A stretch of DNA of 64,000 nucleotides, taken from NCBI GenBank assembly GCA_013335095.1, contig JAAXWF010000001.1, forward strand, positions 22,797 to 86,796. Reading direction: 5' to 3'. Both the position numbers and the translations under genes were made by a program. The notes under the pieces were generated by a model. The model ran no database searches and was not told the origin of the DNA. It worked only from the letters and a program-made list of their open reading frames with translations. This DNA comes from a candidate division WWE3 bacterium (lineage in GTDB: Bacteria > Patescibacteriota > 4484-211 > GCA-002791395). How positions within the stretch are numbered: the stretch's first letter is position 1; the number at the start of each line of letters is the position of its first letter. This document shows, in pieces, positions 1 through 64,000 of this stretch.

Positions 1-258
1 TCGCCAGGTCTTAAAAATAGCCCAGACTTAGTGTCCGATTTATTAAATGATTACGAATGGGTATTAAACGAAGAATGTTTTAACTATGGAGAATGTAGCA
101 ATTACAGTTCATTTATTAGTGCCGGTAAGGCGGTATTTAACGTTGAATACGACCTGCAAAAGTCAGCATTTTGTACCGAGGCAACTCAACTGAAGTTCAG
201 CAGCTATCGGGCAAATCTTGCCCTTGATGGAAAACTGTGGGATCCGTGCAATCAATAA
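1..258 (+). CDS. C-terminal end of a protein whose ORF runs off the window start (function unknown)
   Basis: Frame 1 is open from base 1; stop at 256-258. Confidence 0.35.
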   Translation, partial: SPGLKNSPDLVSDLLNDYEWVLNEECFNYGECSNYSSFISAGKAVFNVEYDLQKSAFCTEATQLKFSSYRANLALDGKLWDPCNQ

Positions 259-261
259 AAA

Positions 262-288
262 ACCCCTTACAAAATTTGCAAGGGGTCC
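262..288 (-). terminator. Intrinsic terminator hairpin (cccctt/aagggg) with U-tract in minus orientation, 3' of gene 317-628
   Basis: Short inverted repeat preceded on plus strand by an A-tract. Confidence 0.4.
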
Positions 289-316
289 TACGTATTATGC
301 CTAAATGAGACAACCC

Positions 317-628
317 TTATTCACCGATCGGAGTCGTTCGATTAACGAGTGGAACATCAGATCGATTGTGGTTTTTTAGGTCGTCCAGCGTATAGATGCT
401 GAGCGCCCACAATGCTCCCTGAATAAATCCCAGCCACCGAAAGACTTTTTCCATCCGCCCTTCGTCAATAAACTCAAGCATCTTTGGGAGCATACCCAAA
501 CAATGCCCCAAGATATTGCGAGGAATCAGCGGTATTGAATCGTGAGGGAAATCGAGAGGAGATGCTCCGATCGCTTCAAGCTCCCGACGATATAACTCCA
601 AAACACCGCGAACTCGGTTCGCATCCAT
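317..628 (-). CDS. Hypothetical protein (high-GC); start trimmed to ATG at 628 with GGAGG RBS
   Basis: ORF track 317-685; internal ATG at 626-628 preceded by cggagg. Confidence 0.5.
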   Translation of the reverse strand: MDANRVRGVLELYRRELEAIGASPLDFPHDSIPLIPRNILGHCLGMLPKMLEFIDEGRMEKVFRWLGFIQGALWALSIYTLDDLKNHNRSDVPLVNRTTPIGE

Positions 629-719
629 ATTGATATGACCTCCGACGAGTTGATACCATCCACAACAAAAAATGCCCCGGAACACATGTGTGTACCGGGG
701 CCCATTAAGCGATCTGCGA

Positions 720-1268
720 CTACGCGCTCAGATCCTCAAGATCCTGAGGATCAACAAGCAGCACGCCATCGTCCACCAGGATCGGAACCAGGTCCAGCAG
801 CCCATCAGGCATTGGCTCCTTGCCGTCATCCTCATAGGCGACAACGGTGACCGGCTCATCCCGGTACAGAGCGGCAGAACCAACAGGTCGAGCGGGGCTG
901 ATGAATCGACGCCGATACTCAATCCGGACGCCGAATTTGGCCGCATACGCCAACAGGTGAAAGCACACGAACTCGAACTTAACCCAGGGGAAAAGTTCGG
1001 TAGCGCCGAGGTTGACCTCACGCTCCTTTTCCCCTCGGATACCCGCCTGGTACTGTGTACCATTCAGATCTGGCGATCGAGAAAAGATGAAGACATCGAC
1101 TGGTCGACGACTAAACATCTCATGAGGCGTCTCATGCACCTCAATCCGCGTCACCGTCAGACCACCGGCCAGGTCGACATGAACCACCATCCGCATGAAG
1201 TCCTCATCACCGGGAACTTCCTTCCCAAGCGCAGCCCGAATGAGCTCGACCAATTTTTCCGGAATCAT
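720..1268 (-). CDS. Hypothetical protein (high-GC), start MIPEKLVEL with AGGAGG RBS
   Basis: ORF 720-1328; ATG at 1266-1268 with aggagg 7 nt upstream on the minus strand. Confidence 0.55.
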   Translation of the reverse strand: MIPEKLVELIRAALGKEVPGDEDFMRMVVHVDLAGGLTVTRIEVHETPHEMFSRRPVDVFIFSRSPDLNGTQYQAGIRGEKEREVNLGATELFPWVKFEFVCFHLLAYAAKFGVRIEYRRRFISPARPVGSAALYRDEPVTVVAYEDDGKEPMPDGLLDLVPILVDDGVLLVDPQDLEDLSA

Positions 1269-1412
1269 TGAGAGTCCTCCTGAAGAAACGGTGCCTTTTG
1301 GCGTATTCATTATACAGCAGAAAGACAACTCTATAGGACAAGAATAAAAAAAATCCCTCTATACTTTTTGTGCATAGAGGGTGAAGAAAGTACCAGATGA
1401 TTTCTTTGATTG

Positions 1413-1712
1413 TCATACAACAAACGGTTCCAATACCTTTAGTCCATTTGGGCTAACAATAAAACGACCGGACTGATGTTCAATAAGTCCACACTTTACC
1501 ATCTGCTCAAACCAGTATCGATGCAGATGACGATCGAGCTGGCGGCAATGCGACATATAGTCGCGCCAACTAAATAAACTCCATGTGTTTCCAAAGTGCC
1601 GCTGCATAATTATGACCAGATTGGCCATAACCATTTCATATGCAGGATGCTCTAACCACCGACGTGGTGAATTCCGTACGATTTGAACCTGAGATGGTGC
1701 AAATGATGCCAT
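1413..1712 (-). CDS. Hypothetical protein (high-GC)
   Basis: 99-aa ORF with SD-like aaagggga upstream. Confidence 0.45.
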   Translation of the reverse strand: MASFAPSQVQIVRNSPRRWLEHPAYEMVMANLVIIMQRHFGNTWSLFSWRDYMSHCRQLDRHLHRYWFEQMVKCGLIEHQSGRFIVSPNGLKVLEPFVV

Positions 1713-1782
1713 CGGGATCCCCTTTCCAAAGGTTTCTAGACTTCACTCAACAGTGCTAGTGTATCAAATCAGTTGAAGAGAT

Positions 1783-1812
1783 AAAAAAATGCCCCCGTGT
1801 TTCCACGAGGGC
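1783..1812 (-). terminator. GAAA-tetraloop terminator hairpin, copy A (gcccccgtgtttccacgagggc preceded by A7 on plus strand)
   Basis: On minus-strand RNA it folds as a 9-bp stem with one G-U pair, a GAAA loop and a U-tract. On the plus strand the same position is a C-A mismatch. Confidence 0.7.
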
Positions 1813-1833
1813 TTAGGACTATACAAGCTTGAG

Positions 1834-2355
1834 CTAGCTTCGTGCTGACTCAAGGTACGACCACGGATGCTCTGAGCACCCATGGAACAGATTGGTCAAG
1901 ATCCATGCCCGGAGATCTGGGTATGACCCCAGCTTGTCGGACTCGTTATAGCACACGATTCGTGCCCGATGACGGTTACCCGCCCATAGATAGGCACGAA
2001 CGGTATCAGCTGAGCTCACACCGCGCCCCTCGTTAAGAGGAGCAGCAAGCTCTTTGAGCGCATTTGCGAGCCGCTTCAGATCCCCCCAATTCCGGTGGAA
2101 CTGAGTCGCGACTTGTTGGCAGGCACGGCGGACCGGCTGAGGTACGGCTTGGGCAAAGCCCCTGCACTCCACGGCCGAACCGGCGGTCACGACACGAACT
2201 TCGGTGTGATCAACAACTCCGTCACCGACGATCCGCGCCATGTGAACTGTCCACGGCCGATCAGGGTGAATTTCGATCGCCCACCCGCGCCACTCATAGT
2301 GGAGAGCGCCGTTATCCGTGACACGTTCAGTCTGCAGGACATTGTAAGGGGTCAT
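1834..2355 (-). CDS. Hypothetical protein (high-GC)
   Basis: 173-aa ORF; cggagg RBS upstream of ATG at 2355; adjacent to upstream gene (operon). Confidence 0.55.
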   Translation of the reverse strand: MTPYNVLQTERVTDNGALHYEWRGWAIEIHPDRPWTVHMARIVGDGVVDHTEVRVVTAGSAVECRGFAQAVPQPVRRACQQVATQFHRNWGDLKRLANALKELAAPLNEGRGVSSADTVRAYLWAGNRHRARIVCYNESDKLGSYPDLRAWILTNLFHGCSEHPWSYLESARS

Positions 2356-2367
2356 GATGTCCTCCGA

Positions 2368-2943
2368 TTACTTAGTGTCACTGAAGGTGCCCACGTTGTG
2401 AAGCGCCGCAAATCGTTCGAGGAGTGTTGGCACATCCTCGAAATGAATGAGGATCCGGTGGTAGTCACCGGAGCTATTGAATTGTAGACGCAGACCGTCA
2501 CCCAGATCCGGATATTCTTCTCTCCAGGCGGGATCGACATATCTACTGGCGTACTGGCACTGCCCCAAACCGTTCCGCCGCACAACATCACCGAAGCTGA
2601 CCCAGCGCTGCTCAAACAGCAACATCAGGTCCCCTTCATCGCTGACGATAGCAGTAAACCCATCCTCTTCTTCGCGGCACATTTCGCCGACGAAGTCATC
2701 TGCCTCGGGCATGACATACCCGAGATAGATGGTAAAACGAGTGCCGGTAAAGTTACCCAGGTACCGCTCGACCATCGCTCGTGCGGCCTCGATGACCGAC
2801 TCCTCCACGTGGAGGAAGTAGAAATAGTCATCAAGCGCCTCCCGATCGAGGCCGATTGCGGTGTATGCCGGCATATCAACGCCAAGCCTCCGAATAACCG
2901 AGTCATAAATGACCGGCTTCGCCTCCATTGTGGGGTCACTCAT
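2368..2943 (-). CDS. Hypothetical protein (high-GC); start MSDPTMEAK
   Basis: ORF 2368-2955; ATG at 2943 preceded by ggaggg. Confidence 0.55.
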   Translation of the reverse strand: MSDPTMEAKPVIYDSVIRRLGVDMPAYTAIGLDREALDDYFYFLHVEESVIEAARAMVERYLGNFTGTRFTIYLGYVMPEADDFVGEMCREEEDGFTAIVSDEGDLMLLFEQRWVSFGDVVRRNGLGQCQYASRYVDPAWREEYPDLGDGLRLQFNSSGDYHRILIHFEDVPTLLERFAALHNVGTFSDTK

Positions 2944-3061
2944 AGAGCCCTCCATCGTAATCCAAAGGAGCCCAGTGCTCCTCCGCCATTCGCGTCAACT
3001 AATTGTATAAGAAATACACAACAAAGTAAATACTATAGGATCACACAGGTATTAATCGTCG

Positions 3062-3394
3062 TTACTCTAAGTAAGTTGGTTCGAAATTTACATTTCCACC
3101 AGCCTTAACATCGATGGTGATACCCGCCAATTTATATGTTACTGGCAATTCTAATATTTTTTGAGTTCGTAAGCTCATTCGAGCAAGCATTTCTGGCTGC
3201 GGTTGTTGAGGCTTTCCATCAACCAATAGTTGGACACATTCACTAATTTGTTGTTGATTGTTCAAAATAAATGTACCAGTGACCTCGGTAGACAAATCAA
3301 AAGAACCATACGGTGAATACATTATTTTTGATAGATCAAGAAAAATTTGATACATGACCTCGTTTGGGTCACCAGATGTAGATAATTCCTGCAT
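3062..3394 (-). CDS. Hypothetical protein
   Basis: 110-aa ORF, no recognisable motif. Confidence 0.35.
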   Translation of the reverse strand: MQELSTSGDPNEVMYQIFLDLSKIMYSPYGSFDLSTEVTGTFILNNQQQISECVQLLVDGKPQQPQPEMLARMSLRTQKILELPVTYKLAGITIDVKAGGNVNFEPTYLE

Positions 3395-3507
3395 TTATTA
3401 TAGTATAGCATTTAGCATTATAGTTGAACACAATGAGGAACTAACTTAACTCATAACACTAACAACGTAGTATAATATCTTCGTCCGCTTTTCAGTAAGG
3501 AGTGTCA

Positions 3508-4377
3508 ATGGAGCCTATTCGGAAGTCGGTTGACGAGATTGCTTCGGAGCTGGGCATCGATTTTGATGCTGCAGATCCGGCAAAAGATTTGGAACGGCTG
3601 ATATGCCATCTCGTTGAGGTTCGCAAAGTCGAACTTCAAAAATCGGCTGAAGAAATTCAGATCGAAGCCCAAAGACGCGTTTATCTCGCGGCAGAACAGA
3701 TCGCGGAACGTCTCCAAGGAAGGCTAACGAAAAGGCATCGACGAATCCTTGCTCAGATACATCTGGGCGTACTGGTAGTCGATGACCTTAATGGGTTAAC
3801 ATCCGATCCGCATGAACGATTGGATCTACCCGACCGATTACTCGAAGGCCTGCCTGGTCAAATCATTCGGGAACGGCTAATCGTGACCGTTCATGGGATG
3901 GTAATCAGGCCATACTTAGCTCTGGTGCTGCGCGCATCGGTGTTAAAACACCCAGACGGAGATACCACCATAATCCACGAGATTATGCATCTTCTGGGTG
4001 AAAATAACCTCCCGATGCTGCTAAATGAAGCAGCTACCGATCGATACGTCGTTACCGTTCGGCGGGTCGATCATCAACCCGAAAGTCGAATGACGCTCGG
4101 ATATCGGCTGGCATATTACTGTTGGAACACAGTAGCAACCGTGGCAGGAACCCAGCGAGTCTGGGAGGCCTACACGGATGAAGCCTTGGTAGAAGAGGTC
4201 AAAGACCAACACGGTCACTGGATCAAAAAGCGACTGGTGGGGCATCCGTTTCACGATTACATGCGCGAACGGATGAAAAGACCCCAGTTATGGGATCAGT
4301 TTCTGATTCATGTGACCAAGAAACAGATGATCAGAGCATATCTGATTATTTTGTTTGGGTTCAAAAATCCGGATTAA
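3508..4377 (+). CDS. Hypothetical protein with HExxH motif (HEIMH); possible zinc metallopeptidase-like
   Basis: aaggag RBS at 3497-3502; TATAAT at about 3468; HEIMHLLGE motif. Confidence 0.5.
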   Translation: MEPIRKSVDEIASELGIDFDAADPAKDLERLICHLVEVRKVELQKSAEEIQIEAQRRVYLAAEQIAERLQGRLTKRHRRILAQIHLGVLVVDDLNGLTSDPHERLDLPDRLLEGLPGQIIRERLIVTVHGMVIRPYLALVLRASVLKHPDGDTTIIHEIMHLLGENNLPMLLNEAATDRYVVTVRRVDHQPESRMTLGYRLAYYCWNTVATVAGTQRVWEAYTDEALVEEVKDQHGHWIKKRLVGHPFHDYMRERMKRPQLWDQFLIHVTKKQMIRAYLIILFGFKNPD

Positions 4378-4425
4378 TTATCCGTATGTGGGGGGAAGGT
4401 TCGCCTTCCCCTTTTATATTCGGGG

Positions 4426-5013
4426 TTAGTCGACTGGAACAAATCGTGCTCGGGTGAAGGAAAATGCAGCGTAGGTTGATTCTCGCTTGGTAACCATTAA
4501 GTTATGTTGACCAGGTGTAAGCGTTATCGTATCGACCGGCAACCAAACCATTCCCTTAGTATCCATGGCTTTGTGGTTATATAAAAGCTTTTGGGACTGA
4601 TCTATAAATACAGTCACATTCCGATCTCCATCTTTGCACAGTCCATCATCACTCGTATAAAAATCCATTCGGTAACGACCTTGTTTTTCGATAGTAAATG
4701 GAATAATGACTTGTGCCTCTTTGTACGCTAAGTAGGCTTCATATCCCCGCGAAGTTTCGGCTAAATAGGTACTGCCCTCTCCATTTTCTCCGTAATTAGT
4801 AATCTTTCCGTCACGAGCTTCGACGATTATTGAACCTGGAATAAGTGTCGGCTCTGCAGTTGGTACGATAGTAATTGGAAAATTTTTATCGGTGCTTGAT
4901 AAATCAGTTGGTGCTTTTGGCATTCGCATAAATACAAATACACCCATACCTGCAATAATAATGATACCTGCTGCTACTAATATTTCAATAATCCCAAACC
5001 CACGCTTGTCCAT
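4426..5013 (-). CDS. Type IV pilin/pseudopilin-like protein (prepilin N-terminus KRGFGIIEIL)
   Basis: G|F cleavage motif with E at +5 and a hydrophobic helix; start placed at internal ATG 5013. Confidence 0.6.
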   Translation of the reverse strand: MDKRGFGIIEILVAAGIIIIAGMGVFVFMRMPKAPTDLSSTDKNFPITIVPTAEPTLIPGSIIVEARDGKITNYGENGEGSTYLAETSRGYEAYLAYKEAQVIIPFTIEKQGRYRMDFYTSDDGLCKDGDRNVTVFIDQSQKLLYNHKAMDTKGMVWLPVDTITLTPGQHNLMVTKRESTYAAFSFTRARFVPVD

Positions 5014-5153
5014 ACAAACACTATAACGGGAATATATTTCTGCTGCAATAGAATTGTTTAATTGAATAAAGGAAAGTTTAAAACAAAGTGCAATTTCTAG
5101 CCTGTTTCTTATTAACCTCAAAACAGGCTCAGAAATGCAATTTTAGATAAATC

Positions 5154-5507
5154 TTACCAGCGATTTCCGCCGCCTCGATTATATCCACCACCATTTCGGT
5201 TTCCACCATTCCGGTTTCCGCCACCTCGATTACCACCGCCTCGATTTCCTCCTCGATCCTCCATAGGACGAGCTTCATTAACAACTAATGTTCGACCTTC
5301 GATCTCATAATTGTTGAAACGACTAATCGCTGCTGCTGCGTGTTCATCATTCGCCATTTCGACGAATCCAAAGCCTTTGCTTCGTCCCATTTCACGATCA
5401 ATAATGATGTTTACGGTGTCGACTTGGCCAGCTTGCTGAAACAGCGCTTCGAGGTCGCGTTCGGTCATTGAGTATGGTAATCCACCTACAAATAATTTTT
5501 TTGCCAT
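5154..5507 (-). CDS. RRM-type RNA-binding protein with glycine-rich C-terminus (paralog 1)
   Basis: RNP-1 KGFGFVEM and RNP-2 LFVGGL; GGNRGGG repeats; ggaggtg RBS. Confidence 0.85.
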   Translation of the reverse strand: MAKKLFVGGLPYSMTERDLEALFQQAGQVDTVNIIIDREMGRSKGFGFVEMANDEHAAAAISRFNNYEIEGRTLVVNEARPMEDRGGNRGGGNRGGGNRNGGNRNGGGYNRGGGNRW

Positions 5508-5650
5508 TGTAATCACCTCCGATTCTGATTTTGACTTGTTAATATGGAAATAGTTAAAAAACAAAAGGGCAATACAAAAACGCCTTTTCCGATTAAAAAT
5601 TTACGCACATGCTGCCCTAAATCACGGGTGTGCGTATATTATACGCTATA
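5508..5650 (-). promoter_or_regulatory. Promoter (TATAAT) plus about 120-nt conserved 5' leader of RRM gene 1
   Basis: Minus strand reads gcgTATAATatacgcacacccgtgatttaggg; blocks shared with the RRM2 leader. Confidence 0.5.
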
Positions 5651-5741
5651 ATCGGGATATGTACACAGGTACAGTTGCAATCGGATCTCTATTTACTCAT
5701 TGACAGGCATCATTCAAGATCGCTAATCTTAAAATATCAAA

Positions 5742-6131
5742 ATGAAATACATACCCCTTATCCTGGGTACTGCTCTTTTTTTAGTGCTAAATGTTTTATT
5801 CGTATATCCACAGTATGTGATTACTCAACAAAACCTGGATTGTCCTGCTGGATGTGTTATTGAAACAGGAGTTCCATTTCCATGGAAAAAACTTCATACG
5901 AGCTCCGTTATTATTAACATACGAGAGCCTGACCCTGAGTATTATTACAATTATAATTACTTAGCAATTGATTTAATCTTTTGGGCAGCCATCAGTTATG
6001 GTACGAGTTACGGTATGGCTATGATACTACAACATTTAGAACCCAAGACACAGTTATCACAACAAGAAGCAAGTATAAAACCGAAATCCACGAGAAGGAA
6101 AAAAGGGATCACCAAACCAAAATCTAAATAA
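5742..6131 (+). CDS. Hypothetical small membrane protein
   Basis: N-terminal hydrophobic segment; lysine-rich C-terminus. Confidence 0.4.
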   Translation: MKYIPLILGTALFLVLNVLFVYPQYVITQQNLDCPAGCVIETGVPFPWKKLHTSSVIINIREPDPEYYYNYNYLAIDLIFWAAISYGTSYGMAMILQHLEPKTQLSQQEASIKPKSTRRKKGITKPKSK

Positions 6132-6158
6132 AAAAAGCCCCCGTGTTTCCACGAGGGC
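6129..6158 (-). terminator. GAAA-tetraloop terminator hairpin, copy B
   Basis: Identical 22-nt core to copy A; A-tract on plus side gives a U-tract for the minus gene 6180-6950. Confidence 0.7.
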
Positions 6159-6179
6159 GAGATTACCCGATACGTACTC

Positions 6180-6950
6180 TTACTTTTCTACCTTGACGAC
6201 GATATAGTCGCCGATTTCTCCCGACAAACCGTGTGAGACCGCGGTCTTAAGAAAATCCGCGATAGCGTCGGCATTAGTGCGACCGATGCCATGCATTCGC
6301 GGATTTGTATTCAACCGAGCTCGCATCGCCCCACACAGCTGGCCCCGCGACGCCTTCGGATCATAATACACCTCGATGTGAGGCTTTTCGATCCACCACA
6401 GGAGCCGATCGGCATGCTTCATCATCGCCAGCTGTGCAGCTACCTTTCGGAGCTGTTCGGGCGTGACTTGCAGAAACTTCATGAGTCCAGCCAGCTGGTC
6501 GAGACTCATCGAATCCTCGTGGCCAGCACATCGGGCGATAAACCCGAGTAGAACTGACGTCGGATGAACCTGCCGATCACACAGATGATGGAGCAAAAAC
6601 TCCATCGCCCCGGCGAGATCCCCCCATGCAGTATTGTAGCTATCAGGAATAATCCTGGCTGGGAGCTCGCCTTCGTCACGGACACCGGCAGTGGGTACAT
6701 ACTCAAACCCTAAGAAGTACTCCACGGTGGCCGTTGGTGCGGCCATGCTCAGAAAGATATCCTGAGGCGTGGGATGGGCTAAATACTGTGCCACAGCCTC
6801 AGCGTGGTCACGGACCTCAATGATGAGGACCCGGCGCCACCGATCCTTTTCCGAAACGAGGGCGTAAATCTCCTGAACAGTCGGTACTCGATCTCCTGGG
6901 AAAACGAGCACTAAAAATGGTGCTCGCTGCTCCGGATCATGTGTCGACAT
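6180..6950 (-). CDS. Hypothetical protein (high-GC); intact copy of the family that includes 7096-7828
   Basis: ORF 6180-6980; ATG 6950 with aggagg RBS. Confidence 0.55.
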   Translation of the reverse strand: MSTHDPEQRAPFLVLVFPGDRVPTVQEIYALVSEKDRWRRVLIIEVRDHAEAVAQYLAHPTPQDIFLSMAAPTATVEYFLGFEYVPTAGVRDEGELPARIIPDSYNTAWGDLAGAMEFLLHHLCDRQVHPTSVLLGFIARCAGHEDSMSLDQLAGLMKFLQVTPEQLRKVAAQLAMMKHADRLLWWIEKPHIEVYYDPKASRGQLCGAMRARLNTNPRMHGIGRTNADAIADFLKTAVSHGLSGEIGDYIVVKVEK

Positions 6951-7047
6951 ACGTCGCCTCCTGGTAAGTAAACCTTCCACAGCCGCTTAAAACGGTAGAC
7001 ACATTATAGTATTAAAGGGACATTTACGCAAACTATGGGATTTAACT

Positions 7048-7080
7048 AAAAAAATATACCCCCGTGTTTCCACGAGGGTA
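7048..7080 (-). terminator. GAAA-tetraloop terminator hairpin, copy C
   Basis: tacccccgtgtttccacgagggta preceded by an A-tract. Confidence 0.65.
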
Positions 7081-7095
7081 TGCAAAGGACTCGAT

Positions 7096-7455
7096 TTATC
7101 CGATACGACAATCGACCTTCGATATGGTAACTCCTTTTAGTAACCTCAATTCAGATGATCGATTGACCATCTCCATGGCGATGAGAGTCGAAACATCGGC
7201 CAAAACCAAACAACCAGATAATGGCCAATATTGAACAAGCACCGAGACGAGCTGGTCTAGCGATGTAATTTGCGATCCCGTTGTACGCGAAAGAGTGGGC
7301 GGGATATGACGAACCAGCTTCAGAATACCCGATGGAACTGGTTCTTCTGGCATAATAAAGACACGAGCAGACCGATAGCCAAACACGATTGCCGCCCGGC
7401 CCAAAGTGCGAGCGTCGACAGTGGTCGCCACAGCAACCCCCTTATGTATCCACAA
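7096..7455 (-). pseudogene. Fragment homologous to the middle/C-terminal part of the 6180-6950 protein (SLDQL..., LIAMEM blocks); probably a disrupted paralog
   Basis: Colinear similarity to 6180-6950 in a different frame from the adjacent N-terminal fragment. Confidence 0.4.
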
Positions 7456-7543
7456 TGTGCGCTTAGGATTATAGGTTTATTATACCAACACAATCAAAAT
7501 AATAAAAACCCCCATGATTATTTCACAGGGGCAACGTTGTTAT

Positions 7544-7828
7544 TTAATAAACGTCAGTCGGATTCGATTCTGGTAGCGGAGTGAATCCGACAAAAACGCT
7601 TCGACACCGATCGGGAGCACTACGGCTCAAGAACATTCGCCACGGTGTACGCTCATTAATAAAATGGTCGATGGCGTCTTGCATTCCAGCGACTTGCCGG
7701 ATAATGATCCGCCGAAATCGCTCATCTTTATGGAGTAAATCCCGAACAGTTTCTTCGGTGGGAATGGGATCATCCCCGAAGACAAAAACGATAATAGGCG
7801 CATATCCTTCTGGGTTAATGCCGTTCAT
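7544..7828 (-). pseudogene. N-terminal-domain fragment of the same family (APIIVFVFGDDPIPT... resembles APFLVLVFPGDRVPT...)
   Basis: Stops after about 94 aa whereas the paralog continues; a degenerate terminator-repeat copy lies in the gap at 7503-7531. Confidence 0.4.
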
Positions 7829-7926
7829 AGATCCCTCTATTAACCTGCAAACATGGCATGGCCATTCCCTTTGCTACTTACCGCCACAAACGCGCAGGTA
7901 TATTATACATACAGATTCATACATTC

Positions 7927-8169
7927 ATGCGAAAAAATATTGGAACCACTGATCGAATTATTAGAATACTAATCGGAGTAATATGTTTAATCGCGGCATT
8001 GATACTCCGAAACCTTTTTATTGCAGCACTAGGGGTATTCGCTCTTTATGAAGGATTAGCCTCATGGTGTGCACTTTATCAATTGATAGGAAAAAATACG
8101 TGCCCAATTGATTTACCGTCTCTGCAACATAACAATAGTTCTAAGCAGCAATCAAAAAAGGTTGCCTAA
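7927..8169 (+). CDS. DUF2892/YgaP-like small inner-membrane protein
   Basis: Two TM helices; C-terminal CAL...GKNTCP signature; start trimmed to ATG 7927. Confidence 0.45.
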   Translation: MRKNIGTTDRIIRILIGVICLIAALILRNLFIAALGVFALYEGLASWCALYQLIGKNTCPIDLPSLQHNNSSKQQSKKVA

Positions 8170-8764
8170 TTATAGTCTTCATCTTTTCAGGGGCGACACG
8201 TCGAATATCACTAAGGTAAATTTCATGATGTTTTTGTTTATGGCCGTTAAATTCGCTTCCCAATTCGGTAATAAATTCATGAACCTTTTTAATTGTTGGG
8301 CCTTCTTCAGAGAATGGTCCAAGATGCATAATCTGAGCCGCGACACCTTCGTCGAAGGATTCAAATCGCAGTTTACTAATATCCAATTTTTTATCAGCAG
8401 AAACCTGATCAATTGTTTCAAGATAATCATCATGCGTCACAACATCGGGCTGCATAATCATATACGTCCACTTCCATTTTTCTTTTTTGCCCGAAGTAAA
8501 GTCGTTCATATTATCTGCCCACCACAATCCTTCAAGAGGCATTACCCCAAAGTCAATCTGTCGAGTCTTTTTTATATGAAATTTAATTTTGTAAGCGACC
8601 GGAAATAACGTCTCAATAGCAGACTTTGCCTGTGGTGAAGTGTTCGGATCACCCATACCATCAATCATTATGTAGTTCCATACAGGTAGCGTAATAATTT
8701 CGACTTCTTTTGATGACGGAGCATAAAACTCCGCCAGTAGTTTCTTATAATCAATTTTTGACAT
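8141..8764 (-). CDS. GyrI-like small-molecule-binding domain protein
   Basis: Length and pattern (HEIYLSDIRR...) typical of GyrI/SbmC-like effector-binding fold. Confidence 0.4.
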   Translation of the reverse strand: MSKIDYKKLLAEFYAPSSKEVEIITLPVWNYIMIDGMGDPNTSPQAKSAIETLFPVAYKIKFHIKKTRQIDFGVMPLEGLWWADNMNDFTSGKKEKWKWTYMIMQPDVVTHDDYLETIDQVSADKKLDISKLRFESFDEGVAAQIMHLGPFSEEGPTIKKVHEFITELGSEFNGHKQKHHEIYLSDIRRVAPEKMKTIIRQPFLIAA

Positions 8765-8900
8765 CCGAAGAATTTATAGTACGAAAATCACTTATAACTT
8801 CAAACGATATAGATCACACTTTTTTTAACGAAACAAAGATATATTAGAAATAATTTACTTTTTTCAGTATGATTCTAATAATGCTGTAAAAGACTTAAAT

Positions 8901-9443
8901 ATGAACTATAAATTCAGAATACTTATTGCCATCAATGCAATATTTGTTTTAGCAGGAAGTCTATTTGTGCCTTTATTCTCTCTTTTTGTAGAATACTTAG
9001 GCGGAAATGCACAATCTGCTGGCATAATGTATGCTACACAATTTACCTCAGCGCTTATTACGAACATCTACATTCTAAAACTAAATGACTCCAAACGTCT
9101 CGCAAAGTTACTTCTAACAATTAATTATGCGCTAAAGGGGTTTAGTTGGCTAATGCTATGCCTATTTCCCGGATGGATAATGCTCTTTGTTGTCCAAGTA
9201 CTAGGAGGGATAACACAAGCATTGGGAACCCCAGGATTTAATGTCTTAATAACAGAACGACTCGATAAAAAACAGCATATTAGGGAATGGGGATCGTGGG
9301 ATTTAGTCCAAAATATTTCGATCGCACTTGGAAGCATTATTGGCGGTAGCATTGCATATTATTATGGCTTTACGCTTCTTTTTTTAATAATGAGTGTACT
9401 GAGCTTTTTTGCCTTAGCGTTACTCTTAACGGTAAAAATATAA
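8901..9443 (+). CDS. Six-TM protein resembling the N-terminal half of an MFS transporter (truncated?)
   Basis: Motif-A-like LNDSKRLAKL between TM2 and TM3; no second half downstream. Confidence 0.4.
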   Translation: MNYKFRILIAINAIFVLAGSLFVPLFSLFVEYLGGNAQSAGIMYATQFTSALITNIYILKLNDSKRLAKLLLTINYALKGFSWLMLCLFPGWIMLFVVQVLGGITQALGTPGFNVLITERLDKKQHIREWGSWDLVQNISIALGSIIGGSIAYYYGFTLLFLIMSVLSFFALALLLTVKI

Positions 9444-9517
9444 TGGGTAAAAGCCCCCGTATATGTTGCCTATACAACAATCGACATTGAACTTATATAA
9501 TTAATTCTGTTGGCCCT

Positions 9518-11182
9518 ATGCGAAAAAAGAATTTACACGTTTCAAGTGACCTAATCATCTTGATTGGAGGTTTCTCAGCAAGCCTTATTGGTGTATTTCT
9601 TGTCGTCTCAGCTTTATTTCCTACCAGCAATAATTCAAATATATTGACCACTAAACTAACACAGACACAAGCGGCAAACAGTTTTACCGATACATTTGAT
9701 GGGAAACCGACATCACCACAACCATTTACCCAAATAGGACAAAGCACCTGGGATATAGCCATACAATCACGGAATCCAGACACGTGGGATACGTTAGTTC
9801 CATTCCAGATGATGCATGGACCTAACTGTGAACCACCACTTATGACTGGCGCGACAGCTCCATATGATCATCATGAATTAATGGTTCATGACTGGGATGG
9901 GAATTATGATAGTGCGGTATTTAAATGTGCCGACCATATCATGACCGGAATTTATGGAATTGGGCGATCTATTAATGATGGATATGCAATGATTGCATTA
10001 ACTCCTAATCAAATGGTTGATTTTACCAACGGACCCGCAACAATACGGTGGGATATGACGACGTTTAGAACAACTCAACGTGATTGGGTTGATGTGTGGA
10101 TCACGCCCTATGACGATAACCTCCAGTTACCATTTGATACAGGTGATGTAGATTTACAAGGAATGCCAATGAATACAGTGCACTTAACAATGACCGCACC
10201 GAATGATAATTCAAAAACAGGTTTCAAACCGACCATAATTATTAATGGACAAGATACCGGTGAATTTCAACAGTTTACCGGTGACTATGATTCATTTTTG
10301 GCCTATGAAGATTATTTACCATCAAAAGCAGGAGATCCAAAACGTCGTGATACGTTTGAAATTACCATAAGCAAAACTCATCTTAAAATGTGTATGCCTC
10401 AAGATACCACTGATAATGCTCCATCTGAGACACTGTGTTGGGTCGATAAGAATATCAAGTCATTACCATTCACAAAAGGGGTGGTTCAATTCGCCCATCA
10501 CTCGTATACACCAAATAAAGACTGCGATTTTTACACGCCCTTACCATGCGGTCCGGACACGTGGCATTGGGATAATATATCAATTTCACCTTCGGTACCA
10601 TTTACCATGATTAAAGCCGATCAAAGAGCGGTACGAGGCGAGACACAGGTTGTCACATTTACTCAATCGGCTCCGGCGAACGCTAAATTGCGCTTTAGTG
10701 CAATTGGATCAGTTCAACTCAGTTTTAATAACGGTTCTTTTCAGTCTGTTACAAACCAATCATCAACCTTATACCACTCAGATCATTTTGCTTCATATTT
10801 TGTAAATATCCCACAAGGGACATCAACAGTTCGGTTTAAATTATCCGGCTCAGAGGTTATGGCAAAAGATTTCGCGATTTGGTCACAAGCAGCGCCAACA
10901 GGGACAACTCCGACACCAATCATAACAACGGCTCCATCACCCACCACACAACCAACACGCACTCCAACCCCAACGATTACGGGAACGACTGTTCTAGGAG
11001 ATATTAACCGGGACCGTATCGTTAATGTATTAGATCTGGGAATACTTGTTGGACTGTATGGGCGTCAAACATCTAGTGATGTAGCAAATGTGAACTTGCA
11101 GCGATCTGATTTAAATGGAAATGGATTAATAGACATTTACGATATTGGAATCCTCTCGGCAAACTACGGTAAAACATACTAG
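9518..11182 (+). CDS. Secreted protein with Pro/Thr linker and C-terminal type-I dockerin module
   Basis: N-terminal signal anchor; PT-rich linker; duplicated Ca-binding segments DINRDRIVNVLD / DLNGNGLIDIYD. Confidence 0.6.
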   Translation: MRKKNLHVSSDLIILIGGFSASLIGVFLVVSALFPTSNNSNILTTKLTQTQAANSFTDTFDGKPTSPQPFTQIGQSTWDIAIQSRNPDTWDTLVPFQMMHGPNCEPPLMTGATAPYDHHELMVHDWDGNYDSAVFKCADHIMTGIYGIGRSINDGYAMIALTPNQMVDFTNGPATIRWDMTTFRTTQRDWVDVWITPYDDNLQLPFDTGDVDLQGMPMNTVHLTMTAPNDNSKTGFKPTIIINGQDTGEFQQFTGDYDSFLAYEDYLPSKAGDPKRRDTFEITISKTHLKMCMPQDTTDNAPSETLCWVDKNIKSLPFTKGVVQFAHHSYTPNKDCDFYTPLPCGPDTWHWDNISISPSVPFTMIKADQRAVRGETQVVTFTQSAPANAKLRFSAIGSVQLSFNNGSFQSVTNQSSTLYHSDHFASYFVNIPQGTSTVRFKLSGSEVMAKDFAIWSQAAPTGTTPTPIITTAPSPTTQPTRTPTPTITGTTVLGDINRDRIVNVLDLGILVGLYGRQTSSDVANVNLQRSDLNGNGLIDIYDIGILSANYGKTY

Positions 11183-11235
11183 CGCATAGTTAAAAAAACT
11201 TTTCAATATTTTTAATGAAATTTTTAAAGAGAACG

Positions 11236-11272
11236 TGGGGCCTGAATTTTATAGTTCAGCCCCCAGCGTCTC
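11236..11272. terminator. Bidirectional hairpin (ggggcctgaa...ttcagcccc) between convergent genes
   Basis: Inverted repeat 9/10 bp. Confidence 0.45.
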
Positions 11273-11279
11273 AACAAGA

Positions 11280-11591
11280 TTACCAGCGATTTCCGCCGCC
11301 GTTATTGTAACCACCTTCGCGATTATCGCGATTTCCACGTGGTACCATTGGGCGAGCTTCGTTCACCTGAAGTTTTCGGCCACCGAGTTCATAACCATTA
11401 AACATGTTTATTGCATTCGCAGCTTCTTCATCAGATGACATTTCTACAAATCCGAACCCTTTACTGCGACCGGTTTCTCGATCAACAATAATTTGAACAG
11501 ATTGAATAGCGCCAGACTGTCCGAACAAGTCTTGTAATTCTTGTTCAGTAGTAGAGTAAGGTAATCCACCTACAAATAATTTTTTAGCCAT
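11280..11591 (-). CDS. RRM-type RNA-binding protein (paralog 2)
   Basis: KGFGFVEM RNP-1; aggaggtg RBS. Confidence 0.85.
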   Translation of the reverse strand: MAKKLFVGGLPYSTTEQELQDLFGQSGAIQSVQIIVDRETGRSKGFGFVEMSSDEEAANAINMFNGYELGGRKLQVNEARPMVPRGNRDNREGGYNNGGGNRW

Positions 11592-11745
11592 TCATAAAAC
11601 ACCTCCTACTCTGATTTTAGTTTGTTGAGTAACGCTGGAAATACTTAAGAAACACGAAGTTAGCACATGCAACTCTGGAAACTTAACCCCACACGCTTAT
11701 ACTCCCTAAATCACAGGGTGTAGACATATTATACCATCTATTTGG
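11592..11745 (-). promoter_or_regulatory. Promoter (TATAAT) plus about 130-nt conserved 5' leader of RRM gene 2
   Basis: Minus strand reads gGTATAATatgtctacaccctgtgatttaggg; shared gcatgtgc, tatttcca and aaaatcaga blocks. Confidence 0.5.
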
Positions 11746-11763
11746 CTTAAGATACACAAATCA

Positions 11764-12153
11764 TTACTTTCCTAGATTCATTAATTGCTTTAAATGTGAT
11801 TGAATGGATTCTTTTGGACTATAGTCCGACAAGATTGACGGCTCATGAGCCAGTGCATTAATGCCTTTAACGTTATAGCGCGGAACTAAATGCCAATGGA
11901 CCTGATTAACCTCATCCATATACATTAAATAGACCTTTTCGACAGCTAAAGCACCAAGCATAGCCGTACGTACAGAATTCACCATATCCATCAAGTACTC
12001 ATAGTCGCTTCGAGTTAGGAGATGGAGGTCAGCTACACTGTTATTCCAAACAATAACCGTATGCCCTGGAGTAAGGGGAAATGAAGCTAGGCACACATAT
12101 AATTTGTCATCTTGGTAAATTAAACTTTGTGGATCTGGCGCGGGTAAATTCAC
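11764..12153 (-). CDS. HIT-family hydrolase
   Basis: Histidine triad VHWHLVP. Confidence 0.7.
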   Translation of the reverse strand: MNLPAPDPQSLIYQDDKLYVCLASFPLTPGHTVIVWNNSVADLHLLTRSDYEYLMDMVNSVRTAMLGALAVEKVYLMYMDEVNQVHWHLVPRYNVKGINALAHEPSILSDYSPKESIQSHLKQLMNLGK

Positions 12154-12169
12154 GTACGTATCATAACAA

Positions 12170-12212
12170 AAAAGGCGCGAGGATGTTACTCCCCGCGCGT
12201 GTATTAACCCAC
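12170..12212 (-). terminator. Terminator hairpin (gcgcgagg...ccccgcgc); minus-strand fold has a G-U pair, plus-strand has a C-A mismatch
   Basis: Same motif repeated at 13049-13083. Confidence 0.55.
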
Positions 12213-12229
12213 CGACACCAGCCAGACCC

Positions 12230-12895
12230 CTAGATCAGCTCGGTATCTTTGACCATCGAGAGGGCTGCCTGCGCCATGTTACCTAATCGAACCCGATCGA
12301 TATCGACGACAGGATAAAAACACCGATGGCTAATGTATTGGGCAAGAGGTTCGTCCCGATAGAAGGCGCGCCGCTCAACCCACACCCCCGAGATCCTGTC
12401 ATATATCTTGATAATATACGACCGGCTTACGTGTAACATCTCCGTTGGTTCGTAGCAGATCGCTAGACCATCCAACTGAGGGCGAATATAACTCAGGTCC
12501 CCCCCAGCTAAAGCAAACGTTACCATATCCAGAATCAGGTCCTTACCTGCGCGCAGTCGTGGAGACACGGTGACGCCACCAGCCAAGACCTGATCATAGA
12601 CCGCGCGACGCGATTGCCGAATCAGTTGCCGAAGATCGCTCGGCAGCTGATCCCGGTGAATAAGGACCTCAGTTATGGCCAATGCCGTAGCATACCGTTC
12701 ACCTTCGGGGATTTCGCCATTGAAGCTTATTGACCCCAAGCCTAATAGCCCCAATGAAATTGTCACCTTCCCATGAGAGGTGATCAAGCAGACCATCCAT
12801 TGATGGTTGTCCGTTGGTTGAGTTGCCCTACTGACCTCGACCTGACCGAAGATCGTTTCGATCGTGAGCTTATTGTCCGAAGTTACTGCGTCCAC
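12230..12895 (-). CDS. Hypothetical protein (high-GC), tandem paralog A
   Basis: 221 aa; alignable throughout with 13099-13797. Confidence 0.55.
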   Translation of the reverse strand: MDAVTSDNKLTIETIFGQVEVSRATQPTDNHQWMVCLITSHGKVTISLGLLGLGSISFNGEIPEGERYATALAITEVLIHRDQLPSDLRQLIRQSRRAVYDQVLAGGVTVSPRLRAGKDLILDMVTFALAGGDLSYIRPQLDGLAICYEPTEMLHVSRSYIIKIYDRISGVWVERRAFYRDEPLAQYISHRCFYPVVDIDRVRLGNMAQAALSMVKDTELI

Positions 12896-13048
12896 GAAAT
12901 GTCCTCCTCAAGTGATGTCGAACACACGACTCCCTATTCGGTCGATATCCCAGACGTTAAATCTGTCCTCGAATCGAGGCAGATAAGTATCTAATGTTTT
13001 AGGTACTTGGCTGCCTTGACTGACTTTTTCAAAATAATAGAGTAAAAA

Positions 13049-13083
13049 AAGGCGCGAGGATGTGAATCCCCGCGCCCGCGTAC
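13049..13083 (-). terminator. Second copy of the gcgcgagg/ccccgcgc terminator
   Basis: aaaaaaaggcgcgaggatgtgaatccccgcgc. Confidence 0.55.
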
Positions 13084-13098
13084 CCGACTTGAACCGAC

Positions 13099-13797
13099 TT
13101 ACTTCTGGACCTGGTCCAGCCAGTTGTCGTAGACCACGAACCCCGTCTGCCCGATCATCGGATAGAGAAGGCTAGCGCTGGCCACAATCGTCCTGGCCAA
13201 CCCTTCCGGATCGTCCCCCAACGTCGCCGTCGGGAAAAACCGGAGGAGGTCAATCTGAGGATGCCCGTCTGTTAGATGGACAATTGTCTGCTCGGCATAC
13301 ACGCCGAGGTGACCGTCCAGCTCCCGCATCATGTAAGCACGAGTGATCCGGAGAGCCTCGCGATAGATAAAGCTAATCTCCACCCCGCCGTTCACCATCC
13401 GAACCACGCTCCCGCCACGCATGGCAAAGGCTATCATGTCGGCAGCGAGCTCAGTACAGGCGGTGGTCTGCCGCGACCACAGCACCTCTTTGCCGACGAC
13501 ATTATGGTACATTTCGTACCGATGGCGGCGCAGAGCGGCTTCGAGCTCCTGGGGCACCTGCGGGTGCCCGATCAGCAGTTCGATCAGCGAGAGGGTCATG
13601 GCCCTCTTCTCATTGGCAGGCTCGCCGCCGGGCCGGCTCATCAAGCCATCCCGATCGATGCTGAACAGGAACCCGCCAGCATAGTCTGCCCAGATCTCGT
13701 ACCGCCTATCATCCAGGCCGGTCCGGGGCGGGATCTCGATCCGGACGTTGCCGAACGCGGTCTCGATCACGATCTGGTTAGCCTTAGTCGTGGGCAT
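13099..13797 (-). CDS. Hypothetical protein (high-GC), tandem paralog B
   Basis: 232 aa. Confidence 0.55.
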   Translation of the reverse strand: MPTTKANQIVIETAFGNVRIEIPPRTGLDDRRYEIWADYAGGFLFSIDRDGLMSRPGGEPANEKRAMTLSLIELLIGHPQVPQELEAALRRHRYEMYHNVVGKEVLWSRQTTACTELAADMIAFAMRGGSVVRMVNGGVEISFIYREALRITRAYMMRELDGHLGVYAEQTIVHLTDGHPQIDLLRFFPTATLGDDPEGLARTIVASASLLYPMIGQTGFVVYDNWLDQVQK

Positions 13798-13875
13798 AAG
13801 ACCCTCCTAGTAGTAAATACGATGCCAGCACAGCTGGCGCCATAAGTCCTCAACAGGACAACGAATTGCCCTGGC

Positions 13876-13926
13876 CCGTGGGGGCACGAAATCTGTTAAA
13901 CGTTAACCGATTACGCACCCCCACGG
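13876..13926. promoter_or_regulatory. 9-bp inverted repeat (ccgtggggg ... cccccacgg) with 33-nt spacer in the leader region of 13099-13797
   Basis: Seen directly; lies 80-130 nt upstream of the start codon at 13797. Confidence 0.3.
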
Positions 13927-14028
13927 TATCTTGTGTAAAAGTACTTTGGAGCATAAAAGCCCCTTATGTATTAAGTATATCAAATATAGGCTTATAGTAA
14001 AAGCGGCGGTTATGTAAAATATAAAAGC

Positions 14029-14586
14029 TTATTCAGCACGTAGTATTCCGATTTGGGTTTTCCCATCGCTGATTAAATCGACAAGCTCAGATCGACTCGG
14101 TGAAAAATAAAAGACTTCGCCAGGAACGATATTAGGTATGACCTGATGCCTTTTATTCATATACACAAAATTATTCAATTTGGGTTCGATAAGAGTAAAT
14201 CCACATTTTTTATAAAATGGTAATAATTCAGTCTCACAGAATCCTAACGCTGGCTTATTAGTTTTTAATAAGTACTTTTTCACACTCGACATCAACAAAC
14301 GACCCAAGCCTTTTCCCTTTTGGATAGCAATCACAGTCGAAATACATATAATCTTTTCTTTTTTACCTTGAACTACGATTGGTATCCTCCGCAGCTTGCC
14401 GAAAGCTAAAAGTCGATGATTAAACTTTGAATACAACAAAAAAAATAAAGATGTTGAAACCTCGGGATCGTTCTTATTCAACGTGGTCCGGGAGTGAAAT
14501 TCGCGTACACGATACGTATTAATAATTTCAAGCGTTGATCCTGATAAAGCACGACCTTGCATCTTTTGGAGGGTATATTGTGACAT
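14029..14586 (-). CDS. GNAT-family N-acetyltransferase (low-GC)
   Basis: Motif A QKGKGLGRLLM; start uncertain (14586 or 14604). Confidence 0.6.
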   Translation of the reverse strand: MSQYTLQKMQGRALSGSTLEIINTYRVREFHSRTTLNKNDPEVSTSLFFLLYSKFNHRLLAFGKLRRIPIVVQGKKEKIICISTVIAIQKGKGLGRLLMSSVKKYLLKTNKPALGFCETELLPFYKKCGFTLIEPKLNNFVYMNKRHQVIPNIVPGEVFYFSPSRSELVDLISDGKTQIGILRAE

Positions 14587-14607
14587 TAGTACGAATTGTA
14601 ACAAAAA

Positions 14608-14637
14608 AACCGCCGTAGGTTACCCCACGGCGGCATA
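14608..14637 (-). terminator. Hairpin ccgccgtagg/cccacggcgg with U-tract for minus gene 14656-15036
   Basis: Inverted repeat preceded by A7 on plus strand. Confidence 0.55.
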
Positions 14638-14655
14638 AGCACTCTCTCGAAAGAC

Positions 14656-15036
14656 CTACTCGGAGTACCGAGCGACCAGCTCGGCAATCGGATCAGTCCC
14701 CAACTCAGGAGGACATTTGGCCTCGTCGAAGTAAAGCTTGACCTGGCGTAGAATCGCCAGAGTAAGCCGCATCGCGGCCATTGGCATAGGTTGGCCAACG
14801 TCCTTGTTAGTAACCGTGACCATCCGCCCCAACGGGCCATTACCACGCGGATGGACGGTGACCTCAATTGACCCGTCAGACCAAATCCAGAATTCACCTT
14901 CTCGAATCGCGATGGCTAGGTGAGCCAAGGCGATAAAGTCGAACGAGATGCCGTACTGCATAGAGACTTCGCCAAACTCACGGGCCGCTTGAGCGGCATT
15001 TACGCGAGTAGTGAACATCTCCTCCACTCTAGGCAT
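14656..15036 (-). CDS. Hypothetical protein (high-GC)
   Basis: 126 aa; adjacent to the upstream gene (operon). Confidence 0.5.
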   Translation of the reverse strand: MPRVEEMFTTRVNAAQAAREFGEVSMQYGISFDFIALAHLAIAIREGEFWIWSDGSIEVTVHPRGNGPLGRMVTVTNKDVGQPMPMAAMRLTLAILRQVKLYFDEAKCPPELGTDPIAELVARYSE

Positions 15037-15048
15037 GCCATGACCTCC

Positions 15049-15399
15049 TTAGAACTTTGCGAACCACTGTCCGCTAAATCGAATCTCCGGATACCCTTCG
15101 ATCACCAGCCACTGGCGGTGTCCGACAGCAACCAGAAGCGGTTGCCAGCTCTCATCCGGCAAACACGCTGGACTGTGGTACTCGCCATCATGATGATGAC
15201 AAGCAGGCTCATCGACAGGAACCGGAATGACCTCCCTCACCCGAAATGGGCCGCACCCATAGCTCCGAAGGTGGAGCTCTTCCATCAGATTGGTATGGGA
15301 CTCGCGATCCCAAACGACCAGATCACCAGGAGCAAATAGCTCCCGCTCCATTGCCGCAGTCTGCGGGTCAGTAGAAACCGCCACAAGCGTGGGACTCAT
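15049..15399 (-). CDS. Hypothetical Cys/His-rich protein (CHHHDGEYHSPAC)
   Basis: ATG 15399 with aaggaggg RBS. Confidence 0.5.
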   Translation of the reverse strand: MSPTLVAVSTDPQTAAMERELFAPGDLVVWDRESHTNLMEELHLRSYGCGPFRVREVIPVPVDEPACHHHDGEYHSPACLPDESWQPLLVAVGHRQWLVIEGYPEIRFSGQWFAKF

Positions 15400-15630
15400 C
15401 GTACCCTCCTTGCATGGCTCAATTCCTCGCCATCCCGGCGACACAATAGGTGCGTATCATTTTAATAGATTCCCGACAATAAATCAAACACTATAGGTAA
15501 CCGCATCAAGATGGAGTCGCAGCAGCTTTATTTGTTATAAATACATATTTTTGATACAATCGGTCCGTCCTATAAGACAATTCAGGAGTCTGAAAAGCTG
15601 CTGAATTTGGCTGGTTTCAAAGGAGGGTCA

Positions 15631-17838
15631 ATGGCCGCCAAACAGGAAGTCCTAAACCTGGAGCGATTCTCAGGGGCCGCACGGAATCTACTCCGCGATG
15701 CCCTAATAATCGCCTCCGAGGCCGAACACAAGTCCTACGTCAGCTTCGAGCATCTGCTACTGGCGATTCTACAATCGACAGACGCGAATGCATACCGGCT
15801 GCTGGTGGACGCCGGATGTGAACCGGAACGACTCCGGGCAACTATCCGGGCTACGGCTGTTCGAACGCCTCAGGTTAATGGGGTGCTACTCACACACGGT
15901 GAGCTATCGCTGCCGCTTAGTACTGATGCCGCCCGCATTATCGAACGATCTCGTGAAGCTGCATCAAAATTCAGTGCAGCTAAAATCGGATCGGATCATC
16001 TGCTACTGGCGATGTTCGAGGTTGACGAAAGTCGAATCGTCCTCGTCGCAGCCGGCGTTCGCGTTGAAACGATCAAAAGCCTCGTGCTTGAGATCCACCA
16101 AAGCGGACACACCGAAAAAGGTGATGCGGCAATCATCGGCCTGGAAGAGCTTGGCACTCAAGCAGGCCAACTCGAGCCGATCATCAACGTGACTATCGTT
16201 GACGCACTCTGGACACTGTGGACTCATCGTCGCTTGCCGGGGGTCCTATTATTCGCCGAGAGTGGCGCGCCAGCTTGGGATCAAATCCTTGGTCTGGTAC
16301 GCCGACTAAGCTCAACCAAGGAGCCAAAGTTTAGCCTCATCGCGATTTCGCCCGATGCATATCTGAGTAACCCGATCCTGACGATTCAGGCGGCGATTCG
16401 GCGTGCATTGGATGAAAAAGCGATCTTGATCCTTCCCGATATTGGCCAATATGTAGGTCAAGTCGAAGACGGATTCACGACGGCAGTAAGCTTGGTTCGT
16501 GAGGCAGTGCAAAACAGCGGACTCAAGATAGTTGGGATCGCTGAACCGGCCTATCGATCAGTATTATCGAAGGATCGTCTGTTTAGTCGAATGAGGTTTA
16601 CAGACGTCGAAGCCACAACGATAGATCAAACGATCGCCTATATTACAAGGCTGATCGAGACTCTTGTTGATGGCCGAATTACGTTTGCTGAGGATACCCT
16701 CAAGCAAATTGTAGAACTCGCGGATCAGTATCTCCCGCGAGAGTTACCTGGCTGCGCGATTGACCTAACCTACGACGTAGTAGCCGCAGCCGAACTCGTC
16801 TTCGATCAGCAGCAAACTGAGTCGGTCCAGATTGATGGGAATCTCGTACTAGCTGTGCTAGAGAGGCTCACCAACCTTCCACTCGGTAAGCTGATTGGTA
16901 CAGAAAAAGAGAGACTGGCGCAGATGGAGGAAATCATCCATCGTCGCTACGTTAATCAAAAAGATGCAGTGACCGCACTGGCGCGCTCGATAAGGCGCAG
17001 TCGCACTGCATTCCGGGATAAACGACGCCCAATCGGCACGTTTCTATTTCTCGGAACAACCGGAACCGGCAAAACAGAGCTCACCAAAGCTCTGGCCGAA
17101 TTTCTGTTTGGGTCGGACGAAGCCCTGGTGGGCATCGATATGAACGAGTTTGCTGAACCACATACCGTGTCAGCACTACTTGGTTCACCCGTCGGTTATG
17201 AAGGCCACAGTCAGTCTACCCCACTGGATGTGGTTGCCCAACGACCATTTATGGTAGTCCGGTTCGATGAGATCGAGAAGGCACACGACGACGTGCTGCT
17301 TGCTCTGCTCGGACTGATGGAAAACGGATATATTACAACTCGGAGTGGACGAAGGATTAACTTCCGACACACGGTTGTGATTATGACGTCAAACGTAGGG
17401 TCGGAATACCTACGAGGAGAGGATCCAGGATCTGAAAAAGACCAAGCGCTCGCAGCGCTTAAGGATCGTTTTCGCCCGGAGTTCCTCAATAGGGTCGATC
17501 GAACGATCGTCTTTTCACCCTTTAGCAGTGACGATCTGCAGAAGGTTGCCGGGATGTTCCTGGCTTCAACGGTAAAAGAAGCCGCTGAAGAAGGGATCAA
17601 CCTGGTAGTCGCCGCCACGACCTTGCAGCAACTTGTAGCCAACATGGCTCAGGAGTGCAAACAATACGGCGCACGACCACTTCGTCGAGTCATTGATGTA
17701 CTCGAAGAGGTGATTGTCGATGGTATCGTTGCTGGCATATTCAAACCAGGACAAACCGTCGAGGTTCGATTCATGGATAATAAGTTGGAACCGGTCATCG
17801 TATCGGATACATCAGAGGAGGGAGCAGATCATGTCTGA
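15631..17838 (+). CDS. ClpC/ClpB-like AAA+ protein: two Clp_N repeats, degenerate NBD1 (Walker A replaced by ESGAPAWD; Walker B DE replaced by PD), intact NBD2 (GTTGTGKTEL, FDEIEKAH, GARPLRR)
   Basis: aaggaggg RBS; ATG 15631; motif comparison with ClpC/ClpB. Confidence 0.7.
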   Translation: MAAKQEVLNLERFSGAARNLLRDALIIASEAEHKSYVSFEHLLLAILQSTDANAYRLLVDAGCEPERLRATIRATAVRTPQVNGVLLTHGELSLPLSTDAARIIERSREAASKFSAAKIGSDHLLLAMFEVDESRIVLVAAGVRVETIKSLVLEIHQSGHTEKGDAAIIGLEELGTQAGQLEPIINVTIVDALWTLWTHRRLPGVLLFAESGAPAWDQILGLVRRLSSTKEPKFSLIAISPDAYLSNPILTIQAAIRRALDEKAILILPDIGQYVGQVEDGFTTAVSLVREAVQNSGLKIVGIAEPAYRSVLSKDRLFSRMRFTDVEATTIDQTIAYITRLIETLVDGRITFAEDTLKQIVELADQYLPRELPGCAIDLTYDVVAAAELVFDQQQTESVQIDGNLVLAVLERLTNLPLGKLIGTEKERLAQMEEIIHRRYVNQKDAVTALARSIRRSRTAFRDKRRPIGTFLFLGTTGTGKTELTKALAEFLFGSDEALVGIDMNEFAEPHTVSALLGSPVGYEGHSQSTPLDVVAQRPFMVVRFDEIEKAHDDVLLALLGLMENGYITTRSGRRINFRHTVVIMTSNVGSEYLRGEDPGSEKDQALAALKDRFRPEFLNRVDRTIVFSPFSSDDLQKVAGMFLASTVKEAAEEGINLVVAATTLQQLVANMAQECKQYGARPLRRVIDVLEEVIVDGIVAGIFKPGQTVEVRFMDNKLEPVIVSDTSEEGADHV

Positions 17839-18772
17839 CACGCCGGCGCCCGATACAACCGCTGCGGCTGAGAAACCGCAGTTGACAGCCGACGCAATCG
17901 TTACAATGATTGGTGGCTGGATTAGTCAGGGTCATTCAAGCGCCCGGATCTCACAGTACCTGGCAGTACGGGGTATCACCACAGACCTGGTCAGACAAGC
18001 CTGTGCGATGATTCGGCAGGCCGTAACCGAGCAAACCACTCAGGTAGCCGAACTGCGCACCCAGATGCAGGCTGATCTGGATACCGAAGAGTCTACGTAT
18101 ACCAGTGCTCGGGCTGTTCAGCAAGGTCTGCTGGATCAGGCTCAACAGATCATGGCACAAGCGAATGCGGTTCTCGCATTCTACGGTGCCCAGAGCGAAG
18201 CACAGCCTGCGGCGGCTGAGGGTGTGACGCAGGAAACAGCCGTAGAACCGGTGGAGGAAAAGCCCCGCTGGCCAAGTTTCCTCGGCAATATCTTCGAGGC
18301 GTTGTCGGTGGATGATGGACAAGCCGCGGTAGAAGCTGCTTCACTACAGACTGAGGCGAACACGGATATTGCCCAGCCAAGCACTCCATCGTTGGATGAT
18401 CCATATGTACCACTTCAGGTCATATTGGTCATAGCGGATCTATCGATCCAGACGACAAGGCGATGGGATAGTCTGCGGGCTTTATCGGTAGATGAAGGAC
18501 GAACGCCGGACCTAGATCTTGCCGATCTACAGACGACGTTTGAAGTTCTAAAGCCGCAGTTTGAGCGCGGCCGACTTATGGCGCAGCGCCAGGCACAGCA
18601 GAGTCAGTCGGCTATTGGAGTGTATGAAGCGCATTGGTCGCAAGTACGTGCGCAGAATGCACAAAACGTAGCTGAGCTCGACCAGAGGGCGGCGACACTC
18701 ACGAGCTTTAACCAAGCCTGTGACGCAGTGGAGACAATGATCGCCACAATTGAGGCTTCGACCCAGGCCTAA
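17831..18772 (+). CDS. Coiled-coil protein, translationally coupled to the ClpC-like gene (ATGTCTGA overlap)
   Basis: gaggaggg RBS inside the upstream gene; 313 aa, Q/A-rich heptad-like regions. Confidence 0.55.
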   Translation: MSDTPAPDTTAAAEKPQLTADAIVTMIGGWISQGHSSARISQYLAVRGITTDLVRQACAMIRQAVTEQTTQVAELRTQMQADLDTEESTYTSARAVQQGLLDQAQQIMAQANAVLAFYGAQSEAQPAAAEGVTQETAVEPVEEKPRWPSFLGNIFEALSVDDGQAAVEAASLQTEANTDIAQPSTPSLDDPYVPLQVILVIADLSIQTTRRWDSLRALSVDEGRTPDLDLADLQTTFEVLKPQFERGRLMAQRQAQQSQSAIGVYEAHWSQVRAQNAQNVAELDQRAATLTSFNQACDAVETMIATIEASTQA

Positions 18773-18792
18773 TTTTAAACATGGGTTAAAAA

Positions 18793-18835
18793 AATAACCG
18801 CCGGGTGGTACCACAATGGTACCCACCGGCGGTTT
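18793..18835. terminator. Perfect bidirectional terminator (accgccgggtggtacc acaa tggtacccaccggcggt) with A-tract and T-tract
   Basis: 16-bp perfect inverted repeat between convergent operons. Confidence 0.85.
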
Positions 18836-18863
18836 TTCATATCTCTCTAACTCTAATTACTAC

Positions 18864-19946
18864 CTATCTTTTTTCCCCTCCCTTACGAACTACCGCCGAC
18901 CGAGTACCCGAGGTACGCCGCTGGCTAGTCGGTTGTGGGACCGTTGAGGTCAGAGCCCCTCCGGCCAATCCGACATTAGCAACGTCGGCAGCGTTTACAG
19001 GTCCAGCTTCACCACCTGCCATCCACGCCGAGACGGTATTCTGGGCTCTTTCGGTTGCCAGAAGACTTTCAACAGTCCTTCCAAGCTCTTCGGCGGCTGC
19101 AGCCTGGTTCAGAGACTGAACCCCCGCAGACATCGCACTGACTTCAGCCTGAACACGTTCAAACTGTTGCGAAATAGTCAGCCGGGCCTGATCGAACTGA
19201 GCTTCGACCAGGTTGATCATCCGACCAAGCGCTTCGGGGCTGTTAACCCCCTGCTGAACGGCTTCAAGGTGACGTTGGGCAGCCGCATGAGCGGCGCTCA
19301 AACTATTGAGCAGTTCGGCGTCACCCCTGGCGTCTTCCATCTCAGCCAAGAGTCGCCGGACTTCACGTTCGGCGAGCTCTACGGCACTGTTATCGCCGAT
19401 AACCACCGCGAACAGCTGCCCCATGAAGTTCAGCCGTCGCTGGTACAACCGAACTGAAAGCTCCAACAGCTTATCGATGTCGGGCATAATCAGTTGGCGA
19501 GCTGAATCTCCCAAGCCTTCGGAGTCGAACAGTCGATCAAGTTGCTCAACCTGAGCAAAGACTTGATGTAGCTGTTCACGCCGGGCTTCAAATTCCCGCT
19601 TAGTATACGGCGGGTTTTGTGAGTACCGATATTGCTCATAAAGGCCGATCAGACGACCTTCGAGCTCATCCTGTAGCCCTTCAACTTCGCGCAGGATCTC
19701 ATCGGACTCAGTCACGTTCAGGAGGTCATACAGAGACTTCCCGACATACGCGACCAGAGTAATCGATGCCCCTGTTAGAACAGCAGGAATTGCTGCAGCA
19801 GGGGCAATGGCCAGTAGCCCTAAGCCGGATACGAAAGACAATAGTCCTCCGCCAATGGCAATCGTCAGATTCCGTTCGTCTAGAAAAGCTTCCCCAAACT
19901 CACCCAACGAATTCCGTAAGTCGTCGACCAGACGATTCCCGCTCAT
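18864..19946 (-). CDS. Membrane-anchored coiled-coil protein (two N-terminal TM helices; XpaC/TelA-like architecture, family assignment tentative)
   Basis: Hydrophobic segments at aa 27-70, then long helical region; aaaggag RBS. Confidence 0.5.
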   Translation of the reverse strand: MSGNRLVDDLRNSLGEFGEAFLDERNLTIAIGGGLLSFVSGLGLLAIAPAAAIPAVLTGASITLVAYVGKSLYDLLNVTESDEILREVEGLQDELEGRLIGLYEQYRYSQNPPYTKREFEARREQLHQVFAQVEQLDRLFDSEGLGDSARQLIMPDIDKLLELSVRLYQRRLNFMGQLFAVVIGDNSAVELAEREVRRLLAEMEDARGDAELLNSLSAAHAAAQRHLEAVQQGVNSPEALGRMINLVEAQFDQARLTISQQFERVQAEVSAMSAGVQSLNQAAAAEELGRTVESLLATERAQNTVSAWMAGGEAGPVNAADVANVGLAGGALTSTVPQPTSQRRTSGTRSAVVRKGGEKR

Positions 19947-20104
19947 CGAGCGCTCCTTTCCATCGTTACGATCGATCCAACTAGTTCTTGGTTTCTGAAC
20001 TAGGATAAAGCCAAGTATACTGCATGAATTTATCTTAATTAAGAAAATGGGCCGACTCTCAATTAAGAGAGACGGCCCAACATTACGCTATGTTAGCGTG
20101 CGAT

Positions 20105-21961
20105 TTATCGAGCCCCTGGCAGCACCAGTTGGCAGCCAAAGAATCGGTCCTGCCGCCTGATATTTTCATCAGCGGCGTTCATGTGGCTCGGATCCGACGG
20201 AATCACCGGCTTAAACGCGATCCGCTCGACCGGAACGTTCCGGTTTGAAAGCAGATCACGGATAGCCGGAATTCGAACGTCCGTCAGAAACGCCATCAAT
20301 CCTTCGGCGGTATCCCCGGGAGGCCAGGCAGTGCCGACCTCACAGAGCATCAAGACATCGACCGAAGTTGCCTTAAGGGCAGGCTTGATCGAATTATCTA
20401 CGTACGCATCGAAGCGTCCGACCGACTCTTCGACCAACGTGCCTTCGTTGGCGTTGAATTCAAAGAACTCGCGAGGGAACGTTGCCACAACGTCCTCAGG
20501 CTTGATCCCCGTCACGTCGACCGGATTGACCTGAGGTCGCCGATCGAGCGTGAACTCTTTGGCCGTAAACAACGCCCGGGCATCGGTAAGTAGCTCGGGG
20601 TGGCGCTCAGCGGTTCCCAGTACGAACTGGGGATTAACGACCGTCATCGGGTCGAACTGCTGAACTGGTTTACCACCATACCCCCACAGTTCGCTTGTGA
20701 ATGCGATCTGGGTTGCGATCACTCCGCGCTGGCCATTGGCCTGGGTGGTGCGCTGGTCATTCATCAGGTTGACGTTCGACCGGAGCGTCGCTTGCGCGAT
20801 ACCGTTCATGTAGTCGCGCATAGCTGCATCGGGAGACATTCCCGAATCAATCAAGGCCTGGATACCGGTCCAGCCATCGTGGCTCTGATCCCACTCAGAA
20901 ATCATGGTGGCGGCCCCGGCGGGGTCGCTGAGCATGAAGTTCAGGGCATCGAACCAGGCGTCATGAAACGCCTGCACCAGAGCCGGGTTTTCCCCGACAA
21001 TCTGGTTCGAGAAGATCACGCCATCGATAAGGCTTGGAAGGTTTTCGCTTCCGATGACCTTATAGCCGATATCAACATCCTGGCCATTTCCGTCGTAGAT
21101 GAAAACGGTTTTGCCGTCATCGCGAAGGTTAATGACCGGGATCCAGCCGACCATCACGTTGGTCTGGCCCGCCTGATAGGCTTCCAGAGCCTGTTCAGCC
21201 CGGTTGATATCAGGAAGCATCATGCGAACATTCGGATCCGCGGCATTCTCGCGACCAGCGTAATAAAACGTGATCGTTAGAAGCTCACTCACCGAATTCG
21301 CACCTGCCGCAATCGGCTTGCCAATGATCCCCTGGAGCGTTTGATTTGGCTCCCGGGAAACCATGAAATCCGATCCGCGGCTCATGGAGATGATCAACGT
21401 GTTGACGCCGTACGCCCCTTGCAGGGCAAAGGTGTCGACTGTGGTTAGACCACAGTTGAACTCTCCCGTACGCAGGTAATCAGCCTGCTGATTCTCGTCA
21501 AAGTCATTCTGGTCCAGATTGGGGCCAGAAGCCATGGGCACCAGCTCAAGCTCGAAGTTGTGCTTCGCAGCGAATTGCTGAGCCATGAGGATGGTTGGGT
21601 AGTAGCTCGGGTAGTTAGCCACGAAGCATTTCAGTGTACCCAACGAGCCACTTGCTGACGTTGTTCCGGCTTGATTCACTGGGGTTGCCGCTGCAGCAGC
21701 CGTTGGCTGAATTTGCGAGCTCCCTGCCGTTGCGTTATTCGGATTTACCGTCGGCGCGCCCCCCCCGAAGGGAACGACTTGCGTGACGGAAACCGAAGTA
21801 GGTGCGGTTGATGCACTGCTATTGCCCCTGATCAGCAAGGTACGAATCCCCAAACCGATCACGGTGAGCAGCATCAGGACCGCAAGGATAGCAATACCGA
21901 CTCGAGTTGGACTAAGACGCCGACGTCGGCGCAATGAACTACCATCGGTTGGTGAACTCAC
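20105..21961 (-). CDS. Membrane-anchored protein with NMT1/SsuA-like periplasmic substrate-binding domain and C-terminal extension of unknown function
   Basis: GTG start 21961 with AGGAGG RBS; Arg-rich N-terminus plus TM; SBP-like region YPSYYPT...GWIPVINLRDDG. Confidence 0.5.
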   Translation of the reverse strand: MSSPTDGSSLRRRRRLSPTRVGIAILAVLMLLTVIGLGIRTLLIRGNSSASTAPTSVSVTQVVPFGGGAPTVNPNNATAGSSQIQPTAAAAATPVNQAGTTSASGSLGTLKCFVANYPSYYPTILMAQQFAAKHNFELELVPMASGPNLDQNDFDENQQADYLRTGEFNCGLTTVDTFALQGAYGVNTLIISMSRGSDFMVSREPNQTLQGIIGKPIAAGANSVSELLTITFYYAGRENAADPNVRMMLPDINRAEQALEAYQAGQTNVMVGWIPVINLRDDGKTVFIYDGNGQDVDIGYKVIGSENLPSLIDGVIFSNQIVGENPALVQAFHDAWFDALNFMLSDPAGAATMISEWDQSHDGWTGIQALIDSGMSPDAAMRDYMNGIAQATLRSNVNLMNDQRTTQANGQRGVIATQIAFTSELWGYGGKPVQQFDPMTVVNPQFVLGTAERHPELLTDARALFTAKEFTLDRRPQVNPVDVTGIKPEDVVATFPREFFEFNANEGTLVEESVGRFDAYVDNSIKPALKATSVDVLMLCEVGTAWPPGDTAEGLMAFLTDVRIPAIRDLLSNRNVPVERIAFKPVIPSDPSHMNAADENIRRQDRFFGCQLVLPGAR

Positions 21962-22026
21962 AGAGCACCTCCTAAAAGTAAGAGGGACTGCCGCCCATTT
22001 GCGGCAGCCCACTTTCCGATTTAGAA

Positions 22027-22788
22027 CTACTTCTCCGGCGTCAGCCGGGTCGTAGCAGCACCATCAGCAGTAGCAGGTCCAGCCTGGCCGGCTTTCTTCT
22101 TGGCGATGAGTGCCGTAAGCTCCGGACTCATCTCACCCAGAGAGAGCGCGCCACCAGGGGCGAGGCCTGCTTCCATAACCGCGCTCGACATGCGAAGCCG
22201 GGCATCAGCGTCACGCCGCCCGTCATCGGCACGATCCTGAAGCTCTTCGAGCTCCCAAAAGTCGTTGCCCTGACCAATGCCGGCCATCTGTTCCTGCAGT
22301 GAAGCAAGACCAGCTTTAGCCTCATTCGCAGCGATGCGGATCTTGTAGCCGTTGGCTTGAGCTGCCTTAAGACGAGCTGCGTTGATATTACGCAACATAA
22401 TCGCCTTAATGTTGGCTTGAGAGGCAACAGACTCGAGGTCTCTCAGAAGCCCCTCAACGATTGGCTGATGCATCTGGATCTCCTGATCCAGGGCCATTGC
22501 TGTTTCTAGGTCTTCATTTTCGACCGCTTTCTCGCGCCGTGCCTTGAGCTGATCGAGGTACTGAACCTGACGGGCCACATCCTCGGCGAAAGCCTCCTGG
22601 CTTTTGCTCAGCTCAACGCCAGCCCAATAAGCCGAATCCTCGGCTCCCTTGGCCTTGTCGCGTACGCTCTCAAGGAGGTCATCGGTGCTTTCATTGCGAA
22701 GCCACCGCCCAACCTCCCGCCAAAATCGATTCCAAAGCTCGCCGATCACAAATCCCGGACCATTCCGACGAGGAGAACGATTAGACAT
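22027..22788 (-). CDS. PspA/IM30 (Vipp1/LiaH) family protein
   Basis: Coiled-coil with C-terminal PspA-like FWELEELQDRADD segment; ATG 22788 with ggagga RBS. Confidence 0.5.
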   Translation of the reverse strand: MSNRSPRRNGPGFVIGELWNRFWREVGRWLRNESTDDLLESVRDKAKGAEDSAYWAGVELSKSQEAFAEDVARQVQYLDQLKARREKAVENEDLETAMALDQEIQMHQPIVEGLLRDLESVASQANIKAIMLRNINAARLKAAQANGYKIRIAANEAKAGLASLQEQMAGIGQGNDFWELEELQDRADDGRRDADARLRMSSAVMEAGLAPGGALSLGEMSPELTALIAKKKAGQAGPATADGAATTRLTPEK

Positions 22789-23096
22789 ATGAGTATCCTC
22801 CGTAGAACTACTACACCTGATACAGGCTCCGATGCGAATCCACCGAAAGGTCAATCCATTAGCTGGGATTGCTCCCCTTTCCGCTAAACGTGAAATACAC
22901 GCTTACACATTCAGTAAGCGATTTACTTTTACCATATTTTGCTCCTAACGTCAAAACATAACAAAACACTATAAGACGAGATTGCTTATAAATATTCGTT
23001 TTCATCCTTAAATACTTATCAAGCTTTACTAAAAGGCTTATACTTATAAACGCCAATACATCGGCATCGTGGAACGCACGACTATAGGAGGCGTCA

Positions 23097-24521
23097 ATGA
23101 CCCCATCAAGTGGCACGTACCGTGAACATCTTGAGAATCACGGTATCTCGGTACGAACGGATCCAGTCTTGCCGTTTTTTCATTACGATAGAAACGGTAA
23201 GCTCGTCATCAGAGTATCAGGCTACTCCGACCTGGATCTGTTTGAGGTGTATGCAAGGTACGGTGCGGTTCAGCTGAACCTGCCCGATCTAGCAACACAA
23301 AGAGTACATCAGAGATGGGCCATTAATGGAGCGGCAGCAAAGGCTGCCCATTATCCCGAGGCAGTTCAAAGCGCCTATGCGACAAAAGCCAACGACTGGT
23401 ATCCAGTCGTTTCCCGAGTCGTTCGCGCCGGGTGTCATCAAGAGACCTCATCGCCATCGGGGGTCGCAGCAGCTCAGATACTTTGGGAAAGGGGCGAAAT
23501 TAGCCCAGAGCAGATGGTGATTTGTAATGGATACATTACAGCACCATATGCGGGCGCAATTCACGATTTGCGACATGCCGGATTTGCGAATACTATTCCG
23601 GTAATCGACAAAGAAAGCGTGCTGGCGCTCTTCCGACGCGACCATACGTGGCGATTCGGGATCCGGCAACGGGCTCATTTGCCCGCTCAAACAGACACCA
23701 AACCACACAAGGGTGTGTCTCGGTTTGGAATGGATTATGAAGAGCTCAAACGAGTCGCGATGATGATCCAGCGCAACCCCGGATGGGAGTTGGTGTTATA
23801 CCACTTCCACCTAGGTAGCCAGATCATCGATGAGGATAATTTCCTCGGCGGGTTACTGTCTGCAGCGACTAACTACTGTCGACTCAGGCAACAGGTCCCA
23901 ACCCTTCAATATCTTGATATTGGAGGAGGCGCACCAGTCCAATACGGCCTAACCCCACTCACGATTAATCTAGAGCTATTGCTCACTAGATTCTTGGTGA
24001 GCTTAAAGGACCTGTGTACACACTTTGACGTTCCCTGTCCGACGGTCATCACAGAATGGGGACGGTTCACGGTAGCGCCAAGCGAGCTACGGATGATGGA
24101 AATCCGGGCTCAATATGAACCTGGATTTATTCAAGTCCATGACACAATTATGGGCTCATTGGCGGATAATTGGGCAATCAAGCAACCGTTCCCAGTACTT
24201 TCTCTGGCGGGGCTTGACCACCCGACGACACGAGGCAAGATCGTTGGGCTAACCTGCGACGAAGATGATTGTCTATTCACGGAAGACGACAATCATGTGA
24301 CCATCGCTCGTCCAGATCGATTTCGGACTCCCGGGTCCGAGGTTTTGGTAGTTGCCAATACCGGCGCATACCAGTCAAACCTCGGGAATCTGGAGCACTG
24401 CATGCAGTTGCAGGAGGCGGTAATTGCCGCGTATCTCCATCGCGGGCAGTGGGTGTTTGAGACGGTCCGTCCCAGACAAATGGCCAAAGACATGCTCAAG
24501 CTGTTTGGCTGGCCTGTATAG
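23097..24521 (+). CDS. PLP-dependent decarboxylase, fold type III (Orn/DAP/Arg decarboxylase family; arginine-decarboxylase-like)
   Basis: YATKAN PLP-lysine motif, HFHLGSQ, DIGGG motifs; taggagg RBS. Confidence 0.6.
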   Translation: MTPSSGTYREHLENHGISVRTDPVLPFFHYDRNGKLVIRVSGYSDLDLFEVYARYGAVQLNLPDLATQRVHQRWAINGAAAKAAHYPEAVQSAYATKANDWYPVVSRVVRAGCHQETSSPSGVAAAQILWERGEISPEQMVICNGYITAPYAGAIHDLRHAGFANTIPVIDKESVLALFRRDHTWRFGIRQRAHLPAQTDTKPHKGVSRFGMDYEELKRVAMMIQRNPGWELVLYHFHLGSQIIDEDNFLGGLLSAATNYCRLRQQVPTLQYLDIGGGAPVQYGLTPLTINLELLLTRFLVSLKDLCTHFDVPCPTVITEWGRFTVAPSELRMMEIRAQYEPGFIQVHDTIMGSLADNWAIKQPFPVLSLAGLDHPTTRGKIVGLTCDEDDCLFTEDDNHVTIARPDRFRTPGSEVLVVANTGAYQSNLGNLEHCMQLQEAVIAAYLHRGQWVFETVRPRQMAKDMLKLFGWPV

Positions 24522-24542
24522 CCGAGTAGGTCACTGTTAGTC

Positions 24543-24577
24543 GGGGCGAGCGGAAACGTTCGCCCTTTTTTTATCAC
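24543..24577 (+). terminator. Hairpin gggcgagcg gaaa cgttcgccc followed by T8
   Basis: Inverted repeat plus T-tract. Confidence 0.7.
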
Positions 24578-24675
24578 CCCGCAGCACCAAACTATAGGAC
24601 TCCATGGTATATAATTACACTTAAGTTTCCGATAAATAAGACTAGGAGCCAGTCATAGCTGGTACAGGAGGTCGG

Positions 24676-25227
24676 ATGAAGCGCTGCTTCGCGTGCTCGG
24701 GCAAAAGCCCAGTCGATGCGCAGTACTGCATCAACTGCTCGGCACCATATCCGATAGCAAGCACGGGCACCACGAAACACCTTGGAAAACAAGACGACCT
24801 TGCCCGCACCATAGCCGTAACACACATAGCAGCTATGATGGGGTTAATCCAGTTCACCATGATCATCATCGGCGACATGCTGATGTACAACATCATAGGA
24901 CTGGAATACTGGAAGTCTCTTTCGTTGTTCGAGTTTAGCCTGTTGTGGACATGTCGAGGTATGCTCGATACCGGTATCAGCCTATTGGTACTCATCGGGT
25001 TGCTTCGCTTGACAACAAAAATGGTAATAACAGGTTCGCCTCGCCAGATAGCCAAAAAACGAATCATCGTCACGGCTATCTTAGCGCTGGTGATGTCAGT
25101 AGTTGGGCTCATGGTAGCTCCTGAGTTAAACTACAACCTGCAGGACAAAACCACAATATTGGCCATCAGCCTCATAATGGCCGGAGCGGTTGGTACACTG
25201 ATAGGTAGAGCAAGTAAGACTGCATAA
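24676..25227 (+). CDS. Membrane protein with N-terminal zinc ribbon (CxxC...CxxC) and four TM helices
   Basis: caggagg RBS; Cys pairs; hydrophobic segments. Confidence 0.55.
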   Translation: MKRCFACSGKSPVDAQYCINCSAPYPIASTGTTKHLGKQDDLARTIAVTHIAAMMGLIQFTMIIIGDMLMYNIIGLEYWKSLSLFEFSLLWTCRGMLDTGISLLVLIGLLRLTTKMVITGSPRQIAKKRIIVTAILALVMSVVGLMVAPELNYNLQDKTTILAISLIMAGAVGTLIGRASKTA

Positions 25228-25231
25228 ATAG

Positions 25232-25268
25232 CTGCCGGGGCTTAGCACAACTAGTCCCCGGCTTTTTT
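25232..25268 (+). terminator. Hairpin gccgggg...ccccggc followed by T6
   Basis: Inverted repeat plus T-tract. Confidence 0.7.
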
Positions 25269-25346
25269 ATTTCTTAATTTCATAAAAGTTGATACTAGAG
25301 CCTATAATATTAATACGGTGATTTAAGGATCGTAGAGGAGGCAAGT

Positions 25347-26000
25347 ATGCCATTGCAGACCGATTGGAGTAATGTCGGAACGGCGAATCTACGCCGTAAG
25401 GTGGCCAAGCTGATTAAGCGTGCAGAGATTGACGTTGACCAGCGCTATCTCGCCCTCCACGCCATGGGTCTACCCCAGGGACAGATCCCAAACGTGGAAA
25501 AGCTGATTGACGCAGCCACCCGGGAGCAGCTCGAAGCTGCCGCAACGATCTTGTCGTACCTGATTGGTCCAGCCAAAGAAGCGGGCAAAGGTACAACGAT
25601 TGAGCAAGACGCTCGACGATGGTGGGAAGAGGCCCTTGCGGCCAACGCCCACAATGGAATCCCACAGGAATGGGTTAATAGGATCGACCTACTGACTCAG
25701 CTCGAAAATCTGGGTTATGGTGTAGACCAGATCAACCCGGTCGTACGACTGGGCAAAGTTCAGGTGTACCGACTGATCGTCAATCAGTTCAAGCTTGCGG
25801 CAGATCGGTACAACGAGAACCTAGGCACCCTGGTCGAAGTATCTAGGCGGGAGTGGGAAGCATTTTGCAACGCGAAGCAGGAGGATGAGGTCCTGGTAGC
25901 GATGCGCGCATGCTTCACCTGGATACAGGATCGTAGCCAGCCGATGCCGTCTCCTCGGCAGATGCTGCTGTTCTACGGTATGCTCGGCAGCACAATCTAA
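25347..26000 (+). CDS. Hypothetical protein (high-GC)
   Basis: agaggagg RBS; 217 aa. Confidence 0.5.
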   Translation: MPLQTDWSNVGTANLRRKVAKLIKRAEIDVDQRYLALHAMGLPQGQIPNVEKLIDAATREQLEAAATILSYLIGPAKEAGKGTTIEQDARRWWEEALAANAHNGIPQEWVNRIDLLTQLENLGYGVDQINPVVRLGKVQVYRLIVNQFKLAADRYNENLGTLVEVSRREWEAFCNAKQEDEVLVAMRACFTWIQDRSQPMPSPRQMLLFYGMLGSTI

Positions 26001-26017
26001 GGTTTGCTCGAAAATGG

Positions 26018-26052
26018 TGCCGGGGATCCACATGGATCTCCGGTTTTTTTAT
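26018..26052 (+). terminator. Hairpin ccggggatcca...tggatctccgg followed by T7
   Basis: Inverted repeat plus T-tract. Confidence 0.65.
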
Positions 26053-26124
26053 TTACAACCTCCATAAAACTATCTAAAAATGACTCACATTAATGATTAT
26101 TGATATGAATATGATGCCTAAAAA

Positions 26125-26152
26125 AAAGGCAGCGAGTTTCCCCGCTGCCCGA
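26125..26152 (-). terminator. Hairpin ggcagcg...cgctgcc with U8 on minus strand, 3' of 26175-26786
   Basis: Inverted repeat preceded by A8 on plus strand. Confidence 0.6.
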
Positions 26153-26174
26153 TCGTAGCACCTCCTGAAAATTT

Positions 26175-26786
26175 TTAGTCGAACGCCATCAGTTCGACCC
26201 AGTGATTGTCACGAACTGCGGCCCAATCAAGGGTCCCCGCAATTGAGTGACACTCCTGACTCACCCGCCACGGATCTCCCGCGGCAAGCAGGTCAAGATA
26301 AGCCGAGCGGTAATCAGCCGCCCGAGCAACGCTGCCGACTCGTTCGGCCTTGCCGGGATGAGTTCGCTCAGGTCGGACACGAAAGCAGACCAGCTCCCCC
26401 TTCTTAAGGGTTGGCTGAACCCAGTCGTGCCCATTCCGATAGAACTCTATCGGCGTAAAACCTTCAGAAAATCGGACGTTCCACACGTCCGATCCATGAA
26501 AGTAGTACGACCGTCCAACGGCACTGTTGCCGTCGATACCCAGCCCCTTGATAAATCCGAAGCCTTTGCTGGCATCATAGAATGTGACTTCGCCGAGGAA
26601 AAGCACGTGATGCTTTTCTGGCTGATCGTCAGCAAACCAGATTGGCCCAAAGCTTCGAGGATTTTTGGCCGCCTCCACCACATCCGCCCGACAGATCGGG
26701 CAGAATCCATTATGGCGAACAACATTCGCCTCCTGCGTATCGTCCTCGATGGTGTGGGCGCACGGGAAAAAAGTCACCGTAGCCAT
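26175..26786 (-). CDS. Fusion protein: N-terminal Cys/His zinc-finger-like motif, central cold-shock domain (KGFGFI), C-terminal domain of unknown function
   Basis: CSD signature GEVTFYDASKGFGFIKG...YYFHGSDV; aaggaggg RBS. Confidence 0.6.
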   Translation of the reverse strand: MATVTFFPCAHTIEDDTQEANVVRHNGFCPICRADVVEAAKNPRSFGPIWFADDQPEKHHVLFLGEVTFYDASKGFGFIKGLGIDGNSAVGRSYYFHGSDVWNVRFSEGFTPIEFYRNGHDWVQPTLKKGELVCFRVRPERTHPGKAERVGSVARAADYRSAYLDLLAAGDPWRVSQECHSIAGTLDWAAVRDNHWVELMAFD

Positions 26787-26955
26787 GGGAGTCCCTCCTT
26801 GGTGTAGAGCAGCGCTCTACTATATTAGGTGCCAGGTCCAAAACAGTACCACCATAATAGCCTATAGTAGTACTGCCTGTCAAATTTTTAAAAATAGCCG
26901 TTACATTGGCGTCTCATTTAAAAAAATATTATAGTAGTAAGGATTAGTACGTTCG

Positions 26956-29262
26956 ATGATCGAAAAGACCTCTAAACAATTAATAACCTTCATGACGATT
27001 GTGAGTTCATTCATGATCGTTGCATTGTCCCTACTATTTATTGATAGTTACGGTTCTAAAACAGCTTCAGATAATCGAAAATCAGCCAGTGCTGCTCAAA
27101 ATACTGGTAATTATGTACTCTATACCCAAACAGACATTGACAATATCAAGGCTCAAATCAATTCAAATACCACCATTAAAAATGCTTATAACGACCTCAT
27201 CACTAAGGCAAATGAAGATTTAAATGGCTCATTCCATTTCTACGGTGGAACTTCACATACCGCAAATAGCCAAGCATCACGAGCCGCGCTTAGACTAGCT
27301 CTGGCATACAGGCTTACGGGAGATACGCAGTATGCATCGAAAGCAAAAAGCGTGGTTATGACCGTTACGAGTGCATCAACTATGGTAACTGATGATCCAT
27401 CAATACCCGACAAAGCAACCGCATCGGATAGTCTTTTGTTATATGGGGTCGATACTCCAGGCATGATTCTTGCAGCTGATTTTCTTGATACTTATCCTGG
27501 GTTCAATTCAAGTGAAAAGCAGTCGGTAAAAGATTGGTTTAACGCGACAGCGCGAAGCGCTATGACTCTTCATTACAACACCAAAGTACAAGCTGAAGCC
27601 GGACGTGAATATATGGATCTTGGGTTTACGAACTATAACAGTTGGAGAGTTGTTTTAATTATGACTGCGGGAATATATACCAAAGATTCTGAATTATTTA
27701 ATTTTGCAGTTAGTTATTTTAAAAACTCCCTCATGGAAGAAATGTTTAATTCTTTAGGAGTAGCCGTATGGGAAGTACGAAGAATCACGACAAAAACCTA
27801 TTACTACTCTCACTATACAATTTCGGGAATGCTGCAATTAATTATACTTGCGCGAAAACAAGGAGTCGATCTTGCCAGCTATAAAAATTCTGCCGGGGCG
27901 AATCTTAAAACAGTTCTGGATTATTATTACCAGTTTGCGAACGGTACGCCGTGGCCTTATGAAGGAATAGAAGGGTCTAATCCTCCAAAATATTCTGATG
28001 TATGGGAAAACTTTGAAGCAGGTTATTTTATGTATAAAGACTCAAGATATAACACGCTCATAAATTCCTATCGACCGACATACTGGAGGTCTGGCATCAT
28101 GACTCCCAACACGTTATTTTTCTTAAGTAGTGATTTCAATAATCCTTCAAATCCGATAACGCCAAACCCGACCACAACAGGTGCGCCTACAGCAACACCC
28201 ATACCAGTACCGACCGGTCGAATAAATCCATCGCCACGATTGCCGATCTCGCCATATAATTCGACCGGAACGCCGTGGGCAATACCCGGAACAATTGAGG
28301 CGGAAAGTTTCGATAATGGTGGTGTGGGGATTGCCTACTACGACACTGATTCAGACAATATTGGCGGAGCATATCGATCGACAAGCATTGATATTGATCC
28401 CTACAGTAACGGTAATTACAGCGTAGCATGGATTAGGCCAACAGAGTGGCTACGGTATTCGGTGTTTGTCCAAACACGCGGGATATATGACATTAAACCT
28501 CGAGTCGCCTTCAAAGGACCGGCAGGAAATTTTGATATTGAGATTGATGGCAAAGTCGTCGGTAGTTTTACCATACCTGATACAAAAGAATTTAGCGCAT
28601 TTACCGATATAACCGTAGGAAATATTCAGCTAGAAACCGGATATCATGTACTTCGAATTATTGCAGTCAGTGCAAATGAGGGTAGTTACGATGGATTGAT
28701 GGGAGATATTGATAAATTCACCTTCGTCTTAACTAAAAACCTTTCTACGTCACCGAATACCCAATCGCCCGCTGCGGTACCAGGAAAAATCGAGGCGGAA
28801 AACTTTGACCGAGGTGGCGAAGGGATCGCATATCATGACACCAAGACTGGCAACGAACTTGTGATTCAAAATAAAGGCGGGATTGATTACCGACCAGGAG
28901 AAGGTGTCGATATTGGGAAAAACGCAAATGGCGCAACCTATGTCGGCTGGATTGAAAATACCGAATGGTTAGTCTACACCATTAACGTAACTGAAGATGG
29001 CTATTACCACCTATCGGCACAAGCTGGATTTAATGGCGCTGGTGGAAGCTTCGATCTTGAGATTGATGGTAAGACTCAAGGGCACTTTACTATTCGAGAT
29101 TTGGGTGCATGGGATATTTACACCACCATACCTGCATGGCCTCCGTATATCAGGTTAACCAAAGGTACACATACCCTTCGGCTCATCGCCAAACAACGAC
29201 CTGGTGTATCCACCTATCAAAATCTTCTCGGTGATATCGATTATTTCGAAATTTCAAAGTAA
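26956..29262 (+). CDS. Secreted alginate-lyase/heparinase-II/III-like (alpha/alpha)6 toroid domain protein with two C-terminal CBM6-like modules
   Basis: Signal peptide; AYRLTGDTQYASKA motif shared with 32473-34503 and 48996-50897; two repeats IEAE(S/N)FD.GG.GIAY.DT...W..Y. Confidence 0.5.
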   Translation: MIEKTSKQLITFMTIVSSFMIVALSLLFIDSYGSKTASDNRKSASAAQNTGNYVLYTQTDIDNIKAQINSNTTIKNAYNDLITKANEDLNGSFHFYGGTSHTANSQASRAALRLALAYRLTGDTQYASKAKSVVMTVTSASTMVTDDPSIPDKATASDSLLLYGVDTPGMILAADFLDTYPGFNSSEKQSVKDWFNATARSAMTLHYNTKVQAEAGREYMDLGFTNYNSWRVVLIMTAGIYTKDSELFNFAVSYFKNSLMEEMFNSLGVAVWEVRRITTKTYYYSHYTISGMLQLIILARKQGVDLASYKNSAGANLKTVLDYYYQFANGTPWPYEGIEGSNPPKYSDVWENFEAGYFMYKDSRYNTLINSYRPTYWRSGIMTPNTLFFLSSDFNNPSNPITPNPTTTGAPTATPIPVPTGRINPSPRLPISPYNSTGTPWAIPGTIEAESFDNGGVGIAYYDTDSDNIGGAYRSTSIDIDPYSNGNYSVAWIRPTEWLRYSVFVQTRGIYDIKPRVAFKGPAGNFDIEIDGKVVGSFTIPDTKEFSAFTDITVGNIQLETGYHVLRIIAVSANEGSYDGLMGDIDKFTFVLTKNLSTSPNTQSPAAVPGKIEAENFDRGGEGIAYHDTKTGNELVIQNKGGIDYRPGEGVDIGKNANGATYVGWIENTEWLVYTINVTEDGYYHLSAQAGFNGAGGSFDLEIDGKTQGHFTIRDLGAWDIYTTIPAWPPYIRLTKGTHTLRLIAKQRPGVSTYQNLLGDIDYFEISK

Positions 29263-29329
29263 CACATCCAGATAAAGTAAAGCGGCCGATGATAGGTTCA
29301 TACCATCGGCCAACTGTGAATATGTAAAA

Positions 29330-29743
29330 TCACCATGGGATATCCTCTCCACCATCTAGTATCCATGGCAATACTTTGTGAATCACGCCCAAGTGAGTTG
29401 CGAGTTCTATCTGACCCCACGTTACTCGGCAAGCACTTGGATGTTTCGTCGCAAATAGATATGCCCTCGACATAACATCGATGTGCATATTGCTCGTATC
29501 GATAACCAGCCACCCTTCTTTTTTAGAACAAAGTGGAGTGATTGGAGCCGTGATGATCTGACACCCATGCTGATCATGACCATGATAAAGCGCATGACCG
29601 GCGTGGATGATTAACGCCTGAATTTCGGGTTTGAAGTGCTCAAATCGAACTTCATTTGAACGTATTACGGAAAGAGTTTCCGAGTTACCAGGACAAACCT
29701 GATATTCTCCGGCTAGATCAGCCGGATCCAAGAGGAGTTGCAT
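29330..29743 (-). CDS. Hypothetical His-rich protein (HAGHALYHGHDQHG); paralog of 29873-30109 N-terminal region
   Basis: gaaggagg RBS; shared LLDPADL...VRFEHFKPE.Q block. Confidence 0.5.
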   Translation of the reverse strand: MQLLLDPADLAGEYQVCPGNSETLSVIRSNEVRFEHFKPEIQALIIHAGHALYHGHDQHGCQIITAPITPLCSKKEGWLVIDTSNMHIDVMSRAYLFATKHPSACRVTWGQIELATHLGVIHKVLPWILDGGEDIPW

Positions 29744-29818
29744 AACTTCCTCCTTCATGAAGTTTCAGACAAGCAATTCCGACCGTTATTATACGATCTG
29801 AATGTAACTAGAACAAAA

Positions 29819-29850
29819 AAACCGGCAGGAAAATTTCCTGCCGGGACGCA
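29819..29850 (-). terminator. Hairpin ccggcagg aaaattt cctgccgg with U7 on minus strand
   Basis: Perfect 8-bp inverted repeat. Confidence 0.65.
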
Positions 29851-29872
29851 TATATGTGGGCGCTGATTTTAT

Positions 29873-30109
29873 CTAGCCACGAACTTGATCGCCGTCGAAG
29901 ACGACGCGAGGTGGAATGATCGCATTATACGAGGATCGATCCCAAGTGAAGTAGGTCGCCTCGCCGACCCTTCGGATTACGTCCTGCACCTCAGGCTTGA
30001 AGTGCTCGAAGCGAACAAGCGAGGGATTCAGTGTTGGCATGATTCCGCCGTTTTCCGTAGCTTCCTGATGTTCCGGCTTAAGATCGGCCGGATCGAGTGT
30101 GAGTCTCAT
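29873..30109 (-). CDS. Short paralog (78 aa) of the 29330-29743 N-terminal domain
   Basis: agaggag RBS. Confidence 0.45.
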   Translation of the reverse strand: MRLTLDPADLKPEHQEATENGGIMPTLNPSLVRFEHFKPEVQDVIRRVGEATYFTWDRSSYNAIIPPRVVFDGDQVRG

Positions 30110-30192
30110 CGAGAATCTCCTCTAGTGGGCTTTCACCCTCCAGAAATTCGCCACAAAGACACTATTATTATAACAGATCGACTATAGGATAA

Positions 30193-31023
30193 CTAAAACG
30201 TATCGCATAAAAGATAATCTCCGTGTTCAAAACCTTTGTTAAACCACTCAACCCGTTGAGATGACGATCCATGAGTCCACGTTTCGGGTGAAATTTGGCC
30301 AGAAACTTTTTGCTGAATTCGATCATCCCCAACCGCCGCCGCCGCATCAAGCGCCTCAGAGATCTCACCGGGTTCAAGTACACCAATCATATTAACGCTG
30401 TGGGCCCAGACCCCTGCGTAACAATCAGCCTGAAGTTCTACTTTTACAGACAGCTCATTTTCCGACTCACCATTATGAGCAGTATCAGCCGCCTGTAATA
30501 CGCCGAGCTGTTCCTGCACATGATGACCCACTTCATGAGCTATGACATATGCTTCGGCCACATCTCCGCCTTTTGCACCAAGCCTGGTTGTTAACTCATC
30601 AAAAAAGGTTTCATCGAGATAAATTGTTTGATCATATGGACAATAGTGAGGTCCGACTTGAGAGGTGGCCACTCCACATCCAGACGTAGTTATATTTCGA
30701 AACAGGACCAAACGAGGAGGAGAATAAGTATGGTTTTGTTGCTTTAACTGATCAACCCATAGATCATTAGCTGAACCAAGAACTGTTGAAGAAAACTGTT
30801 CATAGGCATCGTTGCCAGCAAACGATGAAGTATCTGACTCGTTTTGAGAATTTAACGCGACGTTTAAGACCTGATTGAGGATTTGGGTAGGATCAGCGCC
30901 AGCCAAGACACTTAGACCAACATATAGGGCGACACCAACTAGACCAACACCACTCACATATGGAGCCATACCACGACGATCTTCAATGTTCCCTCGACTG
31001 GTAATTCGGTCCCAATTAGCCAT
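30193..31023 (-). CDS. ypfJ: YpfJ-family putative neutral zinc metallopeptidase
   Basis: N-terminal TM; HEVGHHVQ zinc motif; CPYD..IYLDETFF and ELQADCYAGVWA blocks characteristic of the family. Confidence 0.75.
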   Translation of the reverse strand: MANWDRITSRGNIEDRRGMAPYVSGVGLVGVALYVGLSVLAGADPTQILNQVLNVALNSQNESDTSSFAGNDAYEQFSSTVLGSANDLWVDQLKQQNHTYSPPRLVLFRNITTSGCGVATSQVGPHYCPYDQTIYLDETFFDELTTRLGAKGGDVAEAYVIAHEVGHHVQEQLGVLQAADTAHNGESENELSVKVELQADCYAGVWAHSVNMIGVLEPGEISEALDAAAAVGDDRIQQKVSGQISPETWTHGSSSQRVEWFNKGFEHGDYLLCDTF

Positions 31024-31027
31024 GTAA

Positions 31028-32419
31028 TTATTGTACCTTATCTGCTCTGTTCGAAGGATCGAAAATCGATGGCTCTAATTCTTCACCGTTTATCAGACGC
31101 GCAATTCGATCCCCACCAACAATTGATGGTAAAAGGCCGACCCCGTTGCATCCCAAGTTATACATTAGAACTTTATTCGCAGGTTCAAAGCCAACTAACC
31201 GAACACCATTAGGTGTATACCCCATCAGTCCGTGCCATGAATACAAGTACGATATTTCTCCCTTAGGAGCAAATTTATATGTTTGATGAATGAATGCATC
31301 TATTTCATACTGAGCAGATGCAGGAAATGCACTATCTTGAACATAATCAGTCGTATTATGCATGCGTTGTTCGGGGCCACCGACACAAACCAAACTTTGT
31401 TCTTTGGCCCCATCATGGTGAACCGTTCTACGCGTTAACGTATAGTATGGTTCAAGTTCGTACGCTGAATCATTTGAATACAAACCTCGTGGTAAATAAC
31501 TTATTGCTACAGGTGGATTAATATGTTCTTCGACAAAACCGGCCATATATCCAACAACTCCACGGATTAAATAATGAAAATGAGTGTCGATTTCTTCTCC
31601 AGCTTTGTTAGTAATCGTAAATTTTTCAAATCCGTTTGTGCACAATACGATTTGCTTAGTACTGATCTTATATGGCCCGCTTAACAGCTCACCGCGATCT
31701 TGATCAAGAATAATTTCATTGATGTGAGTATGCTCGTATACGTTAAATCGATCAGCATATGTTTTCACTAAATAGTGAGCAAGTTCACGAGTTAAGAAAG
31801 CGCTATTCATGACGCCCTTACGGGTAGACAAAGCGGCGATAAACCGTCTATCCTCAGTTTCTAAAAGAGATAAGATATTTTCATGAGGTACGATCGAATA
31901 CAGCCCCTCGTAAAGTGTGGGAATTTGATTGGCTAGTCCCGATTCCCCGGCCACGATCAAGGGCTCGAGATCTATTCGAGCATGGTTGGCGTAACGATTA
32001 TTTTCTAGATGTACGATAATTGAATCCAGGTCCTGAAACCCAGCATACCCAGTAAAATCAGCAAACTTAGTTTTAAGCCCACAATCAGTAATAATATTTT
32101 GTAACAGTGACCAACCATCATTTACATCCGATTGGGCTTTCGCGACCATTTCTAAACCGAATTCCTGAACCATCGAAGATATTTGTCGTTCAAAGTAACT
32201 CACCAATTGGCCGGCATTATGCCCAGTTGCGCCATGAGCTAATTTATATCCTTCAACAAGGATTACTTTTTTACTAGTATTTTTAAGAAGAAAATATGCA
32301 GTAACAACGCCCGAAATACCCCCGCCGACGATGGTAATTTCGGTTTGCTGATCTTGTTGTAAGTTTGGATATGAATACGAATCAAGTTGAGCAATCCATG
32401 GGGAGTTATTATTTGCCAT
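31028..32419 (-). CDS. FAD-dependent oxidoreductase (DAO-like)
   Basis: IVGGGISGVVTAYFL dinucleotide-binding motif. Confidence 0.65.
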   Translation of the reverse strand: MANNNSPWIAQLDSYSYPNLQQDQQTEITIVGGGISGVVTAYFLLKNTSKKVILVEGYKLAHGATGHNAGQLVSYFERQISSMVQEFGLEMVAKAQSDVNDGWSLLQNIITDCGLKTKFADFTGYAGFQDLDSIIVHLENNRYANHARIDLEPLIVAGESGLANQIPTLYEGLYSIVPHENILSLLETEDRRFIAALSTRKGVMNSAFLTRELAHYLVKTYADRFNVYEHTHINEIILDQDRGELLSGPYKISTKQIVLCTNGFEKFTITNKAGEEIDTHFHYLIRGVVGYMAGFVEEHINPPVAISYLPRGLYSNDSAYELEPYYTLTRRTVHHDGAKEQSLVCVGGPEQRMHNTTDYVQDSAFPASAQYEIDAFIHQTYKFAPKGEISYLYSWHGLMGYTPNGVRLVGFEPANKVLMYNLGCNGVGLLPSIVGGDRIARLINGEELEPSIFDPSNRADKVQ

Positions 32420-32472
32420 GTACGATGATAAGAATATCAGAAAATAAGTAGAAGCGAAATTTGACTACATTC

Positions 32473-34503
32473 CTACGAGGTTCGCTGATACGAAGCAATT
32501 AATAAAGACAGATCAAATACATTAACTGATCCATCTTGGTTTATGTCACTTCGGCGCTCATGTAAAGGGCTCTGTGCAGTAGGACTTGTACCGTAAAAAC
32601 TGGCAAGAATTCCCAGATCAAAAATATTTGTCACACCATCCTGGTTGATGTCGGATGAATGAATCGGAGTCTGAGTAGGTGTAACGGATTGAGTAAATTT
32701 GCGTAGATTATTAGAGTCAATTACAACCGGAGTAGTACTATCAGACGATTTCCAGAAGACCGTAGTATGGTCTTCACCAATACTTTCAACATGTAACACT
32801 TCCAAATAATAACTATTTCCATTTATAAGCTGGATAGGATTGCTTTGGATCTGGCTAACCGAGCAACTTTGGGCTTCACTTATTGAGCAAGAGTAGTCTT
32901 GATAGTTAAGCCACCGATCTATATGAGCAATTAATTGCTTTGAATCGGGTTCTGCACTCGTACCCAAATAGAGAACAGCCGCATCATCTGCCGTAAGGTA
33001 AAACGTATAGGAACCTGTTTTCTGAGGAATTAATATAGCACGCATTCGTGAACCAAAATTAGAGTCGATCGTAGAAGCCCCTTGATGTAACGGTGCGTTT
33101 AATGATGAAATATAGGTGGTTGAAGTCGGTGAATTAGGGAATCGCTCATCTTTAGATAGATCACTGATAAGCGCATTGGGTTGCGTTTGTATCGTATCCC
33201 ATCGTTCATACAATACATTTGTTTGCCCTGGTGTTAGAGTTGGTGTTATTGATGGTTTTGGAGTCGGCGTAGTTGTTGGCACACGGGTAGGAGTCGGATC
33301 TCCTGGCTTGGCTAAATGCCTTCCGTTATAAAGATAAACGAATGGGCCAAATAAAACAGAATGAGCAGTTGGCCTTTTAGTCCCAGACCAATCACGATTT
33401 TGTTCTATAATCTTTAAATATTCAGAATTACCCCAATACGCATATGCAGCTTGATATGTAGCGGCATAGTCCGTATGGATGAACGGATAACTCACACCCT
33501 TTCCTCCAACATGCGGCCACGCGGTACCAGTAAAATACTTTACCAGTGAATCAAACGCCAGTTTTAAATTTCGACCATCTGAGGTTGTATAATCCCACAA
33601 ATTTACACCTTGTTGACGTGCGATTTCGGCTAAAACAACCATTCCCGATAACGAGAATCCCGTGTAGTACCAGGTATCATCTCCATTTGATTCAAATCGA
33701 GCCATTTCGTGACCGATAAAACCATTAGCTTCAATAACCCGAGGATTAGAAGGCCAACAGTGACCGGTCGCACTTTCGAGATAGCGTTTATATGCATTAA
33801 ATGCGACATCTTTAAGATTAGAATCATTCGTAACGACTCCAGCCGAAGCAACAAGGGAGGCCCGAAACCATTTCATGTTAGTAATACAGTTATCATTCAA
33901 ATTCGGAGTATTACTTAATATATCGTATGCAAGGTTATGAAAAAAAGTTCGAATGGTTTCTTTTTTAGCTGAATCAAAACCGCTATAGTCCTCGACTAAA
34001 TTAAAAGCTTGAGCCAACAGTGTGTACTGGACCCCCCACGATAATTCCCGATTAGGACGATCAGCAATAGGTACAGATTTTATATCGGGCGTAAAGTTCG
34101 TTTGCGATGACAGTAAATTAATTGTTGCTTGTGCATACTCTCCTTTTCCGGTTATTTGGTACGCCCAAGCAGTGTGAATTGCAGTCCGACCTTCATCGGC
34201 AAATTTTCCGGAAACTTCGGACCAGATCCCACCATTTTTAATGGCGTCATCGGCGACGCTCACAACAAAATCACGAGATTGGCTATTTAAATCAAGCGAA
34301 GTGGACAAAGATTTCATTTCCTGTCGTTCGGTAGCATTTGCGATGACCGAACCTGTTGCGGCCTGAGTTATGACCGGAGGTGATTCGATTGTTTGAGAAC
34401 TAAAGATATAAAATGAAACACCTATAACCGACAACCAGAAAAATGCTAAATCTAAAGGGATTATTCTTTTTATAGATTTTTTCGCGATTAAATACGATGA
34501 CAT
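32473..34503 (-). CDS. Secreted alginate-lyase-like toroid domain protein with PA14 module and C-terminal dockerin
   Basis: N-terminal TM anchor; AYQITGKGEYAQA motif; PA14-like GSYTFYLTADDAAVLYLG; dockerin DINQDGVTNIFD / DINQDGSVNVFD. Confidence 0.5.
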   Translation of the reverse strand: MSSYLIAKKSIKRIIPLDLAFFWLSVIGVSFYIFSSQTIESPPVITQAATGSVIANATERQEMKSLSTSLDLNSQSRDFVVSVADDAIKNGGIWSEVSGKFADEGRTAIHTAWAYQITGKGEYAQATINLLSSQTNFTPDIKSVPIADRPNRELSWGVQYTLLAQAFNLVEDYSGFDSAKKETIRTFFHNLAYDILSNTPNLNDNCITNMKWFRASLVASAGVVTNDSNLKDVAFNAYKRYLESATGHCWPSNPRVIEANGFIGHEMARFESNGDDTWYYTGFSLSGMVVLAEIARQQGVNLWDYTTSDGRNLKLAFDSLVKYFTGTAWPHVGGKGVSYPFIHTDYAATYQAAYAYWGNSEYLKIIEQNRDWSGTKRPTAHSVLFGPFVYLYNGRHLAKPGDPTPTRVPTTTPTPKPSITPTLTPGQTNVLYERWDTIQTQPNALISDLSKDERFPNSPTSTTYISSLNAPLHQGASTIDSNFGSRMRAILIPQKTGSYTFYLTADDAAVLYLGTSAEPDSKQLIAHIDRWLNYQDYSCSISEAQSCSVSQIQSNPIQLINGNSYYLEVLHVESIGEDHTTVFWKSSDSTTPVVIDSNNLRKFTQSVTPTQTPIHSSDINQDGVTNIFDLGILASFYGTSPTAQSPLHERRSDINQDGSVNVFDLSLLIASYQRTS

Positions 34504-34598
34504 AGGCGGGGTCTATTATTTGAGATTAGGACAATAAGTCAATTCCTGCAAGCGGAAATAATGAGCGGAGGTTTTCGCCTCCGCTTGATTGAAAGAAC

Positions 34599-35054
34599 TT
34601 AGAGAATCGCGGCAGCGACCTGCCTTGATGAGGGCATTAAGTAGTCGAGATACGGGATATGTTCGATCGTACATCGGTAATGGGATCCGACCCCATATGG
34701 CACCCCGACATCGACCATAAGCCCGGTACCCAGCCGACTCATATAATAGAGCTGAGTCGCACCCACATCGACCGCCGTTTCGCCAAGAAGAGGATCTTCA
34801 TGGCGGCGGATTCGGAATGTAACCTCAAGAGCCCGCCGTGTATTAAACACACGGAAGGCCCCCATCGAATGTACCGCCAAAACGACCCGTTGCTGCGCAT
34901 GAGATGCTCGTTCGAGCAACTCAAGGCCGTTTTCTCCCACGGCAAGCCAAATATTACGATACCCTGGAGTATCATAATCAGCGAACCTCATAAATTGCTG
35001 TTGAACACTACCATCGTTCATCCAGGAAACCTGGATACCGGTAGAACCAGGCAT
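34599..35054 (-). CDS. Hypothetical protein (high-GC)
   Basis: ATG 35054 with aggaggg RBS; terminator-like hairpin agcggagg/cctccgct at about 34565-34590. Confidence 0.5.
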   Translation of the reverse strand: MPGSTGIQVSWMNDGSVQQQFMRFADYDTPGYRNIWLAVGENGLELLERASHAQQRVVLAVHSMGAFRVFNTRRALEVTFRIRRHEDPLLGETAVDVGATQLYYMSRLGTGLMVDVGVPYGVGSHYRCTIEHIPYLDYLMPSSRQVAAAIL

Positions 35055-35173
35055 AGCGGCCCTCCTATCAATGACAGGAACCATAGTAAGTGTAGAGAGT
35101 ATAAAAAAAGCCACCATGGAAGTCAAACAGATCTATATTCGATAATTTATTAAGGTGTACAATACAATTAATT

Positions 35174-35620
35174 ATGGTTAATTTAAAATCCGAAGTAATT
35201 ACGGGTATTACCATAGGAGTCATCGTTATTATGTTTCTTATTTGGCCACAACTTAAAAATAAACCGACAACAGAAGATCCCCAGAATCAAGGGAAAAACC
35301 AATTAGTGACTGTTTCACCCAAAGAATTTAGCGAGCAACTTAAACAAGATGATGTAATCGTGATTGATGTACGTACCGAAAGTGAGTTTCGTGAATCACA
35401 CATACAAAATGCCGCAAACGTAGATTATTATCAGACAGAGAAATTTGATTCGTACCTCAACCAACTCGATAAACAAAAACAATATATGATTTACTGTCGT
35501 TCAGGTCATCGAGCCGGACAAGCTCTCGAAATAATGAAGCAAAAAGGATTTACTCATGTAACGAACCTCGCTGGTGGAATAAGTGCATGGATTGGTAACA
35601 ATTACCCAGTAGTTAATTAA
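35174..35620 (+). CDS. Membrane-anchored rhodanese-domain sulfurtransferase
   Basis: Active-site loop YCRSGHRAG. Confidence 0.75.
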   Translation: MVNLKSEVITGITIGVIVIMFLIWPQLKNKPTTEDPQNQGKNQLVTVSPKEFSEQLKQDDVIVIDVRTESEFRESHIQNAANVDYYQTEKFDSYLNQLDKQKQYMIYCRSGHRAGQALEIMKQKGFTHVTNLAGGISAWIGNNYPVVN

Positions 35621-35892
35621 GGATTATTCCGATTTATTCACCACAGAATCCCATTTCTCGTCAATTATAATTTGTTCTTTAGATGCCCAGTGTATTGTTT
35701 CTTTATTAATAGCGGGATAAATCGCCTCACCTGATGTAAATGACAAGGGTTCTTTTGTAGCAATATCATCAACGGTTTTCCAAACTACCAAGCATTCATC
35801 ACACATCGATACCAGATACGATGCTCAGCACCCATGAAATAACTCAGCTAGAGTTCAGTAAAAGTTAAGCTCATCTCGTTATAATACAAACT

Positions 35893-36567
35893 ATGAATAT
35901 ATTAGTCGTTGAAGACGAAGTTAAATTAGCCAATGCAATCAAACGTGCGCTGGAAATACAAACATATGCGGTAACCGTTGCGTATGATGGGCAAACTGGT
36001 TTAGATTTAGCCGTATCAGAAGAGCTTGATCTCATCATATTAGATTTAATGCTCCCAAAAATCGATGGACTTGAAATATGCCGGATGATACGAAACCAAG
36101 GCATTCATACTCCAGTTTTGATACTAACCGCCAAAGGTCTCGTAAGCGATAAAATTAACGGACTCGATACAGGGGCAGACGATTACATGGTCAAACCATT
36201 CTCTTTTGAAGAATTATTTGCACGAATTAGAGCATTAACACGAAGGCCCCGCCACGTAATTAATCCGGTACTAACTGTTGAGGATTTACTGCTCGACCCT
36301 TCAAAATTTACGGTCAGTAGAAATGAGATTGGAATTAGTTTATCCAGCAAAGAATTTGCCTTACTTGAATATTTAATGCGAAACAAAGGCTCAATATTAA
36401 CTAAAACCCAAATTATTGGACATATTTGGGACTATGATGCCGATGTATTACCCAACGTCGTTGAGGTTCATATAAAACACCTTCGCGATAAAGTCGATAA
36501 ACCATTTGAAAAACCATTAATAATGACAGTTCGAGGTTTTGGATACATGATTGGAGCAAAGGAATGA
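35893..36567 (+). CDS. OmpR-family response regulator
   Basis: Receiver domain (DLMLP, TAKG) plus winged-helix output; TATAAT 8 nt upstream. Confidence 0.85.
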   Translation: MNILVVEDEVKLANAIKRALEIQTYAVTVAYDGQTGLDLAVSEELDLIILDLMLPKIDGLEICRMIRNQGIHTPVLILTAKGLVSDKINGLDTGADDYMVKPFSFEELFARIRALTRRPRHVINPVLTVEDLLLDPSKFTVSRNEIGISLSSKEFALLEYLMRNKGSILTKTQIIGHIWDYDADVLPNVVEVHIKHLRDKVDKPFEKPLIMTVRGFGYMIGAKE

Positions 36568-37592
36568 CTATATTCCATAACGCCCGGATAACTTTAACCG
36601 CATGGTATTTAATAATTATTGCGATGATCAGTTTATGCTTTAGCGTTGCTTTTTATCAGGCTTCGACACGAGAAATAGATCGGTTAATTAATCGAATACA
36701 AATGGACCAGCAAAGGTCATCAAACCAAACAGCACCTCCCCCGCCCCATATGATGAATACACCCAGTATAAGTGATCTGGAACAATTAAAAGAACGGCTC
36801 AAAATTACACTGATTATTATTAACGGAGTAATCGTGGCGACTTCGGGAGTTGCGAGTTATTTTTTAGCTAGCCGAACACTTAAGCCTATTAAGCAAATGG
36901 TCGATGAGCAACAAGAATTTATTTCAAGTGCTTCACATGAACTACGCACACCAATTGCAGTACTGCGGGCGGAAATGGAAACAAGCCTCATGGAAAAGCA
37001 TATTACCGATGCCCAGGCACGCGCCCTGATTAAAAGTAATTTAGAAGAGGTTTCATCAATGCAATATCTGGTAAATAATCTGTTAAAGATAACAAAATTA
37101 CATAATGGTAATCACGAACTCCAACTCACAAAGAAAGAATTAGTATTGTCCGAGATACTCGAAACAACATTTACCCGCCTACAAACATTAGCTGATCCGA
37201 AAAAAATATCAATATCTACGTCGGTGCCTGATATAAAAATTATTGCTGATGAGGAGAGCATCAGAGAACTATTCACAATCATAATAGACAACGCGATTAA
37301 ATATAGTCGACCGTCAAGTACTATACAGATCAAAGCACACCAGGAGCAGCATATGGCTCATATAACCATAACCGATACTGGAATCGGAATCCCACCGCAA
37401 GATATTCCGCATATTTTTGAACGGTTTTATCGTTCAGATAAATCGCGATCACAAACCGAGGGATTTGGGCTCGGCTTACCGATCGCTCAAAAAATAGTCG
37501 AACAGCATCATGGTAAAATCTTTATTACAAGCAAAGTCGGAAAAGGAACGACAGTTCATATAGATCTTCCCATTTTTCACTCACATTCTTAA
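36564..37592 (+). CDS. Sensor histidine kinase
   Basis: H-box SASHELRTPIA; G2 box GFGLGLPIA; two TM helices; 4-nt overlap with the regulator gene. Confidence 0.85.
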   Translation: MTIFHNARITLTAWYLIIIAMISLCFSVAFYQASTREIDRLINRIQMDQQRSSNQTAPPPPHMMNTPSISDLEQLKERLKITLIIINGVIVATSGVASYFLASRTLKPIKQMVDEQQEFISSASHELRTPIAVLRAEMETSLMEKHITDAQARALIKSNLEEVSSMQYLVNNLLKITKLHNGNHELQLTKKELVLSEILETTFTRLQTLADPKKISISTSVPDIKIIADEESIRELFTIIIDNAIKYSRPSSTIQIKAHQEQHMAHITITDTGIGIPPQDIPHIFERFYRSDKSRSQTEGFGLGLPIAQKIVEQHHGKIFITSKVGKGTTVHIDLPIFHSHS

Positions 37593-37640
37593 TACGAACC
37601 TTTAAGCAAAGGTTAAGATGGATTTTGTAAAACGACTCTC

Positions 37641-38054
37641 ATGAAACAACACAATCACACATACCGACTCTCAAAGTTCTTGCTCATCGGTGCACTCGCG
37701 ACTTTAATCGATTTAGCCTTGTATGTCATTTTGTGTAATCGACTACATTTAATTCCATCGGTGGCGGCGAGCGTTTCGTTTTCATGTTCAACTCTTATAA
37801 ATTTTTCGCTGAATAATCGGATCACGTTTTTATCATCTGATCGAACGTACTTTGAAAAAATAGCTCGATTCTATACCGTCGCAATCGGTGGATTAATACT
37901 TACATATCTAGGCATAAGCCTCTTAACGATGTCGTTCGGATTCGACTACTTAATAGCTAAAGTTTGTGTTGTCATTCTCGTAACAATCTACAATTATCTC
38001 TTGCAAAGTAGAGTAACTTTTAATGTATCTCAGAATAACTTAAGCCGAAGTTAA
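37641..38054 (+). CDS. GtrA-family membrane protein
   Basis: Four TM helices with GtrA-like N-terminus. Confidence 0.65.
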   Translation: MKQHNHTYRLSKFLLIGALATLIDLALYVILCNRLHLIPSVAASVSFSCSTLINFSLNNRITFLSSDRTYFEKIARFYTVAIGGLILTYLGISLLTMSFGFDYLIAKVCVVILVTIYNYLLQSRVTFNVSQNNLSRS

Positions 38055-38078
38055 GAATTATCAGATACTATTCCAAAC

Positions 38079-40235
38079 ATGGAAAAGATAAAGAATTTGG
38101 TAAAAAATCACGCGGAAAAGATTGCACTAACTGCGGTTCTATTGGTTTCACTAACAATCGAAATAGCACTCTTATTAAAGAACGACTATGGTAATACCTA
38201 TTATGCGGCTGCAGTAAGAAGCATGCTTCAAAGCTGGCACAATTTCTTTTTTGTTTCATTTGACCCAGCCGGCTTCATATCTGTTGATAAGCCCCCATTT
38301 GGATTATGGATACAAACCGTTTCTGCGTTTATTTTTGGATATCATGGATGGTCACTTTTACTACCTCAAGCGCTTGCACATGTTGCATCAGTAGGAATTC
38401 TTTATATCTTGGTTAAAAAATACTACGGTACAATCTCGGCTTTAATATCGGCCTTTGTTTTATCAATTACACCAATTAGCGTAGCAGTCGCGAGTACCAA
38501 TCAACTTGATAGTACGCTTGTACTAATTCTCTTATTAGCGACATGGAGTCTGTTTACGAGCATCGAGACAAAAAAAATACTCTGGCTGATTATTTCATTT
38601 ATTCTTGTGGGTATTGGGTTTAATACCAAAATGATGGCTGCATATATGATCTTGCCGGCATTAGTTATAACTTACTTTTTTGCAATAAAAGGTCAATGGA
38701 AACAAAAAATTCTGAACCTGTCCATCGCAAGTGTATTTCTTGTCACGGTTTCCCTTTCTTGGGCAATCGCAGTTGATTTAACACCAGCACAAAATCGCCC
38801 GTATGTAGGATCAAGCGAAACAAATTCCGCCCTAAATCTAGCCTTAGGTTATAACGGATTACAACGCCTTACCGGAATGCAATTCGGTAAAACTGAAGCA
38901 ACAGAGCCGGTAGCACAATCAGATCAAAGCGCCCCAGAAACACCAACAGGAAATATACCCGATAAAGGCACGATGCCAGGACCTCAAGGCGGCGGACCAG
39001 GCGGTTTTTCTGGTCAACCGGGTGTATTCAGGTTATTTCAACAGAACTTAGGTGGACAGATCAGTTGGCTACTCCCGTTTGCAATGGCATCAATCTTTGT
39101 TGTACTCACTCGCAAAAGACTTCGCTGGCATCTTAGTAAAGAACAACATCCAACGATACTGTGGGGAATATGGCTCATTACCTGCGGAGTCGTGTTTAGC
39201 TTTGCTGGTTTTATGCATGAATATTACACCGTACTGATGGCTCCCGCATTGGCCGCCCTCGTTGGTATAGGCGCATCGATTTTATGGGGTGAGTATAAAG
39301 GGAACTCCTGGAGACAATGGGTTCTACCAATCGCCTTAGGAATAACCGCAATCGGACAATCCATAATTCTTTCTTACTTTTCTTCTTATCATTTCTTAAT
39401 ACCAATAATAGGTATCGGTGCCGGGGTATCAGCCTTAATTCTCTTAATTGCAAAATCGGGTTTACATAAAGCATTCTCCCGATATTTACTCGCAATGTAT
39501 ATCTTGGGTTTAACCAGCTTAGGTATTACTAGTGTTGTTTGGACATCGTATTCATTTACTCACCAAATTAACCAAACGATCGTTACCGCAGGGCCATCCG
39601 CCGAAGGAAATCGATTTGGATTTGCTGATGACAATAATCGAGATGGATTAAACGAAGATGCAGAAAACCAACAGAAGATGCCGCCAATTGGGATAGATGG
39701 TATGGGTGAATTCCGATCCATTAGTGATGATTTAATTGTGTACCTGGAACAACATCAAGAGAATGCGACATATCTCGTTGGGACCAGTTCTTCACATAGC
39801 GCGGATTCGATTATTATAAAAACGGGTAAGGCGGTTATGGCTATGGGTGGTTTTTCAGGATCAGACACCGCGATATCGCTTAAAGAATTAAAAAGTACGA
39901 TTGCTAATGGTGAAATCCGATATTTCATCACCGAATCAGATCGAAGTGGCTTTGGTAGCCAAGAGATGAATCGACAAATACATGATGGCACACAATTTTT
40001 GGATAATTCAAATCAAGATAATACGCAACCGTCACCACTTATGTTTGGTCAAAACAGGCCCCCTATGGGTGGTGACAGTAATCAGGGGCGGGTTGGATTT
40101 GGGGGGCAGAATTCAGAGATATCTGAGTGGATTACCAAACAATGTACACTCGTATCATCAGATGAGTGGCAATCTGATTCAACTGAATCACAACAACAAT
40201 CTACGTTATACGACTGCAAATCAGTGACACAATAA
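38079..40235 (+). CDS. Glycosyltransferase family 39 / ArnT-PMT-like membrane glycosyltransferase with long Gly/Gln-rich extracytoplasmic tail
   Basis: DPAGFISVDKPPFGLW loop motif after TM1; multiple TM helices. Confidence 0.65.
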   Translation: MEKIKNLVKNHAEKIALTAVLLVSLTIEIALLLKNDYGNTYYAAAVRSMLQSWHNFFFVSFDPAGFISVDKPPFGLWIQTVSAFIFGYHGWSLLLPQALAHVASVGILYILVKKYYGTISALISAFVLSITPISVAVASTNQLDSTLVLILLLATWSLFTSIETKKILWLIISFILVGIGFNTKMMAAYMILPALVITYFFAIKGQWKQKILNLSIASVFLVTVSLSWAIAVDLTPAQNRPYVGSSETNSALNLALGYNGLQRLTGMQFGKTEATEPVAQSDQSAPETPTGNIPDKGTMPGPQGGGPGGFSGQPGVFRLFQQNLGGQISWLLPFAMASIFVVLTRKRLRWHLSKEQHPTILWGIWLITCGVVFSFAGFMHEYYTVLMAPALAALVGIGASILWGEYKGNSWRQWVLPIALGITAIGQSIILSYFSSYHFLIPIIGIGAGVSALILLIAKSGLHKAFSRYLLAMYILGLTSLGITSVVWTSYSFTHQINQTIVTAGPSAEGNRFGFADDNNRDGLNEDAENQQKMPPIGIDGMGEFRSISDDLIVYLEQHQENATYLVGTSSSHSADSIIIKTGKAVMAMGGFSGSDTAISLKELKSTIANGEIRYFITESDRSGFGSQEMNRQIHDGTQFLDNSNQDNTQPSPLMFGQNRPPMGGDSNQGRVGFGGQNSEISEWITKQCTLVSSDEWQSDSTESQQQSTLYDCKSVTQ

Positions 40236-40270
40236 TTCGCTCATTACTAAAAATTAGGTCATCTACTATA

Positions 40271-41002
40271 ATGCGAATCACACAGATAATTCATATGAAT
40301 GATTTTATTCCACGTCTAAAGAAAGAATTGCTCGACCTGAGTGATTCAGAAGCAGAGAAAAACGGAAAAAAGTTTTTTAAGGAAGAAGTACAGTTATATG
40401 GTATTAAATCCTCAATATTAAAAAAAGTTAGTACACAGTACTTCAACGAAATTAAACAGCTACAGAAAAAACATATTTTTGATATCTGTGAACAACTATG
40501 GAAATCGGAAATGCTCGAAGAACAAATCATTGCCTGCAATTGGTCCTATCACGTTAATACATCATATTCTAAAGACGACATCGAGGTGTTTGAAAAATGG
40601 CTCAATACATATGTATCGAACTGGGCTACCTGCGATACTTTTTGTAATCATTCTGTTGGAACAGTGGTTGAAATGTATCCTGATCTAATTGAGAGGGTCA
40701 TAAAGTGGACGCAATCACCCAACCGTTGGATGAAAAGAGGCGCAGCGGTATCATTAATAATTCCGGTACGGAAAGGTTTGTTTATCGATGAGGTATTCAA
40801 AATATCTGATTTATTGATAACGGATAAAGATGATCTTGTACAAAAAGGATATGGATGGATGCTAAAGGCTGCAAGTGAGTCATCAATTTCAACGGTGTAC
40901 CAGTACATGATTGAACATAAATCGATAATGCCCAGAACTGCACTACGGTACGGAACAGAAAAAATGCCTGAAGATATGCGCAAAAGAGTACTCGCAAAAT
41001 AA
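40271..41002 (+). CDS. DNA alkylation repair enzyme (AlkD/AlkC-like HEAT-repeat) family protein
   Basis: NWATCDTF...RWMKRGAAVSL pattern; start 40271 or 40295. Confidence 0.5.
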   Translation: MRITQIIHMNDFIPRLKKELLDLSDSEAEKNGKKFFKEEVQLYGIKSSILKKVSTQYFNEIKQLQKKHIFDICEQLWKSEMLEEQIIACNWSYHVNTSYSKDDIEVFEKWLNTYVSNWATCDTFCNHSVGTVVEMYPDLIERVIKWTQSPNRWMKRGAAVSLIIPVRKGLFIDEVFKISDLLITDKDDLVQKGYGWMLKAASESSISTVYQYMIEHKSIMPRTALRYGTEKMPEDMRKRVLAK

Positions 41003-41863
41003 TTACGAACCGTACTGACCAGCTAGGATACCCAAGTCATACACATCAATCACACCGTTGTTTGTTAAATCACATCGTCGCATAACTTCGGTGCTTTCAC
41101 TGGTAATAGCTACATCATAGTATGACGCAAAGATACCGACATCAAAAACATTGACGATACCATCTTGATTAATATCAGCCGAGTGAGTTGGTGTAATAGA
41201 AACAGCTGGCCCAATCTGTATAGTTGAATTCTGTACTGCGGTTAGCTGGTCAGAAGGAGGGGTATTACCTATCACGTTTGAATCGTTCTTATTACCCGAT
41301 GAATATACCATTGTTAGTGTCGTTGATCCTGTTGCTAAAGGTTGAAAGACTAAGTCAAATAAAGGGTTGTTTTCATCGAGAGTACCTGAGAAACCTGATA
41401 GGGCTTGATTATTAACCGAATCATACGCCATGACACCTACATTTATAGTACCCGATGATTCAGCTTGATTTACGACCAACGTGCCGTTAAATGCGAAGTA
41501 GGAATCACTCGGTAAAAAAGTCCGCAAATTAGTACCTTCTGCTTTTGGCACTACCGAAACTAATCGCAACTTGGACCGATCATATGTAATTTGGACATCA
41601 ACTCCAGTCACAACACCACTATTTGTGTTTAATGTTACAGGGACATGCACCTCTGATCCAATCTGTGCGCTACTATTAAGCGGAAATCCAAGTTGGCTGG
41701 AAAATGCGAATGAACTGGAACCGGGAAATAATAATTGTAATAAACGTTTGCCACCAGAGGGAAAAGACACGGCAATAACAAGGAATACAATTAACCCAAC
41801 AGAACTTAATGTCACCAGAAGTGGATCCATCTTGGTTTTAGATTTCTTTTCGGTAGCTTCCAT
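41003..41863 (-). CDS. Secreted protein with cohesin-like beta-sandwich domain (aa about 60-200) and C-terminal dockerin
   Basis: VHVPVTLNTNSGVVTGVDVQITYDRSKLRLVSV...FAFNG pattern resembles cohesin; dockerin DINQDGIVNVFD / DLTNNGVIDVYD. Confidence 0.45.
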   Translation of the reverse strand: MEATEKKSKTKMDPLLVTLSSVGLIVFLVIAVSFPSGGKRLLQLLFPGSSSFAFSSQLGFPLNSSAQIGSEVHVPVTLNTNSGVVTGVDVQITYDRSKLRLVSVVPKAEGTNLRTFLPSDSYFAFNGTLVVNQAESSGTINVGVMAYDSVNNQALSGFSGTLDENNPLFDLVFQPLATGSTTLTMVYSSGNKNDSNVIGNTPPSDQLTAVQNSTIQIGPAVSITPTHSADINQDGIVNVFDVGIFASYYDVAITSESTEVMRRCDLTNNGVIDVYDLGILAGQYGS

Positions 41864-41887
41864 AGTTTTAGTAATTTCTATCTCGCA

Positions 41888-42460
41888 TTATACAATCAGT
41901 AATACAACACCCGAGATAACGAGCACCACAATTAATACGGAGAATAGATTAGTCGCATTTACCACTCCAGTATTCGGCAGATTATTGCTCGACCCGAGAG
42001 CGCTGGACGTTGGTGAGGGGGTAATAGTACTTGATGTGGGTGTTGGTGAAGGTGTTGATGTAGAAGAGGCTGCGACCGTTGGAGTCGGCGTATTACTTGG
42101 CGTTGGAGTAGGAGTACTTGTAGGTGCCGTACAAACGGAAGCCTGATAATTTGGATCCAGGTAATATACGACATCAGCTAGATGAGACCCTGGTATTAGC
42201 GAGGTAATATCAGTACCGCATGGATTGCCTTGATGAGGAGTACTGCGGGTTCCTTTTTCAAAAATATTGTTGTTATAGATATACAGACATCGAGAATCAG
42301 CAGCAACTTCGTCAACAGTCATACACGTTTGTGAGTGGACAATTAAATGATGTCGAATAAACAATAAATATGCAGCTGAAAAAGCAATTATCGACACCGC
42401 GAATAACCGCCGAACAGAATATCTTGAATTAAGTACTTTCGTATATAATAGCCTGCGCAT
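41888..42460 (-). CDS. Surface protein: N-terminal TM, Cys-containing module, PT-rich linker, LPNTG sortase-like motif followed by hydrophobic tail
   Basis: LPNTG 28 aa from C-terminus followed by a hydrophobic stretch; no charged tail. Confidence 0.5.
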   Translation of the reverse strand: MRRLLYTKVLNSRYSVRRLFAVSIIAFSAAYLLFIRHHLIVHSQTCMTVDEVAADSRCLYIYNNNIFEKGTRSTPHQGNPCGTDITSLIPGSHLADVVYYLDPNYQASVCTAPTSTPTPTPSNTPTPTVAASSTSTPSPTPTSSTITPSPTSSALGSSNNLPNTGVVNATNLFSVLIVVLVISGVVLLIV

Positions 42461-42472
42461 TATAAATGTGAA

Positions 42473-43813
42473 ATGGTTATAGATAATGTTATCATAAAAA
42501 AAGTACCCATGAATATATTAAAAAAAAACGTTGGATGGATAGTACTAATAGTACTGTGCTTAGTACCTCTGGTTATGTGGTGGCCACTTATTCCTATGAG
42601 CTTACGCTTTCGTAAGCCGGTTAACACGCTCACAACCATCACTCAAATATCCGGATTAATCGGGATGGTAATGTTTGCCTACTCGCTAATACTGAGTGCC
42701 CGCATTAAAATATTTGAAAAATTATTCGGTGGATTGAACCGAGTATATTTAGCCCACCATCAAATTGGCGGCATTGCTTTTATACTAATAATGCTTCATC
42801 CACTATCGGTGCTTGCGGCATACGCTCCGATATCGCTTGATTTGGCGATTAGGTACATAATTCCCTCTTCCGACTGGGCAAATAATTTTGGCCTGCTTGC
42901 GTTTGTATTACTAATGGCGGCGTTGGTAATCACGTATTACACCAAATTACCGTATGAAATCTGGCGATGGACTCATAAAGTACTTGGAATATCATTGGCA
43001 ATAGGAGTGCTGCACACGCTCCAGGTTTCCAGTGACATTAAAAGAAATGCCCCCCTCCGCTATTATTACTTAGCTCTGATTGGCATTGCATTAGTTCTTT
43101 TTCTTTACCGAAGTGTGTTGAGCAGATTATTGGTTAAAAAATATCGATACAAGGTTAAGTCAGTAACATCCCCCGTAGCTAATGTTGTAGCGATAGAGTT
43201 TTCTCCTTTAGCCAAGCCGATGACGTATGAAGCTGGTCAGTTCGTCTTTTTACAGCTAAAAGATAAGACCGTTGGTATGGAATCGCACCCGTTCTCAATA
43301 GCTTCAGCACCGACTTCAACCGACTTACGAATTGTTATTAAATCATTAGGGAACTACACCGCTAAACTAACTGCAATTCAGCCTGGTACCGAAGCGTTAA
43401 TAGAAGGACCGTTTGGTAGGTTTAATTATACCCATTATCAATTTACTAATCAGATCTGGGTTGCTGGTGGTATTGGGATTACTCCATTTTTAAGCATGGC
43501 ACAAAGTTTACAGGACCCTAATTATTCAGTTACGCTCTTTTACAGCGTCATTACCGAAGCAGAGCTCATCTATAGAGAGATCTTTGAACAAATCGCAGCA
43601 AATAACCCCAATTTCAAGTTTTATCCATTTATCTCAGAAAAACAAAAACGTATAACTGGTGATTTTGTAATCGAACAAGCCGGATATGATATTACCAAGA
43701 CGGATTTCTTGGTATGTGGACCACCGCCAATGATGAAGAGCCTACGAGAACAAATTCACAATCGAGGGGTATCATATGGCAGAATCCATACCGAAGAGTT
43801 TACAATGAACTAA
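42473..43813 (+). CDS. Ferric-reductase-like transmembrane flavocytochrome (FRD TM domain plus FAD/NAD-binding FNR module)
   Basis: HPFSIAS, GGIGITP, CGPPPM motifs; six TM helices with conserved His; start 42473 or 42509. Confidence 0.65.
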   Translation: MVIDNVIIKKVPMNILKKNVGWIVLIVLCLVPLVMWWPLIPMSLRFRKPVNTLTTITQISGLIGMVMFAYSLILSARIKIFEKLFGGLNRVYLAHHQIGGIAFILIMLHPLSVLAAYAPISLDLAIRYIIPSSDWANNFGLLAFVLLMAALVITYYTKLPYEIWRWTHKVLGISLAIGVLHTLQVSSDIKRNAPLRYYYLALIGIALVLFLYRSVLSRLLVKKYRYKVKSVTSPVANVVAIEFSPLAKPMTYEAGQFVFLQLKDKTVGMESHPFSIASAPTSTDLRIVIKSLGNYTAKLTAIQPGTEALIEGPFGRFNYTHYQFTNQIWVAGGIGITPFLSMAQSLQDPNYSVTLFYSVITEAELIYREIFEQIAANNPNFKFYPFISEKQKRITGDFVIEQAGYDITKTDFLVCGPPPMMKSLREQIHNRGVSYGRIHTEEFTMN

Positions 43814-43816
43814 ACG

Positions 43817-44203
43817 ATGCTTAAAAAATTGATTGGTCTAGTATTAATACTATTTTGGTCAGCTGTGTATGGGATTATGTACCTACAAATACAAGCCAAA
43901 CCTCAACAGAATCAAGTCTCACCAACTCCGTCACCAACATCGAAACCAACTCCGACAGTTGAACTAGATGCAGTAACTGAAATATTGACCGAAACTCAGA
44001 AAAACCTCGTTCAAAACGTTGTAAAAAATTACATTACTAATGCCAGTATTTTACATACTCAATATAATAGTCAGCAAGACAAATATGAAGTTATTACTGC
44101 ATTACCAAAAGGAGACAGCATTGAAATTTATGAGTTATATATTTCTCCTGCAGGTAAAGTAACTCAAACGAAATTACTATATCCTTTATTGCAGAATAAC
44201 TAA
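43817..44203 (+). CDS. Small secreted/membrane-anchored hypothetical protein
   Basis: Signal-anchor followed by PT-rich stretch. Confidence 0.4.
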   Translation: MLKKLIGLVLILFWSAVYGIMYLQIQAKPQQNQVSPTPSPTSKPTPTVELDAVTEILTETQKNLVQNVVKNYITNASILHTQYNSQQDKYEVITALPKGDSIEIYELYISPAGKVTQTKLLYPLLQNN

Positions 44204-44223
44204 AGGATGGTACGATAAACACA

Positions 44224-45057
44224 ATGAACACACTTAAATTCGAGTTTATTAATCTTTTTTCTCTAATAAGAAAGCATAAGCTTCGTACCGTGTTAGTGTT
44301 TTTAGTAACCTATTTTTCGCTCCAAACCGTATATTACATAACGTATATGAAAAAAGTCTCCGCTCAAACCTGCTTTACTCAAGCAATGCTTGATGCCGAA
44401 AGAGATCAACAAAAGCGATGTCTGTATGCATATAACGGAGAAGTTTGGGATCCATCTGGCGGTAGTTTTAGATTACATAAAAGTCAACCGTGTGCTGAAG
44501 ACGTATATTGTACGATAGTAAATGTACATTTTGTTAACGATAACATTATTGATCGAATAAAAGATGTTAGTCGATATTTCAGACCATCATTATATGTAGG
44601 AACAATATGTTCCGGCGAGACAATTAGAAAATCAGCAGGCTCAAAAACAGATACATCAAGCGCCATTTGTAGTGGGGCGACATCAACTCCGACACCGACA
44701 AGAACTCCCACGCCATCACCAACTCGAACCCCGACGCCGACAGCAACCAAAACGCCAACTCCAACACAGGGAACAACACCGACGATTCAACCAACAGCAA
44801 CAAGTACACCACGACCGAGCAATACACCAACGATATCGCCAACACGTACCCCGACACCAACAACACCAGCCAATCATTGCCAACCATCAGGAGATGTTGA
44901 TTGTTCAGGAAAAGTAAATGCGCTTGATGCAGCTATTGTCATGATGGCACTCGGACAACCATCATCAACTAATCCTGCTGCAGATATAAATAACTCAGGC
45001 ACAATAGATGTTGAAGATTTGAGGATTGTTACAACGGCTTACGGGACACAGCTGTAA
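44224..45057 (+). CDS. Secreted protein sharing the Cys-module of 41888-42460, PT-rich linker, C-terminal dockerin
   Basis: AQTC...RCLYAYN...C block; dockerin DVDCSGKVNALD / DINNSGTIDVED. Confidence 0.5.
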   Translation: MNTLKFEFINLFSLIRKHKLRTVLVFLVTYFSLQTVYYITYMKKVSAQTCFTQAMLDAERDQQKRCLYAYNGEVWDPSGGSFRLHKSQPCAEDVYCTIVNVHFVNDNIIDRIKDVSRYFRPSLYVGTICSGETIRKSAGSKTDTSSAICSGATSTPTPTRTPTPSPTRTPTPTATKTPTPTQGTTPTIQPTATSTPRPSNTPTISPTRTPTPTTPANHCQPSGDVDCSGKVNALDAAIVMMALGQPSSTNPAADINNSGTIDVEDLRIVTTAYGTQL

Positions 45058-45068
45058 TTATATTTACT

Positions 45069-45698
45069 CTATTTCCAACTCTTAATAAAGTCTTCCGAAG
45101 AAACGACCCGTGAAAATAAATAAGGAAAAGTATACTCAAGTAAGTGTCGTTGAATAATCTGTCGCGTTTTGACATCGGTTGTTTCAACAAGATCCTTTAG
45201 GACAACAAGGCTATAGCCCTTCGAAAAGCCGCCAACAACTGAGGCTAAAATACACCCATCGGTAAAGACGCCGGTTACTACAACGTAGCGCACTCCTCTT
45301 TCTGCGAGTATTTCATTCAAGTTAGCCATAGCAAACGCATCGTTGGTATTCTTTTCGGCAATTAAGTCTTGTGGTTGCGGTTCAATTTTATAGAACTGTT
45401 CCGAAAATCCAGTTGTATCTTTTGAATAATAAGCGAACTGCTCATCGCTATACAATTCGTTTACATTATCGGCTAGATATTCTTTGCGCCAAGGGACGGT
45501 CTTTCCGAAGATAACAGGCCCCCCCACTACTAGCCGGAATCTCTGGATAAATGGCTCTAGCCGGTCTACCATTTTGCGTATCGCCGAAAAGTGTATATTC
45601 CACTCTGGGATTTCGCAATCTGCATGGGCACACGAATTTATGACATCAACAATCAGCAAGGCGGTATTACTCGAATTCATTTTTTCAAAAGGTTTCAT
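45069..45698 (-). CDS. Isochorismatase-family cysteine hydrolase
   Basis: ALLIVDV and VVTGVFTDGC motifs. Confidence 0.65.
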   Translation of the reverse strand: MKPFEKMNSSNTALLIVDVINSCAHADCEIPEWNIHFSAIRKMVDRLEPFIQRFRLVVGGPVIFGKTVPWRKEYLADNVNELYSDEQFAYYSKDTTGFSEQFYKIEPQPQDLIAEKNTNDAFAMANLNEILAERGVRYVVVTGVFTDGCILASVVGGFSKGYSLVVLKDLVETTDVKTRQIIQRHLLEYTFPYLFSRVVSSEDFIKSWK

Positions 45699-45764
45699 AA
45701 AATCATCATATCACTATAATTTCTCTATAATCAAAAACACGCTATAAGCTGGTATAATCACCGA

Positions 45765-46343
45765 ATGAGACTATTTCTTTGTCGCCATGGCCAAACAACA
45801 GGAGATGTTGAAGATCGATACGGCGGAAATTATGACGATCACCTCACCGAATTAGGAAAACAACAAGCTCAACAGCTCGCAGACTTTTTGGCTAAACAGG
45901 ATGTAAAAAAACTATACGCGAGCCCACTGATGCGTGCTCAGGAAACAGCTATGGTTGTTGCCGATGCGATTCAATTACCTGTTACAACATACTCGGATCT
46001 ACGTGAGCGTAATCATTACGGAATTTTGACTGGAATGATCAAAGCAGACGCATTACGCCAATACCCCGACCAGGTAGCATTACTTGCTAATACACATAAC
46101 ACGGTAGAACAAGCTGAACCGTATGTGTTTTTTCAAGAAAGGATACAAATGGCTCTTTCTGAAATTACCACTGAAAATGCATCACCGATAGCGATAATCA
46201 CTCACGGTGGGCCGATTCGGCTTGTATTTCGTGAATTACTTAAAAAAGGAGAGATTAATATTGAGGATTGTGCAATTGCGACCATTGAGTACCAGTCCAA
46301 TACGTGGACCCTTATTCAATCAGTTGGTATTTCTAACCGATAA
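45765..46343 (+). CDS. Histidine phosphatase (phosphoglycerate-mutase-like) family protein
   Basis: LCRHGQT motif. Confidence 0.7.
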   Translation: MRLFLCRHGQTTGDVEDRYGGNYDDHLTELGKQQAQQLADFLAKQDVKKLYASPLMRAQETAMVVADAIQLPVTTYSDLRERNHYGILTGMIKADALRQYPDQVALLANTHNTVEQAEPYVFFQERIQMALSEITTENASPIAIITHGGPIRLVFRELLKKGEINIEDCAIATIEYQSNTWTLIQSVGISNR

Positions 46344-46393
46344 ATAATTTGCGTATATGGATCACAGTAGCTACAATAAAATAAAGGGAAAAG

Positions 46394-46867
46394 ATGCAAA
46401 CAATTACTCCGTTTCTCTGGTTTAATAATAACGCTGAAGAGGCAATCAACTTATACACATCTTTATTCAAAGATTCTAAAATATATTCTATTACCCATTA
46501 TCCAAATGATTCCGGTGAAATGTCAGGAAAGGTATTAACAGCGGTGTTTGATATAAATGGCCAACGTCTTATGGCTCTGGACGGCGGACCAACATTTATG
46601 CTCTCCGAAGCTTTTTCTTTATTTGTCGAATGTGATACTCAAGAAGAAGTCGATTTTTTATGGGAAAAATTACTTGAGGGAGGAACACCGCAGCAATGTG
46701 GTTGGCTTAAAGATAGATTCGGATTGTCGTGGCAAATTATCCCTAAAGCATTAGGCAAATTAATGAATGATCCGGATCCTCAAAAATCACAAAGAGTTAT
46801 ACAAGCAATGTTATCAATGGTAAAAATTGATATTAAAGTATTGGAAGACGCATACAACGGAACATAA
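46394..46867 (+). CDS. PhnB-like VOC-family protein (PF06983-type)
   Basis: ITPFLWFNNNAEEA...CGWLKDRFGLSWQI pattern. Confidence 0.6.
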   Translation: MQTITPFLWFNNNAEEAINLYTSLFKDSKIYSITHYPNDSGEMSGKVLTAVFDINGQRLMALDGGPTFMLSEAFSLFVECDTQEEVDFLWEKLLEGGTPQQCGWLKDRFGLSWQIIPKALGKLMNDPDPQKSQRVIQAMLSMVKIDIKVLEDAYNGT

Positions 46868-46892
46868 AAAGCCCCCATGTTTCCATGAGGGC
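46866..46892 (-). terminator. GAAA-tetraloop terminator hairpin, copy E (gcccccatgtttccatgagggc), with compensatory G-C to A-T change in the stem
   Basis: Positions 7 and 16 of the core changed together relative to copies A-C; pairing is preserved. Confidence 0.7.
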
Positions 46893-46920
46893 ATCAGTAT
46901 CACCCAAGATCACCGAATAT

Positions 46921-47301
46921 CTACTCCCCCTCTGCTTCAGAAGGTTCAGCGAGAGCCTCAAAGAGCCCCATTGCTACGCAATTGAGCGTAAATAACGCCA
47001 TCATCACAGGCTTCATGTCATCGCCTGGATTTTTAAGCTTGATCGCTCCGACGAGGAGCAATTGTACACCCGGTTTAATGCCTTTAACGTCCAGCTTTGC
47101 AGTAAAGCCATCTGGATCCAGTAGATCAGCGAACCTAATGACATCATCGTTACCAGTGAGCAGAACGATTGCAGCATTCTGCTCAACCATGGGAACGGTG
47201 ATTGTAACTTTGCCGTCATCGGCAATCGCAATCGTACTACCGGGAACCCCAAGCCGAGTCCGAAGGAAATCGTACAAAGTCGATTTTGGAGCGTCGTCCA
47301 T
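46921..47301 (-). CDS. Hypothetical protein (high-GC)
   Basis: 126 aa. Confidence 0.45.
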   Translation of the reverse strand: MDDAPKSTLYDFLRTRLGVPGSTIAIADDGKVTITVPMVEQNAAIVLLTGNDDVIRFADLLDPDGFTAKLDVKGIKPGVQLLLVGAIKLKNPGDDMKPVMMALFTLNCVAMGLFEALAEPSEAEGE

Positions 47302-47385
47302 AGGGAAACTCCCCTTCCAACATAGTCCGGAGAAAAACGCAGTTGTATTGTACGGTAACTACCCAGCAAAGTCAAAACTATGGGA

Positions 47386-48111
47386 TTAAATTAGTTTACT
47401 TTCCCCGGTATAAAAAAGACGACCTTTTGTAATGATTAAGACTAAAATAGCATATACAATAAGCAAAGTACTGTAGGTAGAAACAAAACTATTCTCTTTA
47501 ACTAAATACACAATATTGTTAGTAATATGAAAAATGATTGGAGCGATTATCGACCCACGATTGATATTTAATGATGAGGTCAATAAGATTGCTCCGAAAA
47601 ACAACGACACAATAAACCCTACGACCATAAATGAAGAATTAAACTGGAACCGATACCAAAACATAGGAGCATGCCATACCGCCCATACAATCGTTAATAT
47701 GCCGGTCGCCAGAAGCGGTGAAAATCGTTGCTGCAATGTAGGGATAGCATATCCTCGCCAGCCGATCTCTTCAAATATTCCATATACTAAGCTGGACACA
47801 GTTATTAATAAAAAATCCGAGTTATCAATAGAAACCGGGCCCGAAAACGTAATCGTGATACCTCCAAGTAATAATGGAGAGACACTAAAAAGTAATGCTT
47901 TCCATGAAGCAAGCCTGAATATATTTTTTAAGTACATTGCCGATCCAGCTTCAAATCGTTTAATAACATAAATAGCCGCAATAGTCGGACCAAAAGAGCC
48001 AACCGCATGCCAATGCGGGTCAATCCAAGCGAAAGCCAAAGGAATCGTAACGATCCACGTACAAACATATGCCAAAATAAAATAGAGTATTAATTTATTG
48101 TTAAAATTCAA
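47386..48111 (-). CDS. CPBP-family (CAAX-protease/Abi) intramembrane metalloprotease
   Basis: FEEIGWRGY motif 1; HAPMF and HITNN motifs; multiple TM helices. Confidence 0.75.
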   Translation of the reverse strand: MNFNNKLILYFILAYVCTWIVTIPLAFAWIDPHWHAVGSFGPTIAAIYVIKRFEAGSAMYLKNIFRLASWKALLFSVSPLLLGGITITFSGPVSIDNSDFLLITVSSLVYGIFEEIGWRGYAIPTLQQRFSPLLATGILTIVWAVWHAPMFWYRFQFNSSFMVVGFIVSLFFGAILLTSSLNINRGSIIAPIIFHITNNIVYLVKENSFVSTYSTLLIVYAILVLIITKGRLFYTGESKLI

Positions 48112-48287
48112 AATAAGATCCTTTTCAAATAACGGATGCGCTCTGAACTATGGCATAATCATAATATGCTAATAATAATTATTGTAGTATTAATCATTTT
48201 AGTTCTAGCTGGAGTATTTTTAGCCGGAGCATTATCAGAAAACGCGACAAAATCATCTCCAAATGAAAAAGAAAACAAGACGAACGA

Positions 48288-64000: not shown

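Follow-up and report, generated by a model that had tools for sequence, protein, structure and literature searches.

A recurrent GAAA-tetraloop hairpin with the anatomy of a Rho-independent terminator behind GC-rich orphan genes of a WWE3 bacterium

Hairpin copies and the genes in front of them

The window considered here, meaning the whole 64-kb stretch of DNA that was analysed, belongs to a candidate division WWE3 bacterium and encodes RRM RNA-binding proteins, HIT, GNAT and MFS proteins, a two-component system and Nramp, as well as alginate lyases with dockerin and cohesin modules, all of them ordinary accessory chromosomal genes. Gene composition is bimodal, with native genes at a GC content of 0.33-0.43 (GC3 mostly 0.23-0.41) and about 26 genes at 0.42-0.61 (GC3 0.44-0.78). 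A short hairpin occurs in this stretch as copies A to E (Table 1), and at copy A the plus-strand letters of positions 1783-1812 read aaaaaaatGCCCCCGTGTTTCCACGAGGGC. Together with 9.7 kb to the left (contig L085) and 0.5 kb to the right (contig L084), 74 kb of the source genome have been covered, in addition to 5.7 kb of a relative (contig L044). No integrase, tyrosine recombinase, transposase, RAYT, reverse transcriptase or phage gene was detected among the window ORFs, which were scanned against collections including Pfam. Likewise, no Rfam family matched the window at its gathering threshold, a sub-threshold match to the trpB motif near copy D falling short with 31.8 bits where the gathering score is 59.

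Table 1. Positions of the hairpins, genes, other terminators and promoter-side motifs discussed in the text.
Feature	Position	Strand	Sequence	Remarks
Copy A	1791-1812, within 1783-1812	-	GCCCTCGTGGAAACACGGGGGC	followed by A+T7 tract; 21 nt past stop of ORF 1834-2355
Copy B	6137-6158, within 6129-6158	-	GCCCTCGTGGAAACACGGGGGC	identical to A; followed by T7; 21 nt past stop of 6180-6950
Copy C	7058-7079, within 7049-7081	-	ACCCTCGTGGAAACACGGGGGT	T-rich tail; 16 nt past stop of ORF 7096-7455
Copy D (diverged)	7508-7532	-	GCCCCTGTGAAATAATCATGGGGGT	10-bp stem, 5-nt loop, three G-U pairs
Copy E	46871-46892, within 46864-46892	-	GCCCTCATGGAAACATGGGGGC	T5; 28 nt past stop of gene 46921-47301
Copy A unit	1834-2955	-		two raised-GC genes: 2368-2955 (195 aa, GC 0.55) and 1834-2355 (173 aa, GC 0.59)
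Gene B	6180-6950	-		256 aa from ATG after AGGAGG box; GC 0.55
ORF C	7096-7455	-		119 aa; GC 0.49; candidate promoter 7497-7468
Gene D	7544-7828	-		94 aa; GC 0.48; paralog of gene B N-terminus
Gene E	46921-47301	-		126 aa; GC 0.50; between two native low-GC genes
Second family, copy 1	12168-12198, hairpin 12175-12198	-	GCGCGGGGAGTAACATCCTCGCGCC	followed by T6; follows gene 12230-12895
Second family, copy 2	13045-13077, hairpin 13050-13077	-	GGGCGCGGGGATTCACATCCTCGCGCCT	followed by T7; follows paralog 13099-13797
GNRA-loop terminator (GTAA)	14609-14634	-	GCCGCCGTGGGGTAACCTACGGCGGT	best non-member match of the covariance model, 21 bits
Other GAAA-loop terminators	24543-24566, 26127-26150			used by the raised-GC gene class
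Long palindrome terminator	18788-18842			used by the raised-GC gene class
Hairpin a of L044	137-164		GCCCTCGTGGAAACACGGGGGC	followed by T6; 28/28 identical to copy B
Hairpin b of L044	744-765		ACCCTCGTGGAAACACGGGGGT	22/22 identical to copy C
Second-family hairpin of L044	2783-2808			both stem arms unchanged; loop alone differs
Motif of gene B	7032-7039	-	CCCATAGT	directly 5' of -35 (TTGCGT-17-TATAAT)
CCYATAGT, A unit	3032-3039	-		same position beside -35
CCYATAGT, gene 15049-15444	15490-15497	-		same position beside -35
CCYATAGT, minus-strand ORF about 29885-30187	30181-30188	-		same position beside -35
CCYATAGT, E unit	47377-47384	-		same position beside -35
CCYATAGT, gene 53188-53595	53667-53674	-		same position beside -35

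A preliminary description of this DNA had reported a family of five strand-specific copies, and this has been borne out, with four clean copies and a degenerate one at 7508-7532. A search of the window with the pattern then proposed returned exactly the four clean copies, every one on the minus strand (no mismatch at 1791-1812 and 6137-6158, none to the degenerate pattern at 46871-46892, and two, ACCC...GGGT, at 7058-7079), and none appeared in 100 shuffles. A repeat finder recovered the family too, with the A/T run forming part of a unit of 29 nt. When the five copies were used to build a covariance model, they scored 36-51 bits, compared to 21 bits for the best other site in the window, with the reservation that these members are training copies which match by construction and that E-values are rough. 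The further 9.7 kb of L085 contain no additional copy. A remnant that had been suggested at 9449 has not withstood scrutiny, being a single-arm match of 8/9 bases of a kind found 11 times against 8 expected, where the covariance model gives no detection at E<=10. Both in the window and in L044 the hairpins are single and oriented like the upstream gene, without inverted doublets or clusters, and in alignments of 160 nt around the copies the similarity stops at the stem base and the T-tract, the flanks being unalignable.

Folding of the minus-strand RNA yields stems of 9-11 bp, capped by a GAAA loop in four copies and by a 5-nt loop in copy D, with z-scores of -3.9 to -6.4. RNAfold energies for the copies as listed are -18.7, -18.6, -18.7, -14.7 and -17.0 kcal/mol with all stem positions paired, compared to -13.0, -13.2, -14.1, -9.3 and -11.9 kcal/mol for the same stretches of the plus strand, where an internal C-A mismatch is found. 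A G-U pair favours the minus strand, as had been anticipated, and the difference amounts to about 5 kcal/mol. A T-tract 3' of the stem likewise occurs on the minus strand only (at least five T in 8 nt in 5/5 copies, none on the plus strand). In copy C, an A-U pair has replaced the closing G-C pair and pairing extends over 11 bp (7056-7081), while copy D has its T-tract at 7499-7507 and begins 11 nt past the stop of gene 7544-7828.

When the two copies from L044 are added to those of the window, 63/63 stem cells of the seven copies are paired. Two double substitutions preserve this pairing, one changing the closing pair from G-C to A-U (copy C and hairpin b of L044) and the other changing pair 7/16 from G-C to A-U in copy E (G7A/C16T). 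The latter had been presented as a classic covariation signature; the pairing is indeed preserved, but the wording was too strong, as the covariation score is matched by 80/500 shuffles for the five window copies and by 17/500 for all seven. The covariation is compatible with selection for pairing, though statistically thin. More striking is the absence of single-base (wobble) variants among six copies from two diverged genomes. The U-G wobble at pair 5/18 has been retained in 6/7 copies.

Every copy lies 3' of a raised-GC ORF on the minus strand, these ORFs having GC values between 0.48 and 0.59 (Table 1) in comparison with 0.36-0.43 for the neighbouring native genes, and hairpin and upstream gene share their orientation in 7/7 copies (five in the window and two in L044), at 11-28 nt past the stop. 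This part of the earlier claim stands. The statement that none of them follows a low-GC gene needs correction, as copies B and E also lie in convergent gaps, 5 and 3 nt past the stops of the low-GC genes 5742-6131 and 46394-46867, to which they are antisense. The distance between the end of the U-tract and the stop codon of the native plus-strand gene is 0-3 nt, and in copy B the last letters of the tract are complementary to the TAA that ends gene 5742-6131. Nonetheless, copies B and E are not classical bidirectional terminators, given that a U-tract is absent on the plus strand.

Each of the units in front of the hairpins has its own predicted sigma-70-like promoter and a Shine-Dalgarno box. 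Units D, C and B follow one another head to tail as promoter, ORF and terminator from 7950 down to 6129, and the E unit (about 46868-47385) comprises the CCCATAGT motif, a TTGACT-17-TACAAT promoter, a GGGGAG box, the ORF and the terminator. The proteins flanking the hairpins gave no matches against Pfam, NCBIfam, PADLOC or PDB sequences, and those of the A unit matched nothing in any family library. For gene B, the sole match among 5.8 billion proteins is the product itself (WWE3 HGA91_00170, hypothetical protein, encoded on a 536-kb contig); gene D is a paralog of its N-terminal domain (33% identity, E=1e-14) and its C-terminal half bears a distant similarity to a 151-aa protein of L044. The 232-aa product of 13099-13797 is also its own sole match among 5.8 billion proteins (HGA91_00220), and its AlphaFold2 model reaches a pLDDT of only 55. 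The only other assemblies in which window proteins occur are Logan contigs of run SRR11449211. The coding status of ORF C is uncertain, as it was not called by the Logan gene caller and no homolog has been found. This region has also been considered as a structured non-coding RNA, a possibility rejected on a z-score of -1.2, which gives no structured-RNA signal.

Putative terminators and promoters of the GC-rich gene class

A custom scan for a hairpin plus T-tract was performed behind all 71 ORFs, counting as strong any terminator within 130 nt whose dG was at most -12 kcal/mol. Strong terminators were detected for 22/26 ORFs with a GC3 of at least 0.44 in comparison with 7/45 of lower GC3 (Fisher p=2e-8). 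When only transcription-unit ends were taken and the intergenic gap was searched, the figures were 20/21 for high-GC and 5/36 for low-GC units (Fisher p=8e-10), three of the five low-GC exceptions having a borderline GC3 of 0.40-0.44. Although GC-rich surroundings favour stable hairpins in such a scan, the sites lie in AT-rich gaps and a T-tract is needed as well. Outside the window, in the 9.7 kb of L085, strong terminators follow 5/6 raised-GC genes, and 0/4 low-GC genes have one of their own. The link to high-GC genes is not special to the hairpin family; it is one instance of a window-wide rule by which nearly all strong terminators follow such genes.

These scan results place the repeated hairpin as one of several terminators of the gene class, the others including two with GAAA loops on other stems and a long palindrome (Table 1). 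The second strand-specific family that had been noticed behind two high-GC paralogs has been confirmed at 12175-12198 and 13050-13077. Its copies are 94% identical over 31 nt, with the paralogs 12230-12895 and 13099-13797 being only 29% identical (E=1e-16). A comparable discordance is observed in the first family, where the proteins before copies A, B and C are mutually unrelated and the hairpin cores are identical (C differs at the closing pair only); genes B and D, by contrast, are paralogs, yet their hairpins form the most different pair. Taken together, these comparisons indicate that the similarity of the hairpins does not follow that of the genes. The GTAA-loop terminator at 14609-14634, located just before the GNAT gene in a slot that is held by a C-type copy in L044, may be a diverged relative.

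On the promoter side, the motif CCYATAGT has been found nine times in the window against 2.7 expected, a count reached in 0/100 shuffles. Six minus-strand occurrences lie directly 5' of, or overlap, the -35 box of raised-GC gene promoters (Table 1). The single CCYATAGT of L085 occupies the same position, before a gene with a GC3 of 0.65, and in L044 the sequence CTCATAGT precedes the promoter of the gene related to gene B. The motif complement, ACTATAGG, has been considered as a T7-like promoter and rejected, as the upstream specificity region is unconserved and transcription from it would lead away from the genes.

Conservation in a divergent relative and occurrence elsewhere

A profile of the paralogs 12230 and 13099 searched against 1.84 billion representatives recovered one further relative, P0004 (E=9e-12), encoded on L044, a 5.7-kb Logan contig of a different run (SRR21121619). 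This contig is syntenic with the window between 15.4 and 11.2 kb, with high-GC genes, GNAT, further high-GC genes including P0004, HIT and RRM in the same order. Amino-acid identity amounts to 42% for GNAT, 72% for HIT and 88% for RRM, with the HIT-RRM DNA about 73% identical. Given that the nearest RRM homologs after L044 reach only about 70% identity, the lineage is sparsely sampled. The high-GC genes themselves have 23-31% identity or a similarity that is undetectable, and the genes that lie between GNAT and HIT are not the same in the two genomes. Both variants of the hairpin occur unchanged in L044 (Table 1), and all of its hairpins are placed 3' of, and co-oriented with, genes of high GC (0.57-0.62). 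No homology was found between ORF C and the 119-aa gene of L044 that carries the same hairpin variant. The preliminary description had spoken of high-GC cassettes; the raised GC of the genes holds, but the word should not be taken to mean recent import, the hairpins and one gene family being syntenic in a divergent relative.

In public data, a scan of 596 Gb of GTDB genomes located the 22-mer pattern at 20 places, which amounts to about one per 30 Gb, and a metagenome scan located it at 19. These loci belong to unrelated phyla, are mostly followed by a T-tract and are not related to the window; neither the source genome nor close relatives were among the loci of these two scans. One Oligoflexia MAG has six copies of the 22-mer, which lie inside a larger repeat and lack a T-tract. 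Low-GC viral contigs, 24 in number, also contain a 20-nt core of the hairpin; in 22 of them it reads CCCCTCATGGAAACATGGGGGG with T's behind it, and in the other two it is the CG variant. These occurrences in unrelated phyla and viruses indicate that the hairpin sequence is easy to evolve. Its density in the source genome is nonetheless about a million-fold above that in public genomes.

A phage or plasmid origin has been considered and rejected, as megablast of 1-12 kb against phages was empty and neither PHROGs nor a viral scan with the 22-mer pattern gave any match. Viral kinship has fared no better: a search for viral loci with the paralog profile was empty, and the viral contigs bearing the core encode nothing related to the window. 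Viral relatives were absent for the one family tried (A2), and the viral loci fetched match no window protein.

Interpretation and comparison with known systems

The most probable explanation, to which a probability of roughly 75% is assigned, is that a single Rho-independent terminator module has been reused behind unrelated GC-rich orphan genes and then become fixed in sequence. Stem, GAAA loop, U-tract and orientation all fit the terminator reading already proposed. The repeat, its fold, strand asymmetry, position and orientation, its association with the gene class and its conservation in a second genome are observed; termination, like the route by which the copies spread and the cause of the GC-richness of the class, is inferred, in its case from the anatomy of the hairpin. 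The minus-strand mRNA would fold into a G+C-rich stem of 9-11 bp with a GAAA tetraloop and one U-G wobble, and the U-tract after the stem would let RNA polymerase release the transcript 11-28 nt beyond the stop codon. In this manner the module would close several unrelated, separately promoted genes of a distinct class, GC-rich (0.48-0.61 against 0.36-0.43 for native genes), fast-evolving and without relatives in public databases. Members of the class are built alike, with a predicted sigma-70-like promoter that in several cases has CCYATAGT beside its -35 box, a Shine-Dalgarno box, the ORF and a strong hairpin and U-tract terminator; most native low-GC genes lack a terminator of this kind. 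Either one copy would have given rise to another, or all would have come from a shared origin. Considering that both variants recur without change in L044, where conserved genes are only about 73% identical, the copies appear to be held fixed at the sequence level. A pure terminator, for which a stable stem suffices, does not explain the unrepaired U-G wobble or the absent single-base wobble variants, and the frozen sequence thus needs an extra constraint or a recent spread.

Such a constraint would be provided if the terminator doubled as a sequence-specific 3'-UTR signal, by which a protein (for example one of the adjacent RRM RNA-binding proteins) or an RNase controls the stability of a class of mRNAs; this would explain a frozen sequence and not pairing alone. 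The perfectly kept wobble and loop of six copies in two genomes whose conserved genes have diverged by about 27% are in accordance with this reading, as are the promoter-side motif shared within the class, which suggests co-regulation, and the two RRM-protein genes inside the cluster. Since other terminators serve the majority of the class and the RRM genes may lie nearby by coincidence, it is considered quite unlikely. Independent convergence, in which a near-optimal terminator has arisen several times without a family by descent, likewise seems rather improbable. The public 22-mer loci in unrelated phyla, the use of the core as a terminator in viral contigs, the GAAA or GTAA loops placed on different stems elsewhere in the window and the unrelated flanks of the copies could all be expected from convergence. 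The public frequency, however, is to be set against four exact-pattern copies in 64 kb plus two in the 5.7 kb of the relative, and the copies share wobble, loop and T-tract, with the same two closing-pair variants in both genomes. Nor is this particular sequence forced, as the same genome's other terminators use quite different stems. Within the genome, some copies, E especially, could nevertheless be convergent rather than related by descent.

A mobile or recombinogenic palindrome that also terminates, either REP/REPIN-like and spread through a Y1 transposase or an attC-like cassette site, is regarded as very unlikely. The palindrome is imperfect, has a mismatch on one strand only and stands behind orphan genes of the same orientation, which would be in keeping with such an element, and so would the decoupling of hairpin from gene similarity, the GNAT-HIT slot that is conserved with different gene content in L044 and the larger repeat of the Oligoflexia MAG. 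Against it stand the lack of inverted pairs or clusters, the absence of a conserved head or core outside the stem, the 22 fully paired nucleotides in comparison with 55-140 nt with extrahelical bases, the T-tract that is part of the conserved unit, the predicted promoter of each unit and the scan of window ORFs, which revealed no transposase, integrase or reverse transcriptase. An even smaller probability, amounting to an extremely unlikely case, is given to terminators whose arms are DUS-like sequences favouring DNA uptake among WWE3 relatives. The model for this is found in Neisseria, where inverted DUS pairs often form Rho-independent terminators that are identical behind unrelated genes (PMC2397512), and genes for ComEC and DprA are present in CPR genomes (PMC3812714). 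That the hairpin has not changed between the two genomes despite their divergence is also consistent with uptake, but single arms are not over-represented outside the hairpins in the window, where GCCCCCGTG (with at most one mismatch) occurs 11 times and CACGAGGGC 14 times, each against 8 expected, most of these being the hairpin arms themselves. DUS reach a density of about one per kb, as opposed to five copies in 74 kb here.

Returning to the reused terminator module, the hairpin itself is a terminator of an ordinary kind, and it is its stereotyped reuse that is specific to one gene class. It is conceivable, though on balance unlikely, that the GC-rich, fast-evolving orphan genes form a pool of standard modules, each made up of a CCYATAGT promoter, an ORF and a stereotyped terminator, which are swapped among WWE3 and other CPR lineages at conserved slots of the chromosome, and that the hairpin also serves as the signal recognised for exchange, for uptake or for mRNA control specific to the class. 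Transcription signals of CPR bacteria are almost unstudied, and if the rule applies genome-wide, it would supply a sequence marker for a hidden class of accessory genes in these episymbionts, possibly one with a part in interaction with the host. Such a rule would further pose the questions of how native CPR transcription is terminated and of what keeps a 22-nt terminator free of changes between diverged genomes.

The inverted DUS and USS pairs of Neisseria and Pasteurellaceae resemble the present family in placing identical short arms in terminators behind unrelated genes (PMC2397512), but the arms examined here are not dispersed singly in the window and their density is far lower, so that an identity with DUS/USS is rejected on the counts given above. 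REP, BIME and REPIN elements are also short imperfect palindromes repeated in a genome at the 3' ends of genes; identity with them is rejected too, considering that inverted doublets and a head sequence are missing and that the U-tract belongs to the conserved unit; no RAYT was detected among the window ORFs scanned with Pfam. The attC sites of integrons have an R''-L''...L'-R' architecture with a GTTRRRY core, measure 55-140 nt with extrahelical bases, depend on IntI and accompany mostly promoterless cassettes. They share with the hairpins a series of mostly orphan genes in the same orientation, each with a similar strand-specific imperfect palindrome behind it, as well as a gene content that varies between relatives. 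The 22 nt found here are fully paired, with no R/L core sites or extrahelical bases and no IntI in the window, on which grounds an identity with attC is rejected, and the units have their own predicted promoters and are interspersed among native genes. Phage morons, as single-gene units of deviant GC with their own promoter and a factor-independent terminator, are similar in build; they are rejected as an identity because no PHROG match or phage-type Pfam domain was found and the neighbours are ordinary chromosomal genes. The closest likeness is to canonical Rho-independent terminators with a GNRA tetraloop, with which the family shares the stem, the GAAA loop, the 3' U-tract, the position after the stop codon and the orientation with the gene. 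What distinguishes it from these is that a single 22-nt sequence is reused behind unrelated genes, and has remained unchanged in a relative of about 73% nucleotide identity, and that in this genome such terminators are almost restricted to one compositional gene class.

Predicted terminators and the raised-GC gene class

Across the whole window, strong hairpin/U-tract terminators are nearly confined to genes with a GC3 of at least 0.44. At the ends of transcription units, a strong terminator was detected for 20 of 21 genes in this class versus 5 of 36 genes with lower GC3 (p=8e-10), and the majority of the native low-GC genes in the window are without one. The same rule holds in the 9.7 kb beyond the window, on the Logan contig L085 of the source genome (689-10371). 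The class comprises about 26 genes with a GC of 0.42-0.61, scattered among genes with a GC of 0.33-0.43. For the majority of them no match was found in Pfam, NCBIfam, PADLOC, PHROGs or PDB (those with a match are listed in the table), and the products of two have zero relatives among 5.8 billion proteins.

Further terminator structures have been observed in the window. A near-perfect long palindrome, AACCGCCGGGTGGTACCACAATGGTACCCACCGGCGGTT (18788-18842, about -29 kcal/mol), is located between convergent high-GC genes with a T-tract on each strand, and looks like a true bidirectional terminator. Two related minus-strand ORFs occur in tandem (29283-29312, 29822-29844 and 29609-30016), with 76% identity over a stretch of 42 nt. 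Both have a strong terminator to themselves, and the promoter motif CCTATAGT belongs to the upstream ORF.

The preliminary description had proposed a possible hairpin remnant at aaaaGCCCCCGTA, after a half-length MFS gene (8901-9461; 180 aa, profile positions 3-171 of 347). This proposal was not upheld: only a single arm is present, a match that falls within what chance would give, and the site goes undetected by the covariance model built from the five window copies.

Coordinates of gene classes, matched products and promoter-side motifs
Feature	Sequence	Positions	Strand
High-GC genes, main span	window	1-26800	
High-GC genes, isolated	window	29885-30187, 34599-35126, 46921-47301, 52087-52461, 53188-53595	
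High-GC gene, ClpB-like ATPase	window	15607-17838	
High-GC gene, Orn/Arg decarboxylase-like	window	23097-24521	
High-GC gene, M23-peptidase/Big_7 protein	window	60881-63355	
High-GC gene, DinB-like protein	window	53716-54198	
High-GC gene, DUF7919 protein	window	53188-53595	
Dockerin/cohesin-type proteins	window	9518-11182, 26956-29262, 32473-34503, 41003-41863, 44224-45057, 48996-50897	
CCYATAGT at raised-GC promoters	window	3032-3039, 7032-7039, 15490-15497, 30181-30188, 47377-47384, 53667-53674	minus (all)
CCYATAGT, equivalent promoter position	L085	3270-3277	minus
CTCATAGT, form of the motif in a related genome, equivalent promoter position	L044	5090-5097	

Possible gene turnover and a promoter-side motif

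Between the GNAT and HIT genes lies a conserved slot whose gene content is unlike in the window (12230-13797) and in L044 (1471-2757), a divergent syntenic relative. The window slot holds two paralogs of 232 and 221 aa, and that of L044 one member of the same family (P0004) together with an unrelated 148-aa gene, a difference which suggests that high-GC genes turn over at fixed chromosomal positions. The public call of the L044 GNAT gene (726-1385) starts inside the hairpin, which is thereby translated as TLVETRG; an artefact of the start-codon call is probable, with the true start likely near position 790.

The motif CCYATAGT occurs 9 times in the window against 2.7 expected, and at raised-GC gene promoters it is positioned immediately 5' of the -35 box or overlapping it. 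It may be an operator or promoter element common to this gene class.

Neighboring genes and repeats

The high-GC gene cluster includes two paralogous RRM-domain RNA-binding proteins (5154-5564 and 11280-11591, 70% identity), both with Gly/Arg/Asn-rich tails. Between HIT and RRM, the intergenic region is about 73% conserved relative to L044, much as the coding DNA is. Two paralogous genes of ~244 aa (60071-60805; 63739 onward) share a direct repeat of 254 nt at their starts (60080-60333 and 63745-63998, 85% identity), which coincides with Logan assembly breaks. Several alginate-lyase, CBM6, CBM35 and PA14 proteins of the window carry dockerin modules, and one protein of the set combines cohesin and dockerin. 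For a CPR genome, this resembles a set of cellulosome-like type for degrading polysaccharides.

The hairpin in unrelated bacteria and viruses

Six copies of the same 22-mer have been found in the Oligoflexia MAG RHO2_bin_34 (L014, L015, L017, L019, L021), where the hairpin forms part of a longer repeat, cccgcgaaagcat-hairpin-gggaatctcc, and no T-tract is present. The repeat of this unrelated bacterium has the look of a distinct REP-like element. The 20-nt core is also present in 24 IMG/VR viral contigs (L060-L083; GC 0.32-0.47, mostly low), with a wobble position identical to that of the window hairpin. In 22 of these contigs, CCCCTCATGGAAACATGGGGGG followed by T's stands after varied genes as a putative terminator. 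The viral core is a nearly identical hairpin reused independently.

Follow-up and report, generated by a model that had tools for sequence, protein, structure and literature searches.

Selected 5' leaders with a predicted long-range closing helix precede two paralogous RRM-protein genes of a candidate division WWE3 bacterium

Two genes for RNA-binding proteins, here called rbp1 and rbp2, lie on the minus strand of the window, the 64-kb stretch of a contig of about 536 kb that was analysed here. The genes are paralogues separated by only 6 kb. Each encodes a single-RRM_1 protein (Pfam E 5e-23 for rbp1 and 1.6e-25 for rbp2) with a glycine/arginine-rich tail that terminates in NRW. Both proteins are identical to NCBI entries, which bear the label 'RNA-binding protein [candidate division WWE3 bacterium]'. 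Single-RRM proteins are common among bacteria, and in the Candidate Phyla Radiation, with its reduced genomes, they come close to being ubiquitous. To our knowledge, almost nothing has been established about their RNA targets and their regulation outside the cyanobacteria. The genes, their leaders and the elements discussed below are located in the window as follows.

5154-5507, minus strand: rbp1 gene, 117 aa, with an RRM_1 domain and a GGNR-repeat tail, C-terminus NRW
5508-5631, minus strand: rbp1 leader (5' UTR) of 124 nt, predicted to start at A5631 and ending immediately before the ATG
5514-5532, minus strand: rbp1 3' box, AAAAUCAGAAUCGGAGGUG, with the SD GGAGG at 5520-5516; 3' strand of the predicted long-range helix
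5545-5552, minus strand: rbp1 TATTTCCA block, within a U-rich stretch
5617-5567, minus strand: rbp1 internal hairpin GGGCAG...UUGCCC, terminator-like, followed by UUUUGUUUUUU at 5566-5556
5615-5631, minus strand: rbp1 5' box, ACACCCGUGAUUUAGGG, comprising the C-rich 5' terminus and UGAUUU; 5' strand of the predicted long-range helix
5638-5665, minus strand: predicted rbp1 promoter, with -35 TGTACA at 5665-5660, a 16-nt spacer and -10 TATAAT at 5643-5638
11280-11591, minus strand: rbp2 gene, 103 aa, with an RRM_1 domain
11592-11721, minus strand: rbp2 leader (5' UTR) of 130 nt, predicted to start at A11721
11600-11618, minus strand: rbp2 3' box, AAAAUCAGAGUAGGAGGUG, with the SD GGAGG at 11606-11602
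11636-11643, minus strand: rbp2 TATTTCCA block
11704-11721, minus strand: rbp2 5' box, ACACCCUGUGAUUUAGGG, located by pattern search and paired in the MFE fold
11728-11736, minus strand: rbp2 extended -10 box TGgTATAAT, read from the sequence
11764-12153: HIT-family gene, upstream of rbp2

A first-pass annotation of this DNA had placed a TATAAT box and a leader of about 120-130 nt before both RRM genes. This arrangement is confirmed, with leaders of 124 and 130 nt when the transcription start is predicted, from the sequence, as the seventh nucleotide past the -10 box. The rbp1 promoter scores 10 of 12 matches in a promoter scan. For rbp2, a simple -35/-10 scan called no promoter, and a good -35 element is absent; its extended TGnTATAAT motif is likewise found at the homologous loci L083, L085 and L122 (as TGaTATAAT in L122). 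The HIT gene upstream of rbp2 is also retained at L085, the locus orthologous to rbp2. An in-frame TTG codon that would extend rbp1 (ORF 5154-5564) was rejected as the start because every copy has an SD 8 nt upstream of the ATG.

The leaders of rbp1 and rbp2 share three short blocks in the same order. The 5' box starts at the predicted +1 and reads ACACCCGTGATTTAGGG in rbp1 (5631-5615) and ACACCCTGTGATTTAGGG in rbp2 (11721-11704). The two versions had been described as differing by a substitution within acaccc(g/t)gtgatttaggg; they actually differ by a 1-nt insertion and by no substitution. The second block, TATTTCCA, is found unchanged in rbp2 and varies to GATTTCCA in L085, TTATTCCA in L083 and ATTTTCCCA in L122. 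The third, the 3' box, contains the SD, and its pattern AAAATCAGA(A/G)T(C/A)GGAGGTG gives two matches in the 64-kb window, where 0.07 would be expected by chance. Between rbp1 and rbp2, identity amounts to 17/17 positions in the 5' box, 8/8 in TATTTCCA and 17/19 in the 3' box. All leader copies also possess a U-rich stretch, GUUUYUUAA...UAUUUCCA; the interior is otherwise occupied by variable hairpins.

A fourth block, gcatgtgc, had been listed with these three in the first-pass annotation and has to be withdrawn from the set. It occurs at 5612-5605 in rbp1 and at 11670-11663 in rbp2, that is, 2 nt after the 5' box in the former leader and 33 nt after it in the latter, and it is missing from L085, the rbp2 orthologue. 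Its position, predicted structural role and presence in orthologues are thus inconsistent, and it was rejected as a conserved element. Its occurrence in both leaders is probably due to chance, because it is no surprise for two interiors of about 90 nt to share an 8-mer.

Conservation of the leaders exceeds that of the neighbouring sequences. The rbp1 and rbp2 leaders are 56.5% identical. Within the RRM domain, by comparison, third codon positions agree at 40%, and the aligned 120 nt 5' of the -10 box at 41%. Between rbp2 and L085, identity is 78% in the leader, 52% at third codon positions and 43% upstream of the -10 box. In every pair compared, the leader was more conserved than both the synonymous sites and the promoter-upstream DNA. 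Among about 5.8 billion clustered proteins there are only two close homologues, P0002 (75% identity to rbp1) and P0003 (79% to rbp2). The corresponding close loci, L083/L084 and L085/L086, were retrieved via protein identity alone, with the leader sequence unused, and they display the same boxes in the same order behind the same type of promoter. GUGAUUU follows the -10 box at an unvarying distance of 12-13 nt in the close copies. In what follows, the four close leader copies are rbp1, rbp2, L083 (rbp1 orthologue) and L085 (rbp2 orthologue). Since leader identity lies above that of third codon positions and upstream DNA, and the boxes recur in homologues, the sequence comparison indicates that the rbp1 and rbp2 leaders are under purifying selection and are not merely the product of a recent duplication, in agreement with the first-pass annotation. 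For bacteria beyond the reach of culture, a selected leader before both paralogues provides a concrete, testable candidate both for a binding site and for feedback control.

Beyond these loci, the element is scarce. No third copy is present in the 64-kb window, whether sought with patterns allowing up to three mismatches, with an nhmmer profile or with CM R2, so that the expectation of further boxes upstream of other genes is not borne out there. CM R2 recovers the two leaders of the window with high scores (rbp1 at 5505-5633, 126 bits; rbp2 at 11589-11722, 127 bits), both of which are sequences used in building the model. A scan of genome contigs with the protein yielded 80 loci with a top identity of 65%, and the boxes occurred in none of them. 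The 28 loci from a metagenome scan based on the SD and an N-terminal-codon pattern all carried other leader families, and the leaders of the next-nearest proteins (P0121, P0123, P0124, P0237, P0238, P0066 and P0004) differ as well. Scans of viral contigs returned chance matches only, and both boxes together in none. Protein searches combined with contig look-ups gave no boxed locus beyond L083/L084, L085/L086 and the distant L122. L122 encodes a protein of 96 aa with 63% identity, and its boxes are weaker. The 3' half of its leader is related (GATTTTCCCAATCAAAC...GGAGGTGATTACAA), and its score with CM R2 (18.6 bits, E 0.04-0.07) makes homology marginally significant.

The 5' box and the 3' box are complementary to each other. 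UGAUUU in the former matches AAAUCA in the latter, and the C-rich terminus (CACC, CCCU, CCUG) matches the G-rich SD segment. Through this complementarity the leader would be closed by a long-range helix, predicted to abut or partly cover the SD. The helix closes the leader in all four MFE folds at 37 °C; in rbp2, for example, the pairs are ACACC/GGUGU, CU/AG, UGAUUU/AAAUCA and GG/CU. When the first 22 nt were tested against the 29 nt ending at the SD, the duplex energies of the four leaders ranged from -12.9 to -16.0 kcal/mol, with p values of 0.009-0.022 on shuffling the 5' segment (rbp1: -15.1 kcal/mol, p 0.0085). Among all 49-76 leader windows, the 5' segment was the best partner of the SD-proximal segment in each of the four leaders. 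Pairing probabilities were obtained for transcripts that begin at the exact predicted +1 and include the first 30 nt of the gene. In rbp2, L083 and L085, the helix core reaches P 0.5-0.98 (0.55-0.88 in rbp2 itself). With the exact-start transcript of rbp1, the core UGAUUU/AAAUCA pairing has a P of only 0.03, and the terminal CACC/GGUG pairing has a P of about 0.55. Pairing of the 5'-terminal CACC/CCCC with part of GGAGGUG is predicted for each of the four leaders (P 0.5-0.9), and most of them show a pairing probability above 0.9 for the first 2-6 nt of the expected transcript.

Comparative support for the helix is of a limited kind. The RNAalifold consensus of the four close leaders contains it, although all its pairs are invariant among these copies, which therefore provide no compensatory changes and no covariation, neither for nor against pairing. 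Compensatory changes appear only when the distant L122 is included. In L122, the 5'-terminal helix is retained with another sequence, CAUUC/GAAUG in place of GAUUU/AAAUC, just before the SD, while the SD itself lies within a local GUCACCU/AGGUGAU hairpin. Of the 12 pairs that make up the closing helix, 4 then show changes on both sides; these changes all come from one marginal homologue, and the structure guided the alignment. With L122 included, 92% of cells are paired, a value reached by 0 of 500 shuffles, again with the alignment fitted to the structure. The folding energy of the whole leader is ordinary compared with shuffled sequences (z -0.2 to +0.8). What distinguishes the leaders is position-specific predicted pairing, between the 5' terminus and the box next to the SD.

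The SD itself is no less accessible than expected. The mean probability of being unpaired for GGAGG was not below that of shuffled-upstream controls, at 0.38 versus 0.29 in rbp1 and 0.52 versus 0.33 in rbp2. Sequestration of the SD was therefore rejected as unsupported in the role of defining feature, and it is not claimed as the mechanism because the stability of the leaders is ordinary and the SD is not buried relative to the shuffles.

With moderate confidence, these leaders can be regarded as a small, lineage-restricted family of cis-acting 5' UTR elements, represented in public data by four close copies and one distant one. The first-pass annotation had likewise seen a cis-regulatory RNA here: selection, complementarity and a location exclusively before RRM genes agree with this, but covariation is weak. 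The most likely function would be post-transcriptional control of RRM-protein output via the 5'-terminal closing helix near the SD. Transcription would start about 7 nt past the TATAAT box, usually part of an extended TGnTATAAT, and the first ~17 nt of the transcript could then pair in the cell with AAAUCA and the SD segment 100-130 nt downstream. The element might set the output of the RRM protein through translation initiation, through 5'-end-dependent mRNA decay or through both. Autoregulation appears to be the most plausible purpose of such an arrangement: feedback is probably exerted by the RRM proteins themselves, a reading held with less confidence than the existence of the element. The proteins would bind the leader, presumably as its effectors, and the feedback would presumably be negative. 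Because both paralogues carry the same boxes, it would be common to rbp1 and rbp2. The U-rich stretch might suit an RRM protein that binds single strands. The element is likely to be new and would represent an ordinary kind of control for RRM genes, with modest structural evidence and a distribution restricted to its lineage.

Other explanations share part of this evidence. Stem-loops in the leaders of ompA and aprE serve as 5'-terminal mRNA stabilisers, and the closing helix might act in the same way, constitutively pairing the 5' terminus and shielding an abundant mRNA from 5'-end-dependent RNases without any feedback. The firm pairing of the first 2-6 nt in most leaders, the conserved spacing of 12-13 nt between the -10 box and the 5' box, and the closing helix with which the unrelated type P leaders described below also open at the predicted start would all fit. 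A short 5' hairpin would suffice for this purpose, however, which leaves the SD-side 3' partner, the U-rich block and the constraint over some 120 nt unexplained, together with the link of several unrelated structured leader types to RRM genes; a pure stabiliser is considered unlikely. A repressor that binds the 5' box (+1 to +17) as a DNA-level operator, the 3' box being kept as the context of the ribosome-binding site, would account for the fixed distance to the -10 box, for the short imperfect palindrome CCCT-N7-AGGG and for the lack of any variation in the helix pairs among the four close copies, as would be expected of a sequence recognised by a protein. The palindrome arms shrink to only 2-3 bp in L083, though, and neither the complementarity of the 3' box nor AAAUCA upstream of the SD nor the conserved interior is predicted by an operator, while L122 changes the sequence yet keeps the pairing; this explanation is very improbable. 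That the leaders have no function and owe their similarity to gene duplication is scarcely credible: the paralogues are indeed only 6 kb apart, but third codon positions (40%) and upstream DNA (41%) are near saturation while the boxes stand at 17/17, 8/8 and 17/19, and orthologues from other samples have retained them.

Two further alternatives concern the interior of the leader and its response to temperature, both of which can be set against the proposed control through the closing helix. The GGGCAG...UUGCCC hairpin is the most robust element of the centroid and nascent-transcript folds of rbp1. As it is directly followed by UUUUGUUUUUU, it could form part of a transcription attenuator, in which hairpin and U-tract stop transcription unless an alternative fold or the RRM chaperone prevents this. 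L083 has an equivalent in GGGGC...GCCCC, which precedes UUGUCUUU and in which the base of the helix has changed from A-U to G-C, and the GGG of the 5' box is common to a local CCC/GGG hairpin and the rbp1 stem. Such a stem, however, encloses a branched loop of 40-70 nt, which is atypical of intrinsic terminators, and the rbp1 hairpin was not called by a terminator scan. Nor does it characterise the family in the way the 5' and 3' boxes do: a hairpin of this type is absent from rbp2 and L085, where only a weak A/U-rich hairpin precedes GUGUUUCUU. Attenuation is accordingly rated very unlikely. The first-pass annotation had also considered a cold- or temperature-sensing leader, and refolding with temperature, independent of any protein, could in principle tune the translation of a cold-type RNA chaperone. 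The glycine-rich RRM proteins of cyanobacteria are cold-induced (PMC12232666), the predicted ensembles show part of the SD paired to the 5' terminus, and the rbp1 MFE fold shifts between 37 °C and 20 or 5 °C. The predicted folds of the other three leaders (rbp2, L083 and L085) are nevertheless unchanged at 37, 20 and 5 °C, and masking of the SD remains at the level of the shuffled controls. A helix that masks the SD would, moreover, tighten in the cold, which is opposite to what cold induction of the gene would require, barring a kinetic trap. No match to cspA (RF01766) or to the thermometer families was obtained, even with E up to 10. The thermosensing proposal thus gains no support in silico, and its truth is distinctly unlikely.

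None of the families in Rfam 15 was matched, either by the whole window (gathering thresholds), by nine loci (E up to 1) or by the isolated leaders (E up to 10); the hits returned were noise, on the wrong strand or far under threshold. A description of the leaders of Patescibacteria RRM genes was not found in the literature. The one motif described 5' of bacterial RRM genes is the Chlorobi-RRM motif (RF01697), the function of which is without experimental proof (PMC2864571). The WWE3 leaders resemble it in being conserved RNAs, candidates for cis regulation, that belong to a single bacterial lineage and occupy what is presumed to be the 5' UTR of RRM genes, and they too lie between a predicted promoter and the start codon of RRM_1 genes. 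They differ in that the RF01697 covariance model matches neither leader, even with E up to 10, and in that the WWE3 element belongs to another phylum (Patescibacteria), extends over the whole leader and involves the SD.

A further comparison is with leaders of other nucleic-acid-binding proteins. The 5' UTR of cyanobacterial rbpA1 has a role in low-temperature transcript accumulation, according to the title of Ehira 2005 as cited in PMC4152365. Like the WWE3 genes, rbpA1 combines a conserved leader with a gene for a glycine-rich single-RRM protein, and post-transcriptional or low-temperature control is implicated. The WWE3 folds, by contrast, show no consistent dependence on temperature, and the two systems are likened by description and not by sequence. 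In Synechocystis, the mRNA of its own rbp1 rises when rbp2 and rbp3 are deleted (PMC12232666), the outcome to be expected of cross-feedback among RRM paralogues. The cspA 5' UTR (RF01766) is likewise a long structured leader before the gene for a small nucleic-acid chaperone, and the autoregulation of Csp proteins follows a logic similar to that proposed here, combining feedback with control of mRNA stability and translation. In the WWE3 case, the downstream protein contains an RRM instead of a cold-shock domain, the Rfam model is unmatched and a consistent predicted temperature switch is lacking. The operators of L1, S15 and ThrRS are comparable as leaders of RNA-binding proteins that overlap or abut the SD and permit self-repression of translation. 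They mimic a known rRNA or tRNA target, whereas for the WWE3 RRM proteins no natural target is known. The WWE3 element may therefore be thought to work like these systems while being a member of none.

Other Patescibacteria RRM genes also have long, structured upstream regions, which are of different sequence. A widespread arrangement, termed type P, is present at about 37 of 82 Patescibacteria RRM loci and consists of GUAAG-UUUYC, a variable hairpin and GGUCGNCUUAC. It begins at the predicted transcript start with a closing helix, which covaries at 3 of 6 pairs, and ends 20-30 nt before the AUG, so that the SD is not touched. CM R1, built on GUAAG...GGUCGNCUUAC, gave 31 matches in 610 kb, all of them directly upstream of RRM genes. 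Type P has no Rfam match; being common, covarying and absent from Rfam, it points to new RNA families worth curating. Type P and the WWE3 leader are alike in their position before RRM genes, in their 5'-terminal closing helix and in their absence from Rfam. They differ in that there is no sequence similarity between them and in that covariation is clear in type P. CM R1 found no match in the window, in L083 or in L085, and CM R2 none at the type P loci. A common origin of the window leader with type P or with the metagenome families was rejected, with no significant CM match in either direction.

A structured leader thus seems to be a general feature of the RRM gene family in Patescibacteria, and the occurrence of multiple structured types before these genes would make the window leader one lineage-specific instance. 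Several unrelated leader types on a single gene family suggest that tight post-transcriptional control is generally required. It is possible, if doubtful, that the single-RRM proteins of Patescibacteria regulate themselves through fast-evolving leaders, in which the 5' terminus is paired near or over the ribosome-binding region and a platform for protein binding is provided, and that the WWE3 leader, type P and the SD-bearing metagenome families are lineage-specific versions of this one regulatory design; the two statements are put forward jointly and tentatively. If self-regulation of this kind were true, bacterial RRM proteins other than those of cyanobacteria would have, in these leaders, their first defined RNA targets.

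The SD-bearing metagenome families have closing helices formed by their own 5' and 3' arms. With guessed transcription starts, the closing-helix test was significant in L090, L098/L101, L100, L103 and L108, and it was noisy overall. Compared with random sequence, several other RRM leader families have a more open SD, and in one metagenome family the 3' arm can alternatively pair just downstream of the SD.

Parcubacteria-type genomes, in which it is widespread, carry a leader immediately 5' of their RRM genes that we call type P. Four examples, in loci of other Patescibacteria or metagenomes, are the following:

L001, 2897-2972, type P leader
L009, 198-271, type P leader
L034, 2893-2972, type P leader
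L053, 2820-2905, type P leader

It occurs at about 30 more loci (among L001-L080, L115 and L116). The consensus reads 5'-GUAAG-UUUYC...[variable hairpin]...RGGUCGNCUUAC-3', its 3' end lies 20-30 nt 5' of the AUG of the RRM gene, and the closing helix covaries (UA/AU/CG, UA/CG and AU/GC). A covariance model built from type P, CM R1, was searched against 610 kb and gave 31 matches, every one of which is located upstream of an RRM gene and on the same strand as that gene. No family of Rfam 15 matched the leader, which looks like an undescribed RNA motif.

A separate leader family that bears the Shine-Dalgarno (SD) site was found in metagenomes, 5' of the pattern matches at L087, L091, L098, L100, L101, L106, L107 and L112. 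Its 3' arm, GUUUGUCAGAG, has two alternative partners, the 5' arm CUUCUUUUGAUAACU or UGACAAAC, the latter directly 3' of the SD. The RNAalifold consensus is the GUUUGUCAGAG/UGACAAAC pairing, with eight pairs. On this folding model, the family may be a two-state switch around the ribosome-binding site.

Other distinct families of RRM-gene leaders were spotted by eye at L090, L096 and L103; at L099, L105, L111 and L113; and at L024, L062, L063 and L114. Examples are CUUCAGAAAAG...UUUUCUGAAAG, AACUUGUUUCUGCUAG...CUAGAAAGAACAGUU and the CAG-UUUCCUUCCUCU...AGAAAAAAGGAAUA type. Another type again, a leader about 220 nt long, lies upstream of the second of two tandem RRM genes on one metagenomic contig:

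L128, 55-330 and 601-954, tandem RRM genes

Two details concern the leaders of the window's own paralogous RRM genes, rbp1 and rbp2:

5556-5617, minus strand, terminator-like hairpin with adjoining tract within the rbp1 leader
11584-11595, minus strand, out-of-frame mini-ORF ATGAATGGCTAA (M-N-G-stop) overlapping the rbp2 start codon

The rbp1 hairpin, GGGCAG...UUGCCC, is directly followed by UUUUGUUUUUU, and its counterpart in the rbp1 orthologue (L083) is GGGGC...GCCCC with UUGUCUUU; it is absent from rbp2 and the rbp2 orthologue (L085). The mini-ORF is probably incidental, to judge by sequence comparison, because it is missing in L085.

The G+C content is 0.51-0.54 at 12001-24000 and 0.49 at 1-4 kb of the window, against 0.39-0.41 over most of it. 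The 12-24 kb DNA adjoining the rbp2 locus may be of foreign origin or part of an island. Two pairs of ORFs whose likeness is visible in translation also lie in the stretches of higher G+C that surround rbp1 and rbp2; the region between rbp1 and rbp2 includes a secreted-looking protein:

6180-6980 and 7544-7828, both minus strand, first similar pair
12230-12895 and 13099-13797, both minus strand, second similar pair
9518-11182, plus strand, 554-aa secreted-looking protein

A Pfam scan of one ORF per pair (6180-6980 and 12230-12895) gave no match, and the pairs may represent paralogous families of unknown function. At its C-terminus the 554-aa protein carries a dockerin-type repeat, with a Pfam match (E 2e-4) that falls just under the cut-off.

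Follow-up and report, generated by a model that had tools for sequence, protein, structure and literature searches.

Why does a bacterium of the candidate division WWE3, a member of the CPR, carry a long run of GC-rich genes among GC-poor ones, and what do these genes encode? The question is raised by positions 14656-26800 of the window, the whole 64,000-nt stretch of DNA analysed here. An initial annotation based on the letters alone had described an island at these positions, surmising an old acquisition adapted to host expression signals or a block derived from a distinct replicon.

The high-GC block and its borders

The compositional island is real: at the positions first proposed, GC content is 53.2%, as against 42.3% in the remainder of the window and 40.8% between 27 and 61 kb. 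The contrast is weaker than originally described. GC per 1-kb window was found to be 49-57% inside the block, with none of these windows reaching the roughly 60% that had been claimed, and 36-46% in the background, rather than 30-35%. The spacers internal to the block have a GC content of only 38-42%. The abruptness of both borders held up in 200-nt windows. On the left, GC is 31-38% within the GNAT gene (14029-14604), which is low in GC, and 55-57% from about 14600 onwards; on the right, it sinks from a level of 55% to one of 34-36% over positions 26800-27000. As had been noted, a high-GC terminator, recognizable by its hairpin and T-run, directly adjoins the start of the GNAT gene. The block, its border marks and the genes flanking its core are as follows.

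14656..26800, whole high-GC block, 11 genes, 53.2% GC
14609..14634, minus strand, GC-rich intrinsic terminator of the 126-aa gene, 11-bp stem with 8 GC pairs, then T7; left border mark
14656..15036, minus strand, orphan gene, 126 aa, AGGAGG Shine-Dalgarno (SD) sequence 7 nt before the ATG
15049..15444, minus strand, orphan gene, 131 aa, 12 nt upstream of the 126-aa gene
24676..25227, plus strand, orphan gene, 183 aa, N-terminal zinc ribbon, hydrophobic remainder
25347..26000, plus strand, orphan gene, 217 aa, with its own SD and its own terminator
26175..26786, minus strand, orphan gene, 203 aa, N-terminal Cys motif and weak cold-shock-like stretch; right border mark

These five flanking genes are orphan cassettes. 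The 131-aa and 126-aa genes are probably on one transcript, and the hydrophobic remainder of the 183-aa protein is probably membrane-spanning. Neither the 126-aa nor the 183-aa gene has a counterpart in other loci of the module described below.

A second gene population with its own expression signals

The view of a single island gave way to that of a dispersed gene class, of which the block is the longest run. Per-gene GC3 is bimodal, at about 0.33 for the background and 0.5-0.78 for the high-GC class, and the latter comprises about 25 genes dispersed over the window, as against 46 low-GC genes. This second population accounts for about a third of the window (approximately 32% of its coding sequence). 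The smaller high-GC patches of the initial annotation proved to be real at the gene level, with GC of 0.48-0.61, at 317-2955, 6180-7455, 12230-13797, 29873-30109, 34599-35126, 46921-47301, 52087-52461 and 53188-53595. Over the 64 kb there are more than 15 changes of composition; all coincide with gene boundaries and fall in intergenic spacers whose promoters and terminators are intact. The GC-richest gene of the window (13099-13797) was found to have no homologue among 5.8 billion proteins.

Synonymous codon choice also separates the high-GC class from the background (CTG 0.31 versus 0.09, TTA 0.06 versus 0.33, and ATC 0.57 versus 0.25). The dinucleotide signature distance between island and background is 80, whereas equal-sized pieces of the background differ among themselves by 26 (maximum 36). 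The compositional difference is thus far beyond chance, and the codon-usage comparison that had been proposed as a check sets the block apart by GC3, synonymous choice and dinucleotides alike.

The block had been thought to use the same AGGAGG ribosome-binding sites and hairpin-plus-U terminators as the background. The opposite was observed. A strong SD sequence, AGGAGG, precedes 15 of the 25 high-GC genes, among them 10 of the block's 11, compared with only 3 of the 46 low-GC genes (p = 1.7e-6). Strong terminator hairpins follow at a distance of no more than 75 nt behind 19 of 25 and only 4 of 46 genes, respectively (p = 1e-8). Conversely, 13 of the 46 low-GC genes, but none of the 25 high-GC genes, have a -10 box whose end lies 5-9 nt ahead of the start codon; with this spacing, many low-GC genes look leaderless. 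The block therefore retains its own SD-led starts and strong intrinsic terminators among neighbours mostly devoid of SD sequences, contrary to the supposed adaptation to host signals. Because the signals turn out to be distinct rather than common, the case for foreign origin is strengthened.

A 20-nt terminator hairpin is identical behind three unrelated high-GC genes, with a compensated variant behind a fourth, and among high-GC paralogues tandem duplication took the terminators along. The common hairpin could reflect long residence and in-situ evolution.

The six-gene module

The 9-kb core of the block (15631-24521) is a module of six genes.

15631..17838, plus strand, Clp/Hsp100-type AAA+ ATPase, 735 aa: Clp_N, degenerate first ring, intact second ring, D2-small
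17831..18772, plus strand, helical Ala/Gln-rich protein, 313 aa; its first 8 nt overlap the end of the ATPase gene
18864..19946, minus strand, membrane coiled-coil protein, 360 aa: two N-terminal hydrophobic helices, then a long coiled coil
20105..21961, minus strand, membrane-anchored PBPb-OmpA protein, 618 aa: NMT1/SsuA/TauA-type solute-binding domain and C-terminal OmpA-like peptidoglycan-binding domain
22027..22788, minus strand, candidate PspA/Vipp1-like (ESCRT-III superfamily) protein, 253 aa: predicted N-terminal helix, long helical hairpin, three further helices
22789..23096, spacer, 308 nt, 40% GC, between the divergently transcribed PspA-like operon and decarboxylase gene
23097..24521, plus strand, fold-type-III PLP decarboxylase, 474 aa; Lys, HFHLGSQ, GGG and CD motifs align
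24543..24566, plus strand, intrinsic terminator 3' of the decarboxylase gene; end of the conserved module

Direct Pfam/NCBIfam matches were obtained for only 2 of the 11 block genes, so the description of the block as almost entirely unassignable is correct for such matches; it does not extend to the six genes, which form a conserved and interpretable module. In the ATPase, Walker A (AESGAPAW) and Walker B (ILILPDIG) of the first ring (D1) are both degenerate, and the sequence contains neither a middle (M) domain nor a ClpP-docking loop. NCBIfam equivalog scores are far under the cut-offs (347 versus 1232 for ClpB, 226 versus 885 for ClpV). Just two relatives, P0014 and P0015, are as similar as 41% identity, and their D1 is dead as well; Thermoflexus is among the ClpC matches that come next. 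The 313-aa protein has no match in Pfam or PDB; its gene adjoins the ATPase gene also in loci L003 and L004, and the 8-nt overlap suggests translational coupling. The 360-aa protein is a candidate Snf7 fold by the position of its gene, which is that of the "TM+Snf7" gene in published PspA-AAA+ operons (structure model pLDDT 44). NMT1 and OmpA were both matched in 18 of 21 members of the 618-aa family.

The assignment of the 253-aa protein as a PspA/Vipp1-like candidate comes from its structure model (pLDDT 62). In a Foldseek search of PDB, the 13 best matches of this model are without exception Vipp1/PspA, and CHMP and CdvB come next (E-values 0.009-0.2). At the sequence level, no support came from Pfam, from a profile search of PDB or from an hhalign comparison with E. 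coli PspA. The family is very small, with four other 50%-identity clusters among 1.84 billion representative proteins. The nearest solved structure to the decarboxylase is the biosynthetic arginine decarboxylase SpeA, with catalytic motifs aligned.

The identical set of six genes, with order and orientation kept and 30-41% identity, was found in L003. Overall, module synteny extends to at least two other uncultured lineages and parts of the module to four more; partial copies are in L004, L005/L006, L065, L067 and L068, and the divergent pairing of PspA-like operon and decarboxylase is kept in L003, L005/L006, L067 and L068. The module is probably a rare six-gene set for cell-membrane repair or remodelling.

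Comparison with known systems

The module matches PspA-AAA+ operons already known from comparative genomics, in which the gene order is PspA, PBPB+OmpA, further genes, TM+Snf7 and inactive-AAA+AAA, as in OGG56892.1 (Candidatus Handelsmanbacteria) and AKJ06548.1 (Archangium), and in which PspA is repeatedly coupled to polyamine genes (PMC11237479; Ravi et al. 2024, mSystems). Common to both are the order of a PspA-like gene, a TM/signal + PBPb + OmpA gene and a TM coiled-coil gene, an adjoining ATPase that has a pair of AAA+ domains, the N-terminal one inactive, extra helical proteins, and the link between PspA and polyamine genes. Unlike the "classical AAA" of those operons, the ATPase here is of the Clp/Hsp100 type (Clp_N, AAA_2, ClpB_D2-small). 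Moreover, the module has no ABC ATPase or permease genes, the SpeA-like decarboxylase is integral and divergently transcribed, Pfam does not recognize the strongly diverged PspA-like and coiled-coil proteins, and the PspA-like family is very rare (five clusters in all).

Two further systems offer partial likenesses. ESCRT-III and Vps4 (CdvB and CdvC in archaea) consist of a polymer-forming helical-hairpin protein and a dedicated AAA+ ATPase, and here a predicted helical-hairpin protein is likewise encoded beside such an ATPase; by analogy, this suggests ATP-driven remodelling of a membrane-bound polymer. Vps4, however, is a single-ring classical AAA+ protein with an MIT domain, whereas the ATPase here is two-ring and Clp-type with a dead D1 and Clp_N. 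The N domain of ClpV (TssH) of type VI secretion recognizes a polymer, the sheath, for ClpP-independent disassembly. With ClpV and ClpB/ClpC the present ATPase shares an Hsp100-like architecture with an N domain, and it has no ClpP loop; unlike them it lies under all NCBIfam cut-offs, has a catalytically dead D1 and lacks the M domain, and no T6SS genes are present near it.

A mechanism can be proposed from domain content and the published operon type. The PspA/Vipp1-like protein would polymerize on the inner face of the membrane, where the two-helix coiled-coil protein of 360 aa would anchor or nucleate the polymer. The membrane-anchored solute-binding/OmpA-like protein would tie the module to the cell wall and might also couple it to a small-molecule signal. 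The Clp-type ATPase, with its dead first ring, missing ClpP loop and substrate-binding N domain, would remodel or disassemble the polymer, as Vps4 does ESCRT-III, and may act through its translationally coupled 313-aa partner. The divergently transcribed SpeA-like decarboxylase would supply agmatine or a polyamine.

Where does the block come from?

With this mechanism, we favour with moderate confidence an un-ameliorated horizontal acquisition of a membrane-remodelling module together with orphan gene cassettes as the best explanation. Transfer would have occurred from one or more higher-GC, SD-using sources, recently enough for composition not to have equilibrated. The foreign origin proposed initially agrees with GC3, codon usage and dinucleotide signature, all of which set the block apart, with the best-hit phyla, in that phylum-level relatives of two block genes were found only in high-GC Chloroflexota in a scan seeded with two peptide patterns, and with the lower GC of other module copies (43-50%, GC3 0.34-0.50). 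The window copy exceeds all of these and is the outlier, the pattern expected of a copy unequilibrated to this genome. HGT is reported to make up as much as 13% of genome length in Patescibacteria, mostly from unsampled or patescibacterial donors (PMC12455944). Those islands are likewise accessory blocks of atypical composition in CPR genomes; here, by contrast, the shift is to higher GC and coupled to a switch in translation starts and terminators, the high-GC class makes up about 32% of the window's coding sequence, and mobility genes are absent. Several observations speak against acquisition: the approximately 15 separate patches would require many insertion events, the spacers internal to the block are low in GC, no donor was identified, the GC-richest gene has no homologue, there is no mobility signature, and the terminator hairpin is common to several genes. 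The nearest relatives of the module genes are only 30-43% identical and belong to lower-GC genomes.

A less likely reading is that the genes are native: a long-resident flexible-genome class whose GC is kept high locally, by GC-biased gene conversion in often-recombining accessory genes or by selection on mRNA structure or expression, with the module inherited vertically from an ancestor common with the L003 and L005 lineages. In both of these the module genes are SD-led inside mostly SD-less genomes, and the genes flanking them are not, indicating that distinct signals persist without a strong GC contrast. The identical hairpins behind unrelated genes, the paralogues duplicated with their terminators and the lack of mobility genes and insertion scars fit this reading, and homologue-less orphans are hard to ascribe to a donor. 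GC1 is high in every module copy because of amino-acid content. However, a single genome has a single mutation bias, which does not fit a GC3 difference of 0.2-0.4 or a dinucleotide difference threefold beyond the null; orthologous modules elsewhere have GC near that of their hosts; and we know of no process that yields such sharp gene-by-gene borders in composition.

It is improbable that a Chloroflexota bacterium, perhaps one serving as physical host to this episymbiont, donated the block directly. All 54 genome loci found for the PBPb-OmpA protein are in MAGs labelled Chloroflexota, except three contigs of one "Roseobacter" bin, in a scan that was seeded with two peptide patterns and is not exhaustive as to the phylum. 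The decarboxylase gene adjoins in about half of them (about 26 Chloroflexota loci), these loci have a GC content of 47-73%, and Thermoflexus is among the ClpC matches. The Chloroflexota relatives are only 25-33% identical. Their operon of MscS, decarboxylase-like, NMT1+OmpA and SBP+VWA genes (e.g., L016, Candidatus Leptofilum) has the homologous decarboxylase-like and PBPb-OmpA genes linked; there they are adjacent on the same strand rather than divergent, and four of the six module genes, those for the ATPase, for the PspA-like protein and for the two coiled-coil proteins, are missing, a VWA protein being encoded instead. If CPR and Chloroflexota are sister groups, as may be the case, common ancestry could account for this distribution just as readily.

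An integrated prophage, plasmid or integrative element is very improbable. The many orphan genes would fit, as would the ATPase's weak matches in PHROG to an "ATP-dependent protease" family of phages, although these matches reflect generic Clp similarity. Capsid, terminase, integrase, relaxase and replication genes are all absent from the block, no tRNA gene or att-like or flanking repeats were found, and the block has no match in phage, plasmid or IMG/VR collections; the suggestion of a replicon-derived block is thus without support. Finally, an assembly or binning chimera of high-GC and low-GC organisms, a concern raised at the outset, is the least credible reading. The source is a metagenome-assembled genome, and one contig boundary of an independent Logan assembly of run SRR11449211, at 15044-15065 inside the block, would fit such a chimera. 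Against it, two contigs of that assembly each span one GC border; the many composition switches all fall in intergenic spacers; and in related genomes, too, the module copies lie among low-GC genes.

Base composition and gene classes

The block at 14656-26800 comprises 11 genes (locus tags of window genes, HGA91_*; proteins of the window, NTV30387-NTV30442) and has a GC content of 53.2%, compared with 42.3% in the rest of the window and 40.8% in the 27-61 kb region. A high-GC block with sharp borders had been described here in the initial annotation, and both the block and its borders were borne out, but the GC values were overstated: 1-kb windows inside the block were measured to be 49-57%, never reaching the claimed value of about 60%, and the background, put at 30-35%, was found to be 36-46%. 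At the left border, GC is 31-38% within the GNAT gene (14029-14604) and 55-57% from position 14600 or so onward; at the right border it drops from 55% to 34-36% between 26800 and 27000. The terminator described as abutting the start of the GNAT gene is present at 14609-14634 on the minus strand.

Per-gene GC3 is bimodal across the window. The low-GC class consists of 46-47 genes with GC3 of 0.23-0.45, mostly about 0.33, and the high-GC class of 25 genes with GC3 of 0.46-0.78, accounting for 32% of coding bases. The block (GC3 0.52-0.65) is the longest run of the high-GC class, and the smaller high-GC patches listed initially are additional members of this second class. In high-GC genes GC1 exceeds GC2, the usual coding pattern. 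Just three high-GC genes in the window have any Pfam match; one of them, 53188-53595 (60% GC), matches DUF7919 only (E = 6e-17).

The codon-usage comparison proposed earlier came out in favor of a difference, with synonymous choice found not to be uniform between high- and low-GC genes (CTG 0.31 vs 0.09, TTA 0.06 vs 0.33, ATC 0.57 vs 0.25 and AAG 0.58 vs 0.27, respectively) and RSCU shifted. The dinucleotide distance between the block and the low-GC background is 80; for same-size background pieces compared with one another, the mean is 26 and the maximum 36. The block thus shows the atypical base composition and codon usage by which a genomic island is recognized.

An independent Logan assembly of run SRR11449211 contains contigs matching window positions 661-15065 and 15044-60116, so that each GC border lies inside a single contig. 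The sole contig break is located inside the high-GC block: the two contigs overlap by approximately 22 nt at 15044-15065, between the genes for the 126-aa and 131-aa proteins and at neither GC border. Composition changes more than 15 times across the window, every switch falling in an intergenic spacer. Given the Logan contigs, these switches and the occurrence of the core module amid low-GC genes in related genomes, the block is very unlikely to be an assembly artefact.

Expression signals of the two classes

The same ribosome-binding sites and terminators had been reported in the block and the background. The signals instead differ by gene class, and the proposal that the block has adapted to host expression signals thereby loses its basis. 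Of the 25 high-GC genes, 15 (including 10 of 11 in the block) have a strong Shine-Dalgarno (SD) sequence, defined as AGGAGG, GGAGG or AGGAG located 3-11 nt upstream of the start; among the 46 low-GC genes there are only 3 (p = 1.7e-6). Conversely, a TATAAT-like box ending 5-9 nt upstream of the start was found in 13/46 low-GC and 0/25 high-GC genes (p = 0.003); the other 5-nt distance bins hold 1-7 low-GC cases each, mostly 2-4. Examples of low-GC starts with such a near box are 31023, 35174, 35893, 45765, 48896, 48996, 52021 and 3394. The position of the box suggests leaderless mRNAs for these low-GC genes, and translation initiation seems to work differently in the resident genome and in the high-GC class.

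Of the high-GC genes, 19/25 have a strong GC-rich hairpin with a T-run behind it in the 75 nt downstream, compared with 4/46 low-GC genes (p = 1e-8). The high-GC genes are thus self-contained cassettes of leader, SD and terminator amid genes with other signals, and these class-specific signals are further, independent evidence of a separate history. In L003 and L005, other contigs carrying the module or parts of it, the module genes are SD-led, whereas the flanking genes have no SD and some have a -10 box beside the start. The module therefore retains SD-type starts across lineages, even at host-like GC.

One terminator hairpin, CCCTCGTGGAAACACGGGGG (20 nt), occurs in three exact copies and a fourth with two compensating changes that convert a G-C pair to A-T. 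Each copy lies just 3' of a different, unrelated high-GC gene; the chance expectation is none.

CCCTCGTGGAAACACGGGGG-type terminator hairpins in the window
1792-1811, minus strand, hairpin
6138-6157, minus strand, hairpin
7059-7078, minus strand, hairpin
46872-46891, minus strand, hairpin

The orphans 12230-12895 and 13099-13797 are tandem high-GC paralogues (29% identity), and the terminators that follow them (12168-12198 and 13045-13075) are 94% identical, indicating that this cassette was duplicated in place. Further tandem pairs are 6180-6980 with 7544-7828 and 29330-29758 with 29873-30109. A single family of small high-GC orphans was rejected, all-against-all BLAST having returned three tandem pairs only. 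The motif CYATAGTT occurs 12 times in the window against 3.5 expected (e.g., 7031-7038, 24590-24597, 47376-47383 and 53666-53673), and CCTATAG/CCATAG stands directly 5' of a -35-like TTGACT/TTGAAT in several high-GC genes, for example upstream of 46921-47301 and 53188-53595. Motifs of this type may be a promoter-associated element.

A conserved six-gene module at the core of the block

The genes of the block had been regarded as almost entirely unassignable. Its core is, however, a conserved six-gene module with recognizable parts.

Features of the block and its left border
14029-14604, GNAT gene adjoining the left border
14656-15444 and 24676-26786, five outer block genes
15631-24521, six-gene core module
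15631-17838, two-domain ATPase
21961-20105, minus strand, 618-aa PBPb-OmpA protein
22788-22027, minus strand, 253-aa PspA-like protein

All six module genes were found in the same order and orientation on L003, a 21-kb contig, with identities to the window proteins of 41% for the ATPase, 30% for a 282-aa protein, 33% for a 338-aa protein, 41% for a 623-aa protein, 32% for a 259-aa protein and 38% for the decarboxylase-like protein. Partial modules are present on L004, L005/L006, L065, L067 and L068. The nearest module relatives (30-43% identity) lie on low-GC metagenomic contigs. Counterparts of the five outer genes were found in none of these module-bearing loci, and these genes gave no domain, phage or defence match except one marginal cold-shock-like match. 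Ten window proteins (7 low-GC and 3 high-GC) looked up by exact sequence are alone in their 90%-identity clusters, alternative calls aside, so that no relative above 90% identity is recorded for them.

The ATPase contains Clp_N, AAA_2 and ClpB_D2-small domains. Among 5.8 billion proteins it has two near relatives only (P0014 and P0015, 41% identity), one of them encoded on L003, followed by ordinary ClpC proteins at approximately 30%. In D1, Walker A is changed from GEPGVGKT to AESGAPAW and Walker B from ILFIDE to ILILPD; D2 is intact, and both the middle (M) domain and the ClpP-docking LGF loop are absent. Both D1 motifs are degenerate in the window protein and in both relatives, and the first ring of all three is, judging from them, catalytically dead. 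Membership in the ClpB, ClpC or ClpV families of Hsp100 was rejected on the basis of the dead D1, the missing M domain and LGF loop, and NCBIfam scores far below the cut-offs; a ClpV of a type VI secretion system was rejected because no Tss genes are present and the protein falls far short of the ClpV cut-off. The reading frame of the 313-aa helical protein begins 8 nt ahead of the ATPase stop codon, and the gene accompanies the ATPase in L003 and L004.

Among 1.84 billion representative proteins, the family of the 253-aa protein comprises just four 50%-identity clusters besides its own. In an AlphaFold model from five sequences (mean pLDDT 62; hairpin 74-90), the helices (12-32, 35-90, 94-121, 124-169, 178-207 and 222-235) comprise one at the N terminus, a long hairpin and three more. 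The best 13 Foldseek matches in the PDB are all Vipp1/PspA, with probabilities of 0.80-1.0 but E values of 0.009-0.2 and TM-scores of 0.25-0.39, and are followed by CHMP2A/3, Asgard ESCRT-IIIB and CdvB2. Sequence methods gave no confirmation, with no Pfam match to PspA_IM30 or Snf7 at E <= 5, a negative PDB profile search and an hhalign probability of 0.2 against E. coli PspA.

Two hydrophobic helices at the N terminus of the 360-aa protein are followed by a long coiled coil. The protein is a candidate membrane-anchored Snf7 whose position fits the operon type discussed below; the single-sequence model (pLDDT 44) is unusable. Comparison with the PspA-like family by hhalign found no relationship, and PDB profile searches with the 360-aa and 313-aa families returned coiled-coil noise only.

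The 618-aa protein itself has no direct Pfam match, staying below thresholds, and can be aligned from end to end with a family of which 18/21 members match both NMT1 and OmpA. A profile of 21 sequences matched TauA/SsuA and OmpA-like structures in the PDB; this alignment was used instead of a three-sequence one that gave spurious MS2 coat-protein matches only. JGI metagenomes, scanned with the PspA-like and PBPb-OmpA alignments, yielded no match.

The 474-aa decarboxylase matches Pfam Orn_Arg_deC_N at 1e-16, and its nearest structure is the biosynthetic arginine decarboxylase 3n2o (E = 1e-24). Aligned to 3n2o, it retains the K in 'YatKaN', HFHLGSQ, DIGGG and TCDEDD, and thus has the fold-type-III PLP domain and catalytic motifs of SpeA. 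Its score (130 bits) lies below the SpeA equivalog cut-off of 369, and SpeA proteins are longer, at about 630-660 aa.

Distant relatives in Chloroflexota

A pattern-seeded scan of 185,579 species-representative genomes returned 54 loci with PBPb-OmpA relatives (25-29% identity, nearly full length), all from metagenome-assembled genomes labelled Chloroflexota except three contigs of one 'Roseobacter' bin; none was found in Patescibacteria. Two block genes have distant relatives found in this type of scan in Chloroflexota only, at 25-33% identity. About half of the 54 loci have a decarboxylase-like gene immediately 5' of the PBPb-OmpA gene, in the same orientation. The family HMMs of the PspA-like, 360-aa and 313-aa proteins found nothing in these loci, and tblastn with the ATPase gave a partial, generic Clp match in one locus only. 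Since the other module families were not found there, Chloroflexota share, distantly, a two-gene core only.

A cluster of genes for a SpeA-like decarboxylase, a membrane NMT1+OmpA protein and an SBP_bac_11+VWA protein occurs at 7312-13050 of the Chloroflexota-type locus L016 and in approximately 26 of the loci L009-L062; in L016 a gene for an MscS-like channel stands ahead of it, giving the operon MscS / decarboxylase / NMT1+OmpA / SBP+VWA. This cluster appears to be uncharacterized so far.

Relation to PspA-AAA+ operons

Bacterial PspA genes were reported to co-occur with a gene for a protein of two AAA+ domains, the N-terminal one inactive, which was read as ATP-dependent membrane remodelling and likened to Snf7/Vps4 (Ravi et al. 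2024, PMC11237479). The same study found PspA repeatedly coupled to polyamine genes. In the operon type concerned, PspA precedes a membrane or secreted PBPb+OmpA protein, and a membrane-anchored divergent Snf7 protein (TM+Snf7) and the inactive-AAA+AAA protein come later. The window module resembles these operons in the order of its minus-strand PspA-like and PBPb-OmpA genes, in the transmembrane coiled-coil gene that follows the latter, and in the adjacent two-domain ATPase with an inactive D1 and intact D2. It differs in that its ATPase is Clp/Hsp100-type, whereas theirs is of the classical AAA clade; that the SpeA-like decarboxylase is an integral, divergently transcribed member; that the 313-aa partner is probably translationally coupled to the ATPase; and that the block has no ABC genes, unlike longer published versions with an ABC ATPase and permease. 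The module is therefore filed under this known, uncharacterized operon type, hitherto known from comparative genomics alone, as a rare Clp-type version.

By analogy, the PspA-like protein would polymerize at the membrane, where the polymer would be anchored by the transmembrane coiled-coil protein and remodelled by the ATPase via its N domain. The PBPb-OmpA protein would connect the system with the wall and, perhaps, with a ligand, and the decarboxylase would supply agmatine or a polyamine. Being compact, the module offers a way of asking whether ESCRT-III-like proteins of bacteria are served by ATP-driven disassembly partners of their own.

Origin of the block

The initial annotation had considered the block to be either an acquisition or derived from a distinct replicon. 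A foreign origin is likely, but no evidence of a replicon origin was found. In every other copy of the six-gene module, GC is 43-50% and GC3 is 0.34-0.50, near the values of the flanks, whereas the window copy is an outlier (GC 52-57%, GC3 0.52-0.65). Such a pattern would be expected if this copy came fairly recently from a carrier of the module with higher GC and has yet to be ameliorated.

A phage or defence origin was rejected, PHROGs and PADLOC having returned generic AAA+ matches only for 10/11 block genes (all but the decarboxylase). Three IMG/VR scans and searches of INPHARED and PLSDB gave no phage or plasmid relatives.

A serious rival is that the high-GC genes form a native, long-resident 'flexible' class, kept GC-rich through some local process. 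It remains serious because no donor of the block was found; because the block lacks hallmarks of mobility (no tRNA, Rfam match, flanking repeats or integrase domain); because a homologue search with the GC-richest gene, 13099-13797, returned only the gene itself; because the spacers inside the block have a GC of only 38-42%; because the CCCTCGTGGAAACACGGGGG-type hairpins recur behind unrelated high-GC genes; and because the module genes of L003 and L005 are SD-led despite having no GC contrast. We nevertheless consider a native class unlikely, and an imported block the better reading. Genomic islands acquired by transfer have been described before in Patescibacteria (PMC12455944). On the imported-block reading, the window offers a clean, checkable case of many genes entering a reduced CPR genome, in which the imported class is recognizable by translation-start and terminator signals besides GC. 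Such genomes could thus be partitioned simply, allowing the source of the genes, possibly the host, to be asked about.

An extended form of the foreign-origin reading joins two co-resident gene populations, a high-GC pool drawn from an unsampled higher-GC partner, and a core acting as an ESCRT-III-like system with a Clp-derived Vps4 analogue. The resident set would be leaderless and low-GC, and the other SD-led, terminator-bounded and high-GC, making up about one third of the region and largely without homologues anywhere; the partner could conceivably be a Chloroflexota-like host of the episymbiont. Taken as a whole, this combination is quite improbable. If it is true and the pool was imported from the host, such islands could identify the hosts of CPR bacteria.

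Observations on the low-GC background

Three alginate-lyase proteins are encoded in the low-GC background, one with CBM6/CBM35 and one with PA14. A dockerin-like module is common to several low-GC proteins, and one protein has a weak cohesin match.

Genes of the alginate-lyase/dockerin-like/cohesin set
9518-11182, member of the set
26956-29262, member of the set
32473-34503, member of the set
41003-41863, member of the set
44224-45057, member of the set
48996-50897, member of the set

These domain matches hint at a possible cellulosome-like, polysaccharide-degrading surface system in a CPR genome. In addition, two RRM-domain RNA-binding proteins (5154-5564 and 11280-11591) are 70% identical over 82 residues, and 11280-11591 has a perfect AGGAGG SD, as very few low-GC genes do.

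Follow-up and report, generated by a model that had tools for sequence, protein, structure and literature searches.

The window, a stretch of 64,000 nucleotides from a WWE3 (CPR) genome, carries two adjacent genes that were analysed together with their surroundings. The first (15631-17838, + strand) encodes a Clp-like protein of 735 aa, counted from the ATG; a TTG codon is also found 8 codons upstream of this ATG. The second (17831-18772, + strand) encodes a protein of 313 aa, referred to here as the partner, whose composition is rich in alanine (16%) and glutamine (11.5%). The stop codon of the Clp-like gene overlaps the start codon of the partner gene (ATGTCTGA), and the ribosome binding site of the partner, GAGGAGG (17816..17822, + strand), lies within the 3' end of the Clp-like gene, 8 nt before the partner ATG. 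The two genes, their overlap, the GAGGAGG and the Gln/Ala-rich product had been listed by the first-pass annotation and were recovered. Its terms 'translationally coupled' and 'obligate partner' are overstated: the homologous loci do not keep the overlap, their two genes being adjacent but 18 to 52 nt apart, and a binding of the two proteins to each other is presumed. Since the overlap occurs in the window only, tight translational coupling is specific to it.

A sigma-70-like promoter match with TG (TTGTTA-17-TACAAT, 15532..15560, + strand) is located upstream of the Clp-like gene; it is a consensus match only, and such matches are no more numerous in the region than in shuffled sequence. Behind the partner gene, a long G + C-rich hairpin placed between an A-run and a T-run (18797..18841, no strand assigned) can be read off the sequence, and it is probably a bidirectional terminator between two convergent operons.

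The two ATPase domains of the Clp-like protein

The Clp-like protein belongs to the Hsp100/Clp proteins and consists of two Clp_N repeats, a degenerate first ATPase domain (D1) and an intact second one (D2). The Pfam search recovered the borders of Clp_N, AAA_2 and ClpB_D2-small, and together with the exact location of the motifs it agrees with the architecture proposed earlier, namely a 735-aa protein with two Clp_N repeats and a canonical second AAA+ module. The N-domain (aa 1-160, 15631..16110, + strand) matches Clp_N in two stretches (E 5.9e-12) and is 34-35% identical to the N-domains of the homologues P0002 and P0003.

The borders of D1 (aa 161-400, 16111..16830, + strand) come from the alignment with ClpC and ClpB and from a phmmer alignment to ClpB. 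No AAA match was obtained for this domain in Pfam, where only AAA_lid_9 appeared, below the threshold. The alignment with canonical ClpC/ClpB proteins places AESGAPAW (aa 209-216, 16255-16278, + strand) opposite the canonical Walker A motif GEPGVGKT, with the lysine replaced by alanine and the threonine by tryptophan, and ILILPDIG (aa 265-272, 16423-16446, + strand) opposite the Walker B motif ILFVDELH, with the aspartate replaced by proline and the glutamate by aspartate. The same alignment locates a 6-residue deletion at pore loop 1 (KYRGEFE; 16363-16389, + strand), the sensor-1 position (16534-16548, + strand) and a degenerate Arg-finger position, at which ERRFQ is changed to S-RMRF (16585-16599, + strand). 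The motif LPGCAIDL (aa 372-379, 16744-16767, + strand), located exactly, is retained. The claim of a dead first ATPase domain is borne out. The large domain of D1 is 18-21% identical to that of canonical ClpC, compared with 59% among the canonical ClpCs themselves.

The only close homologues of the Clp-like protein, P0002 and P0003, share 41% overall identity with it, and their D1 is dead likewise, with the losses in Walker A and Walker B and the deletion of pore loop 1 as in the window protein. The tryptophan at the Walker A threonine position and the proline at the Walker B aspartate position are invariant in all three full-length members of the family. Identity reaches about 49-57% in D2 and 18-33% in D1. 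One might read the gene as a degenerating, non-functional Clp paralogue followed by a fortuitous ORF, as D1 is very divergent and that of the window, in which the Walker A lysine has become alanine, has degenerated furthest among the three. Such decay is, however, extremely improbable and effectively refuted by conservation: none of the three full-length members has a shortened or interrupted reading frame, the tryptophan, the proline and the pore-loop deletion are shared at 41% identity, all D2 motifs are intact, and the ORF behind the gene is conserved (E 3e-34). Because the close homologues have the same dead D1, the alignments identify this domain as a conserved pseudo-ATPase ring and not as a product of decay. 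Type II AAA+ proteins with one dead ring include Pex1/Pex6 (D1) and NSF (D2), in which the dead ring serves as a scaffold for structure or oligomerisation while the other ring works; these are eukaryotic proteins of different AAA+ clades, and no bacterial Hsp100 with one dead ring was found described in the literature searched.

The large domain of D2 (aa 401-625, 16831..17505, + strand) is active-looking. It matches AAA_2 (aa 466-624, E 7.4e-46), is about 49% identical to the D2 of canonical ClpC and contains Walker A GTTGTGKT (aa 475-482, 17053-17076, + strand), a pore loop with the sequence GYEG and not GYVG (17194-17205, + strand), Walker B VVRFDEIEKAH (aa 542-552, 17254-17286, + strand), sensor-1 TSN (17383-17394, + strand) and the Arg finger within FRPEFLNRVD (17470-17499, + strand). 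The D2-small domain follows (17506..17838, + strand, stop codon included; ClpB_D2-small at aa 632-712, E 6.4e-9) and carries sensor-2 GARPLRR (aa 680-686, 17668-17688, + strand). Judged by its motifs, D2 is canonical and would be the sole ring able to bind and hydrolyse ATP.

Two further elements are missing from the protein. In the alignment with ClpB, residues from about 388-404 run straight into ClpB residue 534, so that the M-domain is absent; also absent from D2 is the insertion that carries the ClpP-docking loop (LGF/IGF), present as LGF in P0041 and P0007. ClpB-type disaggregases need the M-domain for coupling to Hsp70. The Clp-like protein would therefore not be coupled to Hsp70 and, as it lacks the docking loop, would feed no protease. 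Moreover, the cut-offs of all NCBIfam Clp equivalogs (ClpB, ClpA, ClpV/TssH, ClpK and ClpG) were missed by a wide margin, with 347 vs 1232 bits for ClpB, 294 vs 993 for ClpA and 226 vs 885 for ClpV, in line with the earlier statement that the arrangement departs from the Clp standard. Compared with the class-I Hsp100 proteins ClpC, ClpB and ClpA, the protein has in common the double Clp_N, the D1-D2 tandem, an AAA_2-type D2 with all catalytic motifs and D2-small, but it lacks the Walker A, Walker B, pore loop 1 and Arg fingers of D1, as well as the M-domain and the ClpP-binding loop. Bipolaricaulota and Thermotogota hold its nearest intact relatives, ClpC-like proteins of 740-748 aa, which also have no M-domain and whose genomic contexts consist of unrelated housekeeping genes.

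The convergent membrane operon and the foreign island

Three genes on the opposite strand converge on the Clp-partner pair. TMcc360 (360 aa, 18864..19946, - strand) has a hydrophobic stretch at aa 27-69, long enough for two transmembrane helices, followed by a long helical/coiled-coil region. Its homologues in L001, L039 and L040/41 occupy the matching position and are 32-34% identical; only 3 matches were found in all among 1.84 billion representative proteins. The second gene, big635 (635 aa, 20105..22012, - strand), encodes an N-terminal transmembrane anchor (aa 33-63), a low-complexity linker, a solute-binding domain of the NMT1/SsuA type and a C-terminal OmpA-like domain; it matches the NCBIfam models of SsuA and the urea-binding SBP weakly. 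The third, cc275 (253 aa from M23, 22027..22788, - strand, in an ORF reaching 22854), encodes a strongly amphipathic N-terminal helix, a helical hairpin and a conserved short C-terminal helix. Divergently from cc275 lies a gene for a SpeA-like PLP-dependent (arginine) decarboxylase (23097..24521, + strand; Pfam Orn_Arg_deC_N, E 1.2e-16), whose match to the NCBIfam arginine decarboxylase (E 8e-38) stays under the cut-off of that model. A terminator-like hairpin with a T-run is located at its 3' side (24543..24566, + strand).

The order cc275, big635 and TMcc360, convergent to the partner and Clp-like genes, is kept in L001, L039 and L040/41, while L002 covers the Clp-partner adjacency and L042/L043 the cc275 side. 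The decarboxylase is syntenic in L001, and L042 has a partial gene at the matching divergent position. A Band_7 gene was seen upstream in L040. The search for orthologous pairs showed that the partner is a real and conserved gene, adjoining the Clp-like gene wherever a locus extends to that side (L001, L002, L039 and L040/41). In total, the module is kept in at least four lineages at 30-40% protein identity, often with the decarboxylase, and wherever found the Clp-partner pair is convergent to the three-gene membrane/envelope operon. Convergent synteny kept over such distances argues for a functional linkage of the pair and the membrane operon. The module forms a GC-rich, compositionally foreign island in the WWE3 genome, and the family of the Clp-like protein is extremely rare and patchily distributed. 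The locus is a five-to-six-gene cell-envelope cluster acquired horizontally.

These observations bear on the suggestion of the first-pass annotation that the two proteins are a dedicated disaggregase/adaptor pair. Under it, the Clp-like protein would act in the cytosol as a disaggregase or unfoldase, the partner would be its dedicated adaptor and bring aggregated or specific soluble substrates to Clp_N, and the membrane operon would be no more than co-transferred cargo. Clp_N repeats combined with an intact D2, ClpC-like proteins as the closest intact relatives, and a partner that is always adjacent, shows no membrane feature and has a generic coiled-coil hairpin fold would all suit this role. 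It takes no account, however, of the convergent membrane operon, of the missing M-domain and ClpP loop, or of the occurrence of so rare a family in a foreign island, which is unlike a general proteostasis factor; it is one possibility, and in our judgement an unlikely one.

The foreign GC content of the island and its patchy, rare distribution are also what an anti-phage or conflict system with a ClpB-like ATPase would show, such as Dodola (DolB) or the candidate PDC-M37, and in PADLOC the D2 region matched PDC-M37B (E 6e-22) and DolB (E 7e-14). Those matches span only the generic AAA_2 domain, no neighbour matches the cognate DolA or PDC-M37A models, the other module proteins gave no meaningful PADLOC or phage-family match, and no nuclease, toxin or sensor domain is present. 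The wider distribution of big635 likewise points elsewhere. The related loci number 36; the Chloroflexota homologues, whose matches pass the Pfam cut-off for NMT1 but not that for OmpA (E 1e-4), show linkage to the same decarboxylase and, in 8 loci, to a genuine PspA_IM30 as well. On Chloroflexota chromosomes the big635-decarboxylase pair is widespread beside genes for PspA, VWA and solute-binding proteins, and these neighbours indicate an envelope function. A role in defence is therefore quite improbable. The Chloroflexota clusters with a true PspA contain no pseudo-D1 Clp.

Relation to known systems and proposed function

The bacterial ESCRT-III relatives PspA and Vipp1 polymerise on membranes. 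In cc275 an amphipathic N-terminal helix (alpha0) and, behind it, a long helical hairpin are predicted, as in PspA, IM30 and ESCRT-III, with helices at 11-29, 52-90 and 94-145 and a hydrophobic moment of 0.90 at aa 15-32 against a mean of 0.25 for the protein. Neither cc275 nor TMcc360 nor the partner matches PspA or Snf7 in Pfam or any PDB sequence, and HMMER gave no match of cc275 to PF04012 or PF03357. Profile alignment of cc275 with the PspA family using hhalign gave values of about 0.03-0.06 in a constant register with alignments A3 and A8 and no signal with A11. In the Foldseek search with the cc275 model, 17 of the 20 top PDB matches belonged to the ESCRT-III superfamily (CdvB2, CdvB and Vipp1), but at E >= 0.24, which is not significant, and with a low-confidence model (pLDDT 52), so that the ranking weakly favours ESCRT-III. 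Taken together, cc275 is possibly PspA/ESCRT-III-like. The architectures of cc275 and TMcc360 would suit a PspA or TM+Snf7 protein, but no significant match in sequence or structure was obtained, and for TMcc360 a weak early signal of similarity to PspA was gone with a better profile.

The partner is predicted to form a long antiparallel helical hairpin; the structure model has a small three-helix N-terminal domain, a long helix (51-123), a disordered linker (125-204) and a second long helix (230-312). Foldseek returned zero chains of the ESCRT-III superfamily among the top 50 matches of this model.

Operons encoding PspA or TM-Snf7 together with an 'inactive-Classical-AAA + Classical-AAA' ATPase and a SIG+PBPB+OmpA protein were proposed to act in ATP-dependent membrane remodelling (Ravi et al. 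2024, mSystems, PMC11237479), with AEY64320.1 of Clostridium and the OGG56892.1 operon of Handelsmanbacteria as examples. Compared with their published description, the module has in common an ATPase of two AAA+ modules of which the N-terminal one is dead, a coiled-coil gene directly after the ATPase gene, a TM-anchored solute-binding and OmpA-like protein, a TM and coiled-coil protein, and further coiled-coil proteins. It differs in that the published ATPases are classical AAA proteins (PF00004), whereas the Clp-like protein falls into the Clp/Hsp100 clade (Clp_N, AAA_2 and D2-small): its best D2 match is AAA_2, and it scores 20.5 bits against PF00004, under the cut-off of 21.2. The ABC transporter genes of those operons are also absent from the module.

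The order of ATPase and coiled-coil genes, which matches the published 'inactive-AAA + AAA -> PspA' dyad (PMC11237479), could also be expected if the partner were a regulator or substrate of the ATPase, for example an inhibitor until envelope stress occurs, the module then signalling and not remodelling. A precedent for such a pairing in envelope stress is PspA, a coiled-coil protein that binds the AAA+ protein PspF and inhibits it (PMC7619361), and the long disordered linker of the partner would be in keeping with this reading. PspF, however, is one of the NtrC-type enhancer-binding proteins and carries a DNA-binding domain; the Clp-like protein has neither feature, and Pfam shows no output domain in it. 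No PspA similarity was found in the partner either. We regard this reading as improbable.

The reading we prefer, although tentatively, is that the Clp-like protein is a ClpP-independent, D2-driven and Vps4-like remodeller of the membrane coiled-coil proteins of the module; its task may be to remodel protein assemblies bound to the membrane and not to rescue proteins from aggregates. In the mechanism, hexamer formation, the choice of substrate, the function of the partner and a connection to PspA/ESCRT-III are inferred: the pseudo-D1 ring would hold the hexamer together as a non-catalytic scaffold, the Clp_N domain and/or the partner would recruit it to the membrane-bound coiled-coil proteins, and threading driven by D2 would extract or disassemble them. 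Such an action would parallel that of Vps4 on ESCRT-III and of the 'inactive-AAA + AAA' ATPases beside PspA/Snf7 and PBP-OmpA genes, and its setting would be a horizontally mobile module of envelope maintenance or stress. The likeness to Vps4/CdvC and ESCRT-III lies in the proposed logic only: a soluble AAA+ hexamer bears a recognition domain at its N-terminus, and its gene adjoins those of membrane-binding helical-hairpin proteins. The conserved short C-terminal helix of cc275 could serve as a docking motif. Unlike Vps4/CdvC, the Clp-like protein has no MIT domain and is not a single-ring classical AAA protein, and no homology was detected between them.

This remodeller could be part of a CPR membrane-remodelling machine. 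In such a machine a Clp/Hsp100 ATPase whose D1 is no more than a scaffold would disassemble highly divergent ESCRT-III/PspA-like polymers (cc275, perhaps TMcc360), with the partner as a Vta1-like adaptor, and its recruitment would have been independent of both Vps4 and the classical-AAA 'inactive + active' ATPases; so specific a reading is doubtful. According to a recent review, bacteria apparently lack a dedicated Vps4-like recycling ATPase (PMC7619361); comparative genomics has put forward two-domain AAA+ proteins whose N-terminal module is dead as candidates (PMC11237479). If the reading is true, the module would be a third, convergent solution to the ATP-driven recycling of ESCRT-III-like polymers and a bacterial 'Vps4 analogue'. 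Should the ESCRT-III link not hold, the locus would still present a rare Clp variant whose pseudo-ATPase ring is conserved, a subject chiefly for specialists in AAA+ proteins.

The locus presents the operon logic of the candidates in PMC11237479 around a different motor, Hsp100/Clp. It would widen the known range of Hsp100 proteins to one with a single working ring, without a protease and without a link to Hsp70, and would offer a compact five-to-six-gene system for the reconstitution of an ATP-driven remodeller of membrane polymers. The module is also a case of an envelope module acquired horizontally by a reduced CPR genome.

The Clp-like ATPase and its first AAA+ module

The 735-aa protein encoded at 15631-17838 (+) is named 'ATP-dependent Clp protease ATP-binding subunit' at NCBI. 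The Pfam search confirmed two Clp_N stretches, AAA_2 (E 7e-46) and ClpB_D2-small; the first AAA+ module (D1) gave no AAA match, its sole hit being a sub-threshold AAA_lid_9. For motif reading, the protein was aligned with solved ClpB and canonical ClpC sequences. The D1 P-loop is AESGAPAW in place of the canonical GEPGVGKT, and Walker B is ILILPDIG instead of ILFVDELH. Pore loop 1 (KYRGEFE) carries a 6-residue deletion and the Arg-finger motif ERRFQ is degenerate, while the small-domain motif LPDKAIDL is retained as LPGCAIDL. In the second module (D2), Walker A, Walker B, the pore-loop Tyr, sensor 1, FRPEFLNR and sensor 2 (GARPLRR) are all kept. The first-pass annotation, which had described a dead D1 without intact Walker motifs beside an intact D2, is thus borne out by Pfam, the alignment and the motif coordinates. 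The D2 pore loop (17194-17205) reads GYEG, where the homologues and canonical Clp proteins have GYVG; an acidic residue beside the pore Tyr is unusual.

The alignment showed neither an M-domain nor the LGF ClpP-docking loop, and the protein scored far under the cut-offs of the NCBIfam ClpB, ClpA, ClpV, ClpK and ClpG models. It is therefore Hsp100-like and lies outside every named Clp class.

A word-indexed search of 5.8 billion clustered proteins returned only two close homologues, P0002 and P0003, with 41% identity to the window protein in both cases; the next matches, scoring about 316 bits, were ordinary ClpC-like proteins. A JGI metagenome scan with the D1 region gave no match. P0002 and P0003 have GEEGSGRW and GEAGSARW as P-loops and VVPNLD and VVPNLH as Walker B remnants, and both share the pore-loop-1 deletion. 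In all three proteins the Walker A Thr position is occupied by Trp and the Walker B Asp position by Pro. In the D1 large domain, identity to canonical ClpC is 18-21%, compared with 59% among canonical ClpCs, and conservation within the pseudo-D1 family is 30-54%; the D2 values are about 49% to canonical ClpC and 56-77% inside the family. Gene decay as an explanation for D1 is refuted by this conservation of the dead-D1 family. Judged from sequence, the pattern is that of a putative non-catalytic scaffold ring that has been retained, and not that of a pseudogene.

The nearest intact relatives (P0004-P0018 and P0070, the latter at L044 6001-8247) are ClpC-like proteins of 740-748 aa from Bipolaricaulota, Thermotogota and similar groups, with an intact D1 and without the M-domain and the ClpP-docking loop. 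The one genomic context of these relatives that was looked at contained ordinary housekeeping genes unrelated to the genes described below.

The partner gene and the conserved module

The downstream gene (17831-18772, +) encodes a 313-aa coiled-coil partner, the hypothetical protein HGA91_00245 in NCBI. Both ORFs, their overlap at ATGTCTGA and a GAGGAGG located 8 nt 5' of the partner ATG were found as first described. The translational coupling proposed on this basis would be specific to the window, since the start/stop overlap is limited to it and the spacers in the other loci are 18 to 52 nt long. Partner homologues (26-34% identity; E 3e-34 in L001) lie directly 3' of the Clp-like gene in loci L001 and L002 and next to it, with the convergent arrangement preserved, in L039 and L040/41, so that the search for orthologous pairs was positive and the partner is a real, syntenic gene. 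A search with the partner alone returned only the partner itself. Its single-sequence AlphaFold model (pLDDT 67) consists of a small N-terminal three-helix domain, a 73-residue helix, an 80-residue disordered linker and an 83-residue helix that pairs back onto the 73-residue one; Foldseek matched it to generic coiled-coil hairpins and nothing more specific.

The pair belongs to a larger set of genes. The order cc275, big635, TMcc360, converging on the partner and the Clp-like gene, is kept in contigs L039 and L040/41 and, on the cc275 side, in L042 and L043; in L001 six genes, from the Clp-like gene through the decarboxylase, follow the gene order of the window, with pairwise identities of 30-41%. 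The module contigs stand for at least four lineages. TMcc360 (18864-19946, -) contains a hydrophobic stretch with room for two TM helices; phmmer matched it to three proteins among 1.84 billion representatives, and a JGI metagenome scan gave no match. The product of big635 (20105-22012, -) has a TM anchor and an NMT1/SsuA-type solute-binding domain. The N-terminal helix of cc275 (22027-22788, -) is amphipathic and rich in Trp, Phe and Arg, with a hydrophobic moment of 0.90 (the mean over the protein is 0.25); a profile search matched four proteins. The SpeA-like decarboxylase gene (23097-24521, +) and cc275 point away from each other in the window and in L001; in L042 the corresponding position holds a partial gene.

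Following a flexible stretch, the C-terminus of cc275 (22027-22200) carries a conserved short helix, GE.S.EL.AL (local pLDDT about 80). This helix is similar to a MIM-like docking motif and is a candidate handle for the Clp_N domain or the partner. In L040, a Band_7/SPFH gene (683-1492) lies directly 5' of the cc275 homologue; Band-7 proteins have been reported as PspA partners (PMC11237479). The convergent partner and TMcc360 genes are separated by a near-perfect hairpin (CCGCCGGGTGGTACC...GGTACCCACCGGCGG, about 15 bp, 18797-18841) with an A-run on one side and a T-run on the other. It is probably a bidirectional terminator; a simple terminator scan did not pick it up.

Relation to PspA and Chloroflexota loci

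Searches of cc275, TMcc360 and the partner against Pfam (E up to 10), NCBIfam and PDB profiles gave no relevant match. With hhalign, cc275 was compared with a Chloroflexota PspA alignment and with a broader one adding the E. coli and Pseudarthrobacter PspA. The signal was marginal (E 0.03-0.06; empirical P of about 0.04 in a block-shuffle control) and absent with a second alignment of the cc275 family; its register was constant, placing cc275 residues ~58-144 on PspA ~32-115. Of the top 20 PDB matches of the cc275 model (pLDDT 52) in Foldseek, 17 were CdvB2, CdvB or Vipp1, at E >= 0.24. A ranking signal linking TMcc360 to PspA vanished with a four-sequence profile and was treated as coiled-coil noise.

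Homologues of big635 (25-28% identity) were found in 36 Chloroflexota loci, with Pfam NMT1 above and OmpA below the cut-off, and usually have the same SpeA-like decarboxylase in front of them. In eight Anaerolineales loci, genes for an SBP+VWA protein and a true PspA_IM30 come after the homologue. The pseudo-D1 Clp protein was present in none of these loci. The neighbourhood conserved across these loci (L003-L038, e.g., L004 8564-14911 and L018 7369-13192) comprises genes for the decarboxylase, a 2TM-plus-coiled-coil protein, TM+NMT1+OmpA and SBP+VWA proteins, with PspA_IM30 in the eight. The 2TM-plus-coiled-coil family (A13; ~280 aa, 19 copies in the fetched loci) has no Pfam match, and homology of TMcc360 to it was unsupported (E 0.29). 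A tblastn search of Chloroflexota PspA against plasmids gave no match.

Ravi et al. 2024 described operons in which PspA and membrane-anchored divergent Snf7 genes co-occur with a two-AAA+-domain protein whose N-terminal AAA+ domain is inactive, together with a solute- and peptidoglycan-binding PBPB+OmpA protein, and proposed Vps4-like, ATP-dependent membrane remodelling (PMC11237479). A 2025 review regards a Vps4-like ATPase as seemingly absent from bacteria (PMC7619361). The operon logic is like that of the window module, but the window motor belongs to the Hsp100 clade, whereas theirs is defined by PF00004, with no mention of Clp (PMC11237479).

Origin and proposed role of the module

The module is enclosed in a GC-rich stretch (~12.2-26.6 kb). 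Its genes have a GC3 of 0.52-0.65, compared with 0.33-0.36 in the flanking genes, a difference that points to horizontal acquisition, with an assembly chimera as the less likely cause. Together with several unannotated ORFs of the island (12200-26600), they have a GC of 0.50-0.60 and a GC3 of 0.52-0.78, the highest in the ORF 13099-13797, compared with a GC of about 0.40 in flanking genes. A GNAT-like ORF inside the island (14029-14604) has a host-like GC of 0.36. No integrase or transposase was found among the Pfam-scanned ORFs in or beside the island, and no tRNA or Rfam element within the 64-kb window. The island could also be read as a defence system, but PADLOC and phage-family searches gave generic AAA_2 matches only. 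Elsewhere, the window, part of a genome labelled WWE3 (CPR), encodes several proteins of the alginate-lyase family that carry dockerin, CBM6, CBM35 or PA14 modules; this set (9518-11182, 26956-29262, 32473-34503 and 48996-50897), including one protein with a sub-threshold dockerin as its only Pfam match, looks like secreted or cell-surface polysaccharide lyases.

The 'disaggregase/adaptor pair' of the first-pass annotation is partly supported, in that a pseudo-ATPase D1 does occur with a syntenic partner. A cytosolic unfoldase/adaptor pair and a PspF/PspA-like regulatory pair are the rival readings of these two proteins. The best-supported reading is an envelope module that is rare and horizontally mobile. 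Its soluble arm comprises the coiled-coil partner and an Hsp100 that is ClpP-independent, lacks the M-domain and has a conserved pseudo-ATPase D1. The likeliest mechanism, drawn tentatively from the genomic context, is that D2 would remodel the membrane-associated coiled-coil proteins of the module, by analogy with Vps4 and ESCRT-III.

Follow-up and report, generated by a model that had tools for sequence, protein, structure and literature searches.

What kind of system is encoded by three co-oriented genes of a candidate division WWE3 genome, which were initially annotated as a PspA/IM30 operon with unusual partners, and is this system a new one? We addressed this question for a window of 64,000 nucleotides, i.e., the whole stretch of DNA that was analysed, in which the three genes face a convergent ATPase gene pair and a divergent decarboxylase gene (Table 1).

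Table 1. Features of the triad and its flanking genes; positions refer to the window.
Feature	Position	Strand	Basis
Hsp100/Clp-family ATPase, 743 aa	15607-17838	+	Pfam Clp_N, AAA_2, ClpB_D2-small; motif reading
313-aa ATPase partner	17831-18772	+	ORF; phmmer
Shared bidirectional intrinsic terminator, gene 3/convergent ATPase pair	~18796-18834	.	Sequence and folding
Gene 3, 360 aa	18864-19946	-	ORF and RBS; TM segments; positional homologs
Strong hairpin followed by AUUUUCUU, gene 2/gene 3 gap	20048-20079	-	Sequence and fold
Gene 2, HGA91_00260, 618 aa from GTG	20105-21961	-	ORF; NCBI identity; family homology
Gene 2, OmpA-like (peptidoglycan-associating) C-terminal domain, residues ~495-618	20108-20479	-	Pfam OmpA columns of relatives; PDB profile
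Gene 2, NMT1/SsuA-type (class II periplasmic-binding-protein) domain, residues ~108-400	20762-21640	-	NCBIfam; family-level Pfam/PDB
Gene 2, single TM helix, residues ~21-44	21830-21901	-	Kyte-Doolittle 19-residue mean up to 2.8
Hairpin with T-rich tail, gene 1/gene 2 gap	21985-22010	-	Terminator-like scan; fold -29.4 kcal/mol, z = -3.0
Gene 1, HGA91_00265, 253 aa	22027-22788	-	ORF and RBS; NCBI identity
Gene 1, C-terminal motif LGE-x-S-x-EL…, residues ~216-235	22084-22143	-	Family alignment A1; AF2
Gene 1, N-terminal amphipathic helix, residues 11-32, GFVIGELWNRFWREVGRWLRN	22693-22758	-	Hydrophobic moment; conservation
Arginine/ornithine-decarboxylase-like (ADC-like) PLP enzyme, 474 aa	23097-24521	+	Pfam, NCBIfam, motifs

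Gene organization and transcription signals

The three ORFs of the triad are co-oriented on the minus strand and each has a GGAGG-type ribosome-binding site (3/3). NCBI lists identical proteins for gene 1 and gene 2, both from a candidate division WWE3 MAG. Between the stop codons of gene 3 and the plus-strand pair, a hairpin with A and U runs on its flanks folds with -29.5 and -29.7 kcal/mol on the two strands (z = -4.8 and -6.4). The initial annotation had described a perfect bidirectional terminator at this place; the terminator is indeed shared and strong, but its stem is interrupted, with 9 bp and 7 bp on either side of a 2x2 internal loop.

Placement and orientation of the genes agree with the three-gene operon proposed initially, but the triad may not be a simple operon. 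In the 158 nt gap between gene 2 and gene 3, a hairpin followed by a U-run reaches -31.3 kcal/mol (z = -5.0), and none of 200 shuffled sequences was equally stable; this intrinsic-terminator-like structure suggests that transcription of gene 3 may be partial or separate. The hairpin in the gap between gene 1 and gene 2 may act as an attenuator, so that gene 2 would be expressed at a lower level than gene 1. Terminator-like hairpins in both gaps thus count against strict co-transcription. The GC content is 0.50-0.56 in the block between 15 and 27 kb, versus ~0.40 in the rest of the contig. The module is common in Chloroflexota; in the WWE3 (CPR) genome it is placed within this higher-GC block.

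Domain content of the triad proteins

Gene 2 encodes a bitopic membrane protein, in which a short Arg-rich cytoplasmic tail and one TM helix are followed by an A/S/T/P-rich linker, an NMT1/SsuA-type fold and an OmpA-like C-terminus. The membrane anchor and the solute-binding domain that had been noted before are thus real, and an OmpA-like wall-binding domain is present in addition. By itself, the window protein only resembles NMT1/SsuA at sub-threshold level (NCBIfam TIGR03427, 5.8e-6; SsuA_fam, 4.6e-3; both far under cut-offs), but Pfam NMT1 is matched by 61/64 family members, and the family profile recovers SsuA (3.6e-8), TauA (1.7e-7) and also NrtA from the PDB; by these comparisons, the assignment is solid at the family level only. 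The C-terminal region of ~200 aa, previously considered unknown, is mostly the OmpA-like domain: Pfam OmpA is matched by 60/64 members, in columns aligned to residues ~495-618, and profile positions 434-548 match the OmpA family (7.3e-6), YiaD and Pal in the PDB. Within this domain, R563 is invariant and a conserved A545-W546 replaces the canonical TD motif. Gene 2 is homologous over its full length to a family found mainly in Chloroflexota. Because the host is a presumed monoderm, the outer part of gene 2 and its ligand are better called extracytoplasmic than periplasmic, the term used initially.

For gene 1, the PspA/IM30 family assignment failed, but a structural resemblance is probable. 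Neither gene 1 nor its five closest relatives (0/5) matched PspA_IM30 in a Pfam HMM scan, phmmer, run exhaustively against 1.84 billion representative proteins, returned only four other small families, with PspA absent, and the gene 1 family profile recovered neither PspA nor Vipp1 from PDB sequences. Membership in PspA_IM30 is unsupported by every sequence method used. AF2 predicts six helices (residues 11-32, 35-90, 94-120, 124-169, 179-206 and 222-235) that correspond one-to-one with α0-α5. A Foldseek search with the alignment-based model returned Vipp1/PspA at all ranks from 1 to 12 (E = 2.5e-3 to 0.12); CHMP and CdvB followed at lower ranks. The single-sequence model gave no specific Vipp1/PspA match (best E 1.5), and both models are of low confidence (pLDDT 58-60). 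Fold evidence for gene 1 varies with the choice of the model, one of the two fold searches favouring PspA/Vipp1. Coiled-coil hairpins are prone to spurious fold matches. An hhalign comparison with operon-linked PspAs was marginal, although in register (E = 0.049; positive control, the same PspAs versus E. coli PspA, 1.4e-6).

The N-terminal helix of gene 1 has the peak hydrophobic moment (μH 0.85-0.90 for 18-mers from residues 14-15) and its aromatic/basic pattern is kept across the family alignment, making it a candidate for the membrane-binding helix α0. The C-terminal motif, which contains the invariant residues G218, E219, S221 and L224, follows a low-confidence linker and includes the short helix 222-235, where pLDDT rises locally; it may serve as a docking peptide. 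Helix layout, amphipathic N-terminal helix, Foldseek matches of the alignment-based model, hhalign and the presence of PspA in the Chloroflexota operon described below favour a PspA/ESCRT-III-like gene 1, which is a cytoplasmic, all-helical protein and probably a highly divergent PspA/Vipp1/ESCRT-III-like polymer subunit.

Gene 3 combines a two-TM hairpin (residues ~27-69) with a helical/coiled-coil cytoplasmic domain of ~230 aa, which is followed by a low-complexity, basic tail; it is probably a membrane adaptor and its homologs occupy the same position in the loci L002 and L007. The hairpin and the long helical region agree with the XpaC/TelA-like layout described initially, but Pfam and further homology searches found no TelA, XpaC or Snf7 signal, and membership in the TelA/XpaC family is unsupported, the resemblance being one of layout only. 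Homology was detectable neither to the 2TM coiled-coil counterpart in Chloroflexota (hhalign E = 0.23) nor to Snf7 and PspA.

Conserved neighbourhood and known systems

As the initial annotation had anticipated, a neighbourhood survey showed that the triad is co-conserved: it is syntenic in ~7 other loci of the window's clade with 19-46% identity, the gene order being unchanged in L001/L002 and L007/L008 and kept in part in L006, L009 and L010. The convergent ATPase had been called ClpC-like. Its D1 is degenerate (Walker A AESGAPAWD, Walker B LPD) and its D2 intact (GTTGTGKT and FDEIEKAH), while sequence inspection revealed neither an M-domain nor a ClpP-docking (IGF-type) loop; three orthologs likewise have degenerate D1 Walker A/B motifs (3/3), an intact D2 and no IGF-type loop. 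Due to the dead first ring and the missing ClpP loop, the ATPase is ClpB/ClpV-like and not ClpC, yet it is co-conserved with the triad. In a deeply divergent high-GC clade (L021, L160 and L170), a coiled-coil protein, NMT1-OmpA and a 2TM coiled coil are followed by a convergent Hsp100 with dead D1, which in L160 and L170 is preceded by a gap of 9-15 nt; the contig of L170 begins inside the NMT1-OmpA gene. The ATG of the 313-aa partner overlaps the ATPase stop codon in the window, and this protein has no Pfam match, but phmmer detects homologs convergent to the triad in L007 (1.5e-20) and L008 (1e-17). Four loci, together with the occurrence of the partner gene in L007/L008, provide the link between ATPase and triad. 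The ATPase may remodel a polymer formed by gene 1.

The ADC-like gene is transcribed divergently from gene 1 and its product matches Pfam Orn_Arg_deC_N (1.2e-16) and, under the cut-off, an NCBIfam SpeA-like model (8e-38), with the motifs YATKAN (PLP lysine), DIGGG and CDEDD. It adjoins gene 2 relatives in 101/169 loci and is the widest co-conserved neighbour of this family; in L007/L008 the triad is kept and a Band_7 gene takes its place. In 19 further loci, the order is ADC-like, NMT1-OmpA, SBP_bac_11-VWA, a bona fide PspA_IM30 (62.9 bits, cut-off 33.9) and a 2TM coiled coil. This Chloroflexota PspA sits after the VWA gene and not ahead of NMT1-OmpA, so that it corresponds to gene 1 in position only imperfectly.

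The initial annotation placed a solute-binding membrane partner outside the classic Psp/Lia architectures, but its novelty was overstated. Ravi et al. 2024 (mSystems, PMC11237479; Table S3, Text S2.2) list PspA together with PBPB+OmpA, TM-Snf7 and an inactive-AAA ATPase: in Ca. Handelsmanbacteria (OGG56892.1), PspA is followed by SIG+PBPB+OmpA, (ABC permease/ATPase), SIG+TM+Snf7 and inactive-AAA+AAA, and in Archangium (AKJ06548.1) by PBPB and TM-Snf7. Polyamine genes are repeatedly coupled to PspA operons in the same survey. The conservation of the triad as a module is real, but its architecture varies one that this survey already contains and does not represent a novel kind of system. As in the window, a PspA-type helical gene comes first in both operons, and that of Handelsmanbacteria continues with a secreted/anchored solute-binding fold fused to OmpA, a membrane-anchored helical protein and a two-AAA+ ATPase with inactive N-terminal copy; it is likewise known through comparative genomics alone. 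In contrast to the window, the Handelsmanbacteria operon includes an ABC permease/ATPase, and its ATPase is a co-directional 'classical AAA' instead of a convergent Hsp100/Clp-type protein (Clp_N, AAA_2, D2-small). The published operons list PBPb, PspA and Snf7, whereas the window proteins score as NMT1/SsuA, are too divergent for PspA_IM30 (gene 1) and carry no Snf7 signal (gene 3), and the ADC-like decarboxylase is linked in the window only, the systems being compared by published description.

The Chloroflexota operon, with or without PspA_IM30 and 2TM coiled coil, shares homologs of gene 2 (25-28% full-length identity) and of the ADC-like gene (~30% identity) and, in a subset of loci, PspA-type helical and 2TM coiled-coil proteins. 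It differs by its VWA gene, absent from the window, by a co-directional instead of divergent ADC-like gene, and by a PspA-like gene after VWA instead of ahead of gene 2.

Classical Psp/Lia systems are E. coli PspF-ABCDE, B. subtilis LiaIH and M. tuberculosis ClgR-PspA-PspM-PspN. They too place a PspA-type effector beside small integral-membrane recruiters, with PspB/C, LiaI and the two-TM PspM comparable to gene 3, and envelope-stress protection is thought to be the role of all. The regulators PspF, LiaRS and ClgR are absent at the window locus, as are PspC, LiaF and the Toastrack domain, whereas the classical systems have neither an extracytoplasmic binding fold with OmpA partner nor a dedicated Hsp100. 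The proposed pairing of a helical-hairpin membrane polymer with a dedicated non-protease AAA+ unfoldase resembles ESCRT-III/Vps4 (archaeal CdvB/CdvC, eukaryotic Snf7/CHMP and Vps4), and ClpV is an Hsp100 that dismantles the VipA/VipB sheath polymer of the T6SS via its N-domain. Unlike in both comparators, the D1 ring of the window ATPase is dead; in contrast to ESCRT-III/Vps4, its N-domain is Clp_N instead of MIT, and no MIM motif is recognisable, the conserved C-terminal LGE-x-S-x-EL helix of gene 1 being a candidate docking site.

Alternative readings and proposed function

The ADC-like decarboxylase and the wall-tethered NMT1-OmpA protein form by far the most conserved pair, and in ~80 of their 101 loci the surveyed stretch lacks PspA and 2TM coiled-coil genes. 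This pair could be the core of an amine/polyamine-linked envelope system, with genes 1 and 3 as lineage-specific coiled-coil scaffolds unrelated to PspA/ESCRT-III, and both the failure of gene 1 in all PspA sequence tests and the loss of its Foldseek signal with the second model point in this direction. However, gene 1 matches PspA in its helix layout and in its amphipathic helix at the N-terminus, the Foldseek matches of the alignment-based model are specifically Vipp1/PspA and not generic coiled coils, in 19 loci the operon has recruited a true PspA, a PspA-PBPB/OmpA context is published (PMC11237479), and the triad persists in L007/L008 with Band_7 instead of the ADC-like gene. We consider such a decarboxylase-centred system rather unlikely.

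Lipid- or TM-anchored binding proteins are common in monoderm ABC importers, and folds of the NMT1/SsuA/TauA/NrtA type are typical of their binding proteins. Gene 2 as a membrane-tethered importer subunit with unrelated neighbours is nevertheless improbable: an ABC ATPase and permease are present in the Handelsmanbacteria operon (PMC11237479), but none is adjacent in the window or among the recurrent neighbour clusters of the 169 loci, an OmpA-like C-terminal fusion is not an importer feature, and synteny with coiled-coil proteins points to a structural or sensory role. Even less credence is given to a horizontally acquired defence/mobile island with anti-phage AAA+ ATPase and coiled-coil proteins, for which the elevated GC content of the block and moderate matches of the ATPase to PADLOC PDC-M37B and DolB could speak. 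These matches are limited to the generic AAA+ domain, 0 other block proteins match defence models, a search for integrase, tRNA and flanking repeats found none, and the same genes occur in ordinary chromosomal contexts of many Chloroflexota genomes.

Gene structures, the domains of gene 2 and of the ATPase, and the co-conservation of all these genes are direct results of the analysis. In the PspA/ESCRT-III-like reading that we favour, we infer the PspA-like nature of gene 1, all protein–protein contacts, the ligand and the way in which signals would travel. Gene 2 would span the membrane once, without a cytoplasmic signalling domain, and its OmpA-like domain would tether the NMT1/SsuA-type ligand-binding fold to the wall. 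This wall-tethered sensor would recruit the remodelling polymer of gene 1, which would assemble on stressed membranes, while gene 3 may act as membrane adaptor through its TM-hairpin-anchored cytoplasmic coiled coil. The convergent Hsp100 and its 313-aa partner would disassemble or recycle the polymer, comparable to Vps4 on ESCRT-III or ClpV on the T6SS sheath, and the divergent ADC-like decarboxylase may tie the module to amine/polyamine production. On the whole, it appears reasonably likely that the locus encodes a conserved envelope-maintenance module of presumed monoderms, with a PspA/ESCRT-III-like gene 1, a wall-tethered gene 2 and recycling by the ATPase.

Organization and conservation of the locus

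The three co-oriented minus-strand genes described by the initial annotation are present as open reading frames at the positions proposed, and for the first two, NCBI lists identical proteins on a 536-kb contig of a MAG assigned to candidate division WWE3 (CPR). Gene 1 encodes a helical protein, gene 2 a membrane-anchored protein with a solute-binding-like and an OmpA-like region, and gene 3 a coiled coil with two transmembrane (TM) helices; in this order they are referred to as the triad. They converge on a plus-strand pair encoding an Hsp100-type ATPase and a 313-aa partner, and on the other side they diverge from a gene for an ADC-like decarboxylase.

Coordinates of the features discussed (nucleotides of the window unless stated otherwise)
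Feature	Position	Strand	Remarks
Gene 1	22027-22788	-	ORF, 253 aa; NCBI HGA91_00265
Gene 2	20105-21961	-	ORF, 618 aa from GTG, GGAGG ahead of start; NCBI HGA91_00260
Gene 2, cytoplasmic tail			short, Arg-rich
Gene 2, TM helix	~21-44 (residues)		one helix
Gene 2, first linker			A/S/T/P-rich
Gene 2, NMT1/SsuA-type fold	~108-400 (residues)
Gene 2, second linker			no domain assignment
Gene 2, OmpA-like domain	~495-618 (residues)
Gene 3	18864-19946	-	ORF, 360 aa
Shared hairpin with flanking A/U runs	~18796-18834	both	between stop of gene 3 and stop of plus-strand pair
Hairpin with T-rich tail	21985-22010		between genes 1 and 2; z = -3.0
Strong terminator-like hairpin	20048-20079		158-nt gap ahead of gene 3; z = -5.0
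Hsp100 gene	15607-17838	+
313-aa partner gene	17831-18772	+
ADC-like gene	23097-24521	+
Chloroflexota operon, example	L014 8501-14848		within L011-L170; ~80/169 loci; 19 loci add PspA, usually then 2TM coiled coil

The bidirectional terminator said to be shared with the plus-strand pair does fold on both strands (about -29.6 kcal/mol on either; z = -4.8 and -6.4 against shuffled sequences), but it is not perfect, as two stems of 9 bp and 7 bp enclose a 2x2 internal loop. Since two further hairpins separate the three genes from each other, the term operon needs to be qualified. Near-identical arms (AAAAACCGCCG…CGGCGGTTTTT) are common to terminator-like hairpins including those at 14589-14625 and 18796-18834, and two more repeat pairs of 31-33 nt (12168/13045 and 25255/26037) consist of a GC-rich segment beside an A- or T-run; together these elements may constitute a small set of related terminators that have been used more than once. 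Gene 1 and the ADC-like gene diverge from a 308-nt spacer, in which a palindrome (CGCTTAC-N7-GTAAGCG, 22900-22920) may serve as an operator or, alternatively, as a small terminator.

A neighbourhood survey of database loci carrying relatives of these genes revealed that the triad is co-conserved elsewhere. In L001/L002, a divergent ADC-like gene is followed by relatives of gene 1, gene 2 (42% identity) and gene 3 (27%). In L007/L008, a Band_7 gene is followed by relatives of gene 1 (38%), gene 2 (about 45%) and gene 3 (32%), and a homologue of the 313-aa partner is convergent to the triad. Three further loci of the same clade (L006, L009 and L010) are incomplete stretches that agree with this gene order. 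The initial observation holds, and the module is a conserved one. In L007/L008 the position ahead of the triad is taken by the Band_7/SPFH gene (683-1492 in L007) instead of an ADC-like gene, and Band_7 is a published PspA-associated partner (Ravi et al. 2024, PMC11237479).

The 169 loci with gene 2-family relatives also define a widespread and uncharacterised Chloroflexota operon with the order ADC-like, NMT1-OmpA and SBP_bac_11-VWA. This operon occurs alone in 63 of the 169 loci and is extended by a bona fide PspA_IM30 gene (62.9 bits in L014, cut-off 33.9) in 19 others, with a 2TM coiled-coil gene as the next gene in 17 of these 19. About a dozen loci have the 2TM coiled-coil gene immediately ahead of the NMT1-OmpA gene, and an ADC-like gene is adjacent in 101 of the 169. 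In eight Chloroflexota loci (L019, L022, L032, L033, L036, L049, L053 and L055), the gene ahead of the ADC-like gene encodes a membrane protein of ~296 aa that resembles, by eye, a mechanosensitive channel of the MscS type. Another clade, of high GC, shows in L021 and L160 the order coiled coil, NMT1-OmpA, 2TM coiled coil and convergent Hsp100, and L170, which starts inside the NMT1-OmpA gene, has the same arrangement. The tail-to-tail pair of this clade is very tight, with the stops of the Hsp100 and 2TM coiled-coil genes only 9-15 nt apart in L160 (2078-3733) and L170 (1821-5027), and it is kept in a clade far from that of the window.

The region from 15000 to 27000, which contains the triad, the Hsp100 gene with its partner, the ADC-like gene and three small ORFs, has a GC content of 0.50-0.56, against about 0.40 in the rest of the contig. 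This would fit joint uptake of the whole block from a donor of higher GC, the gene 2 family being mainly found in Chloroflexota. No tRNA, integrase or flanking repeats were detected as mobility signatures, Rfam gave no match, and the reading of the block as a defence island was rejected on a PADLOC scan. At 26956-29262, this CPR (WWE3) genome encodes a secreted protein of 768 aa that combines alginate lyase, CBM35 and CBM6 domains.

The proteins of the triad

Whether gene 1 encodes a PspA/IM30 protein, as initially annotated, was analyzed at the level of profiles, sequences and models. The Pfam profile PspA_IM30 (PF04012) matched neither gene 1 nor five of its relatives, even at E ≤ 1-10, in a scan for which the PspA of the L014 operon served as control; this is the result that had initially been named as refuting the proposal. 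PspA was likewise not retrieved for gene 1 from Pfam, NCBIfam and PADLOC scans, nor was PspA or Vipp1 found by phmmer and family-profile searches of PDB sequences. phmmer, run exhaustively against 1.84 billion representative proteins, revealed no PspA and only four other families with 32-38% identity; including that of the query, the gene 1 family comprises five 50%-identity representative clusters in this set.

Profile-profile comparison by hhalign gave a weak match between the gene 1 family and the operon-linked PspAs (E = 0.049, in register across 83 columns, template Neff ~1.6), in which the hairpin tip ENEDLETAMALDQ is aligned in register against VEGNESAAMATQ. The match to Escherichia coli PspA was also weak (E = 0.15), while the control comparison of operon-linked PspAs with E. 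coli PspA reached E = 1.4e-6. The comparison is weak because a diverse PspA set was not obtained: tblastn with E. coli PspA in plasmids gave almost only enterobacterial copies, Chloroflexota PspA retrieved nothing from plasmids, and all homologues listed in a third search were at least 74% identical.

PspA and Vipp1 are reportedly built on an α0-α5 plan, according to cryo-EM papers of 2021. An AlphaFold2 model of gene 1 based on a six-sequence alignment (pLDDT 59.6 overall and about 60-89 at residues 31-150) contains helices at residues 11-32, 35-90, 94-120, 124-169, 179-206 and 222-235, which points to this same plan if a 10-residue N-terminal extension is allowed for. The first helix holds the most amphipathic 18-mer of the protein (μH up to 0.90). 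When this low-pLDDT model was compared with the PDB by Foldseek, ranks 1-12 were occupied by Vipp1 and PspA (E = 2.5e-3 to 0.12), followed by PspA 7abk and 4whe, CHMP2A/3 and CdvB. With the single-sequence model, for which pLDDT was likewise about 59, Foldseek gave no specific PspA/Vipp1 ranking (best E 1.5). Because this second model fails to repeat the ranking, we consider it fairly probable, and not more, that gene 1 encodes an ESCRT-III/PspA-like protein, which is not a demonstrable member of the family; the PspA label is plausible, if unproven. At the C-terminus, an LGE-x-S-x-EL helix is invariant in the family alignment and is a candidate docking site.

Gene 2 aligns over its full length with a large family (25-28% identity, tblastn E 1e-28 to 1e-45) found almost exclusively in Chloroflexota MAGs, and a scan of metagenomes aimed at nearer relatives of the window's clade returned only Chloroflexota-like proteins with 25-28% identity. 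The predicted NMT1/SsuA-type binding domain holds at the family level, where Pfam NMT1 is matched by 61 of 64 aligned relatives, but the window protein itself is sub-threshold: it has no Pfam match to NMT1/SsuA-type families (PF09084, PF13379 and TIGR01728), and the NCBIfam urea-type and SsuA-type binding proteins score at 5.8e-6 and 4.6e-3, far below cut-offs. The C-terminal 200 residues, initially considered to be of unknown nature, mostly fall in a predicted OmpA-like domain. The window protein by itself has no Pfam match to PF00691, and OmpA is matched by 60 of the 64 relatives, mostly just below cut-off (best E 7.4e-7). The family profile searched against the PDB retrieved SsuA (3.6e-8), TauA (1.7e-7), NrtA (4.1e-6), OmpA-family proteins (7.3e-6), YiaD and Pal. 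R563 corresponds to the conserved arginine of the OmpA L-S-x-x-R-A motif and is invariant, while the canonical aspartate (T-D-x-x-G) is replaced by a conserved Ala-Trp, which may imply an unusual wall ligand. No gene for an ABC permease or ATPase lies beside gene 2 in the window or recurs among the neighbours in the 169 loci.

Gene 3 is predicted to form a tight two-TM hairpin (~27-69), then ~230 aa of helical sequence and, at the end, a basic tail of low complexity. Its likeness to XpaC/TelA is confined to this layout of two TM helices and a helical domain, as neither TelA (PF05816) nor XpaC (PF10112) nor Snf7 matched gene 3 or any of ten other 2TM coiled coils of related operons (TelA-like at E ≤ 10), and an identity as TelA, XpaC or Snf7 finds no support at the HMM level. 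PDB sequence and profile searches gave no sequence hit and were uninformative, hhalign against PspA and against gene 1 was not significant, and no homology to the 2TM coiled coils of Chloroflexota was detected. With the membrane-anchored divergent Snf7 of Ravi et al. 2024, gene 3 agrees only in operon position.

The Hsp100 ATPase, its partner and the ADC-like enzyme

The ATPase (743 aa) contains the Pfam domains Clp_N, AAA_2 and ClpB_D2-small. BLASTP aligned only the N-domains of two of the Hsp100 proteins, which phmmer (1.3e-95) and MAFFT (34% identity) show to be homologous over their full length. The window protein was aligned with the L021 and L170 orthologues (34% identity). The D1 Walker A motif is degenerate in all three proteins (AESGAPAWD in the window, GETGVGRRS and GEPGSGRRS in the L021 and L170 orthologues), the D1 Walker B motif reads LPD, D2 is intact and an M-domain is absent. 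In the alignment with both orthologues, no ClpP-docking loop ([IVL]G[FL]) is present between SN-x-G and RPEF of D2, and NCBIfam ClpB, ClpA and ClpV scores are far below cut-offs. The dead D1 Walker A/B motifs and the lack of an IGF/VGF-type ClpP loop overturn the earlier ClpC-like label and identify, by its motifs, a non-proteolytic remodeller with one active ring.

The start codon (ATG) of the 313-aa partner overlaps the Hsp100 stop (17831-17838), which suggests translational coupling. The partner contains no Pfam domain; its homologues in L007/L008 retain the C-terminal FER-x-x-LMAQRQ region. The ADC-like protein is, on its scores, not a SpeA equivalog, because it remains below the cut-offs of the biosynthetic arginine decarboxylase models TIGR01273 and NF003763 (130 bits against 369, and 112 against 624). 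Its translation contains the fold-type III motifs YATKAN, DIGGG and CDEDD, and as the PLP lysine, GGG and CD-x-x-D are all in place the enzyme is probably active.

Relation to catalogued PspA contexts and a possible mechanism

The architecture had been put forward as new, but it is a variant of one already catalogued: bacterial PspA is associated with a two-AAA+ protein whose N-terminal AAA+ domain is inactive, with an example of such an operon context in Handelsmanbacteria, and PspA operons are repeatedly coupled to polyamine genes (Ravi et al. 2024, PMC11237479). Text and supplement of that survey make no reference to VWA, NMT1 or Clp in such settings, and their sole decarboxylase references are to AdoMet decarboxylase, with no Orn/Arg-type enzyme. 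The window locus differs from the catalogued operon in that it has no ABC components, its binding fold is of the NMT1 type, its ATPase is convergent and of the Hsp100 type, an ADC-like decarboxylase is linked to it, and its PspA-like protein is invisible to HMMs.

Because gene 2 has no cytoplasmic output domain, its signal would have to travel laterally in the membrane, and the status of wall or ligand would most plausibly be passed to gene 3 by way of its TM hairpin. In the cytoplasm, the coiled-coil part of gene 3 would then recruit the gene 1 polymer, in parallel to PspB/C-PspA, LiaI-LiaH and PspM-PspA. Disassembly of this polymer would be the task of Hsp100 and the 313-aa partner, similar to Vps4 and ClpV acting on their own polymers, with the C-terminal helix of gene 1 as candidate docking site, and the ADC-like product could be either the ligand of gene 2 or an envelope modifier. 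Taken as a whole, it is conceivable, if rather doubtful, that presumed monoderms (Chloroflexota and, by transfer, a CPR lineage) own a self-contained ESCRT-like machine, consisting of a cryptic, HMM-invisible PspA/ESCRT-III-like polymer, a TM-hairpin adaptor and a dedicated dead-D1 Hsp100 recycler (a Vps4 analogue on a Clp scaffold), governed by a peptidoglycan-tethered ligand-binding ectodomain and coupled to amine synthesis by the ADC-like enzyme.

To the question of how bacterial PspA/Vipp1 polymers come apart, this compact locus contributes a testable candidate. Its PspA-like protein, combined with a wall-anchored ectodomain and a non-proteolytic Hsp100 that has a single active ring, would be a candidate bacterial counterpart of ESCRT-III/Vps4, and whole clades of PspA-like proteins would be missed by HMM-based PspA censuses. 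In Chloroflexota, a widespread operon of ADC-like, NMT1-OmpA and SBP-VWA genes is tied to membrane-stress proteins. For CPR biology, the location of the module in a GC-rich block would be consistent with envelope functions gained by transfer.
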